NCBI GenBank assembly: GCA_009379995.1
Contig: WHSR01000003.1
Span: 10,324-74,323, forward strand
Origin: Streptosporangiales bacterium
GTDB lineage: Bacteria; Actinomycetota; Actinomycetes; Streptosporangiales; WHSR01
DNA: 64,000 nt
Direction: 5' to 3'
How positions within the stretch are numbered: the first letter of the stretch is position 1; the number at the start of each line of letters is the position of its first letter. The translations under genes and the position numbers were made by a program. The notes beneath the pieces were generated by a model. It searched no databases and was not told the origin of the DNA. It worked only from the letters and a program-made list of their open reading frames with translations. This document shows positions 1 to 64,000 of this stretch, in pieces.

Positions 1-1066
1 TTCCGTCCCGAACGAAGCCGTAGTAGTCCACGTTGTTGTCGTGAATGCTGTTGTTCTCGAACAGTGCGTGGTTCTGCGGTAGGCCCGGATGCCCCGGGAA
101 GGCGCTGTCCATCGAGGCGCCCGCGGAGTTCTCGTACAGCTCGTTGTCGTGCACCCACACCGAGTCGCCGGCGGTGCCCGAGTAGCCGAGCAGGTTGTGA
201 TGGCTGCGGCAGCGCCGGATCTCCACCGCGTACCGGAGCACGTCGTGGCCGCGTCCGTCGTTGATGTTCGACGCGCTGCCCGGGTAAACGCCCGAGTCGC
301 CGTTGCCGTACGCCTCGCAGTCGGTGTAGAGGCCGTGATCGGTGGCGAAGGTGAGGAACCCGTACTCGTCGTTCCACCGCCCCACCAGGCGGTCGATGAC
401 GAACCCGTCGATCTCCATGACGTAGACCGCGTTGAACCTCGTCCGCTGCGCCGTGAAGTTCCGCAGGTAGATGCCGTCGGCGCGGTCGGCGCGGATCGCG
501 TTGAGCTTCCGGTACCCCGCGTCCACCACCACGTCGGCCGGCGACGCCCCCGTCCCCTCGATCTGCAGATCGCGTACGCCGAGCACGGCGACCAGGTTCT
601 GGTTGTGCGGGCAGGCGCGATGCTGGGAGTAGGACATCACCTGATAGCGGTAGCCGCCGGCCTCGGCCCACGGGGCGGGCAGGTTCGCGCACCTTCCGGA
701 CGGCGGCGCGAGGCTCGGCTCCTCCCGGTAGGTTCCGGGCAGTACCAGGATCCTGGTACCCGGCCGCTCCACCCGGTCCACCGCGTCCTGCAGGTGCCGG
801 AACCCGTCACCCTGGCACGCCTCGAACAGCTCCAGGTTGCGCGCCCGCAGCTCGGCAGGGAAGTCGGCTACCCGGCGCCGGAAATCCCCCAGGTCGCTCT
901 TGCAGACCAGGAGCTGTGGCCCGTCGGTACGGTACGCGGGAACGCTGCCGCTGCCGTCCGGCAGCGTGACCTTGCGCTCCTCGTGCGCTAAGGCGGACGG
1001 CGCCGCCCAGCCAAGGAAGGCCACCGTGACGACGGCGACCGCCGCGATCCTCACCACCCGGCCCAT
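1..1066 (-). CDS. secreted right-handed parallel beta-helix repeat protein (C-terminus runs off the window start)
   Basis: Absent from the ORF track because no stop lies inside the window. My reverse-complement translation from ATG (CAT at 1064-1066) gives MGRVVRIAAVAVVTVAFLGWAAPSALAHEE (signal peptide). It continues with repeated turns: GIYLRNF, AVYVMEIDGFVI, GDSGVYPG, VWVHDNELYENSAG, LFENNSIHDNN. These are typical of pectate-lyase-fold beta-helices. Confidence 0.6.
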   Translation of the reverse strand, partial: MGRVVRIAAVAVVTVAFLGWAAPSALAHEERKVTLPDGSGSVPAYRTDGPQLLVCKSDLGDFRRRVADFPAELRARNLELFEACQGDGFRHLQDAVDRVERPGTRILVLPGTYREEPSLAPPSGRCANLPAPWAEAGGYRYQVMSYSQHRACPHNQNLVAVLGVRDLQIEGTGASPADVVVDAGYRKLNAIRADRADGIYLRNFTAQRTRFNAVYVMEIDGFVIDRLVGRWNDEYGFLTFATDHGLYTDCEAYGNGDSGVYPGSASNINDGRGHDVLRYAVEIRRCRSHHNLLGYSGTAGDSVWVHDNELYENSAGASMDSAFPGHPGLPQNHALFENNSIHDNNVDYYGFVRDG

Positions 1067-1100
1067 GTCGCCGAAGACTAGAAGACCATTCGGCCCCTGG

Positions 1101-2090
1101 CTACCCTTCAGTAACCGACGACGAGCTCCCGCGGGCGTCGCCGGCCGCGCGGGTGACCCGGCCGCCCAGCGCGCGCAGATACTCGGCGAGCTCCGGCGGC
1201 TCGTGCACCTCGAACTCGCAGCCGAGCAGGACCAACCGGAACGCCAACCACTCCAGGGTGTCGGCCCCGCTTCGCAGCCGACAGCTGTGCCCGTCGATCG
1301 GCTCCAGCTCGCCGGCGGTGCCGCCCAGGCGGCCCGTCACCTCCTCGATCGGGGCGTGCAGAGTCGCCACCGCCCGGTAGGTGGGTGCGAGGCTGTAGAG
1401 CTTGCTGGTGACGTACGTTGCGGCGTCCTCGGCCGGCAGTTCGCGTGGTGCGGTCCGAACGCCGGTGGGCCGCGGCTGCTGGACGCGGTCGACGCGGAAG
1501 ATCCGCCAGTCGTCGCGGTAGTTGTCGTACGCGACGAGGTACCAGCGGCGGCCGGCCGAGACGAGGCGGTGCGGCTCCACCAGGCGCGTGCTCTCGGTAC
1601 CGTCGACAGCCCGGTAGCCGAAGCGCAGCCGCTCGTGATTGGTGATCGCTGCGGCCAGGGCGGTCAGATGCCCGGGATCGACCGTCGGCCCGTCGCCGGC
1701 CAGCAGCGGGATGGTGGCCATGGCCGTGCCCAGCGTGCCCACGCGGCGCCGCAGCCGGGACGGCAGCACCTGCTCAAGCTTCGCGAGCGCCCGTACGGAC
1801 GCCTCCTCGATGCCGTCGACGGCGTGCCCCGCGGCGGTACGCAGGCCGACCGCGATGGCCACGGCCTCCTCGTCGTCGACCAGCAAGGGTGGCATGGCAG
1901 TGCCGGCAACCAGGCGGTAGCCGCCCTCCGCGCCCATCGTCGCCTGCACCGGATAGCCGAGGTCACGCAGCCGCTCGATGTCCCGGCGGATGGTGCGCGG
2001 GCTGACCTGCAGGCGCTCGGCGAGCTCCCTGCCCGGCCACTCCCGCGGGGTCTGCAATAGGGACAGCAGACTCAGCAGTCGTGCCGCCAT
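1101..2090 (-). CDS. YafY-family transcriptional regulator (HTH + WYL domain)
   Basis: 329-aa ORF. N-terminal HTH: ELAERLQVSPRTIRRDIERLRDLGYPV. Central WYL-type segment: GRRWYLVAYDNYRDDWRIFRVDRV. Divergent from the VOC gene. Confidence 0.85.
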   Translation of the reverse strand: MAARLLSLLSLLQTPREWPGRELAERLQVSPRTIRRDIERLRDLGYPVQATMGAEGGYRLVAGTAMPPLLVDDEEAVAIAVGLRTAAGHAVDGIEEASVRALAKLEQVLPSRLRRRVGTLGTAMATIPLLAGDGPTVDPGHLTALAAAITNHERLRFGYRAVDGTESTRLVEPHRLVSAGRRWYLVAYDNYRDDWRIFRVDRVQQPRPTGVRTAPRELPAEDAATYVTSKLYSLAPTYRAVATLHAPIEEVTGRLGGTAGELEPIDGHSCRLRSGADTLEWLAFRLVLLGCEFEVHEPPELAEYLRALGGRVTRAAGDARGSSSSVTEG

Positions 2091-2178
2091 GACATCAAGA
2101 ATGCCAGCATATGGGACAAGAGCTGACCTATATGGCGTCTACTGTCGGTCGCCCAACCTCGGCACGAAGGAGCAGGCG

Positions 2179-2940
2179 ATGAGCTACGTCACCGGCAACC
2201 AACCGAACGGCACCCCCACCTGGATCGACCTCGGCATCCCCGACCTCGAGCGCGCGATGGAGTTCTACGGTGCGCTGTTCGGCTGGGAGTACGACGTCGG
2301 GCCCGCGGAGACCGGGCGCTACACGATGTGCCTGCTGCGCGGCCGACCGGTCGCGGCGATCATGCCGAACCCCGACCCGGACGCCACCGAGTTCTGGTGG
2401 AACATGTACTTCGCCGCCGAGGACTGCGACGGGACCGCCAAGCGCATCACCGACGCGGGCGGCACCCTGATCCAGGAACCGATGGACGTCATGGACCAGG
2501 GCCGCATGGCCATCGCCAGGGACACCGTCGGCGCTCAGTTCGGCCTCTGGCAGGGCCGCGCGCACATTGGCTGCCAGATCGTGAACGAGCCCAACTCGCT
2601 CGTCCGCAACGATCTGGTCACCCCGACGCCCGAGCCCGCCCGAGCCTTCTACCCGGCGGTCTTCGGCTACACGCTGGATCGCAACGAGGATCTCCCGGGC
2701 ATGGACTTCACGTTCCTGCGCCGGCCGGACGGCAAGGAGATCGGCGGGATCGTCGGCCTGCCGGATGCCGCCTCGTCAAGGTGGGCGACCTGTTTCGAGG
2801 TGGCCGACACCGATGCCGTCGCGGAGCGGGCCGCCGCGGCCGGTGGCACGCCCGGCGCCGTCGACGACACCCCGTACGGGCGGATGGCGACCATCACCGA
2901 TCCCTTTGGCACCGAGTTCTCCGTCATCGCGAGACCTTGA
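2179..2940 (+). CDS. VOC (glyoxalase/bleomycin-resistance fold) family protein
   Basis: Internal ATG at 2179 sits behind GAAGGAG. The product MSYVTGNQPNGTPTWIDLGIPDLERAMEFYGALFGWEY has two tandem VOC-like halves. The upstream part of track ORF 1978-2940 is off-frame junk overlapping the regulator gene. Confidence 0.85.
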   Translation: MSYVTGNQPNGTPTWIDLGIPDLERAMEFYGALFGWEYDVGPAETGRYTMCLLRGRPVAAIMPNPDPDATEFWWNMYFAAEDCDGTAKRITDAGGTLIQEPMDVMDQGRMAIARDTVGAQFGLWQGRAHIGCQIVNEPNSLVRNDLVTPTPEPARAFYPAVFGYTLDRNEDLPGMDFTFLRRPDGKEIGGIVGLPDAASSRWATCFEVADTDAVAERAAAAGGTPGAVDDTPYGRMATITDPFGTEFSVIARP

Positions 2941-3141
2941 GGGACGGCCGAGCGTCATGGGTTGATCAGTGCTTTATAGGCCGCGCGCACATCTCTGCCG
3001 GACGTCGGCGTCATTGTCGGTCCCGCCACCTCACGTGAACCCGACGTCGGACGAGCCCATACCGAAGGTGACGAGGCCTCTTCTATGACGGCACGATGCT
3101 GATCCCCACGGTCGCTCAACTTGCATGGGGCGCGCCAAGAA

Positions 3142-4302
3142 TTACGGCGGCCAGTGGCCGGGGCGGGGGATTCGGTAGGTGATGCGGCCGTCGGGGTGGT
3201 GGGTGATCTGCACTTGGTCGGGATGGCGGGTTTTCCATTTGTGGTGGAACCCGCAGGCCAGGACGGTGTTGGCCAGGCTGGTTTCGCCGCCAAGCGTCCA
3301 CGGGGTCACGTGGTCGGCCTCACACAGCGCGGCAGGGATGTCACAGCCGTTCACCACGCAGGTACGGTCACGGACCTCCAACGCCCGGCGGATCGCTGGG
3401 GTGACCAGCCGCTGCTCCCGGCCCACATCGAGCGGGACGCTCCCCGGCCCGACAATCACCCTCGACAGGCCGGCGTTCTCGGCGATGCGGCGAGCGTCGG
3501 CGGCGGAGATCGCGTGCCCGCCCGGAAGGATGCCGGGAGTGTCGCCGCCGGTGAGGGTGTCCAGGTCGACGACGACGCTCATGTGGCTCTGCTGCCGACC
3601 GCGGATCAGGGTGTACAGGGCGTCGGCGTAGCGCTGCTCCCGGGTGCGTGGATCGTCGGTGCCGGCGGGCTTGGCCAGCGGATCGAGAGCGGACTTGAGG
3701 CAGGCGGTCATCTCGGGGTCGAAGATGCCCTCGAAGTGGCTCTTGCCGTCCAACAGATCCGCGATGGACAGCCAGCGGCGGTCGAAGCCGCGCTCGTCGT
3801 CCTTGTTCGACCCGTCCGGGTCCAGCACCCGCCGCAGATGCCCGCCCGCCTTCGCGACGTCCTCCACCGACCCCTCCCGCGCCAAGTCGAGGAGAATGTC
3901 TTCGGCCTGCTCAGCGACCTCCCGGTTGTAGTGCTTCACCGCATGGCGGACGGCAGCGGTGTGCGCGTACCCCAGCTCACCGGCCGCGAACAGCTTCTCG
4001 GTGGCGGGCAATCGGCGCAGCTGCCGGGCCACCGTCACCCGCTCGGCTGCCTGGCCACGACGTATCCGGCAGGTCTGCCGCAACCACGCGCTGGTCGACG
4101 GGTACCCCCACGCCTGCGCCGCTTTCTCGGCATCCACCCGACCCACCCGGGCTACCACCGCAGCCTGTAGCAGGTCGACGGCGCGGGCAAGCTCGTGGGT
4201 CTCCTCCATCGCCAGCGTGGGCGAGTCCGGCCCAGCACCGCCGGCCAACTCGGCGGCGATCTCCGCGAGTTGAGCCAGTAGCACTCGGGTATTCGAACTC
4301 AT
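3142..4302 (-). CDS. DUF222 / HNH endonuclease family protein (13E12-repeat-like)
   Basis: 386 aa. The C-terminal HNH region is RTCVVNGCDIPAALCEADHVTPWTLGGETSLANTVLACGFHHKWKTRH. The long N-terminal helical domain is typical of actinobacterial DUF222 proteins. Confidence 0.85.
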   Translation of the reverse strand: MSSNTRVLLAQLAEIAAELAGGAGPDSPTLAMEETHELARAVDLLQAAVVARVGRVDAEKAAQAWGYPSTSAWLRQTCRIRRGQAAERVTVARQLRRLPATEKLFAAGELGYAHTAAVRHAVKHYNREVAEQAEDILLDLAREGSVEDVAKAGGHLRRVLDPDGSNKDDERGFDRRWLSIADLLDGKSHFEGIFDPEMTACLKSALDPLAKPAGTDDPRTREQRYADALYTLIRGRQQSHMSVVVDLDTLTGGDTPGILPGGHAISAADARRIAENAGLSRVIVGPGSVPLDVGREQRLVTPAIRRALEVRDRTCVVNGCDIPAALCEADHVTPWTLGGETSLANTVLACGFHHKWKTRHPDQVQITHHPDGRITYRIPRPGHWPP

Positions 4303-4403
4303 GTTCCCATCTTACGCAAGAACCCGACAACCCGACACCGAGAAACCGGGCGGTGGGGAAAGGCCGCTCTTCCAAGTGGGTCGCGGTGGCGCCGAGCATC
4401 CCT

Positions 4404-5564
4404 TCACCCGTCGACTGGTCGACCGGCATGCGCGGTGGCGGGCGAGCCGGTGAGCCGGTAGACGCGGCGGGCGTTGTCGGCGCCGATCAGGCGGGCGATC
4501 CGCGCCGCGTCCTGCGGCGAGCACTCCTCTCGGGCCACCCAGTCGGACAGAACCCTGTCGAGCCCGCGCCGGTAGAGCAGGGCGCCGAGGTAGTACAGCT
4601 CGGCGAGTCCGTACGCGTCGGTGCTGAAGAGGTTCTTGTGGAACGGGGCGAGTTCCAGGGACTCGGCGATCACGGCCGCCGAGGAGGCCGCCGTGTAGTG
4701 CACGGCGAGCCCGACGTCGAGGTGGACATGCGGGTACACCGCGGCCAGGTAGCCGGCCTCGCGGTGGTACGGGTAGCAGTGCAGCAGCATGACCGGGACC
4801 GGCTCGGCGGCGCGCAGGAAGTCGCGCATCAGCAGCGGGTTGCTGCGGCGCAGGTCGATGTCGGGATCACCGTAACCGACGTGGAACTGGATCGGCAGGC
4901 CCCGTTCACGGGCCACCTCAACCCCGGTCCACAGCGCGTGGCGCAGCAACACCGGGTCGGCGAGCCGGGATCCGCCCGCACGCAGCCAGCGGCCGGCAGC
5001 GGCCGCCACCTCCGCACGCCGGGGCGGCGCCGGGTCGAAGTCCAGCCCGTGCCGGTAGGCCACTATCGACTTCAGGCCGGCGGCGCCCGCCGCCGCCCGG
5101 TCGAGCTCGTCGGCTACCCGGTCCGCGTACTCCCCCGCGCCCGGCCCTCCGGCGGCGACCCGCTCGGCCACGGCCTCCAGGCGGACCACCGGGTGGGCCA
5201 CTCCCCCGGCCAACTCGGCGATCTCCGCCGGGGTCAGCGCGTCGGGCGGTGCGTACCCGGTGTCCACGAGGAACACCCCGATGCCGGTGCCGGCGAGGAG
5301 TCGGCGGTTTGCCTCTTCGGCGCCGAGCTCGGCGCGCCGCTGCAGGTACTCCTCGGCCGACGGGAACGGCGACAGGTCGAGGACGGGCGCGCACCACCGT
5401 CGGATCGCCAGGCCGAGCGGGCTGTCGAAGTATGTGGTCCCCGGCGGCGCTGGACTGTCCGACTCGGTGATGAGCAGCTCGAACGACCGTCGGTCCAGGT
5501 CGGAGCGTACGACCCCGTGGCAGTGGCCGTCGAACAGCGGAAGCCGGTCGAGGTAGGAGTTCAT
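4404..5564 (-). CDS. amidohydrolase-family (TIM-barrel metal-dependent hydrolase) protein
   Basis: 386-aa C-terminal part of the 944-aa track ORF, starting at MNSYLDRLPLFDGHCHGVV (HxH metal motif). Later motifs are QFHVGYGDPD, LLHCYPYHREAGYLA and STDAYG. The ATG at 5562-5564 was confirmed by residue counting. Confidence 0.85.
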   Translation of the reverse strand: MNSYLDRLPLFDGHCHGVVRSDLDRRSFELLITESDSPAPPGTTYFDSPLGLAIRRWCAPVLDLSPFPSAEEYLQRRAELGAEEANRRLLAGTGIGVFLVDTGYAPPDALTPAEIAELAGGVAHPVVRLEAVAERVAAGGPGAGEYADRVADELDRAAAGAAGLKSIVAYRHGLDFDPAPPRRAEVAAAAGRWLRAGGSRLADPVLLRHALWTGVEVARERGLPIQFHVGYGDPDIDLRRSNPLLMRDFLRAAEPVPVMLLHCYPYHREAGYLAAVYPHVHLDVGLAVHYTAASSAAVIAESLELAPFHKNLFSTDAYGLAELYYLGALLYRRGLDRVLSDWVAREECSPQDAARIARLIGADNARRVYRLTGSPATAHAGRPVDG

Positions 5565-6071
5565 GTCGACTTCGTTCCCAACGCGTGCCGGGTGAGGATG
5601 AGCAGGGCCGCCGGGATCAGCACGCCGACGCCGAGCACGACTGTCTGGACGCCCGCGCCCCACGGCGGGAAGCCCTCCAGGTGGCCCGCGTGGAACACGA
5701 AGTGCGGCACGGTAGTAGCCGAACGGCACGCGGTCGACGCCGACGATGGACACGTACACCAGGTGGGAAAGGCCCGCCCGCCGCACGGCCTCGACCACTG
5801 CCCTCGTCGCGGTGACCTCCTTCGCGCCGCGCATCGTCGTGGCGCAGTGAACGACGACGCCGGTTCCGGAAAACGCGGCGGCCACGCCCTCGCCGGTCAA
5901 CAGGTCGGCGGTCGCCCACCCGTAGGGCGGCCGCGGCTCGACGGGCACCGTACGCCGGCTGGCCACCCGCACCTCATGCCCGGCCGCCAGAAGTTGCGCG
6001 ACGACTACCCGGCCGAGCGCGCCGGTACCGCCGGTCACGAAGACTGGTTTGTCCACCCCTCGGTGCTCCAT
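5565..6071 (-). pseudogene. truncated NAD(P)H-binding NmrA/SDR-like gene remnant (only ~120 N-terminal residues are homologous)
   Basis: The sequence MEHRGVDKPVFVTGGTGALGRVVVAQLLAAGHEVRV...HLVYVSIVGVDRVPFGYY is a Rossmann N-terminus. After about position 5710 the frame turns into Arg/Pro junk. It then reads through, with no stop, into the amidohydrolase ATG. Confidence 0.6.
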
Positions 6072-6100
6072 GGTGACGAGCTTGCCAAACCCGGCGCGCA

Positions 6101-8323
6101 CTACCGCAACTGGGCGAGGGCACCCCTCCGTTCCCTGGCGTCCCGGGCCAGCCGCAGCACGTTGTCGACGATGCGAGGCCCGGCGCCGCACCGCGCGGTG
6201 AGGATCGACTCCGGGTGGAACTGCACGGCCCAGTGCGCCGCCCGTGCGTTCTCGATGGCCATCACCACGCCGTCCTCGCTCGCGGCCGTCACCTCGAAGC
6301 CGCTGCGCACCGCGTCCCGCTCCGCGTACAGGGAGTGGTAGCGGGCAGCGGTGAAGGTCGGAGGCAGGCCGGCGAGCAGGTCGCCCCCCAACACCGTCAC
6401 CGTGCTCGGCTTGCCGTGGACGGGCTCGGCGAGCAGCGACAGCTCGCCGCCCGCGTGCTCGACCATCGCCTGCAGGCCGAGGCATACGCCGAAGATCGGC
6501 AGCTCGCGGACGACCAGCGCGTCGAGCAGCCGCGCGCAGCCGAAGTCGCTGGGCCGGCCCGGGCCCGGAGACAACACGACCAGGTCGGGGGCGATCTCGT
6601 CGATTATCACCTCGGGGAACCCCGCGCGCAGCGTCGTCACCTCGGCGCCGTGCCGCCGGAAGTAGTCGCCGAGGGTGTTGACGAACGAGTCCTGGTGGTC
6701 GACGAGCAGCACCCGCATCCCCGCGCCGGCGGGGAGCCGGTCCGCGGCCGGGACCGCCGTGACCTCCTCCTCCGGCGGTTCGGCCATCCGCGTTGCGGCC
6801 AGGGACTCGAGCAGGGCGCGGGCCTTCAGCTCGGTCTCCCGCTCCTCGGCATCCGGATCCGAGTCGTGCAGCAGCGTGGCGCCCACCCGGACAGCGGCGA
6901 TGTTGTTCTGGATGTGCGCGGTGCGCAGGGTCAGCCCGGTGTTCAGCGAGCCGTCGAATCCGATGACCCCTACCGCTCCCCCGTACCAACGGCGCGGCCG
7001 CGCCTCGTGCTCCTCGATGAACTGCATGGCCCAGGTCTTCGGCGCGCCGGTCACCGTCACCGCCCACATGTGGGTGAGGAAGGCATCCAGCGCGTCGAAC
7101 CCGGGCCGCAACCGTCCCTCCACGTGGTCGACGGTGTGGATGAGCCGGCTGTACAGCTCGATCTGGCGGCGTCCGATCACCCGTACGGTCCCCGGCACGC
7201 ACACCCGCGACTTGTCGTTGCGATCGACGTCGGTGCACATCGTCAGCTCGGCCTCGTCCTTGGCCGAGTTGAGCAGTTCCTGGATGCGCTCGGCGTCTTC
7301 CAGCGGGTCGGCGCCGCGCCGGATCGTGCCCGAGATCGGGCAGGTTTCCACCCGGTCGCCGGTCACCCGTACGAACATCTCCGGGGAGGCGCCGACCAGG
7401 TACTCGCCCTCGCCGAGATTGAAGAAGAACTCGTACGGCGCCGGGTTGGTGTGCCGCAGCCGTTCGAAGAACAGGGCCGGCTCGTCGCAGGGCGCGTGGA
7501 AGGTCTGGCTGGGCACCACCTCGAACAGGTCACCGCGGGCGAATTTCTCCCGGGCGGTGCCGACGATACGGGCGTACGAGCCACGCTCGGGAGGCAGCGG
7601 TAGCGCCTCGGCCGATCGAGACGCCGGCCGGGGCGGGAATGGATCGCTCCGCTCGCTCCCCCGCGGCAGGCCTTCGGTGGAAACGCCGCTCACGGTGAAC
7701 TCGTAGCTGTGCAGCCGGCACGTCTCCCGCTTGCGGTCGACCACCAATATCTGGTCGGGCAACTGCAGGACCATGTCGCGCTGTCCGTCCTCGCGCGGAT
7801 GACACAACCGGATCGGCTCGAACTGGAACGCCAGGTCGTACCCGAACGCCCCGTACAGCCCCAGGTGCTCGTCACGATCGTTGGCGAACAGCGCGGCGAT
7901 CCGCCGCAGCGCGGAGAAGACGGTGGGCTGCCGGCTGCGCTCCTCCTCCGGAAAGACGCCGTCGCCAGGCGAAATATAGACCTCCACGCCGTCGGCCGAG
8001 GCCGGCCCGGTGGGTTCACCGACCGCGAGGACCGCGTCCACCACCACCGGGAGCAGCACCCGCCCCCGCTCGTTCAGTGCCCGCACGGCGAGCCGGCGCC
8101 CGTGGGCGGTCACCTCCAGAGCGGGGTTCACGTAGGCCAGGTGCCAGCGGCTGTACCGGCCCGGGTACTCCATGCCGGAGCTGAGGACGCCGCCGCGCCG
8201 CCGTCCGACCTCGGCCACGAGAGCGTCGAGGTCCTCCGGCGCCACGTCCGTGTCGTGCCGGGCCACCGCGACGCCGCCCGGCGTCGTGTACTCGATCGTC
8301 ACGGGATCCTTGCTTGTGCCCAC
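6101..8323 (-). CDS. trpE: anthranilate synthase, fused component I + glutamine amidotransferase, TrpE(G) type
   Basis: Collinear with my recollection of rhizobial TrpE(G). Shared motifs: YTTPGG, YPGRYSRW, LGLYGAFGYDLAFQFE, LVGASPEMFVRV, CPISGTI, ELTMCTDVDRNDKSRVC, WAVTVTGAPK. The C-terminal GATase has LPIFGVCLGLQ and VQFHPES. I chose the GTG start at 8321-8323. GTG 8366-8368 is an alternative but lies inside the attenuator stem. Confidence 0.9.
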   Translation of the reverse strand: MGTSKDPVTIEYTTPGGVAVARHDTDVAPEDLDALVAEVGRRRGGVLSSGMEYPGRYSRWHLAYVNPALEVTAHGRRLAVRALNERGRVLLPVVVDAVLAVGEPTGPASADGVEVYISPGDGVFPEEERSRQPTVFSALRRIAALFANDRDEHLGLYGAFGYDLAFQFEPIRLCHPREDGQRDMVLQLPDQILVVDRKRETCRLHSYEFTVSGVSTEGLPRGSERSDPFPPRPASRSAEALPLPPERGSYARIVGTAREKFARGDLFEVVPSQTFHAPCDEPALFFERLRHTNPAPYEFFFNLGEGEYLVGASPEMFVRVTGDRVETCPISGTIRRGADPLEDAERIQELLNSAKDEAELTMCTDVDRNDKSRVCVPGTVRVIGRRQIELYSRLIHTVDHVEGRLRPGFDALDAFLTHMWAVTVTGAPKTWAMQFIEEHEARPRRWYGGAVGVIGFDGSLNTGLTLRTAHIQNNIAAVRVGATLLHDSDPDAEERETELKARALLESLAATRMAEPPEEEVTAVPAADRLPAGAGMRVLLVDHQDSFVNTLGDYFRRHGAEVTTLRAGFPEVIIDEIAPDLVVLSPGPGRPSDFGCARLLDALVVRELPIFGVCLGLQAMVEHAGGELSLLAEPVHGKPSTVTVLGGDLLAGLPPTFTAARYHSLYAERDAVRSGFEVTAASEDGVVMAIENARAAHWAVQFHPESILTARCGAGPRIVDNVLRLARDARERRGALAQLR

Positions 8324-8367
8324 CGTCTTGTCCCTGTCGTTCAGGCCCTCGCATGGCGGGCACAGCA

Positions 8368-8440
8368 CAGCGCCGCCATCGAAGGCGGTCGCTGCATGTC
8401 AGAAACGCGGATCAGCGCCGCCCGGGGCGACGCCACCAGC
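8368..8440 (-). promoter_or_regulatory. candidate transcription attenuator (alternative hairpins 1:2, 2:3, 3:4) of trpE(G)
   Basis: In RNA sense, GUCGCC-CCG-GGCGGC forms a hairpin directly after UGGUGG. The decamer GGCGGCGCUG occurs twice (plus-strand 8413-8422 and 8368-8377). The two copies flank its complement CAGCG(A)CCGCC (8384-8394). Confidence 0.45.
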
Positions 8441-8462
8441 AACGAAGCGAGCTAATCCGCAT
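8412..8462 (-). CDS. candidate trp leader peptide (16 aa, MRISSLRCWWRRPGRR) with tandem Trp codons
   Basis: My reverse-complement reading of 8412-8462 is atg cgg att agc tcg ctt cgt tgc tgg tgg cgt cgc ccc ggg cgg cgc tga. It lies immediately upstream of trpE(G). No obvious SD is present. Confidence 0.5.
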   Translation of the reverse strand: MRISSLRCWWRRPGRR

Positions 8463-8505
8463 GGTGGTGCACACTAGCCGAACCCGAGCCCTCGGTAAAG
8501 CGGGA

Positions 8506-9081
8506 CTACCCGGCGGCGGGCTCCGGCTTGCGGGCGGCGAACCGTACGGCCCCGGGCACGTGGGTGACCTTCACCTCGGTGAAGCCGGCGGACTCCAGCC
8601 GGTGCTGCAGCGTCGCCGGATCGACGACGGTCATGGTGTCGAAGAGGTGGATGAGCCGAAACCGCAGGCTGGGCTGGCTGTCGGTGCCGGCGAAAACGCC
8701 GCCCGGGCGGAGCACCCGGCAGGCCTCGGCGAAGAGCTTGTCCTGCAGAGAGGGGTTCGGAACGTGGTGGAGCATCGTGAAGCAGACCACGCCGCTGAAG
8801 CTGTCCTCGGGGAACGGCATGGCCGCCCCGTCGCCGTGGGTCACCCGTACCTTGTCGGCGAACTGGTCGCGGAGCCGCTCGACGAACCCCTCGTCGATCT
8901 CCAGCGCCGAAAGGTTCGGCACCTGTTCCGCCAGCACACGGGTCGTCACGCCCAGCCCCGGACCCACCTCCAGGACATCGGTGCCCAGGTCGACGTTCTT
9001 CAGCCCCCACGGCAGTAGCGTGCTCTCCACCCGCGCCGCCCATTTCCGGGAGGCACAGTAGCGGCGATGGAACCGGTTCAT
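8506..9081 (-). CDS. class I SAM-dependent methyltransferase
   Basis: Starts at MNRFHRRYC (ATG 9079-9081). The SAM-binding motif is VLEVGPGLGVTT, followed by LRPGGVFAG. Confidence 0.85.
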   Translation of the reverse strand: MNRFHRRYCASRKWAARVESTLLPWGLKNVDLGTDVLEVGPGLGVTTRVLAEQVPNLSALEIDEGFVERLRDQFADKVRVTHGDGAAMPFPEDSFSGVVCFTMLHHVPNPSLQDKLFAEACRVLRPGGVFAGTDSQPSLRFRLIHLFDTMTVVDPATLQHRLESAGFTEVKVTHVPGAVRFAARKPEPAAG

Positions 9082-9222
9082 GGTGACCTTTCTGGGGCGC
9101 GTCCCTTGCGGCCGCGCCGATCGCGGAGATGGCCGCATCCTGCACCCGTGGCGTGGGGGGCGTCACCACCGGGTAGAAGGTGATCTGTCCCACATCGGAG
9201 CCTCCAAGCCCTTCCCTGGGAG

Positions 9223-10821
9223 GTGGTCACGGTGCCCGTCGAGCCGCCGACACCCAAAGAGCTCGCCCGCATCGCCGCCGAGTACGGATTCGACCTCACC
9301 GACGAACAGATCGCCCAGTACGCGCTGCTGGCCGGGCCGACGCTGCAGGCCTTCGCCAGGCTGGACGAGTTGCCCCTGCCGACGCTGCCGGTGAAGTACC
9401 CCCGCACGCCCGGGTACCGGCCGCCGCCGGAGGAGAACCCGCACGGGGGCTGGGCCTGGCGGTGCTCGATCAAGGGCGCGGCCGAGGGTCCGCTGGCCGG
9501 CCAGCGGGTCGGGATCAAGGACAACGTGTGCGTGGCCGGCGTTCCCATGCTCAACGGCTCACCGATCATGGAGGGGTACGTGCCGCGTGAGGACGCCACG
9601 GTGGTCACGCGGCTGCTGGACGCGGGAGCCGAGATCGTCGGCAAGACGGCGGTACCGGCCTTCTGCTTCGACGGCGGCGGCCTCACCGGGTACCCGGAGC
9701 CACAGCCGACCAACCCCTACGATCGCGCGTACCTGTGCGGCGCCTCCTCGAACGGCAGCGCGGTAGTGGTCGTCACCGGCGAGGCGGACCTTGCGCTCGG
9801 CGGCGACCAGGGCGGATCGATCCGGCTGCCCTCGTCGTGGAGCGGCTGCTGTGGCATCAAGGCGACGCACGGCCTGGTGCCCTACACCGGGATCTTCCCC
9901 ATCGAGCGCACCCTCGACCACGTCGGCCCGATGGCCCGCACGGTGGCGGACTGCGCCCTCATGCTGCAGGTGATCGCCGGGCCGGACGGCCTCGACCCAC
10001 GGCAGATCGACGTCCGTACCGAGACCTACTCCGCGGCGCTGGACCGGACGAACGAACGGGGCCTCGAGGGAATGCGGATCGGTGTGCTGCGGGAGGGCTT
10101 CGGCATCCCCGGTGTCTCCGAGCCCGACGTCGACGAGGCGGTCCGGTCCGCGGCGGACACGCTCGCCGGCGGAGGCGCGGACGTCGAGGAGGTCTCGGTA
10201 CCCATGCACGCCGACGGGCTCGCGATCTGGAACGGCGTCGCGGTCGAGGGCGCCACCGACCTCATGGTCCGCGGCAACGCGTTCGGCACCAACTGGTCCG
10301 GCCACTACAGCCTCGACCTTGTCGACTTCTACAGCCGGGCGCGACGGACGCGAGGCCGCGACTACTCGCCGACCGTCAAGATCACCGTGTTGCTCGGCGC
10401 GTACCTGGCCGAGCGGTACGGGCACCACTACTACGCCAAGGCGCAGAACCTGGGCCGCGAGCTGCGGGCTCGGTACGCCGAGGCGCTCGAACGGGTCGAC
10501 GTGCTGCTGATGCCGACGACGGCGATGAAGGCACTGGCCTGGCCGGCCGAGCGGGACCTGCCTAACACGCTCGCCAGCGCGCTCGGCAACCTGCACAACA
10601 CCGCGCCTTTCGACGTCACCGGCAACCCGGCGCTGAGCATGCCTTGTGCGCTCTCTCAGGGGCGCCCGGTCGGCTTGATGCTGGTCGGCCGGCACTGGGA
10701 GGAATCGGCGGTCCTGCGGGTCGGCCACGCCTATGAGCAGCTCCGCGGCCCACTGCCGAAGCCGCCGCTCCCTACCGACGGCCGTGATCTTACGGAGAAA
10801 GACAAAGCGGTCCGAGTTTGA
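9223..10821 (+). CDS. amidase (amidase-signature family)
   Basis: 532 aa. AS-family motifs: GIKDNVCVAGVPMLNGS, CGASSNGSAVVV, GGDQGGSIRLPSSWSGCCGIKATHGLVP. GTG start at 9223 behind GGGAGG. Confidence 0.9.
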   Translation: MVTVPVEPPTPKELARIAAEYGFDLTDEQIAQYALLAGPTLQAFARLDELPLPTLPVKYPRTPGYRPPPEENPHGGWAWRCSIKGAAEGPLAGQRVGIKDNVCVAGVPMLNGSPIMEGYVPREDATVVTRLLDAGAEIVGKTAVPAFCFDGGGLTGYPEPQPTNPYDRAYLCGASSNGSAVVVVTGEADLALGGDQGGSIRLPSSWSGCCGIKATHGLVPYTGIFPIERTLDHVGPMARTVADCALMLQVIAGPDGLDPRQIDVRTETYSAALDRTNERGLEGMRIGVLREGFGIPGVSEPDVDEAVRSAADTLAGGGADVEEVSVPMHADGLAIWNGVAVEGATDLMVRGNAFGTNWSGHYSLDLVDFYSRARRTRGRDYSPTVKITVLLGAYLAERYGHHYYAKAQNLGRELRARYAEALERVDVLLMPTTAMKALAWPAERDLPNTLASALGNLHNTAPFDVTGNPALSMPCALSQGRPVGLMLVGRHWEESAVLRVGHAYEQLRGPLPKPPLPTDGRDLTEKDKAVRV

Positions 10822-10841
10822 ATTTCTGCAAGATCACGGCC
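10780..10841. terminator. long hairpin spanning the amidase stop codon (12-bp perfect arms GGCCGTGATCTT / AAGATCACGGCC)
   Basis: The arms lie at 10780-10791 and 10830-10841, and an inner AGAAA/TTTCT pairing extends the stem. The core TTTCTGCAAGATCACGG is repeated at 50256-50272. Confidence 0.45.
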
Positions 10842-10941
10842 ACCGAGAAACAGGAAGCGGAACCTCAGCTGCGCGGGGATGTAGGCAGTGAAGGAGGATG
10901 TGTATCGGTGATCGATACGCCTCGACGGAGGAGGAGAACAC

Positions 10942-11706
10942 GTGGCTGGACGGCTGAGCGGCACGGTGGCACTGGTGACCGGCGCGTCGAGCGGGATCGG
11001 CGCGGCGACCGCGCGGGCCTTGGCCGCCGAGGACGCCGCGGTCGCCGTGGTGGCGCGGCGTCGCGAGAGGCTGGAGGACCTGGCCGACGCCGTCCACGAC
11101 CAGGGCGGCAAGTCGCTGGTCATCGAGGCCGACGTCGGCGACGAGCGGCAGGCCAGGGACGCGGTCGAGCGCACCGTCGCGGAGTACGGTCGGCTCGACG
11201 TCCTCGTCAACAACGCCGGCCTCATGCTGCTCAGCCCGGTCGTCGACGCCTCCGCCGAGGAGTGGGACCGCATGGTCCGGGTCAACCAGCTCGGGGTGTT
11301 CCACTGCACGCGTACGGCCCTCCCGTACCTGCTGAGGGCGGCGGAGGAGGGGCCGCGGCGGGTGGCGGACGTGGTCACCGTCAGCTCGGTGGCGGGTCGC
11401 GTGGCACGCCCGACCAACGCCATCTACAGCGCTACCAAGCACGCCGTCGGCGCGTTCAGCGAGTCCTTGCGCCAAGAGGTCACCGGTCGGCACGTGCGGG
11501 TCTCGCTCATCGAGCCGGGCAGGGTACGTACCGAGCTGCAGAGCCACAACCGGCCGGAGGTCCAGGAGCAGCTCCGCAACCGGTTCGGTGACATCGAGCC
11601 CTTGGAGGCCGACGACATCGCCGACACGATCGTGTACGTCATCACCCGACCCCGGCACGTCGCGCTCAACGAGGTGCTGGTCCGGCCGACGGAACAACCG
11701 CAGTAG
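10942..11706 (+). CDS. SDR-family oxidoreductase
   Basis: 254 aa with TGASSGIG, NNAG and the catalytic YSATKHAV motif. Confidence 0.9.
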   Translation: MAGRLSGTVALVTGASSGIGAATARALAAEDAAVAVVARRRERLEDLADAVHDQGGKSLVIEADVGDERQARDAVERTVAEYGRLDVLVNNAGLMLLSPVVDASAEEWDRMVRVNQLGVFHCTRTALPYLLRAAEEGPRRVADVVTVSSVAGRVARPTNAIYSATKHAVGAFSESLRQEVTGRHVRVSLIEPGRVRTELQSHNRPEVQEQLRNRFGDIEPLEADDIADTIVYVITRPRHVALNEVLVRPTEQPQ

Positions 11707-11715
11707 GCGACGCGG

Positions 11716-12375
11716 ATGCCGACGAGGGCCCACCGGTTGCTGGGGATCGCCTTGGCGCTCGCCGCGGCCCTCGTGTTGTCGATAGCGCTCGTCCGCTCCG
11801 AGGGCGCCACCACGCCCACCGGAGAGGAGACCGGGACCGGCGACGACGAGCAGGTCATCACCACCGCCTACACCACCGGTTACGGCTGGTACGACAACAC
11901 CCCGCCCGGATCGGCGGTCATTTCCCACCCGGTGCTGCACAGACGTGCCGGCGGCGCCGGCACCCATGACGACCCCATCACCGTGGCGGTCGGGCACGAC
12001 CGATCCACCAGCAGGGACGCCCTCGACTACCCGCCCGGCACCAGGATCTACGTTCCGAACGTGCGGCGGTACTTCGTCGTCGAGGACACCTGCGGAGACG
12101 GGCCGCGCCCGCAGGACGGGCCCTGCCACGATGTGTCCGAGGCGCCGAGCGGGGCGACGACCTGGATAGACCTGTGGGTCGAGGGGCGGGGCGCGGACGA
12201 GGAGACGGTGCGGCGCTGTCAGGAGATCGTGACGAGCAGCGGCGGCGCGCTGCACACGATAGTGGTCAACCCGCGCCGCGACCACGCGGTGACCCCCGGC
12301 CCGATCCTGCGGGACGGCCGCTGCATCCGTCCCGGCGACGGCGGCTACGGCGACACCCCGGTGCGCGGCCGCTAG
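11716..12375 (+). CDS. secreted protein of unknown function
   Basis: 219 aa. Signal-peptide-like N-terminus MPTRAHRLLGIALALAAALVLSIALV. Strong G/C third-position bias. I recognise no family with confidence. The segment GYGWYDNTPPGSAVISHP...YVPNVRRYFVVEDTCGD is faintly reminiscent of a double-psi beta-barrel. Confidence 0.65.
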   Translation: MPTRAHRLLGIALALAAALVLSIALVRSEGATTPTGEETGTGDDEQVITTAYTTGYGWYDNTPPGSAVISHPVLHRRAGGAGTHDDPITVAVGHDRSTSRDALDYPPGTRIYVPNVRRYFVVEDTCGDGPRPQDGPCHDVSEAPSGATTWIDLWVEGRGADEETVRRCQEIVTSSGGALHTIVVNPRRDHAVTPGPILRDGRCIRPGDGGYGDTPVRGR

Positions 12376-12390
12376 CACCCCTGCGGGAGG

Positions 12391-13281
12391 TCACCGTCCG
12401 TCGACGCCGACATCCCGGTACAGCGACAGCAGCTCGTCCACCCCGCGGACGACGAGGTGCGGTCGCCGCGCGGGCGGCAGCCGCGCGAACGCGTCCACGC
12501 CGCCGATCCCGGTGGTGACGGCGATGGCCAGCGCCCGCCCGCGGTGCGCCATCGGCACCTCGAGCTCGGGATCGTCGCCCACCACGGCCAGATCCGCCGT
12601 CCTGGCGCCGAGACGCGCCCGGGCGGCACGCAGCACGTGCAGCGACGGCTTGCCCACGACCTCCACCCGGCAGCCGGTGAGACTTCTGATCATGGCCGTG
12701 ATGGCCCGCGACGTCCCTAGCGCCCTGCCCTCCGCGGTTGCGAAGAACATCGACTGCGATGCGCTGTAGAGGGTCGCGCCACCCCAGACCGCGTGGCAGG
12801 CGGCCTCCAGCGCGTCCATGGTGAACTCCCGGTACCAACCCACGAGCACCGCGTCGACCTTGCCTTCTTCGCCGGGCGACACGACCTCGATACCAGCGTC
12901 GCGCAGCGGTCGGGTCAGGCCCTCGGCGCCGAGGACCATCACCCGCCGGTATCCGCGCCGCTGGAAGGCGCCGACAGCGCCGCTCGCCGGCGTCATCACC
13001 GCGTCGTCACCGAGATCGAACCCGACCTCGCGCAGCATGCTGGCGTAGCGTTGCGGGGTCTGCGTCGTGCCGTTGGTGAGCATCACGTACGGCACGCCAC
13101 ATCGACGCAGCCAGGCGGTGATCTCCAACGCCCCCGGCAATGGCTTGAGCCCGTGGTTGCGCCGGTCGCCCAGCACCAGCGTGCCGTCCATGTCGAACAC
13201 GAAGCCGCGGACCGACCGGAGACGCTCGCGTACGGCTGGCGTCGGCCGGCTGGCGTCCGGGATGGCGAGGTCGTCAGGCAT
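12391..13281 (-). CDS. HAD-IIA family hydrolase (phosphatase-type)
   Basis: 296 aa. Motif I is FVFDMDGTLV, followed by MLTNGT, GKPS and VVGDD (HAD motifs II-IV). The ATG overlaps the upstream stop by 8 nt. Confidence 0.85.
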   Translation of the reverse strand: MPDDLAIPDASRPTPAVRERLRSVRGFVFDMDGTLVLGDRRNHGLKPLPGALEITAWLRRCGVPYVMLTNGTTQTPQRYASMLREVGFDLGDDAVMTPASGAVGAFQRRGYRRVMVLGAEGLTRPLRDAGIEVVSPGEEGKVDAVLVGWYREFTMDALEAACHAVWGGATLYSASQSMFFATAEGRALGTSRAITAMIRSLTGCRVEVVGKPSLHVLRAARARLGARTADLAVVGDDPELEVPMAHRGRALAIAVTTGIGGVDAFARLPPARRPHLVVRGVDELLSLYRDVGVDGR

Positions 13282-14761
13282 CGGCGCGGTCCATCCGTTC
13301 GTGGCGACGTAGCTCCAGGCGGAAGCCGGGCTTGTCGACGGTGAGGTCCGGCGAGTCCGGTCGCGACCCCAGCTCGCGCAGCAGTCCCAGCACAGGCGCC
13401 AGGTCCGGGTTGTAGTGCCGGTCCGCCGGCCCGGCGGCGAGCATCGCGTCGACCTGGTCCCCCGGCATGACGGCGCGCAGCAGCAGCTCCTCGTCGCTGA
13501 CGCCTCGCGGGAACCGGCGGCGAAGCTCGGCCGGCGTGGGCGGGGGTGGCTCCGCCATGATCTGCGCCGCCCTCGGTCGGTCGAGGATGCGGTCCTTGAC
13601 GTCGGGGTCGACAGCGCCGGTGGGGCGGCCGAACGTGCCGAGGATGTAGCGAATCACCTGGTCCGAGACGTTGGTGTAGCGCTCGTCGGCGACCACGTTG
13701 TACAGCGCCTGCGAGCAAACGATCTGCGGGAAGGGCGTGACCATGATCGGGTGGCCCAGCTCGGCGCGTACCCTTCCGACCTCGTCGATGACGGCGTCGA
13801 AGCGGTCTTCGAGGCCAAGCTCGGAAAGCTGACGCCGAAGCGTGGTCACGACTCCGCCCGGCACCTGGTGGCGGAGGAACGCGGCGTCGTACTCACGGGG
13901 CGTGCCGACCGGCCGGGATTCCGCGTCCGCCAGCCGGGCGAAGTACTCAGCGACGACGGCGAGCAGCCGGTCGTCGACGTCGACCGTGTGGCCGAGCTCG
14001 CGAAGGTTCGCCACTACCTGCTGGGCGTTCGGCAGCGAGGTGCCGTTCGCCAGCGACCCGCAGGCGACCTGCAGCACCTCGACGCCAAGCTCGGCGGCGG
14101 CCAGGTAGGTGAGCGGCGACAACCCCAGCGTGCAGTGCGAGTGCAGTTCGAGCGGCGTGCCGGAGAGCCGGGCGAGCACGGCAGGGACGAGAGTGCCCGC
14201 GCGTTCCGGCGAGAGCAGGCCGGACGGGTCCTTGATGTAGACGCGGTCGATGTTCGGCGAGGAGGCCATCTGGGCGGCCAGGTCTGCGTAGAAGGCGTCG
14301 TCGTGCACGGCGCTGACGGTGAAGGTCAGCGCCCCGACGATCTCCTCCCCGCCGGCCGCTCGGATCATCGCGGCCGTGGCGAACACCGCGTCGATGTCGT
14401 GCATCGGGTCGAGCACGACGAACCGGGTGATCCCGTTCGCGACCAGCCGTTCGTAGACCAGCCGCATGAACTCCGGGTGTGCGGCCTCCCAGGAGACGAA
14501 GCGGAAGCCGGTGCCGATGAACTGCAACGGCGTGTTCGGCATCGCGGCCCGGGTGAGCCGGATGCGCTCCCAGGGGTCCTCCCGGTGCAACCGCACCGCC
14601 ACGCCCATATGGGTGCTGGAGGTGAAGTCGAGCGCCCGGAGCCCGAGCCGATCCATCGCCGGCGCGATGCCCAGGATCTGCGCCGTGGTGAACCCCGTCG
14701 CCCCCCACAGGCTCTGGTTCCCGTCGCGGATCGACACGTCGAGGAGCTCGATGTCAGCCAC
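13274..14761 (-). CDS. carboxyltransferase subunit of a biotin-dependent carboxylase (pyruvate carboxylase B / oxaloacetate decarboxylase alpha / 5S type, no BCCP domain)
   Basis: GTG start at 14759-14761. Motifs: VADIELLDVSIRDGNQSLWG, EDPWERIRL, YIKDPSGLL, LELHSHCTLGLS. These match the metal-binding TIM-barrel CT domain. Confidence 0.85.
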   Translation of the reverse strand: MADIELLDVSIRDGNQSLWGATGFTTAQILGIAPAMDRLGLRALDFTSSTHMGVAVRLHREDPWERIRLTRAAMPNTPLQFIGTGFRFVSWEAAHPEFMRLVYERLVANGITRFVVLDPMHDIDAVFATAAMIRAAGGEEIVGALTFTVSAVHDDAFYADLAAQMASSPNIDRVYIKDPSGLLSPERAGTLVPAVLARLSGTPLELHSHCTLGLSPLTYLAAAELGVEVLQVACGSLANGTSLPNAQQVVANLRELGHTVDVDDRLLAVVAEYFARLADAESRPVGTPREYDAAFLRHQVPGGVVTTLRRQLSELGLEDRFDAVIDEVGRVRAELGHPIMVTPFPQIVCSQALYNVVADERYTNVSDQVIRYILGTFGRPTGAVDPDVKDRILDRPRAAQIMAEPPPPTPAELRRRFPRGVSDEELLLRAVMPGDQVDAMLAAGPADRHYNPDLAPVLGLLRELGSRPDSPDLTVDKPGFRLELRRHERMDRADA

Positions 14762-16118
14762 GGGCCGCCCCCACGCCTTCCAGGAACCGATCGAGGAGGG
14801 CGATGTCGGCGCCACCCCCGGCGAACTCCGGATCCGCGCAGAGCGCACGGTGCAGCGGCAGGTTCGTGGTGATCCCGTCGACGCGGCAACGGTCCAGCGC
14901 GTCGGCCAGCCGCGCCACCGCGTCGCCGCGGTCACGGCCACAAACGATCAGCTTGGCGACGAGCGAGTCGTAGAAGGGCGGGACCGCCGAACCCGCCTGT
15001 ACGTGCGTGTCGACACGGATCCCCGGTCCGGCGGGGAACACCGCCTCGGTCACCGTCCCGGGGCTGGGCCGAAAGCCACGCCGCCAGTCCTCGGCGTTGA
15101 TCCGGCATTCGATCGCGTGTCCGTTGGTCCGTACGTCCGACTGGGCGAGGGTGACCGGCCGACCCTCGGCGATCGCGATCTGCTCGGCCACCAGGTCCAG
15201 TCCGACGACCTCCTCGGTGACCGGGTGCTCGACCTGCACGCGCGCGTTCATCTCCAGGAAGTGGAAGGTGTCCCGGTCGAGGTCGACGAGGAACTCGACG
15301 GTGCCGATGCCGCGGTACCCGAGGCGCTCGCCGAACGCGACGGCGGCCCGGTGCATCTCGGCACGCAGCCGGTCACCCAGGTCCGGCGCCGGGGCCTCCT
15401 CCACGAGCTTCTGGTACCGACGCTGTACCGAACAGTCCCTGTCGCCCAGCTGGATCACCGTCTCCCCGTCGCCCAGCAGCTGCACCTCGACGTGCCGGCC
15501 GGACCGCACCAGGCGTTCCAGGTAGACGCGCGGGTCGCCGAACGCCGCCCGCGCCTCGGCCATCGCGCGCTCGACAGCCTCCGTTAGCCCGTGCGGGTCG
15601 TGGACCGGCTTCAGCCCGCGGCCACCCCCACCGCCGACGGCCTTGACGAGCACCGGGAAGCCGATGTCCTCGGCCAGCTCCCGTGCCTCGGTCACGCCGC
15701 GTACCTCGCCGCCCGGCATCACCGGCAGACCCGCCGCGACCGCGTGGTCGCGGGCCCGCAGCTTGTCGCCGGCCGCCGCCAGCTGCGCCTCGGTCGGGCC
15801 GACGAAGACGACGCCGGCCTCATCGCAGGCGCGTGCGAGCCGCGGATTCTCGGAGAGGAAGCCGTAGCCGGGATGGATCGCGTCGGCCTCTACCGCGAGC
15901 GCGGCGCCGACGACCGCCTCGACGTCGAGGTAACTCGCCGAGGAGCTCGCGGGGCCGATGCAGATCGTGCGATCGGCCAGACGCGCCGGCAGCGAGTCCA
16001 GGTCGGCCTCGGACGCGGCGAGCACGGCCTCGATGCCGAGGCGCTCGCAGGTACGCAGGATCCGTACGGCGATCTCGCCCCGGTTGGCGATGAGGACGCG
16101 TCGCAGGACCGGCCTCAT
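14754..16118 (-). CDS. accC: biotin carboxylase
   Basis: Real start is MRPVLRRVLIANRGEIAVRILRT (ATG 16116-16118). Motifs: GYGFLSEN, VKAVGGGGGRGL, HVEVQLLGD, EMNARVQVEHPVTE. The 185 aa upstream in the track ORF are off-frame junk. Confidence 0.9.
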   Translation of the reverse strand: MRPVLRRVLIANRGEIAVRILRTCERLGIEAVLAASEADLDSLPARLADRTICIGPASSSASYLDVEAVVGAALAVEADAIHPGYGFLSENPRLARACDEAGVVFVGPTEAQLAAAGDKLRARDHAVAAGLPVMPGGEVRGVTEARELAEDIGFPVLVKAVGGGGGRGLKPVHDPHGLTEAVERAMAEARAAFGDPRVYLERLVRSGRHVEVQLLGDGETVIQLGDRDCSVQRRYQKLVEEAPAPDLGDRLRAEMHRAAVAFGERLGYRGIGTVEFLVDLDRDTFHFLEMNARVQVEHPVTEEVVGLDLVAEQIAIAEGRPVTLAQSDVRTNGHAIECRINAEDWRRGFRPSPGTVTEAVFPAGPGIRVDTHVQAGSAVPPFYDSLVAKLIVCGRDRGDAVARLADALDRCRVDGITTNLPLHRALCADPEFAGGGADIALLDRFLEGVGAARG

Positions 16119-16642
16119 GCTGGCCGCGTCTCCGGTTCGATGCGCATCACTACGGCGTCCTGCTCGGCGAACTGGGCATCGGCCAGGCAGATCTCGGCCA
16201 CCCTGCCGCGGAAGCCGGCGTAGACCGAGTTCATCAGCTTCATCGTTTCGATGATGCCGACGACCGTTTCCTCGTCGACCCGGCTGCCGACCTCGACGAA
16301 CGGCGCCGCTCCCGGTCTGGGGGCCCGGTAGAACGTGCCGAGCAGCGGTGCGCGTACCTCGCGGAGGCCGTCCCGCTCCACCGGCGGCGGGCCGGGCGCC
16401 CCCGTCTCTGTGGTCGTCTCTGTAGTCGTCTCTGTGGTCGTCTCTGTGGTCGTCTCGCTGGCCGATCCTGCGGCCGGCAGCACGTTCGGCGACCCCGTCG
16501 CCTGCGACTCCTGCGTCCAACCGCCACCCGGGGCACGCCGAAGGGAGAGCCGGAAACGCTCGGTCTGCAGGTGCAGCTCGTCGTAGGGCGTGGCGTCGAG
16601 CAGCCGCAGGATGTCTTGCACGTCGTCGTTGGTCAGGTTCAC
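16115..16642 (-). CDS. accB: biotin carboxyl carrier protein
   Basis: 175 aa from GTG 16640-16642. The C-terminal biotinyl domain has the VGIIETMKLMNSV (MKLM) motif. A Thr/Glu/Pro-rich linker is present. There is a GTGA overlap with the upstream gene and an ATGA overlap with accC. Confidence 0.85.
   Translation of the reverse strand: MNLTNDDVQDILRLLDATPYDELHLQTERFRLSLRRAPGGGWTQESQATGSPNVLPAAGSASETTTETTTETTTETTTETGAPGPPPVERDGLREVRAPLLGTFYRAPRPGAAPFVEVGSRVDEETVVGIIETMKLMNSVYAGFRGRVAEICLADAQFAEQDAVVMRIEPETRPA
16404..16456. repeat. 12-bp tandem repeat x4.4 (gtctctgtggtc) encoding (TETT)n in the BCCP linker
   Basis: Direct reading gives gtctctgtggtc gtctctgtagtc gtctctgtggtc gtctctgtggtc gtctc. 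It is in-frame within accB. Confidence 0.9.
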
Positions 16643-17739
16643 CTCGCAGCTCCCCCGAGTCGGTCGAACACATGCTGGAAGGCCTTGCCCTTCGGCATCG
16701 CGACGGGGCCCTTTTCCCGGCCGGCCCACACCGTCTCCGGCCTGCTCTGCAGGACGAAGACGTTCTCGCCGGTGTTCGTGGCCGCCCCCGAGATGGCCCA
16801 TTCGATGTCCTGCGGTGCCCCGTAGTGGTTCTCGACGCGTCGTCCGAGGTCCGCCAGCAGTCGGATCTCGTCGTCGCTCAGGCAAGGCCGGTCCTGCAGG
16901 TCGGCGGGTACGGCCTCGTCGACCGCCCCGGCGCCGCCCGGGTTCATCCGGTGCTGGCGGAGCTTGCTCGACACCGACCGCTTGACGATTTCGCCGGTCA
17001 CCTTGCTGACGACGTAGGTGTCCGGGGTGACGTCGCCGCTGACGATGGCCGAGCCCAGACCCCAGCTCGCCTCGATGGCGATCACGGAGCGGTCCCCGGT
17101 GCTGGGGCTGCGGGTGAACATGACGCCGGAGCAGCGCGGGTCCACCATCCGCTGGATCACCACCGCCATGGCGAGGCCCCGCTCCGGCAGGTTGCGGCGC
17201 AGCCGGTAGCTCACCGACTCGACGCTGTACAGGCTCGCCCAGCACCTGCGCACGTGGTCGACCACCGCGTCCGCCCCGCGCACCCACAGGTACGTGTCCT
17301 GCAGGCCGGCGAAGCTGGCGTCCCCGCTGTCCTCGCCCGTCGCGCTGGAACGAACGGCCACCGGAGCGCCGGCGTCGGCGTCGTCCGGCTCCCGATGCAA
17401 CGCGCGGTAGCCTTCCGCGATCGCCGCACACAGGTCCTCCGGCAACGCCGCCATCTCGATGCGACGGCGGATGTCCGCGGTCACCCGCGCCACGGCGGCA
17501 TAGTCATCGGCGTCATCGGCGGCGTCGGCGGCGAGGCTCTCGATTTCCCGGCGGATCGCCCCGGCTGGGTCGAGTGCTTGGACGGCACGCTCGAAGGCCG
17601 ACGTGGTCACGAGGCAGCCGGGCGGGACGCGCAGGCCGGCCCTCGTCAGCTCGCCGAGGCTCGCTCCCTTGCCTCCCGCCGTCGGCCGATCGTCGATGCC
17701 GATGTCGGCGAGGCTGCGAACGAGGTAGGGGTTCGTCAC
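16639..17739 (-). CDS. PEP/pyruvate-binding (PPDK_N, ATP-grasp) subunit of a split PEP-synthase/phenylphosphate-synthase-like phosphotransferase
   Basis: 366 aa. Motifs: GGKGASLGELTRAGLRVPPG, VAVRSSATGED, FAGLQDTYL, MAVVIQRMV, QDIEWA. It has no swivel-His domain of its own. Confidence 0.85.
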   Translation of the reverse strand: MTNPYLVRSLADIGIDDRPTAGGKGASLGELTRAGLRVPPGCLVTTSAFERAVQALDPAGAIRREIESLAADAADDADDYAAVARVTADIRRRIEMAALPEDLCAAIAEGYRALHREPDDADAGAPVAVRSSATGEDSGDASFAGLQDTYLWVRGADAVVDHVRRCWASLYSVESVSYRLRRNLPERGLAMAVVIQRMVDPRCSGVMFTRSPSTGDRSVIAIEASWGLGSAIVSGDVTPDTYVVSKVTGEIVKRSVSSKLRQHRMNPGGAGAVDEAVPADLQDRPCLSDDEIRLLADLGRRVENHYGAPQDIEWAISGAATNTGENVFVLQSRPETVWAGREKGPVAMPKGKAFQHVFDRLGGAAR

Positions 17740-17749
17740 GGGCCATCCA

Positions 17750-19573
17750 TCAGTCGAGGAGCCGCACGACGCCGCGGTCGCCGTCGACCCGTACCCGCTG
17801 GCCGGTCTTGATGCGCTTGGTCGCCTGCCCGGTGCCGACCACTGCGGGCATGCCGTACTCGCGCGCGACGATCGCGGCGTGCGACATCGTGCCGCCGATG
17901 TCGGAGACCGCCGCCTTGATCTTGCCGAACACCGGTCCCCAGCTCGGCGCGGTCACCGGGCAGACGAGGATCTCGCCCTCGCGGATCTGGCCGATCTCGT
18001 TGACGTCCTTCAGTACGCGGGCGGTCCCCTCGACCACGCCGGGAGAGGCCCCGTACCCGTGCACCTCTTTCTCGTCGAGCTCGTCCGAAGCGCGGGACCA
18101 GGTCTCGATCGTCTCGGCCGTGATGCCCCACAGCATCTTGACCGCTGGGTCGTTCAGCGCCTCCGGCACGGGGCCGAGGGCCGGCGGCGGCGACCAATCC
18201 CGCAGCACGCCGAGCATGCGCTTGCGCTCGGCGATGATCGGCCGGAGGTGGGCCGCGCCCAGCGGCCGGCCCCCTGACGCCCAGGCCAGCATCACGTCGG
18301 CGAGTGCCGCGTCGACCTCGGTGTGGTGCAGCTGGAAGACGTCGTCGGCCTCGTCGAGCACTCCTTGGCGGCGCAGGAGCTCACCGAACGCCCGGATCTT
18401 CTGGAAGAACCGGGTGGTGAACCAGTGCTCGCAGTAGAACTTGTGGTCCTCCACGTAGGGGAAGACCAGCCGGCAGAGGCCGAGCATCTGGTCGAAGGCG
18501 GCGCGCTCCTCCTCGCTCGCGAGCAGGTCGCGGTACTCGGCCGCGATGCTCTCGCGCTCCTGCACGAGCGTCTCGGTGGGCCGGACAAGCGACTCGCCGT
18601 CGCGCGCCTTCCGGACATAGCGGGTCAGCGCCGCGAAGGGCACCGACAGGTCCTCGTTCCAGCTCAGATGGTGGTGGTAGAAGCCGTCCCCGGTGGAGAC
18701 GTGGAACCAGGGCGTACGCGCCTCCTCGAACCCCGCCAGCCAGCGAGCACCCGCCTCCCCGCGCTTGCCCAACGCGTCGAGGACCTCGGCCGGGTCGCAC
18801 CCCTCGACGAAAAGGTCGTCGACGCCGCAGTCGACCGCCAGCTTCGCCAGCCGCTTGAGCTCGTCGTCCGGCCGGTACATGATCACCTCGACGCCGGCGA
18901 CCATGCGGGCCACCATCTGGTCGGGGATCTCCGGAAACGCCTTCTTGCAGAACTCGAAGAAGACCACGTAGGCGCCGTAGCCGAGCATGAGGAACTCGGT
19001 GTGGTGGTGCCACATCTTCGAGTACAGGTCGAGGCAACGGTGGTAGTTCTCCCGCACGTAGTGGTTCTGCGCGACTCCGGTGGAGTTCTTGACCACGTCG
19101 ATGTCCTCGAACTCGGGCAACTCCGGCACCGTGATCGCCTCGATCTCGCCGATCAGGCCCTGAATCCGGGTCTTCCAGCCGTCGTACAGCTGGTCCCAGT
19201 TCTCGTAGTAGTAACCGGCCCGCTCCTGGAAGATCGCGGCCCGCCGCTCGATCTCGGCCGGCTCGGTGACCGGGATCGCGGTGATGTAGACGCGTCCGTT
19301 GACGATCCGGTGCTCGATGCCCAACGTCGTGGGGAAGGCGAACACCCGCGCGGTGTTCGCGCCGATCGCGGTGTACGGGACCTCGGCGGTGATCGTGTCG
19401 AAGGCCGGCATCGGCTCGGGGAAGTGCATGGAGTTGTAGAACCAGAAGCGCTCGTCGTCCTCTGGCTGGAACCGGGTGAAGTACGGGTACATCGACCGCC
19501 AGCCCTCGGCGCCGGGCACGTCGGCGACCTGCGAGGGCAGCGGGAAGCTGCGGATATCGCCCTTCTGGTCCAT
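17750..19573 (-). CDS. PEP-utilizing-enzyme mobile-domain subunit (phenylphosphate synthase alpha-like: substrate domain + phosphohistidine swivel)
   Basis: ATG at 19571-19573 lies behind GAGGAA. The C-terminus is GASPGVVEGTARV...ILVCPVTAPSWGPVFGKIKAAVSDIGGTMSHAAIVAREYGMPAVVG, which contains the catalytic His motif. The ~470-aa N-terminal domain has no catalytic motif I recognise. Confidence 0.85.
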   Translation of the reverse strand: MDQKGDIRSFPLPSQVADVPGAEGWRSMYPYFTRFQPEDDERFWFYNSMHFPEPMPAFDTITAEVPYTAIGANTARVFAFPTTLGIEHRIVNGRVYITAIPVTEPAEIERRAAIFQERAGYYYENWDQLYDGWKTRIQGLIGEIEAITVPELPEFEDIDVVKNSTGVAQNHYVRENYHRCLDLYSKMWHHHTEFLMLGYGAYVVFFEFCKKAFPEIPDQMVARMVAGVEVIMYRPDDELKRLAKLAVDCGVDDLFVEGCDPAEVLDALGKRGEAGARWLAGFEEARTPWFHVSTGDGFYHHHLSWNEDLSVPFAALTRYVRKARDGESLVRPTETLVQERESIAAEYRDLLASEEERAAFDQMLGLCRLVFPYVEDHKFYCEHWFTTRFFQKIRAFGELLRRQGVLDEADDVFQLHHTEVDAALADVMLAWASGGRPLGAAHLRPIIAERKRMLGVLRDWSPPPALGPVPEALNDPAVKMLWGITAETIETWSRASDELDEKEVHGYGASPGVVEGTARVLKDVNEIGQIREGEILVCPVTAPSWGPVFGKIKAAVSDIGGTMSHAAIVAREYGMPAVVGTGQATKRIKTGQRVRVDGDRGVVRLLD

Positions 19574-19625
19574 CGGTTCCTCCAAGCGGGAGAGGGGGCC
19601 GCGGCGCGGGGGCGCGAGCCGCCGT

Positions 19626-21701
19626 TCAGGTGGTCGAGTAGTCCTGTTGTGTTCGCGCGTAGTCGATGAAGTAATCCAGCGCCTGCGGGTTGGCCATCGC
19701 GTTGCGGTTGGCCGCCCGCTCCGCCGGCACCCCGAGGAGGATCTTGCGGACCGGTACCTCCATCTTCTTGCCGGTGAGCGTCACCGGGATCTCCGGCACC
19801 TGGACGACCCGGTCCGGCACGTGGCGCGGCGTGTACGCGCGGCGCAGCCGGTCGCGGATCTTCTGCTCGACGGAGGCATCCAGCGTCGTCCCGTCCGCGA
19901 CGCTGACGAACAGCGGCATGAAGGATCCCCCGCCGGGGAGGTCGAGGTTGACGATGAGTGCATCGTCGATCTCCTCGATCAGCTCCAGCGCTCGGTAGAT
20001 CTCCGCGGTGCCGATGCGCACGCCGTGGCGGTTCAGTGTGGCGTCCGAGCGTCCCAGCACGAAGCAGCCGCCGCGCCGGTTCACCCGGAAGAAGTCACCG
20101 TGCCGCCATACCCCCGGGAAGTCCGCGAAGTAGGTCTCGCGGTAGCGCCGGCCGTCCTTGTCACCCCACAGGAACACCGGCATCGAGGGCATGGGTTCGG
20201 TGATCACGAGTTCACCGACCTCGTCGACAACGCCCTGGCCCCGCTCGTTGAACGCGTACGCGGCCACGCCCAGGGACCGCGCCTGGATCTCGCCGGCGTA
20301 GACGGGCAGCGTCGGCACGCCGCCCACGAACCCCGTGCAGCAGTCGGTGCCGCCGCTGCCGGTGGCCACCCACAGGTCCTGTTTGACGTTGCGGTAGAAC
20401 CAAGCGGTGCACTGCGGTGACACCGGCGAGCCGGCGGGCATGATCGCGCGCAGCCGGGACAGGTCGTACCTCTCCCCCGGGACGATGCCCGCCTTGGACA
20501 TCTGGTCGACGTAGGCGGGACTGGCGCCGAAGAAGTCGACCCGACAGTCCTGGGCCATCTTCCACAGCACGTCGACGTCGGGGTAGGCGGGATTGCCGTC
20601 GTACAGCACCGGACACACACCGGGCAGCAACGTGCTCACTATGAAGTTCCACATCATCCAGCCGGTCGTGGTGAAGAAGAACGCCCGTTCGCCGGGTCGA
20701 AGGTCCATGTGGAAGGTCTGCAGCTTCAGCTGCTCCAACAGGATTCCGCCGTGGCCGTGCACGATCGCCTTGGGCAGCCCGGTGGTGCCGGACGAGAACA
20801 GGATCCACAGCGGGTGGTCGAAGGGGACCTGCTCGAACTCGAACGCCTCCGCCGGCACCGGCGGGTGATCGAGCACGGCGTCCCACGCCATCGCGTCGCT
20901 CCTCGGCGGCTCGGGATCAGCGGGGTTCAGGTACGGCAGGTAGACGACATCCTGGAGATCCTTGAGCGCATCGATGATCTGCCGCAGCTCGGCGCGCCGG
21001 TCGTACGCCTTGCCCCCGTAGCGGTAACCGTCGACGCAGAACAGAACCTTCGGCGCCAGCTGCTGGAAGCGGTCGAGCACGCCGCGCCAGCCGAAGTCCG
21101 GTGAGCAGGATGCCCAGACGGCGCCGATGCTGGTGGTGGCGAGCATCGCGATGACCGTCTGCGGGATGTTCGGCATGTACGCGACTACCCGGTCGCCCGG
21201 TCGAACACCCATCTCGCGCAGGCGGGTGGCGAGGATACGCACCTGCCCGGCCAGGTCCTCCCACGGGACGCCGGTCAGCGGCGTGGTCTCGGTCAAGAAC
21301 ATCAGCGCATCGGTGCCCGGCCGCTCGTGCCGGAGGGCGTGCTGCGCGTAGTTGATCCGGGCCCCGGGGAACCATTGAGCACCGGGCATCGCGCGGCTGC
21401 CCAGCACCCGGGTCGGTGGGGTAGATGACTGGATGTCGAAGTAGTCCCAGATCGCGCCCCAGAACCCGTCGAGGTCCGCGACAGACCAGCTCCACAGGGC
21501 GTCGTAGTCGTCGAAATGCAGGCCGCGCTCGCTTTCCAACCACTTCACGAACGCCGTCAGATTGGAGTTCGCCGCCCGCTCCGCGTCCGGCTTCCAGAGC
21601 AGGTCGCCTTCGCGGACCTCGCTGCTGTCCGGGCTGCTGTCCGGGCTGATGTCCGTGCTGCTATCCGAGCGTCCACGGGGGGCGGGAAAAGGAGGCCGCA
21701 T
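19626..21701 (-). CDS. acetoacetate-CoA ligase (acetoacetyl-CoA synthetase)
   Basis: Motifs: LLWKPDAERAANSNLTAFVKWLE, WFPGARINYAQHAL, FSSGTTGLPKAIVH, WMMWNF. The length and order are typical of AACS. ATG 21699-21701 is the only canonical start upstream of the conserved LW, apart from TTG 21737. Confidence 0.9.
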   Translation of the reverse strand: MRPPFPAPRGRSDSSTDISPDSSPDSSEVREGDLLWKPDAERAANSNLTAFVKWLESERGLHFDDYDALWSWSVADLDGFWGAIWDYFDIQSSTPPTRVLGSRAMPGAQWFPGARINYAQHALRHERPGTDALMFLTETTPLTGVPWEDLAGQVRILATRLREMGVRPGDRVVAYMPNIPQTVIAMLATTSIGAVWASCSPDFGWRGVLDRFQQLAPKVLFCVDGYRYGGKAYDRRAELRQIIDALKDLQDVVYLPYLNPADPEPPRSDAMAWDAVLDHPPVPAEAFEFEQVPFDHPLWILFSSGTTGLPKAIVHGHGGILLEQLKLQTFHMDLRPGERAFFFTTTGWMMWNFIVSTLLPGVCPVLYDGNPAYPDVDVLWKMAQDCRVDFFGASPAYVDQMSKAGIVPGERYDLSRLRAIMPAGSPVSPQCTAWFYRNVKQDLWVATGSGGTDCCTGFVGGVPTLPVYAGEIQARSLGVAAYAFNERGQGVVDEVGELVITEPMPSMPVFLWGDKDGRRYRETYFADFPGVWRHGDFFRVNRRGGCFVLGRSDATLNRHGVRIGTAEIYRALELIEEIDDALIVNLDLPGGGSFMPLFVSVADGTTLDASVEQKIRDRLRRAYTPRHVPDRVVQVPEIPVTLTGKKMEVPVRKILLGVPAERAANRNAMANPQALDYFIDYARTQQDYSTT

Positions 21702-21753
21702 GTGCAGAGGGTGACCCAAGAGCCCAAGCGGAGACAAGGATTGCCTACCAGCT

Positions 21754-21768
21754 TTTCACCTGGTGAAA
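21754..21768. promoter_or_regulatory. 15-bp perfect palindrome TTTCACCtGGTGAAA in the AACS/IclR divergent spacer (candidate IclR operator)
   Basis: Seven-bp arms are perfect around one central base. It is the only strong dyad in the 94-bp spacer and overlaps the alternative GTG (21763) of the regulator. Confidence 0.4.
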
Positions 21769-21795
21769 TTGAACCCTTGGTCGCGAGAGGTCCCG

Positions 21796-22608
21796 ATGCG
21801 TCACTACAAGGTCAAACCGATCCACGCGCTGTCCCGGGGGCTGGAGGTTCTCCAGGCTCTGCAGCAGATGCGCGCCGCGAGCCTTCACGACCTGCACCAG
21901 GTGACCGGCATCCCGAAGAGCACGCTGACCCGCATCCTCTACACCTGCCACCGCCAAGGTCTGGTCTGGCAGCGCATGGCCGACGGGGCGTTCCTGCCCA
22001 GCCACACCGTGGCGCGGCGGGTCAGGCTCGAGGACGCCAGCTGGCTGGCCGAGATCAGCTCGCCGGTGCTGGAAGGGCTTTGCGAGCGGGTGATGTGGCC
22101 GTCGGTGCTGTCGGTCCCCCGTCTCGACTACATGGAGGTCGTCGAGACCAACAGCCCACGCGCCTACTTCGACGAGGTACCGGTGAAGCCGATCGGCTTT
22201 CGCGCCAACATGCTGCGCTCCGCGTCCGGCCGGGCCTACCTCGCGTTCTGCCCCGACCAGGAGCGCGATGCCGTACTGCGCCGCCTTCGCGAGCGCGACG
22301 TACCGGGCCACGAGCTCGCGCACCACGACGAGACGATCCGACGGCTGGTCGAGGCGACCCGCAGGCGTGGGTACAGCGTACGGGCGCCGGACTTCGGCGG
22401 CGACTACGCGAAGACCCGCGACGAGGTCGACGACGGCCGCAACTCCATCGCCATGCCGATCCGGGTGGGCGGGCACGTGCTCGGCTGCATCAACCTCACC
22501 TGGCGAAGGAAGCAGATGACCCCCGCACAGATGGCCGAGCGCCATCTCGAGGACCTGGGCGACGCCGTGCGAACCGTGGAGAAGCGTGCCGCGGAGGCAC
22601 TGGGTTAA
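21796..22608 (+). CDS. IclR-family transcriptional regulator
   Basis: MRHYKVKPIHALSRGLEVLQALQQMRAASLHDLHQVTGIPKSTLTRIL is the wHTH. A C-terminal IclR effector domain follows (GRAYLAFCP...SIAMPIRVGGHVLGCINL). It is divergent from the carboxylase operon. Confidence 0.85.
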   Translation: MRHYKVKPIHALSRGLEVLQALQQMRAASLHDLHQVTGIPKSTLTRILYTCHRQGLVWQRMADGAFLPSHTVARRVRLEDASWLAEISSPVLEGLCERVMWPSVLSVPRLDYMEVVETNSPRAYFDEVPVKPIGFRANMLRSASGRAYLAFCPDQERDAVLRRLRERDVPGHELAHHDETIRRLVEATRRRGYSVRAPDFGGDYAKTRDEVDDGRNSIAMPIRVGGHVLGCINLTWRRKQMTPAQMAERHLEDLGDAVRTVEKRAAEALG

Positions 22609-22654
22609 CCGGTTCGGTAAGCCATCTTCCTCCCCAGAAGATCAATTCAGGGTA

Positions 22655-22668
22655 TAGGAGCGCTCCCG
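22655..22668. promoter_or_regulatory. CebR/CelR-type operator, box 1 (TAGGAGCGCTCCCG)
   Basis: Matches the known 14-bp palindrome TGGGAGCGCTCCCA at 12 of 14 positions. It lies upstream of the GH5-ABC-LacI operon. Confidence 0.6.
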
Positions 22669-22685
22669 GAGGTGGGAGAACGTTA

Positions 22686-22699
22686 TGAGAGCGCTCCCA
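22686..22699. promoter_or_regulatory. CebR/CelR-type operator, box 2 (TGAGAGCGCTCCCA)
   Basis: Matches TGGGAGCGCTCCCA at 13 of 14 positions. It is 31 bp centre-to-centre from box 1 and about 90 bp upstream of the GH5 ATG. Confidence 0.65.
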
Positions 22700-22789
22700 T
22701 CCCAGGTTGACGCCGTGTTTCCGCTCATGTTTCCCTGACTCCACTTATTCGGTTCAGCTAGCGGGCGACCAGCTGGGAAGAGAGCCGCG

Positions 22790-24742
22790 ATGCGGGACTC
22801 GGAGATGTTCCTGATCGAGGGCCGGCCGTGGCTCGGCGCCAACTTCTGGTCGCGTACCGGCGGGCCGCTGATGTGGCGCCGCTACCACCCGGAGGTGGTC
22901 CGGGGCGAGCTCCGGGTGCTGCGCGAGCACGGCATGAACCTCACCCGGTCCTTCTTCTACTGGCCAGACTTCATGCCCGCGCCCGACCGGGTGGACGAGG
23001 AACTCGTCGGCCGCTTCACCGATTTCCTCGACGGCCACGTCGAGGAGGGCATTCAAACCATCCCCACGTTCATCGTCGGCCACATGTCCGGCGAGAACTG
23101 GGACCCGGCCTGGCGACAGGGCCGCGAACTCTACGGCGACGTATGGATGGTCGCCCGGCAGGCGTGGTTCGTCCGCGAGCTGACCGCCCGGTTCCGTGAC
23201 CACGCCGCCGTCGCCGGCTGGCTGATCTCCAACGAGATGCCGATCTACGGGGAGCCGGCACCGAGCGAGCGGGTGACGCCGTGGGCGCAGCTCATGGTCC
23301 AGGCGGTGCGCGCCGCCGGGGCCACCCAGCCGGTGTCGATCGGTGACGGCGCGTGGGGAGTCGAGATCACCGGCGTGGACAACGGGTTCTCCGTCCGCGA
23401 CCTTGCCGAGATCGTCGACTTCCTCGGACCGCACCTCTACCCGGTTGAGGACGACCCGGTCCGCCAAAACCTGGCGGCGGCGTTCGTCTGCGAGCTGGCG
23501 GGCTTCGCCGGCAGGCCGGTCGTACTCGAGGAGTTCGGTCTCACCAGCAACTTCGCCTCCGCGGAGAATGCCCGCCACTACTACCGGCAGGTGCTGCACA
23601 ACACGCTGCTGGCCGGGGCGCCCGGCTGGATCGCCTGGAACAACACCGACTACGACGACCTGTTCGAGCAGGACCCCTACCGGCACCACGCCTTCGAGAT
23701 GCACTTCGGGCTGACCGACGCCTCCGGGACGCCCAAGCCGCAGCTGGCCGAGGTGCGCGCCTTCGCCGAGCTCCTGGGGCGGATCGACTTCCCGTCCTGC
23801 TCGCGCCCGCCGGCCGAGGTCGCCCTGGTCGTGCCGTCGTACCTGGAGTGCGCCTATCCCTTCACCCAGCCGGCCGAGCGCACGTTCGTCTTCGCCGCCC
23901 TGCGGCAGGCCTACATCGCCGCCAGAGAGGCCGACCTCCCGCTCCGGATGCCGCGCGAGCGCGACGGGCTCGCCCCCGGCTTCCGGCTGTACCTGGTGCC
24001 GTCGACCAAGCAGCTCACCGCGCCGGCCTGGCGGGACCTGGAGCGGTTCGCCCACGACGGCGCGGTCGTCTACGTGTCGTACTGCCCCGGCCCGAGCAAG
24101 GCGCTGCGCGGGCCGTGGTACGCGGACCTCAACGGGATGTTCGGGGTCGAGCACGAGCTCGCCTACGGGCTCGTCGACCCCATCGAGGACGAGGAGGTGG
24201 TCGTCACCTTCGTACGCGCCTTCGGATCGATCCCGGAGGGCACCCAGCTGACGTTCCGCGCCGGGGGCAACGAGCACTCCCGGGCGTTCCTGCCGGTGCG
24301 CCCGGCGGGCGCCGAGGTCGTCGCCGTGGACGGGCACGACCGCCCGGTGCTGCTCGAACGGGCCGCCGGCGCCGGCCGGGTCGTCCTGTGCACGTACCCG
24401 CTGGAGCACATGGCGGCCGTCACCCCCCGGGTCAATCCCGAGCCGACGTACCGCATCTACGACGCGCTCGCCGAGGTCGCGGGCGTCGGCCGGCCGGTGA
24501 CGACCGAGGATCCGCGCGTCTTCGCCGCCGAGCTGCGCCACCGCGACGGCCGGCGCTTCGTCTGGTTGGTCAGCCAGGCACCCGAAGAGGTCACCGTCAA
24601 GCCGATGGCGGACGGACGCCTGAACAGCTTGCAGACCGGGCAGCCGGTGGACGAGGTCGACCTGGGCGCCTACGGCGTCCAGGTGCTGCGGCTGCTGCCC
24701 GGTAACGAAGAAGAAGGAGAATCGCAATGCGAAACCGGCTGA
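22790..24742 (+). CDS. cytoplasmic clan GH-A (GH5-like) glycoside hydrolase with C-terminal extension
   Basis: 650 aa with no signal peptide. NLTRSFFYW; the acid/base motif is WLISNEMP; the nucleophile motif is PVVLEEFG; then WIAWNNTDYDD. The C-terminal ~300 aa are of unclear fold. Confidence 0.75.
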   Translation: MRDSEMFLIEGRPWLGANFWSRTGGPLMWRRYHPEVVRGELRVLREHGMNLTRSFFYWPDFMPAPDRVDEELVGRFTDFLDGHVEEGIQTIPTFIVGHMSGENWDPAWRQGRELYGDVWMVARQAWFVRELTARFRDHAAVAGWLISNEMPIYGEPAPSERVTPWAQLMVQAVRAAGATQPVSIGDGAWGVEITGVDNGFSVRDLAEIVDFLGPHLYPVEDDPVRQNLAAAFVCELAGFAGRPVVLEEFGLTSNFASAENARHYYRQVLHNTLLAGAPGWIAWNNTDYDDLFEQDPYRHHAFEMHFGLTDASGTPKPQLAEVRAFAELLGRIDFPSCSRPPAEVALVVPSYLECAYPFTQPAERTFVFAALRQAYIAAREADLPLRMPRERDGLAPGFRLYLVPSTKQLTAPAWRDLERFAHDGAVVYVSYCPGPSKALRGPWYADLNGMFGVEHELAYGLVDPIEDEEVVVTFVRAFGSIPEGTQLTFRAGGNEHSRAFLPVRPAGAEVVAVDGHDRPVLLERAAGAGRVVLCTYPLEHMAAVTPRVNPEPTYRIYDALAEVAGVGRPVTTEDPRVFAAELRHRDGRRFVWLVSQAPEEVTVKPMADGRLNSLQTGQPVDEVDLGAYGVQVLRLLPGNEEEGESQCETG

Positions 24743-26472
24743 GGTTTCTGATCCCATTCTTTGCTGCCGCCTTAGTGGCAGCGGCCTGCACCGGAGGGGG
24801 CGGCGCCGGAGGGGGCGGCCAGGCCGGCGGTCCGCCCGGCAGCTACCCGCGGAGCCAGACCCTCTACACCAGCGGAACACAGTGGGCCCCGCCCTCGAAC
24901 TGGAATCCCGTCATGGACTGGGAGTACGTCACCGGGACCGAGGGGCTGGTCTACGAGCCGCTGTTCCTCTACGACCCGCTGAAGAACGAATACAGGCCCT
25001 GGCTGGCCGAAAGCGGGGACTGGACGAGCGACAACGTGTACGAGGTGAAGCTCCGCGAGGGCGTCAACTGGAGCGACGGCGAGCCCTTCACGGCCGAGGA
25101 CGTCGTCTTCACCTTCGAGCTCGGCAAGTTCGAGTCCGTCCCCTACCACAACCTGTGGGACTGGCTGCAGAAGGCCGAGGCGGTCGACGAGCGCACCGTG
25201 CGGTTCACCTTCTCCGAGCCCCTTTACCAGGAATGGTCGATCCACCTCTACAACAGGCCGATGGTTCCAAAGCACCTCTGGCAGGGCCGGTCGGAGAAGG
25301 AGGTGGCCAGCGGGGCCAACAAGAATCCCGTCGGCACCGGCGCCTACCTGTACCAGACCCACAGCCAGGACCGGATGGTCTGGGTGAAAAACGAGGAGTG
25401 GTGGGCGCAGGACGGGCTCGACCTGGACGTCAAGCCCAAGTACATCGTCGACATCGTCAACTCCAGCAACGAGGCGGCTCTCGGCCAGGTCCTGCAGGGC
25501 GGCATCGACCTGAGCAACAACTTCCTGCCCGGGATCGCGACGCTGGTGAAGGGCGGCTACCAACTCCACACCTACTACTCCGGCCCGCCGTACATGCTGT
25601 CGGCCAACACGGCGTGGCTGGTCCTGAACACGACGAAGAAGCCGATGGACGACGCGGAGTTCCGGAGGGCGATGGCACACGCCGTCGACGTAAACAAGAT
25701 CGTCAATACTGTCTACGGCCAGATCGTCTCCGCGGCCAGCCCCACCGGACTGCTCCCGGCCTGGGACGAGTACGTCGACAAGTCGGTCGTCGAGGAGATG
25801 GGATTCACCTACGATCCGGCTCGCGCCAAGAAGATCCTGGCCGATGCCGGCTACCGGGACACCAACGGTGACCGCCTCGTCGAGGCGCCCGACGGCTCCA
25901 AGATCGAGCTCTCCCTCATCGTTCCCAGCGGGTGGACCGACTGGGAGGAGTCCATCCGGGTGATCGCGGAAAGCGCCAAGGCCGCGGGCGTCAACGTCAG
26001 GCCGGAGTTCCCGGACTACGACGCCCTCGTGGACGCGCGGGACAGCGGCGAATACGACATGCTCATCAACAACGAGAAGCAGCTCAGCAGTACGCCGTGG
26101 GAGTACTACGACTACATGTTCCGGATGCCGGTCCAAGAAACGCAGACCACCGCCAACTTCGGGCGGTACGAGAACCAGAAGGCCTGGGACCTCGTGCAGC
26201 AGCTGGACAAGACCCCTGTCGACGATGTCGAGGGTATGAAGAAGGTCGCCTCCCAGCTGCAGCGCATTCAGCTCACCGAGATGCCGGTGATCCCGCTCTG
26301 GTACAACGGCCTATGGGCGCAGGCCAACAACACGGTCTGGACGAACTGGCCGTCGTCGGCGAAGGATACGCCCAACTATCTTCCGGCCACCTGGCGGAAC
26401 TACTACGAGATGGGCGGCGTCCTCGTGCTCACCGAACTGGAGCCGGCGCCGCAACAGGAGGAAGAACAGTAA
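24727..26472 (+). CDS. ABC transporter substrate-binding lipoprotein (family 5, Dpp/Opp-type)
   Basis: 581 aa. The lipobox is LVAAACTGGG. The size and motifs are typical of a family-5 SBP (YEPLFLYDP, DGEPFTAEDVVFTF). GAAGGAGA lies before the ATG. The gene overlaps the GH5 stop by 16 nt. Confidence 0.9.
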   Translation: MRNRLRFLIPFFAAALVAAACTGGGGAGGGGQAGGPPGSYPRSQTLYTSGTQWAPPSNWNPVMDWEYVTGTEGLVYEPLFLYDPLKNEYRPWLAESGDWTSDNVYEVKLREGVNWSDGEPFTAEDVVFTFELGKFESVPYHNLWDWLQKAEAVDERTVRFTFSEPLYQEWSIHLYNRPMVPKHLWQGRSEKEVASGANKNPVGTGAYLYQTHSQDRMVWVKNEEWWAQDGLDLDVKPKYIVDIVNSSNEAALGQVLQGGIDLSNNFLPGIATLVKGGYQLHTYYSGPPYMLSANTAWLVLNTTKKPMDDAEFRRAMAHAVDVNKIVNTVYGQIVSAASPTGLLPAWDEYVDKSVVEEMGFTYDPARAKKILADAGYRDTNGDRLVEAPDGSKIELSLIVPSGWTDWEESIRVIAESAKAAGVNVRPEFPDYDALVDARDSGEYDMLINNEKQLSSTPWEYYDYMFRMPVQETQTTANFGRYENQKAWDLVQQLDKTPVDDVEGMKKVASQLQRIQLTEMPVIPLWYNGLWAQANNTVWTNWPSSAKDTPNYLPATWRNYYEMGGVLVLTELEPAPQQEEEQ

Positions 26473-26478
26473 TGAGCC

Positions 26479-26521
26479 GTCACCATTCCTCTCCCGCGTG
26501 AGGTGGGAGGGGAATGGTGAC
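26479..26521 (+). terminator. strong intercistronic stem-loop between the SBP and permease genes (17-bp stem, 16/17 paired)
   Basis: GTCACCATTCCTCTCCC (26479-26495), loop gcgtgaggt, GGGAGGGGAATGGTGAC (26505-26521). It lies just after the SBP stop. This is a candidate partial terminator or mRNA-stabilising element. Confidence 0.55.
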
Positions 26522-26561
26522 CCTGCCATGATCCCGCCGACGATGAGACGAGGAGGCGCGC

Positions 26562-27557
26562 GTGCGACGGTACTTCGGGAGGAAGTTTCTCATCTACGCC
26601 CTCACGTTCTTCGTCGCGGTGACCATCAACTTCATGATCCCGCGGCTCATGCCCGGCGATCCCGTCCGCAGCATGGTGGCGAGGGCCGGGATGCAGACTC
26701 CCGAGGCCGCCGCGACCATGCAGGAGTACTACACCAGGATATTCGGGCTCGACGTGCCCATCTGGCAGCAGTATCTCAATTTCTGGGCCGCCCTCCTGCG
26801 CGGTGATCTCGGCATCAGCATATGGCTGTTTCCACAGCCGGTCACGGGCGTCATCATGCGGGCGGTTCCGTATACCCTCGCCCTGCTGATCCCGGCCATC
26901 CTGCTGAGCTGGTTCGCCGGAAACAAGTTCGGCGCGTTCGCGGCACGCCGTAAATGGCTCGACAACACGATACTGCCGGTGGGATATGTGCTGACGGCGA
27001 CGCCCTACATGTGGCTGGCGATTTTGCTGGCGTGGGCACTGGGCATCATCGCCGGCATCTTCCCGATCGCCGGCGGATACAGCTTCTCGCTGGCGCCCAC
27101 GTTGTCGTGGACCTTCGTCGGCAGCCTGCTGGCGCATTGGTTCCTGCCGTTCGTCTCGCTCTTCCTTGTCTTCTTCGGCGGGTGGGCGATCGGGATGAGA
27201 AACATGATCATCTACGAGCTCGAGGCCGATTACTCTCACTACCTCCAGGCGCTCGGGGCGCCGCAGCGGCTGGTGCGGAAGTACGCGTTCCGAAACGCGG
27301 CCCTCCCCCAGATCACCGGGCTGGCGCTGCAGCTCGGTGTGATAGTGGCGGGCGCCGTGGTCACCGAGATCGTCTTCTCCTATCCAGGGCTCGGGCATCT
27401 GATCCTCAAGGCGATCGAGAACCAGGACTTCTTCCTGCTTCAGGGCGCCTTCCTGTTCATCGTGATCGGCGTGCTGCTGGCCAACTTCATCATCGACATC
27501 GTGTACGTGCTGGTCGATCCACGGACCCGGACCGGGATGGGAGGTGGCTCCGCATGA
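26562..27557 (+). CDS. ABC transporter permease (DppB/OppB-like)
   Basis: 331 aa, multi-TM. N-terminus MRRYFGRKFLIYALTFFVAVTINFMIPRLMPGDP; EAA-loop region YLQALGAPQRLVRKYAFRNA. Confidence 0.9.
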   Translation: MRRYFGRKFLIYALTFFVAVTINFMIPRLMPGDPVRSMVARAGMQTPEAAATMQEYYTRIFGLDVPIWQQYLNFWAALLRGDLGISIWLFPQPVTGVIMRAVPYTLALLIPAILLSWFAGNKFGAFAARRKWLDNTILPVGYVLTATPYMWLAILLAWALGIIAGIFPIAGGYSFSLAPTLSWTFVGSLLAHWFLPFVSLFLVFFGGWAIGMRNMIIYELEADYSHYLQALGAPQRLVRKYAFRNAALPQITGLALQLGVIVAGAVVTEIVFSYPGLGHLILKAIENQDFFLLQGAFLFIVIGVLLANFIIDIVYVLVDPRTRTGMGGGSA

Positions 27558-28453
27558 CGGTGCCCAGCGTGGACCAAGGCGTCGACACGAAGGTCGACCG
27601 CGTGCCGGGCGCGCGGCGCGAGGCCCTCTACTTCGCGCTGCGGAACAAGAAGCTCGTCGGCGGGCTGACCGTCGTCCTGCTGTTCCTCGTCCTCGCCGTC
27701 GTCGGCCCGATGCTCACGGCTCACGGCCCGCGTGAGTACGTCGGTCCGCCCATGCAGCCGCCCTCGTCCGAGTATTGGTTCGGGACCACCACGTTCGGGC
27801 AGGACGTCTTCGCCCAGTTCGTGTACGGCCTCCGGGCAACCTTTCGGGTGGGGATCCTCGGCGGCGGGTTGACCGCCATCATCGGGATGTTCGTCGGGTT
27901 CACCGCCGGCTACCGTGGCGGGCTCGTCGACGAGACACTCAACATGATCACGAACGTGGTCCTCGTCCTCCCGGTCCTGGCGGTCCTGCTGATCATCTCG
28001 GCCTACCTCCGGGTCCGTAGCGTCGAGGTGCAGGCCCTCATCATCGGGCTCTTCTCCTGGCCGTGGGTGGCACGAGCCATCAGGGCGCAGACGTTCTCGC
28101 TGCGCTCCCGGGACTTCGTCGACCTGGCGAGGCTGAGCGGGGTGCCGACCCGGAGGATCATCTTCGGAGAGATCGCTCCGAACATGGCCTCGTATTTGTT
28201 TATGGTCTTCATTCTTCTGTTCGGCGGAGCGGTCCTGTTCGCGGCGACGCTCGACTTCATCGGGCTCGGTCCGACGGAGGGGATCTCGCTCGGCCTGATG
28301 CTGAACAACTCCGTCAAATGGAGCGCTCTTCAACTCGGCATGTCGTGGTGGTTCATTCCGCCGGGCATCGGAATCACTGCGATTGTCGGCGCATTCTACA
28401 TCATGAATGTCGGTCTCGACGAGGTCTTCAACCCCAAGCTGAGAGAGATGTGA
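27554..28453 (+). CDS. ABC transporter permease (DppC/OppC-like)
   Basis: ATG 27554 overlaps the upstream stop (ATGA). 299 aa. Motifs: HWFGTT-like YWFGTTTFGQDVF and FVDLARLSGVPTRRIIFGEIAPN. The upstream 200 aa of the track ORF are off-frame. Confidence 0.9.
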   Translation: MTVPSVDQGVDTKVDRVPGARREALYFALRNKKLVGGLTVVLLFLVLAVVGPMLTAHGPREYVGPPMQPPSSEYWFGTTTFGQDVFAQFVYGLRATFRVGILGGGLTAIIGMFVGFTAGYRGGLVDETLNMITNVVLVLPVLAVLLIISAYLRVRSVEVQALIIGLFSWPWVARAIRAQTFSLRSRDFVDLARLSGVPTRRIIFGEIAPNMASYLFMVFILLFGGAVLFAATLDFIGLGPTEGISLGLMLNNSVKWSALQLGMSWWFIPPGIGITAIVGAFYIMNVGLDEVFNPKLREM

Positions 28454-29406
28454 GCAAGGTGAGCCTACGGGTGGCGGGCCTCAAGGTTCACTACCGGACG
28501 CTGCGGGGCGACGTAAAGGCGCTGGACGACGTCACCTTCGCCGTCGCCGACGGCGAGACCATGGGCCTGGCCGGGGAGTCCGGCTGCGGCAAGACCACGC
28601 TCGGCAAGAGCTTGATCCGTCTGGACGGCCGCATGCGACACGTCGACGGCACCGTGGAGCTGGACGACGAGGAGCTTCCCATCGGTGACACGGCGAGGAT
28701 GAACGACTTCAGGTTCCGGGAAGTCTTCATCATCCCGCAGTACGCCATGAGCGCCATGAACCCCACGCGCAAGATCGGCAAAATGACCAAGGAGCTCCTC
28801 GAGTCCAGAGGCGTCCGCTTCGAGACGGTACGGACCGAGCTGAAGCGCCGACTCGAGCTGGTGGGGCTCGCACACGACGTACTGGACAGATACCCGATCG
28901 AGCTCTCCGGTGGAATGAAGCAACGAATGGTGATGGTTCTCTCCACGCTGCTCAATCCCTCGCTCCTCGTCGCCGACGAGGTGACCTCGGCGCTCGACGT
29001 TTCGACGCAGCGGGCCGTCGCGGAGACCCTTGTGGACTTTCGGGACCGCGGTTTCGTACGGAGCATGATCGTCATCACCCATGACGTCTCGCTCGTCTAC
29101 CAGATCGCGGACAGCATCATGGTCATGTATGCCGGGAAACTGGCCGAGAAGGCACCCACCGACGTGATAGTCGACTCTCCCCGGCATCCGTATACGCAGC
29201 TCCTGATCTCCTCACTGCCCGAGGTCGGCGTCAAATACGCCGATAAGAGGCTGACGGGCATACCCGGTAGTCCTCCGTCCCTCCTTGACCCCCCGGCCGG
29301 GTGCCGGTTCAGAGACCGGTGCCCTCTTGCGTTTGACAAGTGTTCGGAAGAACCCCCCTTCGTCGAGGTTGAGCATGGCCACTACGTCGCTTGCTGGAAA
29401 GCCTGA
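28450..29406 (+). CDS. ABC transporter ATP-binding protein (DppD/OppD-like)
   Basis: GTG 28450 overlaps the upstream stop. Walker A is GESGCGKTT, the signature is LSGGMKQR, Walker B is LLVADEVTSALD. The C-terminal oligopeptide-type extension is PPAGCRFRDRCP. Confidence 0.9.
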   Translation: MSKVSLRVAGLKVHYRTLRGDVKALDDVTFAVADGETMGLAGESGCGKTTLGKSLIRLDGRMRHVDGTVELDDEELPIGDTARMNDFRFREVFIIPQYAMSAMNPTRKIGKMTKELLESRGVRFETVRTELKRRLELVGLAHDVLDRYPIELSGGMKQRMVMVLSTLLNPSLLVADEVTSALDVSTQRAVAETLVDFRDRGFVRSMIVITHDVSLVYQIADSIMVMYAGKLAEKAPTDVIVDSPRHPYTQLLISSLPEVGVKYADKRLTGIPGSPPSLLDPPAGCRFRDRCPLAFDKCSEEPPFVEVEHGHYVACWKA

Positions 29407-30376
29407 AGCCGAGAGATGCTGTACGGTCGACCGGGTCTCCATGGTCTACAAGATCGGCGCCTTCGGTGGCACGGACCTGCCCGCGGTGCGTGATGTGAGC
29501 TTCGAGGTGCGGGCCGGCGAGGTGGTCTCGCTCATCGGTGAGAGCGGCAGCGGGAAGACCACCCTCGGGAAGATGATCCTGCGCCTTTGCCCGATTACCG
29601 GCGAAACGATCACCGTCGACGGCGTCGACATCTCCACCTTCAAGAGAAGGCGGTTGAAGACGTACTACCGAAGCGTGCAGGGGGTCTTCCAGGACCCATT
29701 CAGCTCCTACAACCCCATCTTCAAGGCCGACCGGGTCTTCAGCATGATCAAGGACGAGTACTTCGCCGAGGTAAACGCCGCGGAATGGCGGCGCAAGGTA
29801 GCCGCTTCGCTGGAGGCCGTGCGGCTCAGCCCGGACGAGGTGCTCAACAAGTATCCCCACCAGCTCAGCGGCGGCCAGCTTCAGCGCATCCTCATCGCTC
29901 GCGCGCTGTTGCTCGACATCCGACTCCTCGTCGCCGATGAGATCATCAGCATGCTCGACGCCTCCACCCGCATCGACGTGCTGAACCTGCTCGCCGACCT
30001 GAAGGCACAGGGTCTGGGCATCCTGTTCATCACCCACGATCTGTCGCTGGGCAACTACGTCAGCGACAAGACGGTGATTCTTCGCCGGGGCCGAATCGTT
30101 GAAATGGGCGCTCCAGATAGGGTGTTCGGCAACCCACTTCACCCGTACACGAAGAGTCTGCTGACCTCCGTACCCCAGCTTCACAGGAAATGGGAACGGG
30201 TGGAGGCCGAGCTCGCGGCAGGGCGCGCGGGACTCACCGGCCGGTGTATCTATCACGAGCGATACCCGAACGGAGATGGGCCGGTCGGCCTCGACGCCGA
30301 ACGACCAACGCTCGCGGAAGCAGAGGATGACCACTTCGTGGCATGCTTCCAGGCCGACGGAGAGGAAACGTGCTGA
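29375..30376 (+). CDS. ABC transporter ATP-binding protein (DppF/OppF-like)
   Basis: Walker A is GESGSGKTT, the signature is LSGGQLQR, Walker B is LLVADEIISMLD. I chose ATG 29375 (32-nt overlap with the upstream gene) because the conserved N-terminal strand CCTVDRVSMVY lies upstream of the next Met. Confidence 0.85.
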   Translation: MATTSLAGKPEAERCCTVDRVSMVYKIGAFGGTDLPAVRDVSFEVRAGEVVSLIGESGSGKTTLGKMILRLCPITGETITVDGVDISTFKRRRLKTYYRSVQGVFQDPFSSYNPIFKADRVFSMIKDEYFAEVNAAEWRRKVAASLEAVRLSPDEVLNKYPHQLSGGQLQRILIARALLLDIRLLVADEIISMLDASTRIDVLNLLADLKAQGLGILFITHDLSLGNYVSDKTVILRRGRIVEMGAPDRVFGNPLHPYTKSLLTSVPQLHRKWERVEAELAAGRAGLTGRCIYHERYPNGDGPVGLDAERPTLAEAEDDHFVACFQADGEETC

Positions 30377-31467
30377 CCGCCGATGGGTCGGCCGAGGGAG
30401 CGCGGGTGACGAAGAGACCGACGATCGCCGACATAGCCCAACGGGCGGGCCTGTCCAAGGGTGCGGTGTCGTACGCCCTCAACGGCCAGCCCGGGGTGTC
30501 GGAGTCGACCCGGCGGCGCGTCCTCGAGTTGGCCACCGAGATGGGCTGGCGGCCCAACAGCGCGGCCCGGGCGCTGTCCGGTGCCCGCACCGGAACCCTG
30601 GGGCTCGTGTTGCCGCGTCCGGCGACGCTGCTCGGCGTGGAGCCCTTCTTCATGAAGCTCATCGCCGGCATCGAGAACGCGCTCGCCGCGCGCTCCACGG
30701 CGCTGCTCCTCCAGGTAGCCCCCGACCACGACGCGGAGGCTGCCGCCTACCGCCGCTGGTGGGCGGAGCGTCGGGTCGACGGTATCTTCCTCGTCGACCT
30801 GCGGGTCGAGGACGGGCGCATACGAGTAGTGGAGGAGCTGGGCCTGCCGGCCGTGGTGATTGGCGGCCCGGGCCACCACGGCAGGTTGCCCAGCGTGTGG
30901 ACCGACGACGCGGCCGCCATGGTCATGGTCGTCGAGTACCTGGCCGCGCTGGGCCACCGCCACATCGCCCGGGTTGCCGGCCTGCCCGGTCTGCTGCACA
31001 CCGAGCTACGCGGCCGGGCGTTCGGAGACGTCGCGGCAACGCTCGGGCTGGAGTGGTCGGGGACGGTCACCACCGACTACTCGGCCGACCAGGGCGCCCA
31101 GGCCACCCGGCGGCTGCTCAGCGCTTCTCCCGCCCCCCAGTCCTCCGGACCCACCCCCCGTGCCGCGACCCGTCCGACCGCGATCCTGTACGACAACGAC
31201 GTGATGGCGGTCGCCGGAACCTCGGTCGCGCACGAGATGGGCGTGGACGTCCCCGGCGATCTGTCGATCATGGCCTGGGACGACTCGGTGCTGTGCGAGA
31301 TCATCCACCCGCCGCTCACCGCGCTCAGCCGCGACATCATGGCCTACGGCGCGCACGCCGCCGAGCGCCTCCTGGAGCTGCTGGACGGCAACGCGGTCAC
31401 CGACTTCCAGGACGACATGCCCCGACTGGTCATTCGCGGCAGCACCGCCCGGCCACGCAGCCCCTGA
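30370..31467 (+). CDS. LacI-family transcriptional regulator (candidate CebR-like repressor of this operon)
   Basis: The HTH is KRPTIADIAQRAGLSKGAVSYALNG. A periplasmic-binding-fold effector domain follows. GTG 30370 lies behind GGAGAGGAA; GTG 30406 is an alternative start. Confidence 0.85.
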   Translation: MLTADGSAEGARVTKRPTIADIAQRAGLSKGAVSYALNGQPGVSESTRRRVLELATEMGWRPNSAARALSGARTGTLGLVLPRPATLLGVEPFFMKLIAGIENALAARSTALLLQVAPDHDAEAAAYRRWWAERRVDGIFLVDLRVEDGRIRVVEELGLPAVVIGGPGHHGRLPSVWTDDAAAMVMVVEYLAALGHRHIARVAGLPGLLHTELRGRAFGDVAATLGLEWSGTVTTDYSADQGAQATRRLLSASPAPQSSGPTPRAATRPTAILYDNDVMAVAGTSVAHEMGVDVPGDLSIMAWDDSVLCEIIHPPLTALSRDIMAYGAHAAERLLELLDGNAVTDFQDDMPRLVIRGSTARPRSP

Positions 31468-31497
31468 CCGGCCGTGATCCCCTGCTGGCGACTTCGG

Positions 31498-32214
31498 TCA
31501 GCCCGAGCCGTCGGGTGTGGCCGGGATCGGCTGTGGGCTCGTCGTCGGCGGTGCAGGTTCCTCGGGGCTCGTCGGCTCCGGTGTGGCGGGTGCGCTCTCG
31601 GGCTCCGGCACGGTTTCCGTGACCGTGGTGGCCGGGGCAGGGGCGGGCTCGGAGTCGTCTCCGCCTCCGCCGACGAGCCCGCCGACGGAGGTACTCCCGC
31701 CGCGGTTCTTGCCGTAGGCCATCGTCGCCACCTTGTCGCCGGCGAGAGCCTCGACCAAGGTGATCGTTCCCAGGGCGAGCACGAAGACGACGGCGACAGC
31801 GACCGCCACCCCCCGCCATCGGGTCGCCCGGAGCGCCGCGGCGAGCCGCGCGGCGATGCCGTCGCTTGCCGTCTCGGTTTCCGGTTGCTGTGTGCCCTCG
31901 GCCGGGGACGCGGCCGGCCCACGCGATTCTTGGGCGGGCGTGTCGGCGTCGCCGGCGTGGGTTTGTCCTGGCTCCTGTCGGTGTCGGTAGACGACGGTGA
32001 CCCGGCGGACCTTCTCCCTGGTCTGCTGAAGGTAATGACTGTAGACCGCGGCACAGATGGGGATCGCGGCGCTGGCGATGGCCCCACCGATGAGGGTGCC
32101 CGTCGCACCGAAAAAGGACGCGCCCACCGCGACGGACATCGACGCGAGAGCGCTGGCGGCGATCTGCATGGGGTTCACCTCGATGCGGCGCGGCTTGTCG
32201 ACCATTACAGTCAA
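31498..32214 (-). CDS. membrane protein of unknown function with Pro/Thr/Glu-rich C-terminal tail
   Basis: 238 aa. Two hydrophobic segments: IAASALASMSVAVGASFFGATGTLIGGAIASAAIPICAAVY and WRGVAVAVAVVFVLALGTITLV. Third positions are G/C-rich. The start is uncertain (TTG 32214 or ATG 32205). Confidence 0.55.
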   Translation of the reverse strand: MTVMVDKPRRIEVNPMQIAASALASMSVAVGASFFGATGTLIGGAIASAAIPICAAVYSHYLQQTREKVRRVTVVYRHRQEPGQTHAGDADTPAQESRGPAASPAEGTQQPETETASDGIAARLAAALRATRWRGVAVAVAVVFVLALGTITLVEALAGDKVATMAYGKNRGGSTSVGGLVGGGGDDSEPAPAPATTVTETVPEPESAPATPEPTSPEEPAPPTTSPQPIPATPDGSG

Positions 32215-32362
32215 CCCCCGGACTCGACAGGTGTGCTGGCACGGCCCCTATGGGTCGGCTCTTTGTCATACCCAGCCGATGCCATGGTGATATGCCTCGT
32301 TTGGTTAGGGCGATATTGGGTACAAGATTTTTTACTTACGCGAAGGAAGAGGTCAGGTAGCC

Positions 32363-32686
32363 ATGGCCGAATCTGAACGCGAGCGACACGAGGCAGAAGC
32401 CAAGACGCGCGCCCAGGACAAGGCCAGCGAGGTCAAGGCCAAGGCGCAGGACGCGGCGGGCAAGCTCGCCCAGAGCGCTCGCTCCAAGGGCGCACAGGCC
32501 GCCGACCAGGCCAGCGACCTCGGCCGCAAGGCCCGTGAGGCCGCCGCCGAAGCAGAGCCGGGGCGTGCGCGTCGAGTGGCCGCACCGTTGGTGGTCGTCG
32601 CCGGTATCGCTGTCGCGGCGGCCGGCTGGGTCAGGCGGCGCAGGCGCAAGCAGCGCGGGCTGCTTCGGCGGCTCACCAAGCGGTAG
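32363..32686 (+). CDS. small tail-anchored protein (charged Ala/Lys/Gln-rich helix + C-terminal TM)
   Basis: 107 aa. MAESERERHEAEAKTRAQDKASEVKAKAQDAAGKLAQSARSKG...; the TM segment is VAAPLVVVAGIAVAAAGWV, followed by RRRRRK. GGAAGAGG lies before the ATG. The upstream region is unusually AT-rich. Confidence 0.55.
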   Translation: MAESERERHEAEAKTRAQDKASEVKAKAQDAAGKLAQSARSKGAQAADQASDLGRKAREAAAEAEPGRARRVAAPLVVVAGIAVAAAGWVRRRRRKQRGLLRRLTKR

Positions 32687-32946
32687 GCGAGCCCAGGATC
32701 CAGCTCAACTCGTCGGCCGGCGCCAGGCGTGGGAGCGTTCCTCGGGCTGTTTCGTCGTGGTCGGTTTCCTCATCAGCGGCCTGGCCAGCGGCGCCGAATT
32801 CGACAACCTGGCCGGCGAGTGCACCCCCATGAAGCTCCGGCCGCTGAGTGGTGGCTGAGCGCGGGGCCAGGAGACCCTGTGACGCGTGTCGAGCCGCCGA
32901 CCCGGGTGCGCGGGGCCTGGCCGTCAAGGAACTTTTCTTAGTCTGT

Positions 32947-32952
32947 TAAACT
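32947..32952 (+). promoter_or_regulatory. candidate -10 hexamer TAAACT placed 8 nt before the regulator ATG (possible leaderless transcript)
   Basis: TAAACT ttggcttc ATG. No SD is present and no convincing -35 is visible. Confidence 0.25.
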
Positions 32953-32960
32953 TTGGCTTC

Positions 32961-33659
32961 ATGATGGCTCAGCTTTCGCCTATGGTGTCGGCAGCGGTCG
33001 AGGACTACGCCAAGACGATCTATGCGCTGGAGGCGACGAGCGCCGAGCCCGTGTCCACCACGGCGTTGGCGCAGCGCCTTCATGTCACCTCAGGCGCGGT
33101 CTCGACGATGCTGAAGAGGCTCGCCGGGCTGGGCCTTATCACGCACCGCCCCTACCACGGGATACGTCTGACCCCCGAGGGCCGCCGGGTCGCGCTCAAG
33201 GTCATCCGACGCCACCGGCTCCTGGAGCTCTTCCTCGTCGAAGTGCTCGAACTGTCCTGGGACCAGGTGCATGCCGAGGCGGAAGTCCTCGAGCACGCTC
33301 TCTCCGAGGAACTGGAGCAGATCATCGCGGCGAAACTCGGCAACCCGATCCGTGACCCGCACGGTGATCCGATCCCGAGCAGTGAGTTGGAGCTCCAAGA
33401 GCCGCGCACCGACGGTCTGGACGCTTTGGCTGTCGGTACCCGAGGCCGCTTCGTACGGGTCTCGGACAGGAACCCGGAGATGCTGCGCTACCTCACCGAG
33501 CGCGGGATCAGGATCGGAGACGACCTCGAGGTGGTCGACCGGCAACCCTTCGGTGGTCCCCTGCTCGTACGCTTCGGCGGCCGAGTGGAGCCGATCGGCG
33601 GCGAACTCGCTCGGGCCATGCGCGTGGAGGTCCTCGACAGAAAGCTCGCCGATGCGTAG
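32961..33659 (+). CDS. DtxR/IdeR/MntR-family metal-dependent transcriptional regulator with C-terminal FeoA/SH3-like domain
   Basis: MMAQLSPMVSAAVEDYAKTIYALE...LAQRLHVTSGAVSTMLKRLAGLGLI. The dimerisation/metal helix is RRHRLLELFLVEVL...HAEAEVLEH. It lies upstream of feoAB. Confidence 0.85.
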   Translation: MMAQLSPMVSAAVEDYAKTIYALEATSAEPVSTTALAQRLHVTSGAVSTMLKRLAGLGLITHRPYHGIRLTPEGRRVALKVIRRHRLLELFLVEVLELSWDQVHAEAEVLEHALSEELEQIIAAKLGNPIRDPHGDPIPSSELELQEPRTDGLDALAVGTRGRFVRVSDRNPEMLRYLTERGIRIGDDLEVVDRQPFGGPLLVRFGGRVEPIGGELARAMRVEVLDRKLADA

Positions 33660-33695
33660 GGCGACCGCGGGTCGTATTCGCGAGGAGGTGTCGAC

Positions 33696-33938
33696 GTGAC
33701 GCTCGACCAACTCCGGCAGGATGATCACGCGACTGTTGTTGCGGTGGACAGTCGAGGAGGTGATCGGCGTCGACTGATGGATCTAGGGCTTCTGCCGGGC
33801 ACCAAGATTCGGGTCCACATGAAAAGTCCTCTCGGCGACCCCACGGCTTATCTGGTGCGGGGAAGTGTGGTCGCGTTGCGACGTTCGCAGGCCCGCCATA
33901 TTCGGATCGAAGCGCACGACGCACAGGAGCCGACGTGA
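33696..33938 (+). CDS. feoA: FeoA-family protein
   Basis: 80 aa. LDQLRQDDHATVVAVDSRGGDRRRLMDLGLLPGTKIRV...GDPTAYLVRGSVVALRRSQA is the typical FeoA SH3-like pattern. The stop overlaps the next start. Confidence 0.8.
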   Translation: MTLDQLRQDDHATVVAVDSRGGDRRRLMDLGLLPGTKIRVHMKSPLGDPTAYLVRGSVVALRRSQARHIRIEAHDAQEPT

Positions 33939-34783
33939 CGTCGAGCGCAGAACTCCCGCAGGCGCCCGCGCACGGCGCATGTGCCTCCTGCGCCGTCTAC
34001 AACGCCGCCAACCTCAAGAAACTCGGCATCAAGCCGGGTAACTACGACTACGTCGTCGCGGTGGCCGGCAACCCCAACACCGGCAAGAGCACCGTCTTCA
34101 ACGCTCTGACCGGCTTGCGCCAACATGTCGGCAACTGGCCCGGCAAGACCGTCTCCCGAGCCGAGGGCGGTTTTCGGTATCACGACCACGGCTACAAACT
34201 GGTCGACCTGCCCGGCACGTATTCTCTGCTGTCAACCAGCAACGACGAAGACATCGCCCGCGATTTCCTGCTCTTCGGACAGCCCGACGTGACGGTGGTG
34301 GTCGCGGACGCCACCCGACTCGAGCGCAACCTCAACCTGGTCCTGCAGGTCCTCGAGATCACCGAACGCGTGGTGGTGGCGCTCAATCTCATGGACGAAG
34401 CCGAGCGGCACGGCATCGACATCGACGTGCGGCACCTGGCCCGCGAGCTGGGCGTGCCGGTGGTGCCGATGGCAGCACGTAAGGGCGACGGAATACCCGC
34501 GCTGCTCGAAGCCATCGAACAGGTCGCCCAAGACGGGGCAACTGCCAAACGGCACCGGGTAGCGCAGCGTCACCCCCGGATAGAGCGAGCCGTGCGCGAC
34601 CTCGCCCGGCAGCTCGAGCGCGCCTTCCCCGGCCTGCCGAACACACGGTGGATAGCGCTGCGTCTGCTGGAAGGCGACCCCGGCACCGAGCGCGCCGTGC
34701 GTGACGGCACGTTGAGCGATCTCAGCCGAGCATGGTCGGCCCGCAAGACCGCGCCCACCAACCTCGCTGGAACCCTCGAATGA
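33935..34783 (+). CDS. feoB: ferrous iron transporter FeoB, N-terminal GTPase + helical domain as a separate ORF
   Basis: G1 is VAVAGNPNTGKSTVFNALTG, G3 is DLPGTYSL, G4 is NLMDEA. It ends within the helical domain (RWIALRLLEGDP...). There is a ~35-aa Cys-containing N-terminal extension. Confidence 0.85.
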   Translation: MTSSAELPQAPAHGACASCAVYNAANLKKLGIKPGNYDYVVAVAGNPNTGKSTVFNALTGLRQHVGNWPGKTVSRAEGGFRYHDHGYKLVDLPGTYSLLSTSNDEDIARDFLLFGQPDVTVVVADATRLERNLNLVLQVLEITERVVVALNLMDEAERHGIDIDVRHLARELGVPVVPMAARKGDGIPALLEAIEQVAQDGATAKRHRVAQRHPRIERAVRDLARQLERAFPGLPNTRWIALRLLEGDPGTERAVRDGTLSDLSRAWSARKTAPTNLAGTLE

Positions 34784-36195
34784 CCAGCGCAGAAATCCTG
34801 GATCACGCCGCACGCCTGCGCGCCGACCTGCCCAGCGACTTCCAGGACAGCGTGATCGAGTCGATCTACACCGACGCCGCCCGGATCACATCGACGAGCA
34901 TCAGCCACGACACCGAACGCGCCCGTCTCACCGTCGATCGAGTACTCGACAAGGTACTCACCCACCCGGTGGGCGGCTTCGCGGCCATGGGTCTGCTGTT
35001 CTTCGCGGTGTTCTGGTTCACCATCACCGGAGCCGCCGTCCCCTCGGGCCTGCTCTACACACTGCTGGTGGACAACGGCCACGCCTGGCTTCGTGATGCC
35101 TTCGTCGCCTTCGGCTCCCCCGCCTGGCTGACCGGTCTGCTCATCGACGGCACGTATCTCGGCATGGCCTGGGTGGTCGCGGTGATGCTCCCCCCGATGG
35201 CCATCTTCTTCCCGATCTTCACCCTGCTGGAAGACTTTGGCTACCTGCCCCGCGTGGCATTCAATCTCGACCGGCTCTTCGCCCGGGCCGGCGCCCACGG
35301 CAAACAGTCGCTCAGCATGATGATGGGCTACGGCTGCAACGCGGCGGGGGTGGTCGCCACCCGCATCATCGACAGCCCCCGCGAACGGCTCATCGCCATC
35401 CTGACCAACAACTTCAGTATCTGCAACGGACGCTGGCCCACGCTGATTCTGATGGGAACCATTTTCATCGGCGCGCAGGCACCCCCCGCGCTCGCGAGCC
35501 TTGTCGCCGCCGCCAGCGTCGTGACCGTTGCGCTCATCGGAGTACTGACCGCGCTGATCGTCTCCTGGGGGCTATCGAAGACGGTGCTGCGGGGCGAAAC
35601 CTCGGTGTACTCACTCGAACTGCCCCCGTACCGGCCCCCGCAGCTGTGGCGGACGCTCTACACCAGCATCATCGACCGCACCCTAGTCGTGCTGCGGCGT
35701 GCGGTGGTGATGGCCGCCCCGGCGGGCGCCGTCATCTGGCTTATCAGCAACATCGACCTCGGCGGGACGAGCATCGCCGCGCACATGACCAACGGCCTCG
35801 ACCCACTCGGATGGGTGCTCGGCCTCAACGGCGTGATCCTGCTCGCCTACATCGTCGCGATACCCGCGAACGAGATCATCATCCCCACCATCCTGATGCT
35901 CACCATGACCCTCGGGCCGAACCTCTTCGACGCGCAAAACGGGGTAATGCTCGAGCTCGGGCAAACGCAAACCCACGCCGTCCTCACCCAGGCCGGCGGG
36001 TGGACACTGCTGACGGCCATCAACCTGATGCTCTTCAGCCTGCTGCACAACCCGTGCAGCACCACCATCCTGACCATCAGGAACGAAACCAATAGCCTCA
36101 AATGGACGACAGTCGCCGCGCTAATGCCTCTCGCGCTGGCCTTCGCGGTGACAGCTGCCACGGCAACGGCGGCCCGACTCGCGGGCGGGGGGTAA
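34780..36195 (+). CDS. feoB: FeoB membrane (gate/nucleoside-recognition) domain as a separate ORF
   Basis: ATG 34780 overlaps the stop of the G-domain ORF (ATGA). The 471-aa product is polytopic, with VIESIYTDAARI, DRVLTHPVGG, MMGYGCNAAGV and LHNPCSTT motifs typical of the FeoB core. Confidence 0.85.
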   Translation: MTSAEILDHAARLRADLPSDFQDSVIESIYTDAARITSTSISHDTERARLTVDRVLDKVLTHPVGGFAAMGLLFFAVFWFTITGAAVPSGLLYTLLVDNGHAWLRDAFVAFGSPAWLTGLLIDGTYLGMAWVVAVMLPPMAIFFPIFTLLEDFGYLPRVAFNLDRLFARAGAHGKQSLSMMMGYGCNAAGVVATRIIDSPRERLIAILTNNFSICNGRWPTLILMGTIFIGAQAPPALASLVAAASVVTVALIGVLTALIVSWGLSKTVLRGETSVYSLELPPYRPPQLWRTLYTSIIDRTLVVLRRAVVMAAPAGAVIWLISNIDLGGTSIAAHMTNGLDPLGWVLGLNGVILLAYIVAIPANEIIIPTILMLTMTLGPNLFDAQNGVMLELGQTQTHAVLTQAGGWTLLTAINLMLFSLLHNPCSTTILTIRNETNSLKWTTVAALMPLALAFAVTAATATAARLAGGG

Positions 36196-36354
36196 GGATC
36201 TCGCGGTAGGCCGCGTCCATGGGCACCAGCCGCAGCGACAACTCGTCGACCACAGATCCCAGTCAGACACAGCTTTAAGAACTGAGGTCATTTCTGTTTC
36301 TTGCTACGGTGCGGGCATGTCACCGGAGCATGTTGTCGACCCTGGTGACGCGCG

Positions 36355-36983
36355 GTGAGCCCGGTCACGGCGCCGCGAACCGGGAAGGGTCGGGGGACCC
36401 GCGCGCGTCTGCTGGTGGCCGCGCGCCAGCAGACGCTGGCCAACGGTGGGACGCTCGAGGTGGCCACGGTCGCGGAGGCAGCGGGCGTGGTGCCCAGCGT
36501 CGTGTACCGCTACTTCGGGTCGAAGGCGGGGCTCGTGACCGCACTGATCGACGACTTCTTCGACCGCTTCCACGAGCGCGTGCTCGACGTCGATCTCAGA
36601 GAGCACGGGTCGTGGGCCCAGCGTGAGCGCCGCCGCCTGGAGAGCGGCGTGCGCTTCCACTACGAGGAGCCCCTGGCGGTCGTCATCTACGCGCTGCTGG
36701 CGCGCGAGCCGCAGGTGGCGTGGCACATAGCGAGCGCACGCGCAAGGTCGTCGCGCAGGCGGCGCGGAACATCCGCCACGGCCAGCGGGGCGGCGAGCTA
36801 GATCCGAGCGTGGACGCGCATCTCGCGGGCGCGGCGATCTTCGGCGCGATGCGGGAGGTGATGGTCGAGGCGCTCAGCCGCACGCGGCGGCCTCCGGCGC
36901 GGAAGGTGGTCGAGCTGCTCTGGCGCCAGGTCGCCGCCGCGGTGAGGCTCGATCCCCGGGAAGCAGGGACAGATGACAGTTAG
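36355..36983 (+). pseudogene. TetR-family regulator disrupted by a 5-bp tandem duplication (GTGGC GTGGC at 36715-36724)
   Basis: ORF 36355-36801 carries the HTH (ATVAEAAGVVPSVVYRYFGSKAGL). ORF 36720-36983 carries the C-terminal half in another frame. Deleting one GTGGC copy restores a single ~207-aa frame (...EPQVAHSERTRK...). Confidence 0.7.
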
Positions 36984-37164
36984 GCCGCACGTCCGCTACG
37001 AGCATGACGGGCCGGTGACGGTGATCACGATCGACCGCCCCGAGCGCATGAACGCGATCAGCCTGCAGACGCACCGCGAGCTGGTCGGCGCCACCTGGGG
37101 CGGAACCGACCCGCGCCCCGGCGACGACCGGATCATCCGCATCGAACTCGTCGGACAGAACTGA
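36973..37164 (+). pseudogene. enoyl-CoA hydratase/crotonase-family N-terminal stub (63 aa)
   Basis: VRYEHDGPVTVITIDRPERMNAISLQTHRELV is a classic crotonase N-terminus. Similarity is then lost and a stop follows. No continuation exists in the other frames. Confidence 0.5.
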
Positions 37165-37197
37165 CGACCGCACAGAAGAAGAAAGGAACGACACGAG

Positions 37198-37950
37198 ATG
37201 AAGATCACTGGAAACACCGTGCTGATGGCCGGCGGCACGTCCGGCATCGGGCGTGGCCTGGCCATTCGGCTCCATGAAGCAGGGAACCGCGTGATCGTCG
37301 CCGGGCGGCGCCGCGAGCAGCTCGACGAGATCGTCGCAGCGCACGACGGGATCGACGCCGAACTCCTGGACATCACGGACCCCCGTTCGATCCGCCGGCT
37401 GTTCGAGACGGTGACGGAGAAGCACCCGGACCTCAACGTGCTGGTCGCGATGGCGGGCATCATGATCCCCGAGAAGGTGCTCGGCCCGGACTCGCTCGAG
37501 CTGGCCGAGCGAACCGTCACCACGAACCTGCTGGGGCCAATCCGCCTCATCCACGGCTTCGCACCGTTCCTGGTGTCCCAGCCGGCCGCCGCCATCCTGA
37601 CCGTGACCTCGGGCCTGGCCTACGTGCCGTTGCCGATCACGCCGACCTACAGTGCGACGAAGGCGGCCGTCCACTCCTGGACCGAGAGTCTGCGCGAGCA
37701 GCTCCGCGACACCTCCGTGCAGGTCATCGAGATCGCCCCGCCGCTCACCCGCACGACACTGATGGGCAGCGGGACCGACAACGAGCGTGCCATGCCACTC
37801 GAGGACTTCCTCTCCGAGACCATGAGCCTGCTCGAGTCGCAGCCGGACGCGCAGCAGATCCTCGTCGAGCGCGTCAAGCGCCAACGATTCGCGGAGGCGA
37901 ACGGGACGTACGACCAGGTCTTCGTGATGCAGAGCGGCCGCGCGAGCTGA
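37198..37950 (+). CDS. SDR-family oxidoreductase (DltE-like)
   Basis: 250 aa. MAGGTSGIGRGLA and the catalytic YSATKAAVH motif. GAAAGGAA lies before the ATG. Confidence 0.85.
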   Translation: MKITGNTVLMAGGTSGIGRGLAIRLHEAGNRVIVAGRRREQLDEIVAAHDGIDAELLDITDPRSIRRLFETVTEKHPDLNVLVAMAGIMIPEKVLGPDSLELAERTVTTNLLGPIRLIHGFAPFLVSQPAAAILTVTSGLAYVPLPITPTYSATKAAVHSWTESLREQLRDTSVQVIEIAPPLTRTTLMGSGTDNERAMPLEDFLSETMSLLESQPDAQQILVERVKRQRFAEANGTYDQVFVMQSGRAS

Positions 37951-37957
37951 TTCTCCG

Positions 37958-38041
37958 ATGACCAGCCTCCCCACGGTCGCGCTCAACGACGGTCGGCGCA
38001 TTCCCCAGCCCGGGTTCGGCGTCTACCAGGTTCCACCGGCG
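37958..38041 (+). pseudogene. aldo/keto reductase N-terminal stub (~27 aa)
   Basis: MTSLPTVALNDGRRIPQPGFGVYQVPP matches the conserved AKR start. The frame then becomes junk where the DUF2637 fragment abuts it on the other strand. Confidence 0.45.
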
Positions 38042-38318
38042 GCCACGCCGCAATCAGCCTGCCGACAACCGTTGGTTCGGCAACCGGCACGTTGGCGGCC
38101 AGACTCGCCGCGCTCCCAACGATCAGCAGCGACCACGGCAGCAGACCGCCCCAGTTACCGTACCGAGAGTCCAGCAACAACGCCATCGACGACGCGACGA
38201 TCATGCCGTCCACCGACAGCGGGATCAACGTCGCCGTCCACGGGTCCTCGCCGTGCACCACCACGCTCGTGGTCGTCACCGACCGGATCGCCCGGTCCGC
38301 ACGACGGATAAACAGCAT
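38034..38318 (-). pseudogene. DUF2637-like membrane protein fragment (family common on actinomycete integrative/conjugative elements)
   Basis: DPWTATLIPLSVDGMIVASSMALLLDSRYGNWGGLLPWSLLIVGSAASLAANVPVAEPTVVGRLIAAWPP resembles my recollection of the DUF2637 core. Both flanks of the 149-aa ORF look non-homologous. Confidence 0.45.
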
Positions 38319-38570
38319 CCATCGCCGATCGCTCCCATGCCACGCGGGCGGACGACAGATGCTCCGCGCGCTCTCCGTGGGGGCCAACGTGCTGCTGGGC
38401 TGCGGCACGGCGACGCCGCTCCCCCGCCCCAACGCGGGCCGACCCCCTCAGCACGAACTCAGCACACGGTCCAGAAATGGCCGGGAAGAGCCGGGAACGA
38501 TCGGTATTCCACCTGCTTCCCCCTGGGCCGACGTGGGGCCCGGAGGAAGCCCGCCTCACCTGGTCAAACG

Positions 38571-39809
38571 CTATCTTACGTCGAGGCCGGTGAGGGCCCG
38601 GCCGATGATGAGCCGCTGGATCTCGCTGGTGCCCTCGAAGATCGTGTAGATCTTCGCGTCCCGGTGGAAGCGCTCCACCGGGTGGTCCCGGGTGTAGCCG
38701 GCGCCGCCCAGGATCTGCATCGCCTGCTCGGTCACCCACACCGCTGTTTCGCCCGCGACCAGCTTGGACATCGAGCCCTCCGCGGCCTCGAAGGGCTTGC
38801 CGTTGCGCGCCATCCACGCCGCCCGCCAGACCAGCAGCCGCGCCATGTCGACGCTGGTCCGCATGTCGGCCAGCTTGAACGCGATCGCCTGGTTCTGCGC
38901 GATCGGCCGGCCGAACTGTTCCCGTTCCCGCGCGTAGTCCAGCGCGTACTCGTACGCGGCCCGCGCGATCCCGACCGCTTGGGCGCCCACGCTGGGCCGG
39001 GACGCCTCGAAGGTGCGCATCGCCGCCTGGGACCGGCCGCTGTGGCGGCCCTCGCGGGTGCGGGCCAGCCGTTCGTCGAGCTTGTCCTTGCCCCCCACAA
39101 GGCAGCGCCCGGGCACCCGAACGTCGTCGAGCACTACCTCGGCGGTGTGGGAGGCGCGGATACCGTGCTTGGCGAACTTCTGCCCCTGGGAAAGACCCTC
39201 GGTGCCGGGCGGCACGATGAAGCTCGCCTGACCCCGCGTACCCAGCTGCGGATCAACCGACGCGACGACGACGTGGACGTCCGCTATGCCGCCGTTCGTC
39301 GCCCAGGTCTTCCGCCCGTTGAGAACCCACTCGTCGTGCGCCTCGTCGTAGCGGGCGCGGGTACGGATCGCGCCGATGTCGCTGCCGGCCTCCGGCTCCG
39401 ACGCGCAGAACGCCCCGAGCTTGACGTCGTCATCGGTGCCGAACATCTGTGGGACCCACTCGGCCATCTGCTCCTCGGTGCCGTTGGTGGACACGGAAAC
39501 CGCCGCCAGGGTGGTGCCCACTATCGACAGCGCGATCCCGGCGTCTCCCCAGAACAGCTCCTCGAAGGCCAACGGGATCCCAAGCCCGGAGGGGTCGAAC
39601 CATTGTTGGGAGAAGAAGTCCACGGAGTACAAGCCGATCTTGGCCGCCTCCTGGATGATCGGCCACGGCGTCTCCTCGCGTTCGTCCCACTCGGCGCCAG
39701 CCGGCCGAATCACTGTCGCGACGAACTCGTGCACCCACTTCTGGACCTCGCGCAGGTCCTCGCTCAGCTCGAGAGAGAACCCGCCGGCCTCGGTCGGTTG
39801 GGTATCGAT
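38571..39809 (-). CDS. acyl-CoA dehydrogenase
   Basis: ACAD motifs: [69 protein letters not shown]. The track start (GTG 39734) cuts off the conserved N-terminal helix [15 protein letters not shown]. The extension shown assumes an ATC start at 39807-39809 behind GGGAGG. Confidence 0.8.
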
Positions 39810-39826
39810 GGCCGCCTCCCGGAGCT

Positions 39827-39858
39827 GCTACCGGTCAGTAACTGTTACCGACAGTAGC
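39827..39858. promoter_or_regulatory. imperfect 32-bp inverted repeat (GCTACCGGTCAGTAAC T GTTACCGACAGTAGC) between the ABC exporter stop and the ACAD start
   Basis: The core GTAACtGTTAC is perfect, and the outer GCTAC/GTAGC arms pair with one bulge. It could be an operator or the exporter's terminator. Confidence 0.3.
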
Positions 39859-39875
39859 ACTCAGTTCGGTGGGCT

Positions 39876-41795
39876 TCAAACGGTCTGCACCGCCTCCTTG
39901 ACGGACGGTTCCGTTGCGGGTGAGTCCGGCGCGGGTGACCCGTCGAACTGGGTCCTGTACAGCTCCTCGTAGCGACCTCCGGCGGCGAGCAGGTCGGCGT
40001 GTGTCCCGCGCTCCACGACCTGTCCTTCCTCGATCACGAGGATGAGGTCCGCGGCCCGGACGGTGGACAGCCGGTGCGCGATCACCACCGCGGTCCGCCC
40101 GGCGAGCGCCTCGGTCAGCGCCTCCTGTACCGCCGCCTCCGAGGTGGAGTCCAGGTGGGCGGTCGCCTCGTCGAGGATCACCACCCGCGGGCGCGCCAGC
40201 AGCAGCCGCGCGATCGTCAGCCGCTGGCGTTCGCCGCCGGAGAGCCGGTAGCCGCGCTCACCGACGACGGTGTCCAGCCCGTCGGGCAGCGAGCGGATCA
40301 GCGTGTCGAGCCGGGCGCGTCGCAGCACCTCCCACAGCTCGTCCTCGGATGCCTCCGACCGGGCGAGCAGCAGGTTCTCCCGGACCGAATCGTGGAACAG
40401 ATGCCCGTCCTGCGTCACCATCCCGAGCGCCTCGCGCATCGACTCGGCGGACAGGTCGCGGACGTCAACACCGGACAGTCTCACGGCGCCGGAGTCGACG
40501 TCGTAGAGCCGCGGCACCAGCTGCGCGATCGTCGACTTGCCCGCGCCCGAGGAACCGACGAGCGCCACCATCTGCCCGGGCTCGGCGCGGAACGAGACGT
40601 CGTGCAGCACCTCCTCGCCGCCGCGGGTGTCGAGGTTCACGACTTCCTCGAGCGACGCGAGCGAGACCTTGTCCGCCGACGGGTAGCCGAAGCGCACCCG
40701 GTCGAACTCGATGGACACCGGCCCATCGGGTACTCCTCGGGCGTCAGGCCTCTCGGTGATCAAGGGCTTCAGGTCCAGAACCTCGAAAACCCGCTCGAAG
40801 CTCACCAGCGCGCTCATCACCTCGACCCGCGCGCTGGCGAGCGCGGTCAGCGGCGCGTAGAGCCGAGTGAGCAGCAGCGCTATCGCGACGACATCGCCGG
40901 GATTCAGCTGGCCCCGCAGTGCGTAGAAGCCGCCGAGCCCGTAGACGATGGCCAATCCCAGCGCCGAGACCAGCGTCAGCGCGGTGACGAACACGTGCTG
41001 CACCATCGCCGTCCGCAGGCCGATGTCGCGCACCCGCCTCGCCCGCGCGATGAACTCGGCCGACTCGCGCGTCGGCCGGCTGAACAGCTTCACCAGCGTG
41101 GCACCGGGCGCGGAGAACCGCTCGGTCATCTGGGTGCTCATCGCCGCGTTGTGGTCCGCGGCCTCGCGCTCGAGCCGGGCCAGCCGCCTCCCCATCCGCC
41201 GGGCCGGCAGTACGAACATCGGCAGCAGCAGCATCGCGAGCAGGGTGATCTGCCAGGAAACCCCGATCATCACGGCGAGGGTGATCACCAGGGTCACCAG
41301 GTTGCTGACCACACCGGAGAGGGTGTCGCTGAACGCCCGCTGCGCGCCGATGACGTCGTTGTTCAGCCGGCTGACCAGCGCGCCCGTGCGGGTACGCGTG
41401 AAAAAGGCGATCGGCATCCGCTGCACGTGGTCGAAGACCGCGGCTCGCAGGTCGAGGATCAGGCCCTCACCGATTCTCGCCGACAGCCACCGCGTCAGCA
41501 GCCCGAGCCCGGCCTCCGCCAGCGCGATGGCCGCGATCAGCCCCGCCAGCCCGAGGACGAGGCCCAGCGACGTGCCGTCGATGATCGCGTCGACGGCACG
41601 GCCGGCGAGCACCGGCGTGGCGACCGTGAGCATCGCCACCACGACGCTGAACAGCAGGAACCAGACCAGCTGCCGGCGGTGCGGCCGCGCGAAGGCGCCG
41701 ATGCGCCGCAACGTGGCCCTGGAGAACCGCCGGCGGTCCTCCTGCGCGTTCATCGTGTGATACAGCGACATCCACGCGGTTACTTCCATATCCAT
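39876..41795 (-). CDS. ABC exporter, fused transmembrane + ATP-binding protein (MsbA/MdlB-like half transporter)
   Basis: Six-TM N-terminal domain. Walker A is GSSGAGKST, the signature is LSGGERQR, Walker B is VVILDEATAHLD. The start is uncertain (41795, 41771 or 41831). Confidence 0.85.
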   Translation of the reverse strand: MDMEVTAWMSLYHTMNAQEDRRRFSRATLRRIGAFARPHRRQLVWFLLFSVVVAMLTVATPVLAGRAVDAIIDGTSLGLVLGLAGLIAAIALAEAGLGLLTRWLSARIGEGLILDLRAAVFDHVQRMPIAFFTRTRTGALVSRLNNDVIGAQRAFSDTLSGVVSNLVTLVITLAVMIGVSWQITLLAMLLLPMFVLPARRMGRRLARLEREAADHNAAMSTQMTERFSAPGATLVKLFSRPTRESAEFIARARRVRDIGLRTAMVQHVFVTALTLVSALGLAIVYGLGGFYALRGQLNPGDVVAIALLLTRLYAPLTALASARVEVMSALVSFERVFEVLDLKPLITERPDARGVPDGPVSIEFDRVRFGYPSADKVSLASLEEVVNLDTRGGEEVLHDVSFRAEPGQMVALVGSSGAGKSTIAQLVPRLYDVDSGAVRLSGVDVRDLSAESMREALGMVTQDGHLFHDSVRENLLLARSEASEDELWEVLRRARLDTLIRSLPDGLDTVVGERGYRLSGGERQRLTIARLLLARPRVVILDEATAHLDSTSEAAVQEALTEALAGRTAVVIAHRLSTVRAADLILVIEEGQVVERGTHADLLAAGGRYEELYRTQFDGSPAPDSPATEPSVKEAVQTV

Positions 41796-41857
41796 CAAGC
41801 ACCACCGGACTCTCGGACGGAGTTGGCACAACTAGAGACTGCTGGGATCATCGGAAA

Positions 41858-42151
41858 TCATCGGCGTGGTCGGCCGTGAGCGTAGGCCAGACCAGAAACA
41901 ACCGTCTCGACCCCGTCGAGGGCCGGTTCCATCGTGTCCGGTACGGACAGGTCGCCACGCACGACATCGACCCCGGCCGGCAGGCCGGCGGAGTCCGGGG
42001 CGCGGCTCAGCGCACGGACGGCGGTGCCGCTGCCCAGCAGCTGGGACACGACGTGTCGGCCGACGTTCCCGGTGGCCCCGGTCACCAGAATCACGTTTTC
42101 CCCGGTCACAGACTTCCCCTCTGCGTCGGCCTTTCGTGGCCCTGCCGGCAT
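41858..42151 (-). pseudogene. truncated NmrA-like NAD(P)H-binding gene (about 75 of ~280 aa retained); apparent SoxR target
   Basis: NVILVTGATGNVGRHVVSQLLGSGTAVRALSRAP...VDVVRGDLSVPDTMEPALDGVETVV, then a premature end. The SoxR-type promoter lies immediately upstream. Confidence 0.55.
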
Positions 42152-42181
42152 TCTTGACCGGCGGTACGACAAGACGGTAAA

Positions 42182-42201
42182 ACCTCAACTAAAGTTGAGG
42201 T
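42182..42201. promoter_or_regulatory. SoxR box (ACCTCAAC TAAA GTTGAGGT) inside a 19-bp-spacer promoter
   Basis: Perfect 8-bp arms. On the minus strand, TTGACC (42199-42204) is followed by a 19-nt spacer and then TACCGT (42174-42179). This is the MerR/SoxR promoter architecture, and it points at the truncated NmrA-like gene. Confidence 0.75.
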
Positions 42202-42230
42202 CAACCCAACCGAATCGGGGGATCGTTGCC

Positions 42231-42686
42231 ATGGATCAACCGAGGTGGGATCGGGACGAGCTCACCGTCGGGGAACTCGCCGCGCGCAGCGGCGTGGCCG
42301 TCTCGGCACTGCACTTCTACGAAAGACAGAACCTCATCAGCAGCCGGCGTACCTCCGGCAACCAACGACGCTACCGACGCGACACACTGCGCCGCGTGGC
42401 GCTGATCCGGGTCGCGCAGCGCGTCGGCATCCCCCTGGCCGACGTCCGCGCCGCCCTCGCGGAGCTGCCGGACGGCCGCGCCCCCACCCGCCTCGACTGG
42501 CAACGACTGTCGGCGCGCTGGCGGGCCGAACTCGACCAGCGAATCCAGCATCTCCAGCAGCTGCGCAACGACTTCACCGACTGCATCGGATGCGGCTGCC
42601 TGTCGATCGACAGGTGCGCACTGGCCAACCCCTACGACGAACTCGGCAAGCATGGTCCCGGCCCTCGGCGACTCCTCGAACCCTGA
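42231..42686 (+). CDS. soxR: redox-sensitive transcriptional activator SoxR (MerR family, [2Fe-2S])
   Basis: 151 aa. The HTH is LTVGELAARSGVAVSALHFYERQNLI. The cluster motif is CIGCGCLSIDRCALANP. Confidence 0.9.
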   Translation: MDQPRWDRDELTVGELAARSGVAVSALHFYERQNLISSRRTSGNQRRYRRDTLRRVALIRVAQRVGIPLADVRAALAELPDGRAPTRLDWQRLSARWRAELDQRIQHLQQLRNDFTDCIGCGCLSIDRCALANPYDELGKHGPGPRRLLEP

Positions 42687-42710
42687 TTCCGGGCCCATTA
42701 GCATCGAGAC

Positions 42711-42968
42711 GTGTCAGCGGGGGTCGACCCGGAGGACGTAAGCGCTACCGCGCAGCGACTTGCGAGGGCGGCGATGTCGCTGGCACGGGCGGGCAGCGAT
42801 CCCACCGGCGCGGCCACGGTCCTCATGGGTCTCGGCGGCTCCGACAAGGAGGCCGTCCGGCTGGCGCGGGCCCGCTGCCTCGCCGCTTCAGACCAGGATC
42901 CCGGGGACTGGGCGGCCCGCAACGCGGGAGAATTTCTCGACACGCTGCTGCGGCGCCTGGAGAGTTAG
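42711..42968 (+). CDS. hypothetical small protein (85 aa)
   Basis: GTG-initiated ORF with mostly G/C third positions, 24 nt after soxR. I recognise no motif. Confidence 0.4.
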   Translation: MSAGVDPEDVSATAQRLARAAMSLARAGSDPTGAATVLMGLGGSDKEAVRLARARCLAASDQDPGDWAARNAGEFLDTLLRRLES

Positions 42969-43843
42969 GACTCCTCGCCGTTCACCAGCATCATGAGCTG
43001 CTGGGCATTCTGCTGCGCATAGTTCCGATAGCAGTTGTTCATGAGCACGTGGGTGGTCCCGGCCTTCTCGGCGAGACCGCGCAGCCGGGGCGCCCACTCG
43101 GTCAGCTCCCGCTCGGAGTACAGGTAGCCGAACCGCTCGTAGATGTCCTTGCTGTTCCACCTCTCGCTGTGCCCGTGGAACCGGACCAGTGCCAGGTCGG
43201 ACGTTGCCGCGAGCACGGGCGGGATCGAGCTCGGGTAGCCCTGGGGCATGTCGACGCAGACGTACGGGATGCCGTACGAGGTCAGGAAGTCCAGCGTCTC
43301 GCGCTGGTTCCCCTCGCTCATCCAGGTGCGGTTGCGGAACTCCACGCAGATGCGCAGCGGCTCGCAGCGCGCCTTGCAGTCCAGGATGTACTGCTTGTTC
43401 CGCCAGGCGATCGGGAACCACTGTGGGAACTGCAACAGGACGGCGCCCAGCTTGCCGGCCTCGTGCAGGGGCAGCAGGGAGGCCACGAACCGTTCGAATA
43501 CCTGCTCCACCACGGCGGGATCGAGATCGCGCGCGTAGACGTTCTTCTTGTCGGTCTGCGGGCGCAGCTCCTTGTAGATCGCGTTGGTCCTGGTGGGATG
43601 CTGCGTGAGCAGCGAGAACGTCTTGACGTTGAAGGTGAACCCCGGTGGGGTGCGTTCGGCCCACAGGCGCGCGGTGCTCTCGGCCGGCGGTGAGTAGTAC
43701 GTGGAGTCGACCTCGACCAGCGGGAACTGGGAAGCGTAGTAACCCAGCCGCTGCTCGGCTGTCCGCAGGTCGTCTGGGTACCAACCGGAGGCCAGCAGGG
43801 TCTTGTCGGTCCACGACGCGGTGCCCACGAGGATCTTGCCCAC
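42965..43843 (-). CDS. DUF72 (UPF0759/YecE-like) protein
   Basis: GTG 43841-43843. VGKILVGTASWTDKTLLASGWYP...YYASQFPLVEVDSTYY...LLQFPQWF...VEFRNRTW is the characteristic DUF72 pattern. The upstream 130 aa of the track ORF are junk. Confidence 0.85.
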   Translation of the reverse strand: MGKILVGTASWTDKTLLASGWYPDDLRTAEQRLGYYASQFPLVEVDSTYYSPPAESTARLWAERTPPGFTFNVKTFSLLTQHPTRTNAIYKELRPQTDKKNVYARDLDPAVVEQVFERFVASLLPLHEAGKLGAVLLQFPQWFPIAWRNKQYILDCKARCEPLRICVEFRNRTWMSEGNQRETLDFLTSYGIPYVCVDMPQGYPSSIPPVLAATSDLALVRFHGHSERWNSKDIYERFGYLYSERELTEWAPRLRGLAEKAGTTHVLMNNCYRNYAQQNAQQLMMLVNGEES

Positions 43844-43863
43844 GCTTCCACGGTACGCGCCGC

Positions 43864-44583
43864 TCAGGTCGCCTCGATCCTGGACAGCCCCGCGATGTGG
43901 GCCGCCCGGATGTGCCTGCGGGCCGCACGGCGGGCCGCCGCGGCGTCGCCGGCCAGCAGGGCCACCAGGATGCGCTCGTGCTCCCGCTGCGACGTCTCCA
44001 GCCGGCCCGGCACCCACATCGTGGTCCGCATGCCGGCGGCCAGCATGTCGTGCAGCACGCCCGCAGTCTGCTCGAGGAACCGGTTGCCCGCGGCGTCGAC
44101 GATGCTCAGGTGGAACGCAGTGTCCAGCGCCCGCAACCTCTGCAAGTCGATATCCGGTTCTTCGGCCGCGGCCACCAGGGCCTCGTAGGCCCCCCGGACC
44201 GCGTCGAGCTTGTCGGCGTCGCGGCGCTCGGCCGCCCACACCGCCGCAGGGAGCTCCAGGACCTCACGCATGGCGAAGAGTTCGTCCAGGCTCAGCTGCT
44301 GCTGGAGAACTGCGGCGCGCAGCTCGCGGACGGTGTGCGGCTCGGCGACGAAGACGCCGGAGCCGTGCCGCACCTCCAGATGGCCCTGGGCCTGCAGCGA
44401 GCGGACCGCCTCACGGAGGGAGGGTCGGCTCACCTCCAGGACTGTCGCCAGCTCCCGTTCGGCCGGCAGACGATCTCCCGGTCGCAGCTGCTCCCGCGCG
44501 ATGAGGAGCAGGATCTGCTGAGCGATCCGGTCGGTTACCTTGCCCTGTCCCAAGGGTTCCCAGGGCGTGTCCTTCGTGTCCAA
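43864..44583 (-). CDS. GntR/FadR-family transcriptional regulator (FCD domain)
   Basis: wHTH: LRPGDRLPAERELATVLEVSRPSLREAVRSLQAQGHLEVRHGSGVFV. The C-terminal all-helical FCD domain includes HERILVALLAGD. Confidence 0.85.
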   Translation of the reverse strand: MDTKDTPWEPLGQGKVTDRIAQQILLLIAREQLRPGDRLPAERELATVLEVSRPSLREAVRSLQAQGHLEVRHGSGVFVAEPHTVRELRAAVLQQQLSLDELFAMREVLELPAAVWAAERRDADKLDAVRGAYEALVAAAEEPDIDLQRLRALDTAFHLSIVDAAGNRFLEQTAGVLHDMLAAGMRTTMWVPGRLETSQREHERILVALLAGDAAAARRAARRHIRAAHIAGLSRIEAT

Positions 44584-44595
44584 GATCGTTCAGCC

Positions 44596-45663
44596 CTACC
44601 TCACCGCGGAGGCATCGAGGCGCGGAATGCCGAACTCGTCGGCCCACCGGTCGAGCTCGACGAGGGTGTCCGCGGAGACCGGAACCGGCGAGTCCGGCGG
44701 CATCCGATCCGGAGGGACCCGCCGCTCCCCGGGCAGCCGTCCGCCCGCCTCCCGTACCGCTTCGGCGAGCGCGGACCGCCGGGTTGTTCCCTCCCCGTCC
44801 ACCGAACACCTGTCTGCATCCAAGGCGATGATCACGTGCGCAACCCGCTGCGGTCGCGCTTCGTCGGCCGAGTCGAACATGTCGGCGAGGTCCCGGGACA
44901 GGCTGGGTCCGACCAGCGCCGCGGTGAGCGCCTCGACGGCGAGGGCCAGCGCATACCCCTTGGCCCCACCGAGCGGCGCCATCATGCCGTGCAGCGCCTC
45001 CCGGGCGTCGGTAGTGGGCCGGCCGTCCGCGTCGAACGCCCACCCGGGCTCCAACGGGATGCCGGCCTGCGCGCGATGCCCGATCGTGCCCCGGGCGACA
45101 GCACTCGTGGCCAGGTCGACGATCAGCGGGTCACCGTGGCCCGAACCCCCGTCCCCGAGGGGTGCGCCCACGGCGAGCGGGCTGGTCGACAGCACCGCCG
45201 ACGTGCCGTCCCACGGCGGCATGACGGCCGGCCCGTGGGAGAACACCAGGCCGGCGAGCCCCGCGTCGACCAGTGGCAGCACGTACAGCCCGAGGGCACC
45301 GCAGTGCCCGGAGTTACCGAGCGCAACGGCGGCCACGCCATAGCGCCGCGCCCGGTCCCGGGCCGTCTCCGCCGCCCACCACATCTGCCAGTGCCCGAGC
45401 CCGGCGCCTCCGTCGAGCGTCACCAGCGGCCCGGTGTCCCCAACGGCCCGCAGCTCGGCCCGCGGATCCAGGCCGTAGGAGCGGATGCGGCGCAGGTAGA
45501 ACGGGAGCCGAAACAGCCCGTGCGAGGCGATGCCCCACAGGTCGGCCGCCACCAGGCAGGACGCGGTCCGGGCCGCATGGGCGGCAGGCATCTCCGCCGC
45601 GCAGAGCAGCGCGGCGGCGTGGTCTTCCAGGTCCTGTTTGGTCGGCAGGTTGTCGGTCGGCAT
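44596..45663 (-). CDS. Ldh_2-family (malate/L-lactate/sulfolactate-type) oxidoreductase
   Basis: 355 aa. Motifs: GIASHGLFRLPFYLRRI, NSGHCGALGLY, MAPLGGAKGYALAL. Confidence 0.85.
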   Translation of the reverse strand: MPTDNLPTKQDLEDHAAALLCAAEMPAAHAARTASCLVAADLWGIASHGLFRLPFYLRRIRSYGLDPRAELRAVGDTGPLVTLDGGAGLGHWQMWWAAETARDRARRYGVAAVALGNSGHCGALGLYVLPLVDAGLAGLVFSHGPAVMPPWDGTSAVLSTSPLAVGAPLGDGGSGHGDPLIVDLATSAVARGTIGHRAQAGIPLEPGWAFDADGRPTTDAREALHGMMAPLGGAKGYALALAVEALTAALVGPSLSRDLADMFDSADEARPQRVAHVIIALDADRCSVDGEGTTRRSALAEAVREAGGRLPGERRVPPDRMPPDSPVPVSADTLVELDRWADEFGIPRLDASAVR

Positions 45664-45675
45664 GGACCCGGATCG

Positions 45676-46836
45676 TCAGGCGCTGATGTGCAGCTTGGTG
45701 AACACGAACTCCCGGTGGCCGAGCACCTCGGCGGAGCAGAGCCGGCCGTTGATGGTGCGGTCAACGACGTCGAGAAGCTGCGACCCGGCCTCCTCGAGCG
45801 TGCACTCGCGGCGCAGCAGACCAGAACAGTCCAGGTCCATGTGCTCGCTCATGGTCTGCGCGGTTGTGGGGTTCGCGGTGAGCTTGACGACCGGCTCGAT
45901 CGGGTTCCCGATGACGTTGCCTTGACCGGTCGGGAACAGGTGGACGACGGCGCCGGCCGCCGCCATCAAGGTGATGCACTCCGCCGCCGCCGAGGAGGTG
46001 TCCATGAAGTTCAGGCCCGGCTTGGTCGGTGCCTCCGCGGGCGTCAGGGCGTCGACGACGGGCTTGCTGCCGGTCTTGGCGATGTTGCCCATCGCCTTCT
46101 CCTCGATCGTGGACAGACCGCCCGCGATGTTGCCCTGGGTGGGCTGGGAGCCGAGCAGGTTCGCCCCGGTACGTTCGATCACCTCGATGTAGTCGTCGTA
46201 GATGCGCTGGAACTTGGCACGCGCCTCGTCGTCAACACACCGCTCGGCGATCAGGTGCTCGCCTCCGGATAGCTCGCTTGTCTCACCGAACAGCACGGTG
46301 CCGCCGGCGTCCACCCAGCGGTCGACGACCTCGGCGGTGGTCGGACAGGAGCCCAACCCGCTCGTGGTGTCGGATTCGCCGCACTTGATGGACAGCATGA
46401 CGTCTCGCCGCTCGACCGGCTCGCGCACCAGCTCGCTTGCGCCCTGGAGGAGGTGTGCGGCCGCCCGGGACGCTTCCTCGACAACCTTGAGGTCGCCCTT
46501 GCGCTCGATCGACACCGCGTGCACGGGCTTGCCGGTCTTCGCGATGCCGTCGGCGACGCGCTCGGTCCAGTTCGGCTCGATCCCGATGACCACTGCCGCG
46601 GCGACGTTCGGGTTGACGCCGGTACCGATGAGGGTGCGGAAGGTCAGCTCCAGGTCGGATCCGAACTGCAGACGCCCGTAGGCGTGTGGGAGGGCCAGCG
46701 TGCCCGGCACCACCTTTGCCACCGCCTCGGCGGCCGCGTTCGACAGGTCGTCGACCGGGAGGATGACCACGTGGTTGCGGATGCCGACCGACCCGTCGGG
46801 GCGTCGGTAACCGGTCAGGCGACGCTGTTCAGCCAC
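45676..46836 (-). CDS. UxaA-family sugar-acid dehydratase, large subunit
   Basis: 386 aa. Motifs: YRRPDGSVGIRNHVVILP, IKCGESDTTSG, GNIAGGLSTIEEKAMGNI, HLFPTGQGN. Confidence 0.85.
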   Translation of the reverse strand: MAEQRRLTGYRRPDGSVGIRNHVVILPVDDLSNAAAEAVAKVVPGTLALPHAYGRLQFGSDLELTFRTLIGTGVNPNVAAAVVIGIEPNWTERVADGIAKTGKPVHAVSIERKGDLKVVEEASRAAAHLLQGASELVREPVERRDVMLSIKCGESDTTSGLGSCPTTAEVVDRWVDAGGTVLFGETSELSGGEHLIAERCVDDEARAKFQRIYDDYIEVIERTGANLLGSQPTQGNIAGGLSTIEEKAMGNIAKTGSKPVVDALTPAEAPTKPGLNFMDTSSAAAECITLMAAAGAVVHLFPTGQGNVIGNPIEPVVKLTANPTTAQTMSEHMDLDCSGLLRRECTLEEAGSQLLDVVDRTINGRLCSAEVLGHREFVFTKLHISA

Positions 46837-47138
46837 CGTGCACTCCTCACGTTGTGGACGTGTACGTACTCACCCTTGGCGATCGGCTTCGTCGCGACGG
46901 CAACCCGCACGCCGTACTCGACGACGTCCTCACCCTCGGCGATGTCGACGAGGGTGAACTTGTGCCCGAGCGGTACCTCGCTCCGCAGCTCGACGGCAAC
47001 GGAGGAAGCGCCCTTGAGGTACCCGCCCTCCGCGGCCCCCGGGCTCAGGTCTCGCACTGCCACCGCGACCTTGTCGCCCTCGTGGTGTGCCAGGAAGTCG
47101 GGCTCCCGGCCAGCTCCCCGATGGGACGTGCCTCCCAT
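46815..47138 (-). CDS. UxaA-family dehydratase small (SAF-domain) subunit
   Basis: The internal ATG at 47136-47138 lies behind AGGAGGAGG. HEGDKVAVAVRDLSPG...VPLGHKFTLVDIAEGEDVVEYGVRVAVATKPIAKGEYVHVHNV is the SAF pattern. Confidence 0.75.
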   Translation of the reverse strand: MGGTSHRGAGREPDFLAHHEGDKVAVAVRDLSPGAAEGGYLKGASSVAVELRSEVPLGHKFTLVDIAEGEDVVEYGVRVAVATKPIAKGEYVHVHNVRSARWLNSVA

Positions 47139-47332
47139 CCCTTGCCTCCTCCTGTGGTCTGACCTCTGGCCGAAGCATACCGCTTGTCGGCGCTGCAATG
47201 TGTCCACACGATACGGCGCACCGAGGGGCGGTGTGCGACGAAAGCGCCGGGGTGTCTAGAACCAGATTCACTTGCCCCGTCGGCCGCTGAATGGCCGGAC
47301 GCGGCGACCTGTCGAACCGTGGACGCTGATCC

Positions 47333-48358
47333 CTACTCGCCGCCGCGGGAGGGATTTCCGATGGCAACCATGCGCTCGACCGCCCGTCGGGCGGCCGCCG
47401 CGATCTCCGGCGCGACAGAGATCTCGACCACCCCCTCGCGGAGCGAGCGCAGCAGCTTCTCCGCCGTGATCATCTTCATGTACCGGCACTCGGCGCGGTC
47501 GTTGACCGGCTCGAACCTGGTGCTCGGGTTGGCGCCACGGAGCTGATGCAACATGCCGGTCTCCGTCGCCACCAGCACCTGCCGGGCCGTCGTGCGCCGC
47601 GCCGCGTCGACCATGCCGCCGGTCGACAACACCCGTACCCGCTCGGCGGGCACGGCGCCGGCCCCGGCGAGGTAGAGCGCCGAGGTCGCGCACCCGCACT
47701 CCGGGTGGATGAACAGCTCCGCGTCCGGGCTCGCCTCGGCCCGGGCGCGGAGCGTCGCCCCGTCGATGCCGGCGTGCACGTGGCACTCGCCGGCCCACAC
47801 GTGCATGTTGGCGCGTCCGGTCACCCTGCGGACGTGGGCGCCGAGGAACTGGTCGGGCAGGAAGAGGATCTCCCGGTCCTCCGGCACCGACCTGACCACA
47901 TCGGCGGCATTGGAGGAGGTGCAGCAGACGTCCGCCTCGGCCTTGACCGCGGCGGACGTGTTGACGTACGCGACGACCACCGCTCCGGGATGCTCGGCCT
48001 TCCACGCGCGTACGTCGTCGGCGGAGATGGTGTCCGCGAGCGAGCACCCCGCCCGCGGGTCCGGGATCAGCACGGTCTTGTCCGGCGCCAGGATCTTCGC
48101 GGTCTCGGCCATGAAGTGCACGCCGCAGAAGACGATGGTGCCGGCGTCCGCCCTCGCGGCGGCCCGGGACAACGCGAGCGAGTCGCCGACGTGGTCGGCG
48201 ACGTCCTGGATCTCCGGCCGCTGGTAGTTGTGGGCGAGGATCACGGCATCCCGCTCCCGGGCCAGGCGGCGCACCTCTGCGGTCCAGATACCGTTCGCAC
48301 TGATCGTCGCCACGGAGCCTCCTGTCGGACCGTCGGCCTCGATTAGTTTTCGCCTCAT
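47333..48358 (-). CDS. nadA: quinolinate synthase
   Basis: 341 aa from [10 protein letters not shown]. Motifs: [69 protein letters not shown]. Confidence 0.9.
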
Positions 48359-48370
48359 AGGCGTAAACCT
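48345..48370. promoter_or_regulatory. inverted repeat AGTTTTCGCCT cat AGGCGTAAACCT straddling the nadA start codon (candidate NrtR operator)
   Basis: Nine of eleven arm positions are complementary. It is centred on the nadA ATG, in the 36-bp nadA/nrtR divergent spacer. Confidence 0.4.
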
Positions 48371-48394
48371 TCCAAGGACTATAACATTCGGGCC

Positions 48395-49090
48395 ATGCCG
48401 GCCGGCCACGCAGCGCACAGTGAAACGGGTCACGAGGTGCTGGCGGTGGTGCTGCAGGTGCGGGACGCCGGGCTGGGCGTGTTGCTGTGGCGCCGTGCGC
48501 TCCCGCCGTACGAGGGCTGCTGGGCGCTGCCCGGCGGTGCGCTCGGGCACGACGAGGACCTGGATGCCTCGATCCGCCGCCAGCTCGCCCAGAAGGTCGA
48601 CGTCCGCGAGCTCGCCCACCTGGAGCAGCTCGAGACGCGGGGTGCGCCCGGACGCTGGCCGGGACGGAGGGTGCTGGCGACCGCCTACCTCGGTCTCGTA
48701 CCTGCCCACCTTGATCCGCGGGTCCCCGACGACACCAGCTGGCATCCGGTCGACCGACTGCCGGAGACCGCCTTCGACCACGCCGACCTCATCATGTCGG
48801 GCCGGCGGCGGCTGCGGGCCAAGCTTTCCTACACCAACGTCGGCTTCGCGCTGACCCCGCCCACGTTCACCGTCTCCGAGCTGCGCCGGTACTACCAGGC
48901 GGCGCTGGGCTACGAGGTCTCCCCTACCAACCTGCAGCGGGTGTTGCTGCGGCGACGGCAGATCGAGCCGACCGGTGAGGTCGAGCCTCCCGGGCGGTCC
49001 GGCGGCCGGCCCGCCGCGGTCTTCCGCTTTCGGACCCAGTGCCTGGAGATCACCGACGAGTTCGCCGTGCTGCGCCCGCCCGGCGGGTAG
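48395..49090 (+). CDS. nrtR: NrtR-family (Nudix-related) transcriptional regulator of NAD metabolism
   Basis: The N-terminal Nudix-like fold is [26 protein letters not shown]. The C-terminal wHTH is [27 protein letters not shown]. It is divergent from nadA. Confidence 0.8.
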
Positions 49091-49265
49091 CTCCGCCAAG
49101 CGCGGCGGCACCGGCCGGTTCGGCGAGGTCGCCGAACGGCAGCGGGCAGTCGGGGTTGCAGGCGCAGTCGGTGATGCTGTCGCACTCGGCGACCTTGCCT
49201 GGGTCGGGTCTGGTCCGGAGGCACTGTTCGGCAGGCACCTCCATCTTGTCGTAACGCCTTGTCAT
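49050..49265 (-). CDS. candidate small cysteine-rich protein (71 aa)
   Basis: This is the tail of the 594-aa shadow ORF: [50 protein letters not shown]... Third positions in the Cys-rich part are strongly G/C. The SD is weak. Its 3' end overlaps nrtR convergently by 41 nt. Confidence 0.3.
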
Positions 49266-49364
49266 CCCTGCCGATAGGTGAATGGGGCGATCATTGGGGC
49301 CGAAGTGACTCTTGAAACCCTGCACCTGGTGCCCAGCCTCCATCAGTCCCTCTGACCATCGAGG

Positions 49365-50210
49365 TTGGCCTTGATCAATACGACATGGCGTACCAGCGCC
49401 GGCAGACTGGTCGTCGCCGCGCTCGTCGCGGCCGGTGCTGCGCTCGCCTTCTCCGGCGTGGGCGCGGCCGAAACGACTCCGTCCCACGAGCCGTCTCCCG
49501 CAACCGGCCCGTCGGCGGACGCGCCCGCAGACTCCTCGGCGGATACGACCGCAGACGGCACAGCGCCATCGCCGCCTGTGAGCGAGGACCAGCGGGCGGC
49601 CACCCAGGGCGCGACCAGGAACGGTGACAACGGGACCGTCAAGGTCCACCGTTCGACCACACCGCCGGACGACCGTCGCAACGAGCCGAAGGTCTGCGAG
49701 TTCTACCTCGTCGGCTTCGGCTTCGATGCCCGCCAGCAGGTCAGGTGGTGGATCAGGTCCTGGCCGCCCACCGGCGACCGGGAGATCGTCGACGACGGCA
49801 CCCTCACCCTGGATGAGAACGGGCACGGCCGCACCGGCGACATGACGCTCCCGGACGGGCACTACAAGCTCTTCTGGAAGTTCGCGGGCGAGAAGGGTCG
49901 CGCCAAGCAGAAGGTCTTCTGGGTGGACTGCCCCACCGAGACCACACCGCCGACAAGCACGCCCACCCCGAGCGAGACGTCGACACCGAGCGGAACCCCG
50001 TCGACGACCGAGACCCCGGCCGGGGGCGCCGGAGCCGGGGGCCGATCCTCCGACCCGCCGACGTCGGGGACGCCCACCGGCGCGCTCCCCTTCACCGGCT
50101 TCTCCGGTCCACTGCTCGCCGGTCTCGGGTTGGCGCTGCTGATAGGCGGGACCGCGCTGGTCATCGCGGCTCGGCGGGGCAAGCTGCCCGGCCTGCCGCA
50201 CCGTAACTGA
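49365..50210 (+). CDS. LPXTG-anchored cell-surface protein
   Basis: Signal peptide RLVVAALVAAGAALAFSGVGAAE. Pro/Thr/Ser-rich linkers. The sortase signal is LPFTG, followed by a hydrophobic helix and ARRGK. Confidence 0.8.
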   Translation: MALINTTWRTSAGRLVVAALVAAGAALAFSGVGAAETTPSHEPSPATGPSADAPADSSADTTADGTAPSPPVSEDQRAATQGATRNGDNGTVKVHRSTTPPDDRRNEPKVCEFYLVGFGFDARQQVRWWIRSWPPTGDREIVDDGTLTLDENGHGRTGDMTLPDGHYKLFWKFAGEKGRAKQKVFWVDCPTETTPPTSTPTPSETSTPSGTPSTTETPAGGAGAGGRSSDPPTSGTPTGALPFTGFSGPLLAGLGLALLIGGTALVIAARRGKLPGLPHRN

Positions 50211-50225
50211 AACCCTCGCCCTTCC

Positions 50226-50274
50226 GCCCGTGATCTTGCAAACTGGGTTCGACCCTTTCTGCAAGATCACGGGC
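50226..50274. terminator. bidirectional terminator hairpin between convergent genes (15-bp perfect stem GCCCGTGATCTTGCA / TGCAAGATCACGGGC, 19-nt loop)
   Basis: Read directly from the sequence. It lies between the stop at 50210 (+) and the stop at 50285 (-). Confidence 0.6.
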
Positions 50275-50284
50275 AGAGGGTGGG

Positions 50285-52789
50285 TCATCGGGCGCGGAGG
50301 GCCAGGATCGCGATGTCGTCGCGGGCCGGCTGGGGTGCGAAGTCGGTGACCGCGCGCTGGATCCGGGCCGCCACCGCACCCGCGGACAGGCCCGTGCAGT
50401 CGGCGAGGAGCTCGTTCAGCCCGTCGTCGTCCCCGAGCAGCCGGTCTCCGTTGCGCCGCTCGGTCACCCCGTCGGTGACGCACAGCAACACGTCGCCCGG
50501 TTCGAGTTCGACCACGTCGGCGGTGAAGGTGAGCTCGTCGAGCACGCCCAGCAGCGGCTGCGGCTCCGCCACCTCGTCGACCGCACCGTCCGGGCGCAGC
50601 CGCAGCGGAGGCGGGTGGCCCGCCGAGACCACGCTCAGCCGTAGCCCGCCGCCCGCGCGTACCGCGAGCTCGCCGCTGACCAGGGTGAGGAACCGGGCGC
50701 GCGGACCCTCGTCGAGGATGGCCGTGTTGAGCCGTTCGAGGATGGCCGGGATGGAGTAACCCTCCCTGGCCAGGATGCGCAGCATGTGACGGGCGAGCCC
50801 GGTGACGGCGGCGGCCTCCGGACCGGTGCCGCACACGTCACCCACCACGAACCGCCACGTGTCGCCGTCGAGCGTGGAGACGTCGTAGAAGTCCCCGCCC
50901 ACCTCGTTGCCCTCGCCCGCGGCGGTGTAGAGGACGGCGAGCTCGGCCCCGGCCACCTCGGGCACCTCGGGAGGCAGCAGGCTGCGCTGCAGGGCCTGGC
51001 TGGTCGCGGCCCGCTCGGAGTACAGCCTGGCGTTGTCGAGCGCCACCGCCGCCCGGCGGCCCAGGTCCTCCGCCAGCGCGAGCACGTCGCGGGGGAAGCG
51101 GGTGCCGCCCGAACGGCCCAGGACCAGCGTCCCGAGACTGCGTCCCCGTGCGACCAGCGGGAAGCTGACGGCGAGATCGGAGCCCAGCGGGCGAGGCAGC
51201 GACGCCGGATCCGGCCACGGACGCACTCCGGTGGTCGTCCGGGGCTCCGGGGCGGGCGCCTTCTCCAGCGCCGAGCGCAGCGCGTCCACCCTCGACTCGT
51301 CCGCGTGCCAGACGTACGCGAGCTGGCTCATCCCGCCCTCGTCGACCGTGTAGAGGGCGCACCAGGTGGCAAGCCGGGGCACGACGAGCTGAGCGACGAG
51401 TGCCAGGGTCATCTGCTGGTCGAGGGTGCCGGCGAGGAGGTCGCTCGCCTCGGCGAGAAAGCTGAGCCATCCACGGCTGGCCCGCTCGAGCTCGGCCAGC
51501 CGGGCGCGTTCCAGGGTGAGCGCGATCCGGTCGGCCGCATCCTGCAGGCGAATCGCATCGTCGTTGTCGAACCGGCCCGGCCGCTCGGCGGCAACGCAGA
51601 GGATCCCCACGATCCGCGCCTCCACCAGCAGCGGCACGGTCAGCAGGGAACGCATCCCGGTGCCGCGGAGCAGGATCATGGCTCCGGACCGTTCCCCTAC
51701 GTCATCATGCACCACAGGCAACCGGCTCGAGTTGAGACCACCCAGCAGCTCCTCCGCGGCCAGCCGAGTCCGCCGCGGCAGGCCCGACGCGGTCCCGGTG
51801 CTCGCTCGGATCTCCAGCTCCGTCTCGTCCTCCCGGGCGAGGAGAAGATAAGCGGCGTCGCCGCCCAGCACGTCCCGCGCCCTCTCGACGGTGCGTTGCA
51901 CCATCTCGTCCAGGGTCAGCCGAGCCACCAGGGAGTCCGGGAGAATGTCCGGCTCGTCGCTGCCGGCGCGTTGCGTCGTGGTCGGGTGGGGCAGACCCGC
52001 GTCGAGAAGGGCGCGGTGGACGCGGTCGACAACCAGCCACACGACAGTGGGCTCGCCGTCCTCGCCGTTGCCACGCAGCGCGGAGACGAAGACCGGCACC
52101 ATCCGGCCATCCCGGTGCCGTACCGTGCACTCGCCCTGCCACCGGGCGAGGCACACCACGTCTGCAAGGGCCAGACCACTCTCGTCCGGCCAGGCGAAAA
52201 GCTCGGCGAGGCTGAGCCGCCGGACCTGGGCGGCGCTCCACCCGAAGAGGGCGGCGGCCTCACCGTTCCACCCCCGGATGTTCCCCTCCAGGTCGGTGCG
52301 GACCACGGCGATCCTGCTCCCACCGACGAGGGCCGGCAGCTCGTTCGTGGTGCCGATCGGGCTGGCGAGGGTGGTAGCGGAGTGCTCGGCCCGGTACGCG
52401 TCCACGTCGAGCTGGAACCATACGCACTTGCCCGTCCGGGTGTAGGTCACCCCCCACGCCGATGCCAGCGTGGCCGAGACGAGAAGGCCCCGTCCCTGCT
52501 CCTCCTCGAGGGTAGACTCCCGCCGCCCCTCGGGCAGGCCGCGGGTGGGGTGCTGGTCCTCGACCTCGACCCGTACCGCCCCGGCCTCGAGCCGGCACAC
52601 CACCTGGATCGGGGTCCCGGCGTGCACTACCGCGTTGGTGACCAACTCGCTGGTGAGGAGGACTGCGTCGTCGACGATGTCGTCGTCGGCCTTCCACTCC
52701 AGCAGCGCCTCCCGGACAAAACCACGCGCGGCCGCGACGGCTCTGCCGTCGGCCTCGAAGGTGGCGCTCATCACCTCGGAGCTCGTCAC
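50285..52789 (-). CDS. multidomain signalling protein: RsbW-like HATPase (anti-sigma kinase fold) - PAS - GAF - GAF - PP2C/SpoIIE phosphatase
   Basis: 834 aa. N-terminus VLLTSELVTNAVVHAG...GRGLLVSATLASAWG. A PAS-like region contains NIRGWNGEAAALFGW. Two GAF-like blocks follow. The C-terminus is GGDFYDV...VVGDVCGTGPEAAAVTG...LCVTDGVTE. Confidence 0.9.
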   Translation of the reverse strand: MTSSEVMSATFEADGRAVAAARGFVREALLEWKADDDIVDDAVLLTSELVTNAVVHAGTPIQVVCRLEAGAVRVEVEDQHPTRGLPEGRRESTLEEEQGRGLLVSATLASAWGVTYTRTGKCVWFQLDVDAYRAEHSATTLASPIGTTNELPALVGGSRIAVVRTDLEGNIRGWNGEAAALFGWSAAQVRRLSLAELFAWPDESGLALADVVCLARWQGECTVRHRDGRMVPVFVSALRGNGEDGEPTVVWLVVDRVHRALLDAGLPHPTTTQRAGSDEPDILPDSLVARLTLDEMVQRTVERARDVLGGDAAYLLLAREDETELEIRASTGTASGLPRRTRLAAEELLGGLNSSRLPVVHDDVGERSGAMILLRGTGMRSLLTVPLLVEARIVGILCVAAERPGRFDNDDAIRLQDAADRIALTLERARLAELERASRGWLSFLAEASDLLAGTLDQQMTLALVAQLVVPRLATWCALYTVDEGGMSQLAYVWHADESRVDALRSALEKAPAPEPRTTTGVRPWPDPASLPRPLGSDLAVSFPLVARGRSLGTLVLGRSGGTRFPRDVLALAEDLGRRAAVALDNARLYSERAATSQALQRSLLPPEVPEVAGAELAVLYTAAGEGNEVGGDFYDVSTLDGDTWRFVVGDVCGTGPEAAAVTGLARHMLRILAREGYSIPAILERLNTAILDEGPRARFLTLVSGELAVRAGGGLRLSVVSAGHPPPLRLRPDGAVDEVAEPQPLLGVLDELTFTADVVELEPGDVLLCVTDGVTERRNGDRLLGDDDGLNELLADCTGLSAGAVAARIQRAVTDFAPQPARDDIAILALRAR

Positions 52790-52881
52790 CTTTTTCCCGT
52801 CAAAGTCCTACGCCAGCATGAATGCTCACATGGTGACAGACTTGCCACGTTGAGTGATGCCACCCCGGGGAGGAGGACGAC

Positions 52882-56625
<3,744 letters not shown>

Positions 56626-56726
56626 CCCGGCAACTACGATGACACCCTGTCCGCCATGGCGGGTCCGAAACGCAAGGTGCGCGGGCTAGTCATGGAGGTG
56701 GGCCGCAACAGAGGGGGTGGTGCGAG

Positions 56727-57383
56727 GTGGTGGAGAAGGCCCGGATCTTGCTCGTCGACGACCGGTCGGAGAACCTCACCGCCCTGGAGGCCATCCTCAG
56801 CTCGCTCGACCAGACCCTGATCCGGGCGAACTCGGGCGAGGAGGCGCTCAAGGCCCTCCTCAAGGACGATTTCGCTGTCATCCTGCTGGATGTCCAGATG
56901 CCGGGCATGGACGGCTTCGAGACCGCAAGCCACATCAAGAGGCGGGAAAAGACCAAAGACGTCCCCATCATCTTCTTGACCGTCAGCCACGATCCCCAAC
57001 ACGCGTTTCGCGGGTACGCCTCCGGGGCGGTGGACTACCTGGCGAAGCCTTTCGACCCGTGGGTGCTGCGTGCGAAGGTGTCGGTCTTTGTCGATCTGTA
57101 CCGGAAGAACCGGCAGCTCACCGAGCAGGCGACGCTGCTGCAGTACCGGCTGACCGCCGCGGCGGCGCAGGGATCGGGAGGGGCCGAGAACCCGGCCTCG
57201 TCGGGTGAGAAGCTTCTCGACGAGCTCTCCCGCCGGCTCACCGCCGTCGAGGACCAGCTGGATCTGGTCAGTTCGCAGGCGAAGGTGACGGTGGACGGCG
57301 CCATGGCGAGCTCCGTCACCGAGTTGACAGAACGTGTGGCGCGTCTGCGTGCCGGCCTGGACGCGCTCTGCCCCGCGCCCTAG
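56727..57383 (+). CDS. response regulator (receiver + C-terminal coiled-coil, no DNA-binding domain)
   Basis: ILLVDDRSENL...VILLDVQMPGMDGFE...FLTVSH...YLAKPF, then a helical tail with heptad-like LLDELSRRLTAVEDQLDLV. Confidence 0.85.
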   Translation: MVEKARILLVDDRSENLTALEAILSSLDQTLIRANSGEEALKALLKDDFAVILLDVQMPGMDGFETASHIKRREKTKDVPIIFLTVSHDPQHAFRGYASGAVDYLAKPFDPWVLRAKVSVFVDLYRKNRQLTEQATLLQYRLTAAAAQGSGGAENPASSGEKLLDELSRRLTAVEDQLDLVSSQAKVTVDGAMASSVTELTERVARLRAGLDALCPAP

Positions 57384-57415
57384 CTCAAGTCGGCCGACCC
57401 CTCCCCCACGTCTCG

Positions 57416-57444
57416 TGTCGATCCTGCCGGAAGCCGTTCGTATA
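57416..57444 (+). promoter_or_regulatory. candidate ECF42-type promoter (TGTCGA - 17 nt - CGTATA) upstream of the DGPF/sigma operon
   Basis: TGTCGA at 57416-57421 and CGT.. at 57439. This resembles my recollection of the TGTCGA/CGTC-type motif predicted for ECF42 sigma factors. It lies 58 nt before the DGPF ATG. Confidence 0.3.
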
Positions 57445-57501
57445 GATGGTGGGACCGGAACGGTGCCGGCCCAACATCGACGCGTCAGGGAGGAACCCGA
57501 G

Positions 57502-57855
57502 ATGAAGCAGTACCTGCTCAGCATCTACCAGCCCGACGGGGACCCGCCGCCGCCCGAGGTCCTGGACCCGATCATGCGGGACCTCGAGGCCGTGAACGCC
57601 GAGCTCAGGGCGGCCGGTGCCTGGGTATTCGCCGGGGGCCTGCACCCGCCGAGCACGGCCACCGTGGTGCGACCCAAGGACAACGAGGTGCTCACGACCG
57701 ACGGACCGTACATCGAGGGTAAGGAGCACATCGGCGGGTTCACGGTCATCCAGGCGCCCGATCTCGACGCCGCGCTGGAATGGGGCCGCAAGTTCGCCCG
57801 GGCGATCACCCTCCCGATCGAGGTCAGGCCGATGGAGGGCGGAACCTGCGGGTGA
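57502..57855 (+). CDS. YciI-like / DGPF-domain protein
   Basis: [13 protein letters not shown]...[29 protein letters not shown] contains the DGPF/DGPY motif. AGGGAGGA lies before the ATG. Confidence 0.85.
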
Positions 57856-59051
57856 CGTCCGGCATGCCGGAGGCGCCCGCATCGGCGATAGAGCGCGTGT
57901 TCCGTGAGGAGTACGGCCGCGCGATAGCGGTCCTGGTCCGCGTCTTCGGCGACATCGACCTCGCCGAGGAAGCGGTCCAGGACGCGTTCGCCGCCGCGGT
58001 GCGACGGTGGCCGTCGGCCGGGCTGCCTCCGAGCCCGGCGGGATGGATCGTCACGGCCGCCCGCAACCGGGCGATCGACCGCCTCCGCCGGGAAGCGTCC
58101 CGCGCGGACCGGCACGCCCAGGCAGCCCTGCTGCACGAGGGCGACGAACCGGACAGTGGTGCCAACGAGGAGGGCGCCGTGCGCGACGACCGGCTGCGCC
58201 TGATCTTCACCTGCTGCCACCCTGCGCTCGCCACCGGCGCCCAGGTCGCGCTGACGCTCCGGCTCCTGGGAGGGCTGTCCACCGCGGAGATCGCCCGCGC
58301 CTTCCTGGTACCGGAGCCGACTATGGCCCAGCGGCTGGTCCGAGCCAAGCACAAGATCCGCGACGCGAGGATCCCCTACCGGATCCCGAATGAGGCCGAC
58401 CTCCCGGGTCGCCTCCGGGCCGTGCTGGCCGTCGTCTACCTCATCTTCAACGAGGGCTACACGGCCAGCTCCGGCGACCAGCTCATCCGCGAGGACCTCT
58501 GTACGGAGGCCATCCGACTCGGACGGCTCCTGGCTGAGCTCATGCCCGACGAACCGGAAGTCATGGGGCTGCTCGCGCTCATGCTGCTGGTCCAGTCGCG
58601 CCGGGCCGCCCGCACCACCCCGGAGGGCGACCTCGTACTGCTGGCCGATCAGGACCGCGGCAGCTGGGACCGCGGCCTCATCGCCGAAGGCCAGGCCATC
58701 GTACGAGCTTGCCTGCGGCGCAACCAGCCCGGCCCGTACCAGATCCAAGCGGCGATCAACGCCGTGCACAGCGACGCGCCGTCCGCGGCCGCCACCGACT
58801 GGCGACAGATCCTGCAGCTCTACGACCACCTGCTGTCCCTCACCCCGACCCCGGTCGTGGCGCTGCACCGCTCGGTAGCGGTCGCCGAGGTGGAGGGTCC
58901 GGACGCGGCGCTCACCCACGCCGACCTGCTACGACGCCTGGGCCGCGACGCCGAGGCGGCACGGGCCTACGACGCGGCGATCGCCCGCACCGAGAACGCC
59001 GCCGAACGCGACTTCCTGCGGCGTCGCCGTCAGGCGCTCACCGGCCCGTGA
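57852..59051 (+). CDS. ECF sigma factor, ECF42-like (sigma2-sigma4 plus long C-terminal TPR-like extension)
   Basis: Sigma2 is [16 protein letters not shown]...[19 protein letters not shown]. Sigma4 is [30 protein letters not shown]-terminal extension of about 190 aa follows. GTG 57852 overlaps the DGPF stop (GTGA); ATG 57864 is an alternative start. Confidence 0.85.
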
Positions 59052-59866
59052 AGCCCGTGGCGGCCGGCGTACCGGACCGGGGACAGAGGCGCCCAGCCCG
59101 CGAGGAGCTCCTCGTACACGGAGAACACCTGCACCCCGAGCGGCCGGCAGACGTCGAGCGGATCGCCGGCCTCCGGACCCCACAGCGGCACCGAGAGGTC
59201 GCCGCCCGGGCAGGTCGACAGGGCACACAGCAAATCGATCTCCGCCATGAACTCGAAGAAATCGCCCGTCCGCGCGGGCGACGCACTCATGAAATACCGA
59301 TCGTCGACGAGGCCCGTCACCTGGAAGACGTTGAGCACGTCGTGGACGTCGAACTCGGTGAGCCCGTACGGGAGCACCGCGCGGACCAGGTTCGAGTGGC
59401 AGTGCTGGTCGAAGTCTTCCCCGGTGAGCAGCTTGTTGACGTACGGGTCGCAGCGCGAGCCGAGCAGATCGTGGCAGCGCCCACCGTGCTCGTCGACGCC
59501 GTAGTCGACGGTGTCGGCAGTGATGGTCAACATCGGCCGCAGGTACGGCAGGCAGGACCAGAGCCGGTCGTAGGTCGTCACGTGCGCGGCGTGCAGCTGG
59601 CGGGTGCGCGCCGCCCAGAACCGCTCGCGCGGGTTGTGCAGGCTCCAGCAGTTGAAGTCGCCCACCTGTGGGCCCTCGACGGCGACGATCCGGCACACCT
59701 GACCGGCCCGGACCGTCCACGCCCGCCCGGACCGGATCGGAATCACGAACTCCTCGGCGAGCCGGCGCCGGTCCGTGCCCGCCGCGATCCGGGCGTAGAA
59801 GTCCCTGTCGACATCGAGCGGGCTCCCCTTCGTCGCCCGGTAGGCGGGCTGCGGCCGCTGGGTCAC
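59030..59866 (-). CDS. DUF1989 (urea-carboxylase-associated) family protein
   Basis: 278 aa. [35 protein letters not shown]...HCHSNL...DVLNVFQ is the typical DUF1989 pattern. The GTG start overlaps the livF-like stop by 1 nt. Confidence 0.8.
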
Positions 59867-60618
59867 TAGGGCACCGTCCCGTCCGGCGGCTCGTCGACAC
59901 TGGCGCTTCCGCCGAGGTAGGCGGCCTGCACACGGGGGTCCGCGGCCAGCTCCCCGGCCGGGCCGGACAGCACGACCCGGCCGGTCTCCAGGACGAACGC
60001 GCGGTCGGCGAGCCGGAGGGCCTGCCGGACGTTCTGCTCGACCATGAGGATCGTCGTACCGGCCGCCCGGATCCGCTGGATGACCTGGCCGACCGCCCTG
60101 ACCACGGCGGGGGCGAGGCCCATGGACGGCTCGTCGAGCGCCAACAGCCGGGGACGCGACATGAGGGCGCGGCCGATGGCCAGCATCTGCTGCTCGCCCC
60201 CGGACAGCGTGCCGGCCACCTGCCGGCGGCGTTCGACGAGCCGCGGGAACAGCGCGTAGACCGCGTCCCTGTCCTCGGACATCCGTTTGCGGTCACCCCG
60301 CGAGAGGTATGCCCCGAGGCTGAGGTTCTCGTCAACGGTCAGTCCAGAGAAGATCCGCCTGCCTTCGGGCACGTGGACCAGGCCCGCCGAGACGATCTCG
60401 TGCGGGCGCGCCCTGGTGAGGTCCGAGCCGTCGAAGATGACGGCACCCGACCGCGCACGCTGCAGCCCGGAGATGGTCCGCAGCGTCGTCGTCTTCCCCG
60501 CGCCGTTGCTGCCCAGCAGCGCGACGATCTCGCCCTCCTCGACGTCCAGCGACGCACCCTTGAGGGCCTCCGTGTCCCGGTAGAAGGTGTGCAGGTCACG
60601 GACGTCTAGGAACGCCAC
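59866..60618 (-). CDS. livF: branched-chain-amino-acid-type ABC transporter ATP-binding protein (LivF-like)
   Basis: GTG 60616-60618. Walker A is GSNGAGKTT, the signature is LSGGEQQM, Walker B is LLALDEPSMGL. Confidence 0.9.
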   Translation of the reverse strand: MAFLDVRDLHTFYRDTEALKGASLDVEEGEIVALLGSNGAGKTTTLRTISGLQRARSGAVIFDGSDLTRARPHEIVSAGLVHVPEGRRIFSGLTVDENLSLGAYLSRGDRKRMSEDRDAVYALFPRLVERRRQVAGTLSGGEQQMLAIGRALMSRPRLLALDEPSMGLAPAVVRAVGQVIQRIRAAGTTILMVEQNVRQALRLADRAFVLETGRVVLSGPAGELAADPRVQAAYLGGSASVDEPPDGTVP

Positions 60619-62447
60619 CCGAGCACCTCCTCGACAGTCTCCGCCGCCGTCTCCTCCTCGCCCCCCAGGTAGGCGTCGATGACCCGCTGGTTTCCGCGGA
60701 CCTGCTCGGGAGTCCCCTCGGCGATCATCTGGCCCTGATCCATCACGATCACCCGATCGGAGACGCTCATCACCAGGTCCATGTCGTGCTCGATCAGGAC
60801 GACCGAGACGCCACTGTCGCGCACCTGCCGGATGAGGCCCATGAGCTCGTTCTTCTCCGTCGGGTTCGTGCCGGCGGCCGGCTCGTCCAGCAGCACCGCG
60901 AACGGCTCGCTGGCGAGCGCACGAGCGATCTCCAGCCGACGCCGCTCGCCATACGACAGCTCTCTCGCCAGGCTGTCGCCGCGATCCCCGAGTCCGACGA
61001 ACCCGAGCCACCGGCGGACCTCGGCGTGCGTCGCTCCGCTCACCCCCACTAGCCCGCCCGTGAGTCCGCGGGACGTTCGCCAACCGTCGCGGCGACGGCG
61101 ACAGTAGCGCCCGACGAGCACGTTGTCGGCCGCGCTCAGCCCGTCGAACAGCCGGATGCCCTGGAAAGTCCGGGCGAGGCCCGCGGCGACGACGCGGTGC
61201 GGTGCCCGGCGGTGCAGGACCCGGCGGCCGTGCCTTCCCCCGTGCAGCACCACCCGTCCCGCATCGGGCTTCGTGACACCGGTGATGCAGTTGAACAGCG
61301 TTGTCTTGCCGGCACCGTTCGGCCCGATGATGCTGACGATCTCCCCGGTCCGTACGGTGAAGCTCACGTCGTCGACGGCCCGGACCCCGCCGAAACGACG
61401 GCTCACCCCGGCGACGGTCAGCAGGTCCTCCCCGGCTGCCGGCTGCCCTCGCGTCGCGGGCGCGGCCGCCTCGAGCGGAGCGGCCGGCACGGGCCGTCCC
61501 CGCGGCGCACCGCGGGGACGCGGGGCCGGCCACAGGCCCTGCGGCCGAAAGACCATCAGCGCGATCAGCGCGAGGGCGAAGATCAGCAGTCGGAAGTCGG
61601 CCACCGCCCGCAGCGCCTCCGGAAGGGCGATGATGACCAACGCGCCGAGGAGGACACCCGGCAGGCTGCCCATCCCGCCCACGATCACGACGAGCAGGAT
61701 CTGCACCGAAACCAGAAAAGTGAAGCTGGTGGGATCGACGGCACCGAACCGTGCGGCGAAGAACGGGCCGGCCACCCCGCCGACGATGGCGCCCATGACG
61801 TAGGCGAGGAGCTTCACCCGGACGGTCGGCACGCCCACCGCCTCGGCGGCGGTCTCGTCCTCGCGGAGGCTCCGCCATGCGTACCCGAGCCACGATCGGG
61901 ACAGCACCCAGGACAGGAGCAGCGCGGCGACTGTGAAGGCGAGCCCGAGGTAGTACAGGCCCGGAATGGAGGTGATCGAAACCCCGGCGATGCCCGGCGC
62001 CGGGATGCCGTACAGCCCGTTGGGGCCGCCCGTGATCGTCAGGTTGGTGGCGATGATGCGGACGATCTCCCCGAAGCCGAGCGTGACGATCGCCAGGTAG
62101 TCGCTGCGCAGGCGCAACGTGGGATAGCCGATGATGCATCCGCCGATCGCCGTCGCGACGACCGCGAACGGGAGGGTCTGCCAGAAGCCCAAACCCGCCT
62201 CGAGGCTCAACAGCGAGGAGGTGTAGGCGCCGATCGCGAAGAACGCGGCGTAGCCCAGATCGAGCAGTCCGGCGTAGCCGACGACGATGTTGAGGCCGAG
62301 GCCGAGCATGGCGAAGGTGAGCACGCTCGTCGCAATGGACAGCTGGTAGCTGCCCATCACGAGGGGCGCCGCCAGCGCCACGGCGAGCGTGACCGCCCAA
62401 CCGGCAGCCGCGCGGCGTTCCGAGACGAGGCCCAGGACCCGCGGCAT
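60606..62447 (-). CDS. fused permease + ATPase (LivM-LivG fusion)
   Basis: Starts at MPRVLGLVSE (ATG 62445-62447). The N-terminal LivM-like polytopic domain has LDLGYAAFFAIGAY and GGPNGLYGIP. A Pro/Arg/Ala linker follows. The LivG-like domain has GPNGAGKTT, LSYGERRRLEIARAL and LLDEPAAG. Confidence 0.85.
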   Translation of the reverse strand: MPRVLGLVSERRAAAGWAVTLAVALAAPLVMGSYQLSIATSVLTFAMLGLGLNIVVGYAGLLDLGYAAFFAIGAYTSSLLSLEAGLGFWQTLPFAVVATAIGGCIIGYPTLRLRSDYLAIVTLGFGEIVRIIATNLTITGGPNGLYGIPAPGIAGVSITSIPGLYYLGLAFTVAALLLSWVLSRSWLGYAWRSLREDETAAEAVGVPTVRVKLLAYVMGAIVGGVAGPFFAARFGAVDPTSFTFLVSVQILLVVIVGGMGSLPGVLLGALVIIALPEALRAVADFRLLIFALALIALMVFRPQGLWPAPRPRGAPRGRPVPAAPLEAAAPATRGQPAAGEDLLTVAGVSRRFGGVRAVDDVSFTVRTGEIVSIIGPNGAGKTTLFNCITGVTKPDAGRVVLHGGRHGRRVLHRRAPHRVVAAGLARTFQGIRLFDGLSAADNVLVGRYCRRRRDGWRTSRGLTGGLVGVSGATHAEVRRWLGFVGLGDRGDSLARELSYGERRRLEIARALASEPFAVLLDEPAAGTNPTEKNELMGLIRQVRDSGVSVVLIEHDMDLVMSVSDRVIVMDQGQMIAEGTPEQVRGNQRVIDAYLGGEEETAAETVEEVLGWRS

Positions 62448-62449
62448 CA

Positions 62450-62610
62450 GGGGGTATCCCGTGGGTCTCGTTCGTCGCGAGCGGCGATCCGGGTGGATGC
62501 GTCGCAACGCGGAGGAGGAGCGCGTAGTGGAGCTACGCGCGACGACGACAACGCAGCGACGCGCCATCCGGGCGCCGCGCAGCAGAACAGCAGACCCACG
62601 GGATACCCCC
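62450..62610. repeat. 161-bp imperfect palindromic element with 19-bp perfect terminal inverted repeats, filling the livH-livM spacer
   Basis: GGGGGTATCCCGTGGGTCT (62450-62468) pairs with AGACCCACGGGATACCCCC (62592-62610). A central perfect hairpin GCGCGTAG-tggag-CTACGCGC lies at 62520-62540. The whole element is symmetric about 62530, and the middle arms are about 75% complementary by my gapped alignment. Confidence 0.8.
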
Positions 62611-63509
62611 TAAACGCGCTCCACGATGCGTTCGCCGAACAGACCCGTCGGCTTCACCACGAGAACGAGGATGAGAACGCAGAAGACGAGGGCGTCGGTC
62701 CACCGAGCGGACACGTAAGCCGCGGCGAACGACTGGAGCAGACCGATCAACAGGCCTGCGACCATCGCACCGGGAATGTTGCCGATCCCGCCGAGCACCG
62801 CCGCGGTGAACGCGCGCAGCCCGATGAGAAAGCCCATGATGAAGTTGATCTGGGTGTAGTACAGCCCCTGCATGACCCCCGCAGCGCCGGCGAGCACCGA
62901 GCCGAGGAAGAACGTCAGCAGGATGATGCGCTCGACGTTGATCCCCATCAGCCGCGCGGCGTCGCGGTCCATGGCGAGGGCCCGCATGGCGGTGCCGAGC
63001 ATGGTGCGGTGCACGAACAGGTACAGCCCCACCATCAGGAGCACGGCCATCACGAACATCCCGACCTGGGCGTAGGTGAGGCGTACCCCGGCGACCCCGA
63101 ACCCGGCGGTCGGCAGCAGGTGCGGGTACGAGCTGAATCCGGCGCCGAAGATGAGCCTCGCCGACTCCTCCAGCGCCAGCGAGGCGCCGAGCGCGCTGAT
63201 CAGGATCGCCAGCCGGGGTGCCGACAGCAGCGGCTGGTAGGCCACCCGTTCGACCACCACACCGAGAAGGCCGGTGAAGAGCATGCCGGCGACGAGCGCC
63301 GCCATGACGATAAGCGCGACGGGTACGTGGGCCGCGGCGGCGGCCACCAAAACCGTGTACCCGGCGAATGCGCCGACCATGAAGATGTCGCCGTGGGCGA
63401 AGTTGATCAGCCTGATGATCCCGTAGATCATCGTGTAGCCGAGTGCGGTGAGCGAGAGGAACGCCCCGATGGTCAGGCCGTTCACCAGGTACTGAAGGAA
63501 CTGGCTCAA
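62610..63509 (-). CDS. livH: branched-chain-amino-acid-type ABC transporter permease (LivH-like)
   Basis: 299 aa. MSQFLQYLVNGLTIGAFLSLTALGYTMIYGIIRLINFAHGD. TTG start behind GGGAGGTGG. Confidence 0.9.
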   Translation of the reverse strand: MSQFLQYLVNGLTIGAFLSLTALGYTMIYGIIRLINFAHGDIFMVGAFAGYTVLVAAAAAHVPVALIVMAALVAGMLFTGLLGVVVERVAYQPLLSAPRLAILISALGASLALEESARLIFGAGFSSYPHLLPTAGFGVAGVRLTYAQVGMFVMAVLLMVGLYLFVHRTMLGTAMRALAMDRDAARLMGINVERIILLTFFLGSVLAGAAGVMQGLYYTQINFIMGFLIGLRAFTAAVLGGIGNIPGAMVAGLLIGLLQSFAAAYVSARWTDALVFCVLILVLVVKPTGLFGERIVERV

Positions 63510-63539
63510 CCCCGCCCACCTCCCGGGACCAGCGGTCGG

Positions 63540-64000
63540 TCAGCCAAAGTCAACCCACTGGCCGTCCTTCAGGTCCTTGTAGCCGGCGAACTTACCGTCC
63601 TCGACCCGCGCGATGATGTACACCGGGTCGGATCGGTCGCCGTTCTCGTCGAAGGTGATGGTGCCGGTAAGGCCCTGGAACCCCTTGATGCCGGCGAGGG
63701 CCTGGGTGATCTTCTCCGGCTCGGCCGATCCCGCCTTCTCGATGGCCTCGGCCACCACGGAGACCGCGTCGTACTCGTACACCGAGTACGGGCCGGGCTG
63801 GGCACCGTGCGCCTGCTGGTAGCTCTTCACGTAGTCCTGCGCCGCCGGCAGAAACTGCGCCAGCGGGGCGGTGGACAGCATGAAGCCCTCGGCGGCCGGA
63901 CCCGCCGTCTTGATGAGCGTCGGATCGTTGGTGGCGTCGCCGCCCACCATCTGGAAGTCCGCGCCCAGTTGTTTGGCCTGCTTGATGAGCAGCCCGGCCT
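63540..64000 (-). CDS. Liv-type ABC transporter substrate-binding protein (C-terminal part; N-terminus beyond the window end)
   Basis: ...MVGGDATNDPTLIKTAGPAAEGFMLSTAP...YVKSYQQAHGAQPGPYSVYEYDAVSVVAEAIEKAGS...GLTGTITFDENGD is the type-I periplasmic binding fold pattern. Confidence 0.85.
   Translation of the reverse strand, partial: AGLLIKQAKQLGADFQMVGGDATNDPTLIKTAGPAAEGFMLSTAPLAQFLPAAQDYVKSYQQAHGAQPGPYSVYEYDAVSVVAEAIEKAGSAEPEKITQALAGIKGFQGLTGTITFDENGDRSDPVYIIARVEDGKFAGYKDLKDGQWVDFG

What the first reader, a model, noticed from the sequence alone, without database searches (positions are those of the whole stretch)
12391..22608. Operon coupling a split PEP-synthase-like phosphotransferase to a three-part biotin carboxylase, acetoacetate-CoA ligase and a HAD phosphatase: candidate undescribed carboxylation pathway
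Seen in the sequence: seven co-directional genes run from 21701 down to 12391, beside a divergent IclR regulator. The last five are translationally coupled. The junctions are a GTGA overlap at 16639-16642, an ATGA overlap at 16115-16118, and 8-nt overlaps at 14754-14761 and 13274-13281. The two phosphotransferase genes are only 10 nt apart. The gene content is: (1) an acetoacetate-CoA ligase; (2) a 607-aa subunit ending in the phosphohistidine swivel motif GGTMSHAAIVAREYGMPAVVG, paired with a 366-aa ATP-grasp PPDK_N subunit (GGKGASLGEL); (3) a stand-alone BCCP (ETMKLMN), a biotin carboxylase, and a pyruvate-carboxylase/oxaloacetate-decarboxylase-type carboxyltransferase; (4) a HAD-IIA hydrolase. 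Established knowledge: phenylphosphate synthase of Thauera is built from about 70 and 40 kDa subunits of exactly this kind and activates phenol before carboxylation, there by a UbiD-type enzyme. Acetone carboxylase works through phosphoenol-acetone. From memory, a biotin carboxylase (XccABC) plus an acetoacetyl-CoA-synthetase-like ligase (AcsA) has been proposed for 4-hydroxyacetophenone carboxylation in Aromatoleum aromaticum EbN1. Inference: the combination is AMP-forming phosphorylation, then biotin-dependent carboxylation on a pyruvate-like CT site, then beta-ketoacid CoA ligation. That fits ATP-driven carboxylation of a methyl ketone or enol (acetone-, butanone- or acetophenone-like), or of a phenolic compound, to a beta-keto acid that is then captured as its CoA ester. 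I know of no characterised system with this gene combination. An alternative is a pyruvate/PEP/oxaloacetate anaplerotic module that merely happens to sit next to AACS.
Basis: partly seen in the sequence, partly recalled or inferred. Interest (0 to 1): 0.85.

Follow-up and report, generated by a model that had tools for sequence, protein, structure and literature searches.

The report
Known hydroxyacetophenone/acetovanillone (Hpe/Acv) catabolic operon
This gene cluster is a new, uncharacterised copy of a bacterial pathway first described in 2022: it phosphorylates, carboxylates and then dephosphorylates lignin-derived phenolic methyl ketones such as 4-hydroxyacetophenone and acetovanillone, so it is real and conserved but not a new kind of pathway.

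Summary
Seven co-directional minus-strand genes (12391-21701) face a divergent IclR gene. Every stated overlap, gap and motif was verified.

The novelty claim does not hold. A split dikinase, a three-subunit biotin carboxylase with a pyruvate-carboxylase-type CT, a HAD-IIA phosphatase and an AcsA-like ligase together make up the published hydroxyphenylethanone pathway. That pathway is hpeHICBADEF in Rhodococcus rhodochrous GD02 and acvABCDEF in Sphingobium SYK-6, and it is related to XccABC/AcsA of Aromatoleum EbN1.

In that pathway the kinase phosphorylates the phenolic OH. The carboxylase accepts only the aryl phosphate and carboxylates the acetyl methyl group. The HAD enzyme then removes the phosphate, and the ligase makes the beta-ketoacyl-CoA.

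The window's beta subunit is 43.7% identical to crystallised HpeI (PDB 9GOJ). The seven proteins are 34-51% identical to a GD02-type Rhodococcus cluster and 63-70% identical (BCCP 43%) to a cluster in the bisphenol A/4-hydroxyacetophenone degrader P. putida YC-AE1.

The order E-H-I-C-B-A-D recurs in 31 of 59 fully flanked genome loci across several phyla. The CT keeps its metal ligands but lacks the LLRGQN motif of pyruvate enzymes. No HpeF hydrolase lies in the window.

Verdict: a new member of a known kind, of low interest.

The parts
21796..22608 (+). IclR-family transcriptional regulator, divergent from the operon.
   Evidence: HTH_IclR and IclR_C domains. It is 66% identical to the regulator beside the P. 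putida YC-AE1 cluster and 49% to the one in R. leguminosarum, with alignments starting at 21796. IclR genes also sit upstream of hpe in GD02. A divergent IclR homologue was found in 20 of the 80 GTDB loci.
21755..21767 (.). Perfect palindrome TTCACCTGGTGAA in the regulator/operon intergenic region; candidate IclR operator (inferred).
   Evidence: It is the only match to TTCACNNNGTGAA in 64 kb, with 0 expected in 100 shuffles. A TTCRC-N3-GYGAA palindrome sits at the equivalent place in all 15 regions tested: the window and 14 related loci, including Streptomyces, Geodermatophilaceae and the P. putida plasmid. Binding was not tested.
19626..21701 (-). HpeE-like AMP-forming beta-ketoacid-CoA ligase (acetoacetyl-CoA synthetase family). 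Predicted 4-hydroxyphenyl-beta-ketopropionate-CoA ligase.
   Evidence: NF002937 at 957 bits (cut-off 639) and TIGR01217 at 830 bits. 717 bits to S. lividans acetoacetate-CoA ligase 4WD1. 69% identical to the ligase of the P. putida YC-AE1 cluster, 53% to R. leguminosarum HpeE-position gene, 44% to the GD02-type HpeE. GD02 HpeE is itself described as an AcsA2 homologue. It is upstream of the kinase genes in 31 of 59 fully flanked loci.
17750..19573 (-). HpeH/AcvA-like dikinase component: N-terminal substrate-binding region plus C-terminal phosphohistidine swivel domain.
   Evidence: The database's precomputed annotation also lists PF27448, marked faint at related loci. NF006153 at 804 bits (cut-off 578). 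The motif S-D-I-G-G-T-M-S-H fits the T/SxxGGxxxH motif around catalytic His581 of HpeH. 48% identical to the GD02-type HpeH and 57% to R. leguminosarum.
16639..17739 (-). HpeI/AcvB-like ATP-grasp (PPDK_N) component of the dikinase.
   Evidence: PF01326 at 334 bits. The best PDB hit is 9GOJ, the HpeI crystal structure (E 1.5e-73; 43.7% identity over 339 aa).
16115..16642 (-). HpeC/AcvC/XccB-like stand-alone biotin carboxyl carrier protein, with a (ETTT)n linker.
   Evidence: PF00364 and TIGR00531. MKL biotinylation motif. 36-43% identical to HpeC-position proteins.
14754..16118 (-). HpeB/AcvD/XccC-like biotin carboxylase.
   Evidence: Biotin_carb_N, CPSase_L_D2 and Biotin_carb_C domains. 70% identical to P. 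putida YC-AE1, 59% to R. leguminosarum, 51% to the GD02-type protein.
13274..14761 (-). HpeA/AcvE/XccA-like carboxyltransferase (TIM-barrel, pyruvate-carboxylase-type fold) without a fused BCCP domain.
   Evidence: PF02436 and PF00682. It scores below every curated PycB/OadA/5S cut-off. Metal ligands are kept, but the LLRGQN and RDxHQS substrate motifs are replaced by residues invariant among Hpe-type CTs. 69% identical to P. putida YC-AE1, 61% to S. bisphenolicum, 52% to R. leguminosarum, 46% to the GD02-type protein.
12391..13281 (-). HpeD/AcvF-like HAD-IIA (NagD-family) phosphatase. Predicted to hydrolyse the aryl phosphate of the carboxylated product.
   Evidence: Hydrolase_6 and Hydrolase_like domains; TIGR01460. 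DMDGT motif I. PDB relatives include NagD and p-nitrophenyl phosphatases. It lies directly after the CT in 46 of 59 fully flanked loci. 63% identical to P. putida and 34% to the GD02-type protein.

Best explanation
The cluster is an Hpe/Acv-type operon for catabolism of 4-hydroxyphenyl methyl ketones. The likely substrates are 4-hydroxyacetophenone and acetovanillone, and possibly acetosyringone.

The proposed steps follow the characterised homologues and are inferred here by homology and synteny.

1. The two-component dikinase (beta = ATP-grasp subunit; alpha = substrate-binding plus swivel-His subunit) uses ATP to give AMP and Pi. It transfers the beta-phosphate through a phosphohistidine onto the phenolic hydroxyl.
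2. The three-subunit biotin enzyme (BC, BCCP, CT) uses a second ATP and bicarbonate. It carboxylates the acetyl methyl group of the aryl phosphate, giving a 4-phosphophenyl-beta-ketopropionate.
3. The HAD-IIA phosphatase removes the phosphate.
4. The AcsA-like ligase converts the beta-keto acid to its CoA thioester.
5. An enzyme not encoded in this window cleaves the thioester to 4-hydroxybenzoate or vanillate plus acetyl-CoA. Candidates are an HpeF/CouO-type hydrolase, VceAB analogues or a thiolase.

The divergent IclR protein probably controls the operon through the conserved palindrome at 21755-21767.
For: Gene content and order H-I-C-B-A-D match the published hpeHICBAD and acvABCDEF operons, and overlapping ORFs are also a feature of the GD02 operon. 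In those systems the kinase, carboxylase and phosphatase activities were shown in vitro and the genes are essential for growth on acetovanillone.

Direct comparison with a characterised protein: the beta subunit's best PDB hit is HpeI (9GOJ), at 43.7% identity.

A Rhodococcus plasmid cluster (L006) serves as a proxy for GD02. Its HpeI is 97.6% identical to 9GOJ, and its predicted subunit masses are close to those reported for GD02. It is collinear with the window and 34-51% identical for all seven proteins. Characterised systems are equally far from each other: AcvE-HpeA 42%, XccA-HpeA 45%, AcvE-XccA 55%.

Closer relatives (CT 61-69%) lie on plasmids of the bisphenol A degraders P. putida YC-AE1 and S. 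bisphenolicum AO1. The YC-AE1 paper reports p-hydroxyacetophenone as a BPA breakdown product and reports that YC-AE1 consumes it completely.

The catalytic His motif of HpeH is present.

The CT retains its metal ligands but has Hpe-specific substitutions in the motifs that pyruvate enzymes share.

The block is conserved. Of 59 fully flanked GTDB loci, 40 have HI kinase + BC + CT + HAD, and 31 also have the ligase upstream as in the window. Metagenome contigs show the same core with a divergent IclR gene.
Against: No activity, induction or growth data exist for this organism, which is an uncultured MAG.

Identity to the biochemically characterised GD02 proteins is only 34-51%. For the kinase this is no higher than the roughly 45% reported between HpeH, CreH (cresol) and PpsA (phenol). 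The kinase's substrate therefore rests on its linkage to the carboxylase, not on sequence.

I could not obtain the SYK-6, EbN1, A. macra or N. aromaticivorans sequences to place the proteins in a tree.

No HpeF/CouO homologue, thiolase, pobA, vanAB or pca genes are in the 64 kb window.

The window-type lineage and the GD02-type lineage both occur in Blastococcus saxobsidens strains. This may mean they differ in substrate preference.

The order of dephosphorylation and carboxylation is described differently for SYK-6 and GD02.
Confidence: 0.8

Rival explanations
1. The enzyme logic is the same (phenol phosphorylation, biotin-dependent side-chain carboxylation, dephosphorylation, CoA ligation), but the physiological substrate is a different phenolic ketone from 4-hydroxyacetophenone or acetovanillone. 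Examples would be acetosyringone, a hydroxypropiophenone or another isomer. On this view the window-type lineage (E-HICBAD) is a functional paralogue of the GD02-type lineage.
For: The window proteins are only 34-51% identical to the GD02-type cluster.

Both lineages occur in Blastococcus saxobsidens strains. The GD02-type copy carries extra upstream flavoprotein and SDR genes plus E and F.

The dikinase is reported to help set pathway specificity, and the SYK-6, GD02 and A. macra pathways differ in acetosyringone activity.

The window-type lineage is very widespread and strongly conserved, with alpha about 80% identical across more than 100 protein clusters.
Against: The nearest clusters from cultured, studied strains are in bisphenol A degraders. 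One of these strains, YC-AE1, is reported to produce p-hydroxyacetophenone from BPA and to consume it.

Characterised Acv, Xcc and Hpe systems that share substrates are just as divergent from each other.

The two lineages were seen in different assemblies of one species, not shown to be in one genome.
Confidence: 0.14
2. The kinase phosphorylates the enol of acetone or butanone, the biotin enzyme carboxylates it to acetoacetate or 3-oxopentanoate, and a true acetoacetate-CoA ligase captures the product.
For: The ligase scores above the curated cut-off of the acetoacetate-CoA ligase models and gives 717 bits to S. lividans AACS. Many loci, including this one, lack the HpeF hydrolase.
Against: All characterised two-component homologues of the kinase (HpeHI, AcvAB, CreHI, PpsAB) phosphorylate phenolic hydroxyls.

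HpeCBA does not act on unphosphorylated ketones, and its product keeps the phosphate.

By inference, an enol phosphate would be consumed during carboxylation, leaving no job for the strictly linked HAD phosphatase.

GD02 HpeE is itself an acetoacetyl-CoA-synthetase homologue, so the AACS model hit does not discriminate.

Known acetone carboxylases are a different, hydantoinase-type family, and none is present.
Confidence: 0.04
3. This is an anaplerotic module: a split PEP synthase plus a multi-subunit pyruvate carboxylase or oxaloacetate decarboxylase that merely sits next to an acetoacetate-CoA ligase.
For: The nearest PDB relatives of the CT are PycB, OadA and the 5S transcarboxylase. The beta subunit's NCBIfam hits are led by PEP synthase models, all below cut-off.
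Against: Neither kinase subunit has the PEP/pyruvate-binding domain. The alpha subunit has only the swivel domain plus a large N-terminal region, and it meets a separate NCBIfam family.

The CT is below all PycB/OadA/5S cut-offs, for example 301 bits against 402. It has no fused BCCP.

The CT replaces the LLRGQN and RDxHQS motifs shared by PycB, OadA and the 5S subunit with residues invariant in Hpe-type CTs.

The CT is linked to a HAD phosphatase in 46 of 59 fully flanked loci and to a phenolic-type kinase in 47 of them.
Confidence: 0.02

Closest known systems
Hpe pathway, hpeHICBADEF of Rhodococcus rhodochrous GD02 (Dexter et al. 2022, PMC9618137; HpeHI enzymology and HpeI structure 9GOJ, PMC12167813)
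   Same: It has the same seven protein families: H, I, C, B, A, D and E. The order H-I-C-B-A-D is the same, with overlapping ORFs. IclR-type regulator genes lie upstream. The catalytic His motif is shared. The beta subunit's best PDB match is HpeI.
   Different: Identity is 34-51%, measured through the 97.6%-identical JS3073 proxy and 9GOJ. The ligase gene lies upstream of the kinase genes instead of after hpeD. There is no hpeF (Amidohydro_2 hydrolase) in the window. The residue before the catalytic His is Ser, as in CreH and PpsA, not Cys. No flanking transposases were found among the window ORFs scanned.
Acv system, acvABCDEF of Sphingobium sp. SYK-6 (Higuchi et al. 2022, bioRxiv 10.1101/2022.04.28.489975)
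   Same: It is a six-gene core in the same order: two-component kinase, then BCCP, BC and CT, then HAD phosphatase. No HpeF homologue is in the cluster.
   Different: SYK-6 uses an AraC-type activator (AcvR), not IclR. It has no ligase in the cluster and uses VceA/VceB downstream. Its sequences could not be retrieved here, so identities are unknown.
MarK-type acetovanillone clusters (Novosphingobium aromaticivorans Saro_1862-1858, PMC12624787) and the uncharacterised plasmid clusters of P. putida YC-AE1 and Sphingomonas bisphenolicum AO1
   Same: The carboxylase, phosphatase, ligase and IclR regulator are the closest named relatives found. For P. putida these are CT 69%, BC 70%, HAD 63%, ligase 69% and IclR 66%. 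The P. putida cluster shares the ligase-first order and the palindrome.
   Different: In those clusters the kinase is a single UPF0261/Tm-1-like protein (MarK type), not homologous to the alpha/beta pair. The P. putida cluster also carries the amidohydrolase after the HAD gene.
XccABC/AcsA of Aromatoleum aromaticum EbN1 (proposed 4-hydroxyacetophenone carboxylase of anaerobic p-ethylphenol degradation)
   Same: It is a three-subunit biotin carboxylase of the same family plus an acetoacetyl-CoA-synthetase-like ligase, with the same proposed substrate. An Aromatoleum MAG locus (L018) has CT 68%, BC 71%, HAD 67% and ligase 72% identity to the window.
   Different: Xcc has been assigned by proteomics and homology only. 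Phosphorylation of its substrate was suggested later, not shown. L018 has a MarK-type kinase. EbN1 sequences were not retrieved here.
Phenylphosphate synthase PpsAB(C) and cresol kinase CreHI
   Same: They are homologous two-component dikinases that phosphorylate a phenolic OH through a swivel histidine. They are reported to be about 45% identical to HpeH.
   Different: They are coupled to a UbiD-type phenylphosphate carboxylase (Pps) or to P450/oxidation genes (Cre), not to a biotin carboxylase and HAD phosphatase. No such partners are in the window.

Membership tests
Hpe/Acv hydroxyphenylethanone pathway cluster | Two-component small-molecule dikinase: an ATP-grasp subunit (HpeI/AcvB) plus a subunit with a substrate-binding region and a swivel domain carrying the T/SxxGGxxxH catalytic histidine (HpeH/AcvA) | tested here: met
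   PF01326 in beta and PF00391 at the alpha C-terminus. The motif SDIGGTMSH is present. Beta is 43.7% identical to HpeI 9GOJ. Alpha is 48% identical to the GD02-type HpeH.
Hpe/Acv hydroxyphenylethanone pathway cluster | Three separate subunits of a biotin-dependent carboxylase (BCCP, BC, and a PYC_OADA-type CT without fused BCCP) immediately downstream of the kinase genes | tested here: met
   Domains. Identities are 36-51% to the GD02-type cluster and 43-70% to the P. putida cluster. Residues N15, T84, G85, R87, F88 and P179 are invariant among Hpe-type CTs.
Hpe/Acv hydroxyphenylethanone pathway cluster | NagD-like HAD-IIA phosphatase (HpeD/AcvF) directly after the CT gene | tested here: met
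   The gene at 12391-13281 overlaps the CT stop by 8 nt. It belongs to the HAD-IIA family. The same position is occupied in 46 of 59 fully flanked loci.
Hpe/Acv hydroxyphenylethanone pathway cluster | AcsA-like AMP-forming ligase (HpeE) for the beta-keto acid; present in GD02 and A. macra, absent from the SYK-6 operon | tested here: met
   A gene is present at 19626-21701 and is 44% identical to the GD02-type HpeE. Its position differs: it is upstream, as in 31 of 59 fully flanked loci.
Hpe/Acv hydroxyphenylethanone pathway cluster | Enzyme for the final C-C cleavage (HpeF/CouO Amidohydro_2 hydrolase, or VceAB) | tested here: not met
   tblastn with two HpeF-position proteins found nothing in the 64 kb window. 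The only Amidohydro_2 domain, at 4404-6101, is fused to an NAD-binding domain and gave no tblastn match to the two HpeF-position proteins. This feature is not universal: SYK-6 lacks it in its cluster. The remaining roughly 78 kb of the contig was not available.
Hpe/Acv hydroxyphenylethanone pathway cluster | Phosphorylation of 4-hydroxyacetophenone or acetovanillone, carboxylation only of the phosphorylated form, and induction by these compounds | not testable with these tools
   This needs enzyme assays or expression data. None exist for this MAG.
Hpe/Acv hydroxyphenylethanone pathway cluster | Kinase subunits fall in the hydroxyphenylethanone clade, separate from the Cre and Pps clades (Dexter 2022, Figs S3/S4) | tested here: inconclusive
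   Reference sequences (WP_229583467, WP_014074980, WP_041646519, WP_011013724, WP_107221732) could not be fetched. Searches seeded with the JS3073 alpha subunit and the S. bisphenolicum CT returned no entries named for GD02, SYK-6, A. macra, EbN1 or N. aromaticivorans. Pairwise identity to HpeI (43.7%) does not by itself separate the clades.
Two-subunit pyruvate carboxylase / oxaloacetate decarboxylase / 5S transcarboxylase | CT scoring above the curated family cut-offs, with a fused C-terminal BCCP (PycB/OadA) and the conserved RDxHQS and LLRGQN motifs | tested here: not met
   The best score is 301 bits against a cut-off of 402, and all other models are further below. There is no biotinyl domain in the CT. 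The motifs read RDGNQS and FIGTGFR in the alignments to 5KS8, 2NX9 and 1S3H. That the LLRGQN arginine contacts the pyruvate carboxylate is from my memory of the PC literature, not tested here.
PEP synthase / pyruvate phosphate dikinase | C-terminal PEP/pyruvate-binding TIM-barrel domain in addition to the ATP-grasp and swivel domains | tested here: not met
   No such domain is in alpha or beta. All PEP synthase and PPDK models are far below cut-off. The literature states that homology is limited to the grasp and swivel domains.
Phenylphosphate synthase/carboxylase system and acetone/acetophenone carboxylases | UbiD/UbiX-type carboxylase subunits (Ppc), or hydantoinase-type Acx/Apc subunits, next to the kinase | tested here: not met
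   Pfam scans of the ORFs called across the window found no UbiD, UbiX or hydantoinase-family domains.

The most novel reading that the evidence does not exclude
The window belongs to a distinct, very widespread lineage of Hpe-like clusters with the ligase first and IclR plus a TTCACCnGGTGAA operator. It is found in Streptosporangiales, Streptomyces, Geodermatophilaceae, Acidobacteriota and Burkholderiales. It is only 34-51% identical to the characterised Rhodococcus enzymes, and it occurs alongside the GD02-type lineage within one species.

Its main natural substrate could therefore be a phenolic ketone, or another phosphorylatable enolisable compound, outside the 4-hydroxyacetophenone/acetovanillone/acetosyringone set. 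That would make it a functionally new branch of phosphorylation-dependent biotin carboxylases.
Probability: 0.12. Interest if true: 0.4.

Novelty: new member of a known kind. Interest (0 to 1): 0.15.

Why it matters
As a discovery it matters little. The gene combination, its chemistry and its rough distribution were published between 2022 and 2026, and this copy adds an uncultured Streptosporangiales example.

It has three modest uses.

1. Annotation. Public records call these proteins 'phosphoenolpyruvate synthase', 'biotin carboxyl carrier protein', 'acetoacetate-CoA ligase' and 'HAD hydrolase-like'. They can be renamed as components of a hydroxyphenylethanone pathway.

2. Ecology. The carboxyltransferase has at least 587 relatives among GTDB species representatives, and there are thousands of metagenomic homologues. 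This suggests that phosphorylation-dependent carboxylation of lignin-derived phenolic ketones is more common in soil bacteria than the first report implied. This agrees with the 2025 MarK survey.

3. Engineering. The ligase-first, IclR-controlled variant and its conserved operator offer parts for lignin-valorisation strains.

Tried and rejected
1. Characterised reference sequences. I tried to obtain sequences for GD02, SYK-6, A. macra, EbN1 and N. aromaticivorans. Two protein searches, seeded with the JS3073 alpha subunit and the S. bisphenolicum CT, returned only unnamed or other-species entries. The MarK paper's datasets are not held. The only direct link to a characterised protein came through PDB 9GOJ.

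2. HpeF. tblastn with the R. leguminosarum and P. putida amidohydrolases found nothing in the window. The Amidohydro_2 fusion at 4404-6101 was considered and not accepted as HpeF.

3. Promoter and terminator scan of 11500-23000. It gave one promoter-like site, inside the ligase gene on the wrong strand, and no terminator, so it is uninformative in this 70% G+C genome.

4. Pyruvate carboxylase/PEP synthase reading. Rejected on domain content, curated cut-offs and CT motifs.

5. Acetone/butanone reading. Rejected on the properties of all characterised homologues.

6. Downstream aromatic genes. I looked in the window for pobA, vanAB, pca, thiolase, UbiD and hydantoinase genes and found none.

7. 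Not run. I did not run structure prediction or the 50%-representative search, because neither would change the verdict.

Full report
**1. The observation**

The window is about 70% G+C. It comes from a metagenome-assembled 'Streptosporangiales bacterium'. Six of the seven proteins match deposited entries MQA83358-83364 exactly, on a 142.6 kb contig.

On the minus strand lie seven co-directional genes:
- an acetoacetate-CoA-ligase-family enzyme (19626-21701);
- a 607-aa protein whose only Pfam domain is a C-terminal PEP-utilizers swivel domain (17750-19573);
- a 366-aa PPDK_N ATP-grasp protein (16639-17739);
- a stand-alone BCCP (16115-16642);
- a biotin carboxylase (14754-16118);
- a PYC_OADA/HMGL-type carboxyltransferase (13274-14761);
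- a HAD-IIA hydrolase (12391-13281).

An IclR gene is divergent from them.

I read the junctions base by base.

There are two minor corrections. The IclR start is more likely the ATG at 21796 than the GTG at 21763. The alpha start is the ATG at 19573.

**2. What it is**

In Rhodococcus rhodochrous GD02 the operon hpeHICBADEF encodes:
- a two-component kinase, HpeHI;
- a three-subunit biotin carboxylase, HpeCBA;
- a NagD-like phosphatase, HpeD;
- an AcsA2-like CoA synthetase, HpeE;
- a CouO-like hydrolase, HpeF.

The biochemistry is established for that strain. HpeHI phosphorylates 4-hydroxyacetophenone and acetovanillone. HpeCBA carboxylates the 4-phospho compounds but not the free phenols. 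HpeD dephosphorylates the carboxylated products.

Sphingobium SYK-6 has the homologous and syntenic acvABCDEF operon, which is essential for growth on acetovanillone and acetosyringone.

Later work added four things:
- HpeHI enzymology and a crystal structure of HpeI;
- a non-homologous single-subunit kinase, MarK, that replaces HpeHI in Novosphingobium;
- a heterologous comparison of the GD02, SYK-6 and Actinomadura macra operons;
- a genome survey that found 25 representative genomes with the heterodimeric kinase colocalised with the carboxylase and phosphatase genes, and 27 with marK.

**3. Testing membership**

Direct comparison with a characterised protein was possible once. The beta subunit's best PDB hit is 9GOJ, the HpeI structure, at E 1.5e-73 and 43.7% identity over 339 residues.

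An unannotated Rhodococcus sp. JS3073 plasmid carries a collinear H-I-C-B-A-D-E-F cluster. It has 4-nt ORF overlaps. Its HpeI is 97.6% identical to 9GOJ. Its predicted subunit masses are close to those reported for GD02, for example 57.5 against 57.4 kDa for the CT. I used it as a proxy for GD02.

Against that proxy the window proteins are 48% (H), 43% (I), 36% (C), 51% (B), 46% (A), 34% (D) and 44% (E) identical. These values are low. They are still typical of the family: published identities are 42% for AcvE-HpeA, 45% for XccA-HpeA, 55% for AcvE-XccA, and about 45% among HpeH, CreH and PpsA.

It follows that kinase sequence alone cannot tell a hydroxyphenylethanone kinase from a cresol or phenol kinase. 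The assignment rests on the tight linkage to the carboxylase and phosphatase.

The catalytic motif around His581 of HpeH (T/SxxGGxxxH) is present as SDIGGTMSH. The residue before the His is Ser, as in CreH and PpsA, rather than the Cys of HpeH.

**4. Closer relatives**

A tblastn of the CT against plasmids found four related clusters.
- P. putida YC-AE1: CT 69%, BC 70%, HAD 63%, ligase 69%, IclR 66%.
- Sphingomonas bisphenolicum AO1 pBAR1: CT 61%.
- Sphingobium yanoikuyae: CT 61%.
- A Rhizobium leguminosarum plasmid with the full regulator-H-I-C-B-A-D-E-F order: 37-59% (47-59% apart from the BCCP).

YC-AE1 and AO1 are bisphenol A degraders. The YC-AE1 transcriptome paper names p-hydroxyacetophenone as a BPA breakdown product and reports that YC-AE1 consumes it completely.

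In the P. putida and Sphingomonas clusters the kinase is a Tm-1-like/UPF0261 (MarK-type) protein. The P. putida cluster otherwise shares the window's ligase-first order. The kinase module has therefore been exchanged between otherwise collinear operons.

**5. Conservation as a unit**

A scan of one genome per GTDB species, using a five-member CT alignment, found at least 587 relatives. The best 80 are 63-80% identical. They come from Streptosporangiaceae, Streptomyces, Blastococcus, Geodermatophilus, Modestobacter, Prauserella, Pseudonocardia, Acidobacteriota, Burkholderiales, Steroidobacteraceae, Geobacter and an Aromatoleum MAG.

Of the 59 loci with enough flanking DNA:
- 41 have the alpha/beta kinase next to the carboxylase;
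- 6 have a MarK-type kinase;
- 46 have the HAD gene directly after the CT;
- 31 have the ligase upstream exactly as in the window;
- 11 of those 31 also carry an HpeF-like amidohydrolase after the HAD gene, including the nearest relative, L009.

Metagenome contigs carrying alpha subunits that are about 80% identical show the same IclR/H-I-C-B-A-D core without the ligase.

**6. Why it is not a pyruvate/PEP module**

Neither kinase subunit has a PEP/pyruvate-binding domain. The alpha subunit meets its own NCBIfam family, NF006153, at 804 bits against a cut-off of 578.

The CT scores below every curated PycB, OadA and 5S model and has no fused BCCP.

In alignments with PycB 5KS8, OadA 2NX9 and the 5S subunit 1S3H, the CT keeps the metal-site Asp, Lys and His-x-His. 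It replaces RDxHQS with RDGNQS, LLRGQN with FIGTGFR, and KDMAG with KDPSG. The replacement residues are invariant across the five Hpe-type CTs aligned, including the GD02-type one. That the LLRGQN arginine binds the pyruvate carboxylate is from my recollection of the pyruvate carboxylase literature.

**7. Mechanism**

These steps were shown in homologues and are inferred here.

1. The beta subunit presents ATP. The swivel His of alpha is pyrophosphorylated, the gamma-phosphate is lost, and the beta-phosphate is passed to the phenolate. The products are AMP, Pi and an aryl phosphate.
2. BC carboxylates biotin on the BCCP using ATP and bicarbonate. The CT transfers CO2 to the acetyl methyl group of the aryl phosphate.
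3. The HAD enzyme hydrolyses the phosphate. Its PDB relatives include NagD and p-nitrophenyl phosphatases.
4. The AcsA-like ligase makes the CoA ester.

The final cleavage enzyme is not in the window. SYK-6 also encodes that step elsewhere.

The SYK-6 authors proposed that dephosphorylation precedes carboxylation. The GD02 data show carboxylation of the phosphate ester. That point is not settled across the family.

**8. Regulation**

A perfect palindrome, TTCACCTGGTGAA, lies at 21755-21767 in the divergent intergenic region. It is unique in the window, with 0 matches expected by chance. A TTCRC-N3-GYGAA element is found at the equivalent place in all 15 regions examined, from Streptosporangiaceae to the P. 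putida plasmid. I propose it as the IclR operator. This is inference only.

**9. Residual uncertainty and the most novel reading**

Blastococcus saxobsidens assemblies carry both a window-type cluster and a GD02-type cluster.
- The window-type cluster (L067) is 57-73% identical to the window (BCCP 44%).
- The GD02-type cluster (L089) is 51-64% identical to JS3073 for H, I, B, A and D (E 44%). It sits behind a flavin amine-oxidase-like gene and an SDR gene and is followed by E, F and a Zn-ADH.
- Spirillospora has the same GD02-type layout without F or the Zn-ADH.

Two deep lineages in one species could mean different preferred substrates. I could not show that both lie in one genome, and I could not place SYK-6, EbN1 or Novosphingobium in either lineage.

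I give about 0.8 to 'Hpe/Acv-type pathway for 4-hydroxyphenyl methyl ketones' and about 0.14 to the same chemistry on a different phenolic ketone. The aliphatic-ketone and anaplerotic readings together get a few per cent.

**10. Verdict**

The interpretation has the right chemistry class but is wrong on novelty and on the site and role of phosphorylation. This is a new member of a known kind. Interest is low (0.15).

Noticed in passing
window 21755-21767; also L004, L009, L011-L015, L049, L053, L054, L056, L067, L075, L082, L085: There is a conserved palindrome, TTCACCnGGTGAA (core TTCRC-N3-GYGAA), between the divergent IclR gene and the operon. It is unique in the window and present in all 15 regions examined across phyla. 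It is a likely IclR operator and, as far as I saw, is not described in the papers read.
   Followed up: partly
Homologue alignments start at the ATG at 21796, and the 281-aa version is absent from the protein collection. The gene probably starts at 21796.
   Followed up: partly
window 16403-16456 and 21621-21667: There are two in-frame 12-nt tandem repeats. One has 4.5 copies and encodes (ETTT)n in the BCCP linker. The other has 3.9 copies and encodes an SPDS-rich N-terminal extension of the ligase. They may be slippage-prone linker sequence.
   Followed up: no
L004 (P. putida YC-AE1 plasmid) vs window 12391-22608: These are otherwise collinear clusters with 63-70% identical enzymes and regulator (BCCP 43%), yet they carry non-homologous kinases: a MarK/Tm-1-like protein in one and the alpha/beta dikinase in the other. 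This is a clean case of module exchange inside one operon type. Six of the 59 fully flanked GTDB loci are MarK-type, including Geobacter argillaceus.
   Followed up: partly
L089 (Blastococcus saxobsidens GCA_010682065.1) and L090 (Spirillospora sp. NBC_00431) vs L067 (B. saxobsidens DSM 44509): A second, GD02-type Hpe lineage occurs in the same species as the window-type lineage. It is preceded by a flavin amine-oxidase-like gene and an SDR gene, which may feed an alcohol or alkylphenol precursor into the ketone. Presence of both in one genome was not shown.
   Followed up: partly
window 4404-6101 (-) and 6101-8398 (-): A 565-aa fusion of an NmrA-like NAD(P)-binding domain with an Amidohydro_2 domain directly follows a chorismate-binding/GATase (PabB/TrpE-like) fusion gene. 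It gave no tblastn match to the two HpeF-position amidohydrolases tested. Its function is unknown.
   Followed up: partly
L001/L002 (metagenome contigs ERZ25039604, ERZ25039553): This variant of the cluster lacks the ligase. Here the IclR gene is co-transcribed with a Zn-dependent alcohol dehydrogenase and sits next to a branched-chain-type ABC transporter. These may serve uptake and oxidation of a 1-(4-hydroxyphenyl)ethanol-like precursor.
   Followed up: no
PMC9618137 Table 1: Table 1 of the GD02 paper labels HpeB as carboxyltransferase and HpeA as biotin carboxylase. The reported masses (HpeA 57.4 kDa, HpeB 49.3 kDa), the gene order and the SYK-6 paper indicate the reverse: HpeA is the CT and HpeB is the BC.
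   Followed up: yes
window 22790-30376 (+): Next to the cluster lie a 650-aa GH5 cellulase-family protein and a five-gene peptide/oligosaccharide-type ABC transporter (SBP_bac_5, two permeases, two ATPases), followed by a LacI regulator. This suggests a plant-polymer-degrading lifestyle and fits lignocellulose-derived substrates.
   Followed up: no
window 50285-52789 (-) and 52882-56625 (+): A divergent pair of large signalling proteins is present. One is an 834-aa HATPase_c_2/PAS/GAF/SpoIIE phosphatase. The other is a 1247-aa hybrid histidine kinase with at least four HAMP domains, a GAF domain and a receiver domain. Both are unrelated to the finding.
   Followed up: no

Follow-up and report, generated by a model that had tools for sequence, protein, structure and literature searches.

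The window, by which we mean the whole 64-kb stretch of DNA analysed, contains seven plus-strand genes whose neighbours overlap by 4-32 nt or sit 29-89 nt apart (Table 1). Domain searches bore out the gene families assigned to this operon in a preliminary description: a signal-less GH5-like enzyme, a lipoprotein solute-binding protein (SBP), two permeases, two ATPases and a LacI-family regulator. The lacI gene was likewise confirmed, but its start was not: the ATG at 30343 given earlier opens the longest reading frame, and we took the GTG at 30406 instead. The region 26465-26565, around the hairpin that follows the SBP gene, folds at -49.2 kcal/mol (z -4.76), and none of 200 shuffled sequences was as stable.

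Table 1. Genes and predicted regulatory features of the operon (positions in the window)
Feature	Position	Strand	Description
Site A, GGTTAACCGGTTCGGT, candidate distal operator for the operon LacI	22603-22618		Core AACCGGTT intact; overlap with the stop codon of the IclR gene that lies upstream
CebR/CelR-type box 1, TAGGAGCGCTCCCG	22655-22668		12/14 matches; mismatches at positions 2 and 14; -135 from ATG
CebR/CelR-type box 2, TGAGAGCGCTCCCA	22686-22699		13/14 matches; mismatch at position 3; -104 from ATG
Putative -35 hexamer, TTGACG	22707-22712	+	Suggested by the aligned upstream regions of the closest metagenome loci
Site B, ACTTATTCGGTTCAGC, candidate proximal operator for the operon LacI	22743-22758		Between putative promoter and start codon
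GH5 enzyme, 650 aa	22790-24742	+	Pfam Cellulase match; ATG at 22790; N-terminus not signal-like
Family-5 lipoprotein SBP, 581 aa	24727-26472	+	SBP_bac_5; lipobox LVAAAC read from sequence
Intercistronic hairpin, perfect 19-bp stem-loop	26479-26521	+	Immediately 3' of SBP gene; RNA folding
OppB/DppB-type permease, 331 aa	26562-27557	+	BPD_transp_1; NCBIfam Opp/Nik B-type models below cut-offs
OppC/DppC-type permease, 299 aa	27554-28453	+	BPD_transp_1 and OppC_N; ATG start; 4-nt overlap with preceding gene
OppD/DppD-type ATPase	28450-29406	+	ABC_tran and oligo_HPY C-terminal domain; GTG start in GTGA overlapping the permease stop
OppF/DppF-type ATPase	29375-30376	+	ABC_tran and oligo_HPY C-terminal domain
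Operon LacI-family repressor, 353 aa from GTG	30406-31467	+	Pfam LacI and Peripla_BP_3

The SBP matched three mannoside-binding proteins in the PDB over residues 40-572 (4pft, E 8e-157; 1vr5, 1.8e-156; 4pfu, "Mannoside ABC transport system", 1.7e-145). After these came an SBP of the cellobiose type (1e-61), and E-values for peptide or nickel SBPs were at least 1e-24. The corresponding bit scores, 526 for the mannoside SBPs against 212 for the cellobiose type and at most 90 for peptide or nickel SBPs, place the protein close to TM1223/TM1226. Together with the OppB/C-type permeases and the two oligo_HPY ATPases, this family-5 SBP makes up a PepT/Opp-type system (TC 3.A.1.5), and the earlier assignment to the Dpp/Opp (PepT) type was therefore correct. 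The view that such a transporter is atypical here was not upheld, because an Opp-type system stands beside the same GH5/LacI module in 29 of the 80 related genome loci.

The GH5 enzyme matched Op5Man5 (PDB 7bob, E 9.3e-26) with both catalytic glutamates aligned: N148-E149 (acid/base) and E248 (nucleophile) fall on E156 and E281 of 7bob. Glu149 and Glu248 are invariant in 16 homologues. When we searched an AF2 model of the enzyme (pLDDT 82, pTM 0.87) with Foldseek, the top match was again 7bob (TM 0.78 over ~580 columns), followed by GH42 and GH164 enzymes, consistent with a three-domain, GH42-like architecture. Op5Man5 acts as an exo-beta-1,4-mannosidase and forms a trimer of the GH42 type (PMC8233224). 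The fold and the aligned residues suggest that the window protein is probably a cytoplasmic exo-beta-1,4-mannosidase of the Op5Man5 type; its specificity is uncertain because the two enzymes are only ~21-22% identical in the structural alignment. Its family is large and mostly actinobacterial (2605 proteins at E<=1e-10 among 8000 scored), and we found no characterised member of it.

Upstream of the orthologous operons we found a palindrome, ACTGAACCGGTTCAGT, whose best 16-mer scored above all 153 coding controls in 97 of the 153 loci. The related 12-mer TGAACCGGTTCA, at two mismatches or fewer, occurs 1.46 times per kb in the 300 nt 5' of the GH5 and LacI genes and 0.073 times per kb elsewhere. 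Two copies are present in the window. Site B, at 19.2 bits, is the top PWM match of the entire 5.8-Mb genome, and site A scores 14.2 bits with the 16-mer PWM, where the coding controls reach 6.4 at most. With a held-out PWM, trained on 72 loci from other clades only, sites B (16.0 bits) and A (14.3 bits) are still the first and second matches in the window. At site B, ACTTAnnCGGTTCAGT is kept in all 12 of the closest metagenome loci and one ~88% identical relative has CTTACTCGGTTCAGC; relatives also have counterparts of the distal site. The putative -35 hexamer lies 36 nt from site B, compared with 35 nt in relatives with a conserved TTGACC; a scan with the sigma-70 consensus found no promoter, and the -10 is poor.

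The operators and the recognition helix of the regulator covary across related loci. For regulators with ...VSYALN, position 4 of the half-site is G or T and never A (65 G, 33 T and 0 A of 98), and with ...VSFALN it is mostly A (47/80, 32/40 and 15/26). The LacI of the window belongs to the Tyr type, and the four half-sites of its candidate operators carry T, G, T and G at this position. It has the recognition helix of the Actinophytocola orthologues unchanged, and the orthologous operons have AACCGGTT-type palindromes without an intact CebR box. LacI orthologues (44-74% identity) adjoin the GH5 gene in 61 of the 80 genome loci regardless of the type of transporter. These patterns make it very likely that the operon LacI binds sites A and B, its predicted operators.

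Two near-consensus copies of the CebR/CelR box TGGGAGCGCTCCCA lie in the operon's promoter region, between sites A and B. They had been reported before, with starts 31 bp apart and 12 and 13 of 14 matching positions, and both the coordinates and the CebR/CelR type proved right. Both retain the central GAGCGCTC, and box 2 ends 7 nt before the putative -35. The preliminary description had the operon LacI autoregulate through these boxes, which the regulator itself contradicts. We rejected it as a CebR/CelR orthologue: it is only 30% identical to the genome's own CelR orthologue, scores E 3.7e-31 against CelR 5YSZ compared with 2.6e-114 for that orthologue, and has 4o5a as its best PDB match (7.5e-81). 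The recognition helices are SKGAVSYALN in the operon LacI and GRGTVSRVIN in the CelR orthologue, so that GLSKGAVSYALNGQ stands in place of the CelR-type GVGRGTVSRVINGS; we take the Tyr of the operon LacI to occupy the position at which CelR and E. coli LacI have Arg.

The same genome contains a CebR/CelR regulator with an evident regulon. The CelR orthologue, encoded on contig C96, has the same recognition helix as 5YSZ, which is CelR (PMC12748958). The three perfect boxes are found at a cluster that encodes an SBP of the CUT1 type together with two permeases and a GH1 enzyme, in the gap from the GH10-CBM2 gene to the GH48 gene, and at a LacI paralogue; a GH6 gene has a box with one mismatch. 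The gene of a GH5 endo-mannanase that is secreted (match to 8gf3, E 7.8e-118; signal peptide) begins 11 nt past the GH10-CBM2 gene, with a perfect box upstream. Since the usual CUT1 set is present as well, the operon is an additional system and not, as had been proposed, one used in place of CUT1. There is a precedent for a mannan gene in such a regulon. A perfect CebR box accompanies SACTE_2347, a mannan-hydrolysing GH5-CBM2 enzyme of Streptomyces sp. SirexAA-E that is 5-fold induced on cellulose (PMC3538285). SsCebR responds to cellobiose and mannobiose (PMC12772271), and an evolutionary route by gain of CebR sites has been described (PMC4898821).

The boxes are not conserved at the orthologous promoters. 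No intact CebR box precedes the GH5 or LacI gene in the 153 usable related loci, a set from which relatives at ~88-94% nucleotide identity are absent; two of these loci have a 2-mismatch match with a broken core. Among the metagenome loci, the closest 12, with protein identities of 70-80%, have no CebR box even at three mismatches. The boxes would therefore be an addition specific to this lineage, with CelR as their probable reader in trans.

Three readings compete with the scheme that we favour, and two of them concern the boxes. The operon LacI might itself be a repressor of the CebR type, which would bind the two TGGGAGCGCTCCCA-like boxes and place a module for cello- or manno-oligosaccharides under autoregulation. 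LacI-family regulators usually act on adjacent genes, and the operon ends with the lacI gene and has two LacI-type palindromes in front of it. We nevertheless regard this as highly improbable, given the low identity to CelR and the different residues at the specificity positions of the helix, the same helix in orthologues from operons that carry AACCGGTT-type sites without any intact CebR box, the covariation of operator and helix, and the two AACCGGTT-type sites that head the held-out PWM ranking of the window. Alternatively, the boxes could be non-functional chance matches, with the operon LacI at sites A and B in sole control. Genome-wide, we counted 3, 4 and 24 matches at zero, one and two mismatches against 0.066, 2.8 and 53 expected from a first-order Markov model, so that imperfect matches are no commoner than expected; two or more matches at up to two mismatches occurred in 18 of 100 shuffles of the window, and each box alone is within chance expectation. 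Moreover, none of the related loci examined has the boxes, and their place upstream of the putative -35 is not a classic one for steric repression; each of the other CelR sites of the genome stands alone and is perfect, unlike this imperfect tandem. Against chance stands the pairing: the 5.8-Mb genome has no other two boxes within 50 bp of each other, six half-genome simulations gave no such pair, and the match counts lead to an estimate of 0.006-0.02 pairs per genome. It is the pairing of the boxes, and not either box singly, that goes beyond chance. In addition, the central GAGCGCTC is intact in both, their spacing would by its geometry be about three helical turns, they fall in one of the few non-coding stretches, immediately 5' of a hemicellulose-related glycan operon, and the CelR regulon of the genome already takes in a mannanase operon; SirexAA-E offers a precedent. 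Only because of the pairing and the location is there a case for function. We consider chance boxes possible but doubtful, and hold it moderately probable that the boxes are functional and read by CelR.

The third competing reading concerns the substrate, which might be another beta-linked oligosaccharide: cellodextrins, mixed oligosaccharides derived from glucomannan, or the N-glycan unit Man-beta-1,4-GlcNAc. Ligands listed for the Thermotoga homologues include mannose, mannobiose and mannopentaose, and also cellobiose, laminaribiose and xylobiose (table in PMC8050422). GH5_18 Man-beta-1,4-GlcNAc mannosidases are among the PDB matches of the GH5 enzyme (E 1e-8 to 1e-5), the similarity to Op5Man5 is remote, and the CebR boxes hint at a link to cellobiose. 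However, a canonical CUT1 cebEFG-bglC set already stands behind a perfect box in this genome, the SBP and the GH5 enzyme both have mannoside-specific entries as their best matches, and relatives of the enzyme are named endo-1,4-beta-mannosidase or beta-mannosidase in one source, as annotations only. Another beta-linked substrate thus seems unlikely to us. Of the two classes named in the preliminary description, cello- or manno-oligosaccharides, the latter is favoured by a mannoside-type SBP and an enzyme of the exo-beta-mannosidase type, the former being less likely; these homologies point to manno-oligosaccharides, pieces of plant mannan, as the likely substrates of the operon.

On balance, we lean slightly towards the complete scheme of a beta-1,4-manno-oligosaccharide module with its own LacI at sites A and B and CelR acting in trans at the boxes. 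Beta-1,4-manno-oligosaccharides would be set free by the endo-mannanase, which is secreted and has its gene elsewhere in the genome. They would then enter the cell through the lipoprotein SBP and the ABC system of the Opp type and be trimmed to mannose by the cytoplasmic, probably trimeric, GH5 exo-beta-mannosidase. We infer the regulation throughout: transcription would receive two separate inputs from LacI-family proteins. One would come from the operon LacI on its two ACTGAACCGGTTCAGT-like operators, A and B, presumably released by a manno-oligosaccharide, and would be the ancestral control conserved for the module. The other would act at the CebR boxes, between sites A and B, through the CelR/CebR orthologue of C96 or possibly a CelR paralogue on C77, and would link the operon to the cellulose and hemicellulose regulon. 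Such dual control would be a sensible and fairly ordinary variant of known sugar-operon control.

The predicted module shares features with four known systems. The boxes have the same 14-bp palindrome as the CebR/CelR regulons of Streptomyces griseus, S. reticuli, S. sp. SirexAA-E and Thermobifida fusca (CelR), and this genome's CelR orthologue shares the recognition helix and has perfect boxes at cebEFG-bglC-like and cellulase genes. SirexAA-E likewise has a mannan-hydrolysing GH5-CBM2 enzyme with a box (PMC3538285). Unlike in those regulons, the target here is a predicted cytoplasmic mannosidase and importer operon rather than a secreted enzyme, the boxes are tandem, imperfect, 5' of the putative -35 and not conserved in related operons, and the operon encodes an unrelated LacI repressor that has candidate operators of its own. 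The importer resembles the Thermotoga maritima mannoside transporter (TM1223/TM1226; 1VR5, 4PFT/4PFY, 4PFU/4PFW/5HM4; TC 3.A.1.5) in an SBP matched over its whole mature length and in a five-component Opp-type layout with oligo_HPY ATPases. It differs in belonging to another phylum, in its lipoprotein SBP, and in its association with a GH5 enzyme of the Op5Man5 type and with a LacI regulator. With Op5Man5 of Opitutaceae bacterium TAV5 (7BOB; PMC8233224) the GH5 enzyme shares the barrel with both catalytic Glu residues aligned and two extra domains that give a GH42-like fold, and its own N-terminus is not signal-like, whereas at the low identity noted above a trimer and exo-specificity are assigned by analogy. 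Finally, GlyR2 of Clostridium thermocellum is a mannobiose-responsive LacI-family repressor of mannan genes (reviewed in PMC10766802); the operon LacI resembles it, at the level of the family, as a repressor dedicated to mannan-related genes and presumably released by manno-oligosaccharides, and differs from it in that its operator ACTGAACCGGTTCAGT and its effector are predictions only.

Downstream of two CebR/CelR-type palindromes (box 1 and box 2), which lie at the coordinates that the preliminary description had given them, we confirmed the content and order of a seven-gene operon, all on the + strand. The genes are joined by overlaps of 4-32 nt or gaps of 29-89 nt. The start of ATPase D was placed where a GTGA overlap joins it to the preceding gene, and that of the LacI gene is preceded by GAGGGAG and gives an N-terminus that agrees with the orthologues. 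Folding of 26465-26565, a segment with a stem-loop directly 3' of the stop codon of the substrate-binding protein (SBP) gene, gave -49.2 kcal/mol (z -4.76), and the stem-loop is probably the usual intercistronic hairpin that favors SBP mRNA over the permease part.

Features of the operon and its upstream region (window positions)
Feature	Position	Strand	Size	Details
IclR-family gene	21763-22608	 	 	ends inside site A; its stop TAA belongs to TTAACCGGTT
Site A	22603-22618	 	 	candidate operator of the operon's LacI; held-out PWM score 14.3 bits
Box 1	22655-22668	 	 	TAGGAGCGCTCCCG; 12/14 matches; start -135 from ATG 22790
Box 2	22686-22699	 	 	TGAGAGCGCTCCCA; 13/14 matches; start -104 from ATG 22790
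Putative -35 hexamer	22707-22712	 	 	TTGACG; 36 nt before site B
Site B	22743-22758	 	 	candidate operator of the operon's LacI; held-out PWM score 16.0 bits
GH5-like protein	 	+	650 aa	GH5 'Cellulase' domain; N-terminus not signal-like
SBP	 	+	581 aa	SBP_bac_5; lipobox LVAAAC
Stem-loop	26479-26521	 	 	perfect 19-bp stem
Permeases	 	+	 	OppB-type and OppC-type
Two ABC ATPases	GTG start 28450 (ATPase D)	+	 	oligo_HPY C-terminal domain in both
LacI-family regulator	GTG start 30406	+	 	last operon gene
Region 3' of LacI gene	31467-32886	 	~1.4 kb	only overlapping ORFs on both strands; three terminator-like hairpins

Taken singly, neither box goes beyond chance. At least two matches with up to two mismatches were found in 18 of 100 shuffles of the window, and across the genome (5.8 Mb, 69.75% G+C) the matches with 0, 1, and 2 mismatches numbered 3, 4, and 24, against 0.066, 2.8, and 53 expected under a first-order Markov model; perfect boxes are thus strongly enriched but imperfect ones are not. 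The two boxes, whose starts are 31 bp apart, are the genome's sole pair at a distance of up to 50 bp, and both fall inside a short non-coding stretch ahead of a glycan operon. No pair arose in six half-genome simulations, and the number expected per genome, estimated from match counts, is 0.006-0.02. We also considered that the segment had been copied from another promoter, and rejected this because the intergenic region has no second copy in the genome, a blastn search having returned only chance matches of 12-18 nt. Secondary boxes were absent beside the other CelR sites of the genome (≤4 mismatches within 80 bp).

CebR/CelR controls cellulases and cebEFG-bglC, and the genome holds such a system elsewhere. 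Perfect boxes were found at three places: ahead of genes for a CUT1 binding protein, two permeases, and a GH1 beta-glucosidase, arranged as in classical cebEFG-bglC clusters; in the gap that separates the divergent GH10-CBM2 and GH48 genes of contig C96; and where a LacI paralogue begins on contig C77. A box with one mismatch lies before a GH6 gene on C96. The preliminary description had proposed that the operon takes the place of the usual CUT1 transporter. This does not hold for a genome with a CUT1 cebEFG-bglC set behind a perfect box: the operon adds to the usual cellobiose system. The CelR orthologue is the LacI gene just after GH48 on C96 (E 2.6e-114 against PDB 5YSZ, named as CelR in PMC12748958). 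It is the only one close to CelR among about 15 LacI paralogues in the genome, and it has the same recognition helix, GVGRGTVSRVINGS, as 5YSZ. The C96 plant-cell-wall cluster (L003 1-12100) carries GH10-CBM2, a secreted GH5 endo-mannanase, and a BNR/sortilin-repeat protein, which we take to be GH74-like, on one side of its perfect box, and GH48 and the CelR orthologue followed by GH12 and GH6 on the other. The C77 paralogue (L001 3885-8400) is 41% identical to the C96 orthologue; beside it lie about 3.4 kb with no high-GC3 ORF and no Rfam match.

Judged by sequence comparison, the operon's own regulator is not CebR, given its weak score against 5YSZ (E 3.7e-31), its 30% identity to the CelR orthologue, and its closer match to 4o5a, its best solved relative (7.5e-81). 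Autoregulation of CebR type through the boxes, as first suggested, is therefore not borne out, at only this identity to CelR and with a different palindrome at orthologous operons. This corrects an annotation error that is easily made, as a LacI gene beside a LacI-type palindrome need not encode the protein that binds it.

The other palindrome emerged from a comparison of related loci. Of 8000 proteins scored, at least 2605 are relatives of the GH5-like protein at E≤1e-10, and the top 120 share ≥64% identity with it. We gathered 80 loci from genomes (Actinophytocola, Actinoallomurus, Streptomyces, Nonomuraea, Sorangium, and others) and 79 from metagenomes, and retained 153 after dropping four with too little upstream sequence and two without a 5' end. 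In 61 of the 80 genome loci, irrespective of the transporter present, the GH5 gene has an orthologue of the operon LacI (44-74% identity) as its neighbor. Upstream of the related GH5 and LacI genes recurs a palindrome with the consensus ACT[G/T/A]AACCGGTT[C/T]AGT, whose 12-mer core (≤2 mismatches) occurs at 1.46/kb in upstream windows versus 0.073/kb elsewhere, a 20-fold difference. In 97 of 153 loci, none of the coding controls (n=153) scored as high as the best upstream 16-mer, with a position weight matrix (PWM) trained on these same regions. A held-out PWM, with its training set limited to 72 genome loci of other clades, ranked sites B and A first and second in the 64-kb window, the next match scoring 10.4 bits, and site B was the top match in the whole genome.

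The recognition helix and operator covary. Orthologues with ...VSYALN have G (65) or T (33) and never A at half-site position 4 (n=98), while those with ...VSFALN mostly have A; because the rows are related sequences, this is supportive rather than statistical proof. The operon LacI is of the Tyr type, its helix is identical to that of the Actinophytocola orthologues, and the four half-sites of sites A and B read T, G, T, and G at this position. The genome scan gave 77 PWM matches of ≥12 bits. We take the operon LacI as a local regulator, since the only other strong non-coding match (C99:28335, between a TauE-like membrane protein gene and its neighbor) was judged a chance occurrence and a match at window position 9067 was rejected as an operator because it lies inside a gene. 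In the myxobacterium Sorangium (L021-L030, L035, L040, and L042), LacI-GH5 pairs with 65-67% (GH) and 57-59% (LacI) identity to the window carry ACTGAACCGATTAAGT sites between both genes, which suggests that the LacI-GH5 module moved across phyla.

Intact CebR boxes, by comparison, were found at none of the 153 loci in the 300 nt ahead of the GH5 or LacI gene; two loci had a two-mismatch match with a broken core, TGGGAGG[GA][TA]TCCCA. The eight loci with the same seven-gene order had no boxes, nor did the 12 closest metagenome loci (70-80% protein identity; ≤3 mismatches within 500 bp). Three same-order relatives (L093, L094, and L096) had neither motif in the 400 nt upstream of the GH5 gene.

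A scan of 22500-22850 found no consensus sigma-70 promoter, and the -10 element is poor. The closest relatives have in common a TTGACC hexamer that precedes their proximal site by 35 nt, and by this homology alone we place the putative promoter at the similar hexamer of the window, so that site B would lie between promoter and start codon. Site A is far upstream, overlapping the IclR stop codon, with both boxes between the two sites; box 2 ends 7 nt before the putative -35. In the closest relatives the place of box 2 is taken by another inverted repeat, GTTTCTC-N2-GAGAAAC, which may be the site of another regulator; this repeat or variants of it occur about 15-35 nt upstream of the conserved TTGACC in L103-L105, L110, and L114. 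The window's genome is alone in its family among 41 genomes searched, and none of our statements draws on the two flagged as unpublished. In contigs from public runs, a relative about 88% identical keeps CTTACTCGGTTCAGC at the position of site B, and one about 94% identical, from another study, keeps the IclR-GH5 neighborhood with a 213-nt intergenic stretch that did not align at 80%. In four DNA runs, 22603-22703 was covered by the window's own strain only. Over 22300-25300 (runs X1, X2, X5, and X6), the ~88% identical relative was several-fold deeper than this strain in two runs.

With residues 40-572 aligned, the SBP gives E 8e-157 to 1.7e-145 against the Thermotoga maritima structures 4PFT/1VR5 and 4PFU, the latter a 'Mannoside ABC transport system, sugar-binding protein'. 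Its matches to proteins of the cellobiose (1e-61) and chitin-oligosaccharide (1e-53) types, and to those for peptides or nickel, are far weaker. Ligands of TM_1223/TM_1226 include mannose, mannobiose, and mannopentaose, and also cellobiose, laminaribiose, and xylobiose, according to a table in a review (PMC8050422). The best solved relative of the GH protein is 7BOB (E 9.3e-26), described in PMC8233224 as Op5Man5, a homotrimeric GH5 exo-beta-1,4-mannosidase with a fold like that of GH42. The catalytic residues E156 and E281 of 7BOB correspond to E149 and E248 of the window protein, invariant in 16 homologues, and the AlphaFold model (pLDDT 82, pTM 0.87) has 7BOB as its best match, over the whole length (TM 0.78), with GH42 beta-galactosidases and a GH164 beta-mannosidase next. 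The gene for the secreted endo-mannanase (8GF3, E 7.8e-118, with signal peptide) begins 11 nt beyond the GH10-CBM2 gene and lies behind a perfect CebR box; GH26 matches on C99 were weak. The mannanase would act outside the cell, the Opp-type system would import the oligosaccharides, and the exo-mannosidase would work inside. An Opp-type transporter, which the preliminary description regarded as atypical, is not unusual beside these genes: among the 80 genome loci, the Thermotoga-like system recurs in 8 and a second Opp-type lineage (SBP only 25-28% identical) occurs in 21. In Actinoallomurus the LacI and GH5 genes flank a CUT1 system, and other loci, including Sorangium, have the LacI-GH5 pair alone within the stretch compared. 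This suggests that many 'peptide ABC transporters' annotated beside such genes are manno-oligosaccharide importers.

The earlier interpretation thus stands for the boxes and genes and is not supported for autoregulation through the boxes, replacement of CUT1, and an unusual transporter. We lean, by a small margin, towards a manno-oligosaccharide uptake and cleavage operon with its own AACCGGTT-binding LacI, probably also tied to CelR through a lineage-specific pair of CebR boxes; binders, effectors, and substrate are inferred. A more speculative extension, which we consider rather unlikely, is a two-repressor AND gate seen soon after its origin, in which an ancestral mannoside-responsive LacI, at sites A and B on either side of the promoter, is joined by recently acquired tandem CebR operators responding through CelR to cellobiose. 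If so, importer and mannosidase would be fully expressed only with both cello- and manno-oligosaccharides, together a signature of glucomannan in plant cell walls, and the window would be a natural example of operon capture by the CebR regulon, given the box-free related operons. The analysis also predicts a testable operator, ACTGAACCGGTTCAGT-like, for a widespread LacI subfamily that accompanies a three-domain GH5 family in Actinomycetota and Sorangium.

Full-text searches returned no match for 4O5A with LacI, none, among the matches listed, for this LacI with AACCGGTT, and no actinobacterial Op5Man5 homologues. Nothing in the searched text seems to describe the operator of this LacI subfamily or to characterize an actinobacterial member of the GH family, and an importer operon that joins a local repressor to CebR boxes likewise seems undescribed there. 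Individual elements have precedents: Streptomyces sp. SirexAA-E has a cellulose-induced, mannan-hydrolyzing GH5-CBM2 enzyme, SACTE_2347, with a perfect box (PMC3538285), SsCebR responds to cellobiose and mannobiose (PMC12772271), Opp/PepT-type glycoside importers are recognized (PMC13543919), and in PMC4898821 the ability to degrade cellulose is associated with gain of CebR sites. Should the CebR boxes of the operon be functional, hemicellulose uptake would have been wired into the cellulose regulon by such site gain. The known mechanism of these systems is unchanged by our results.
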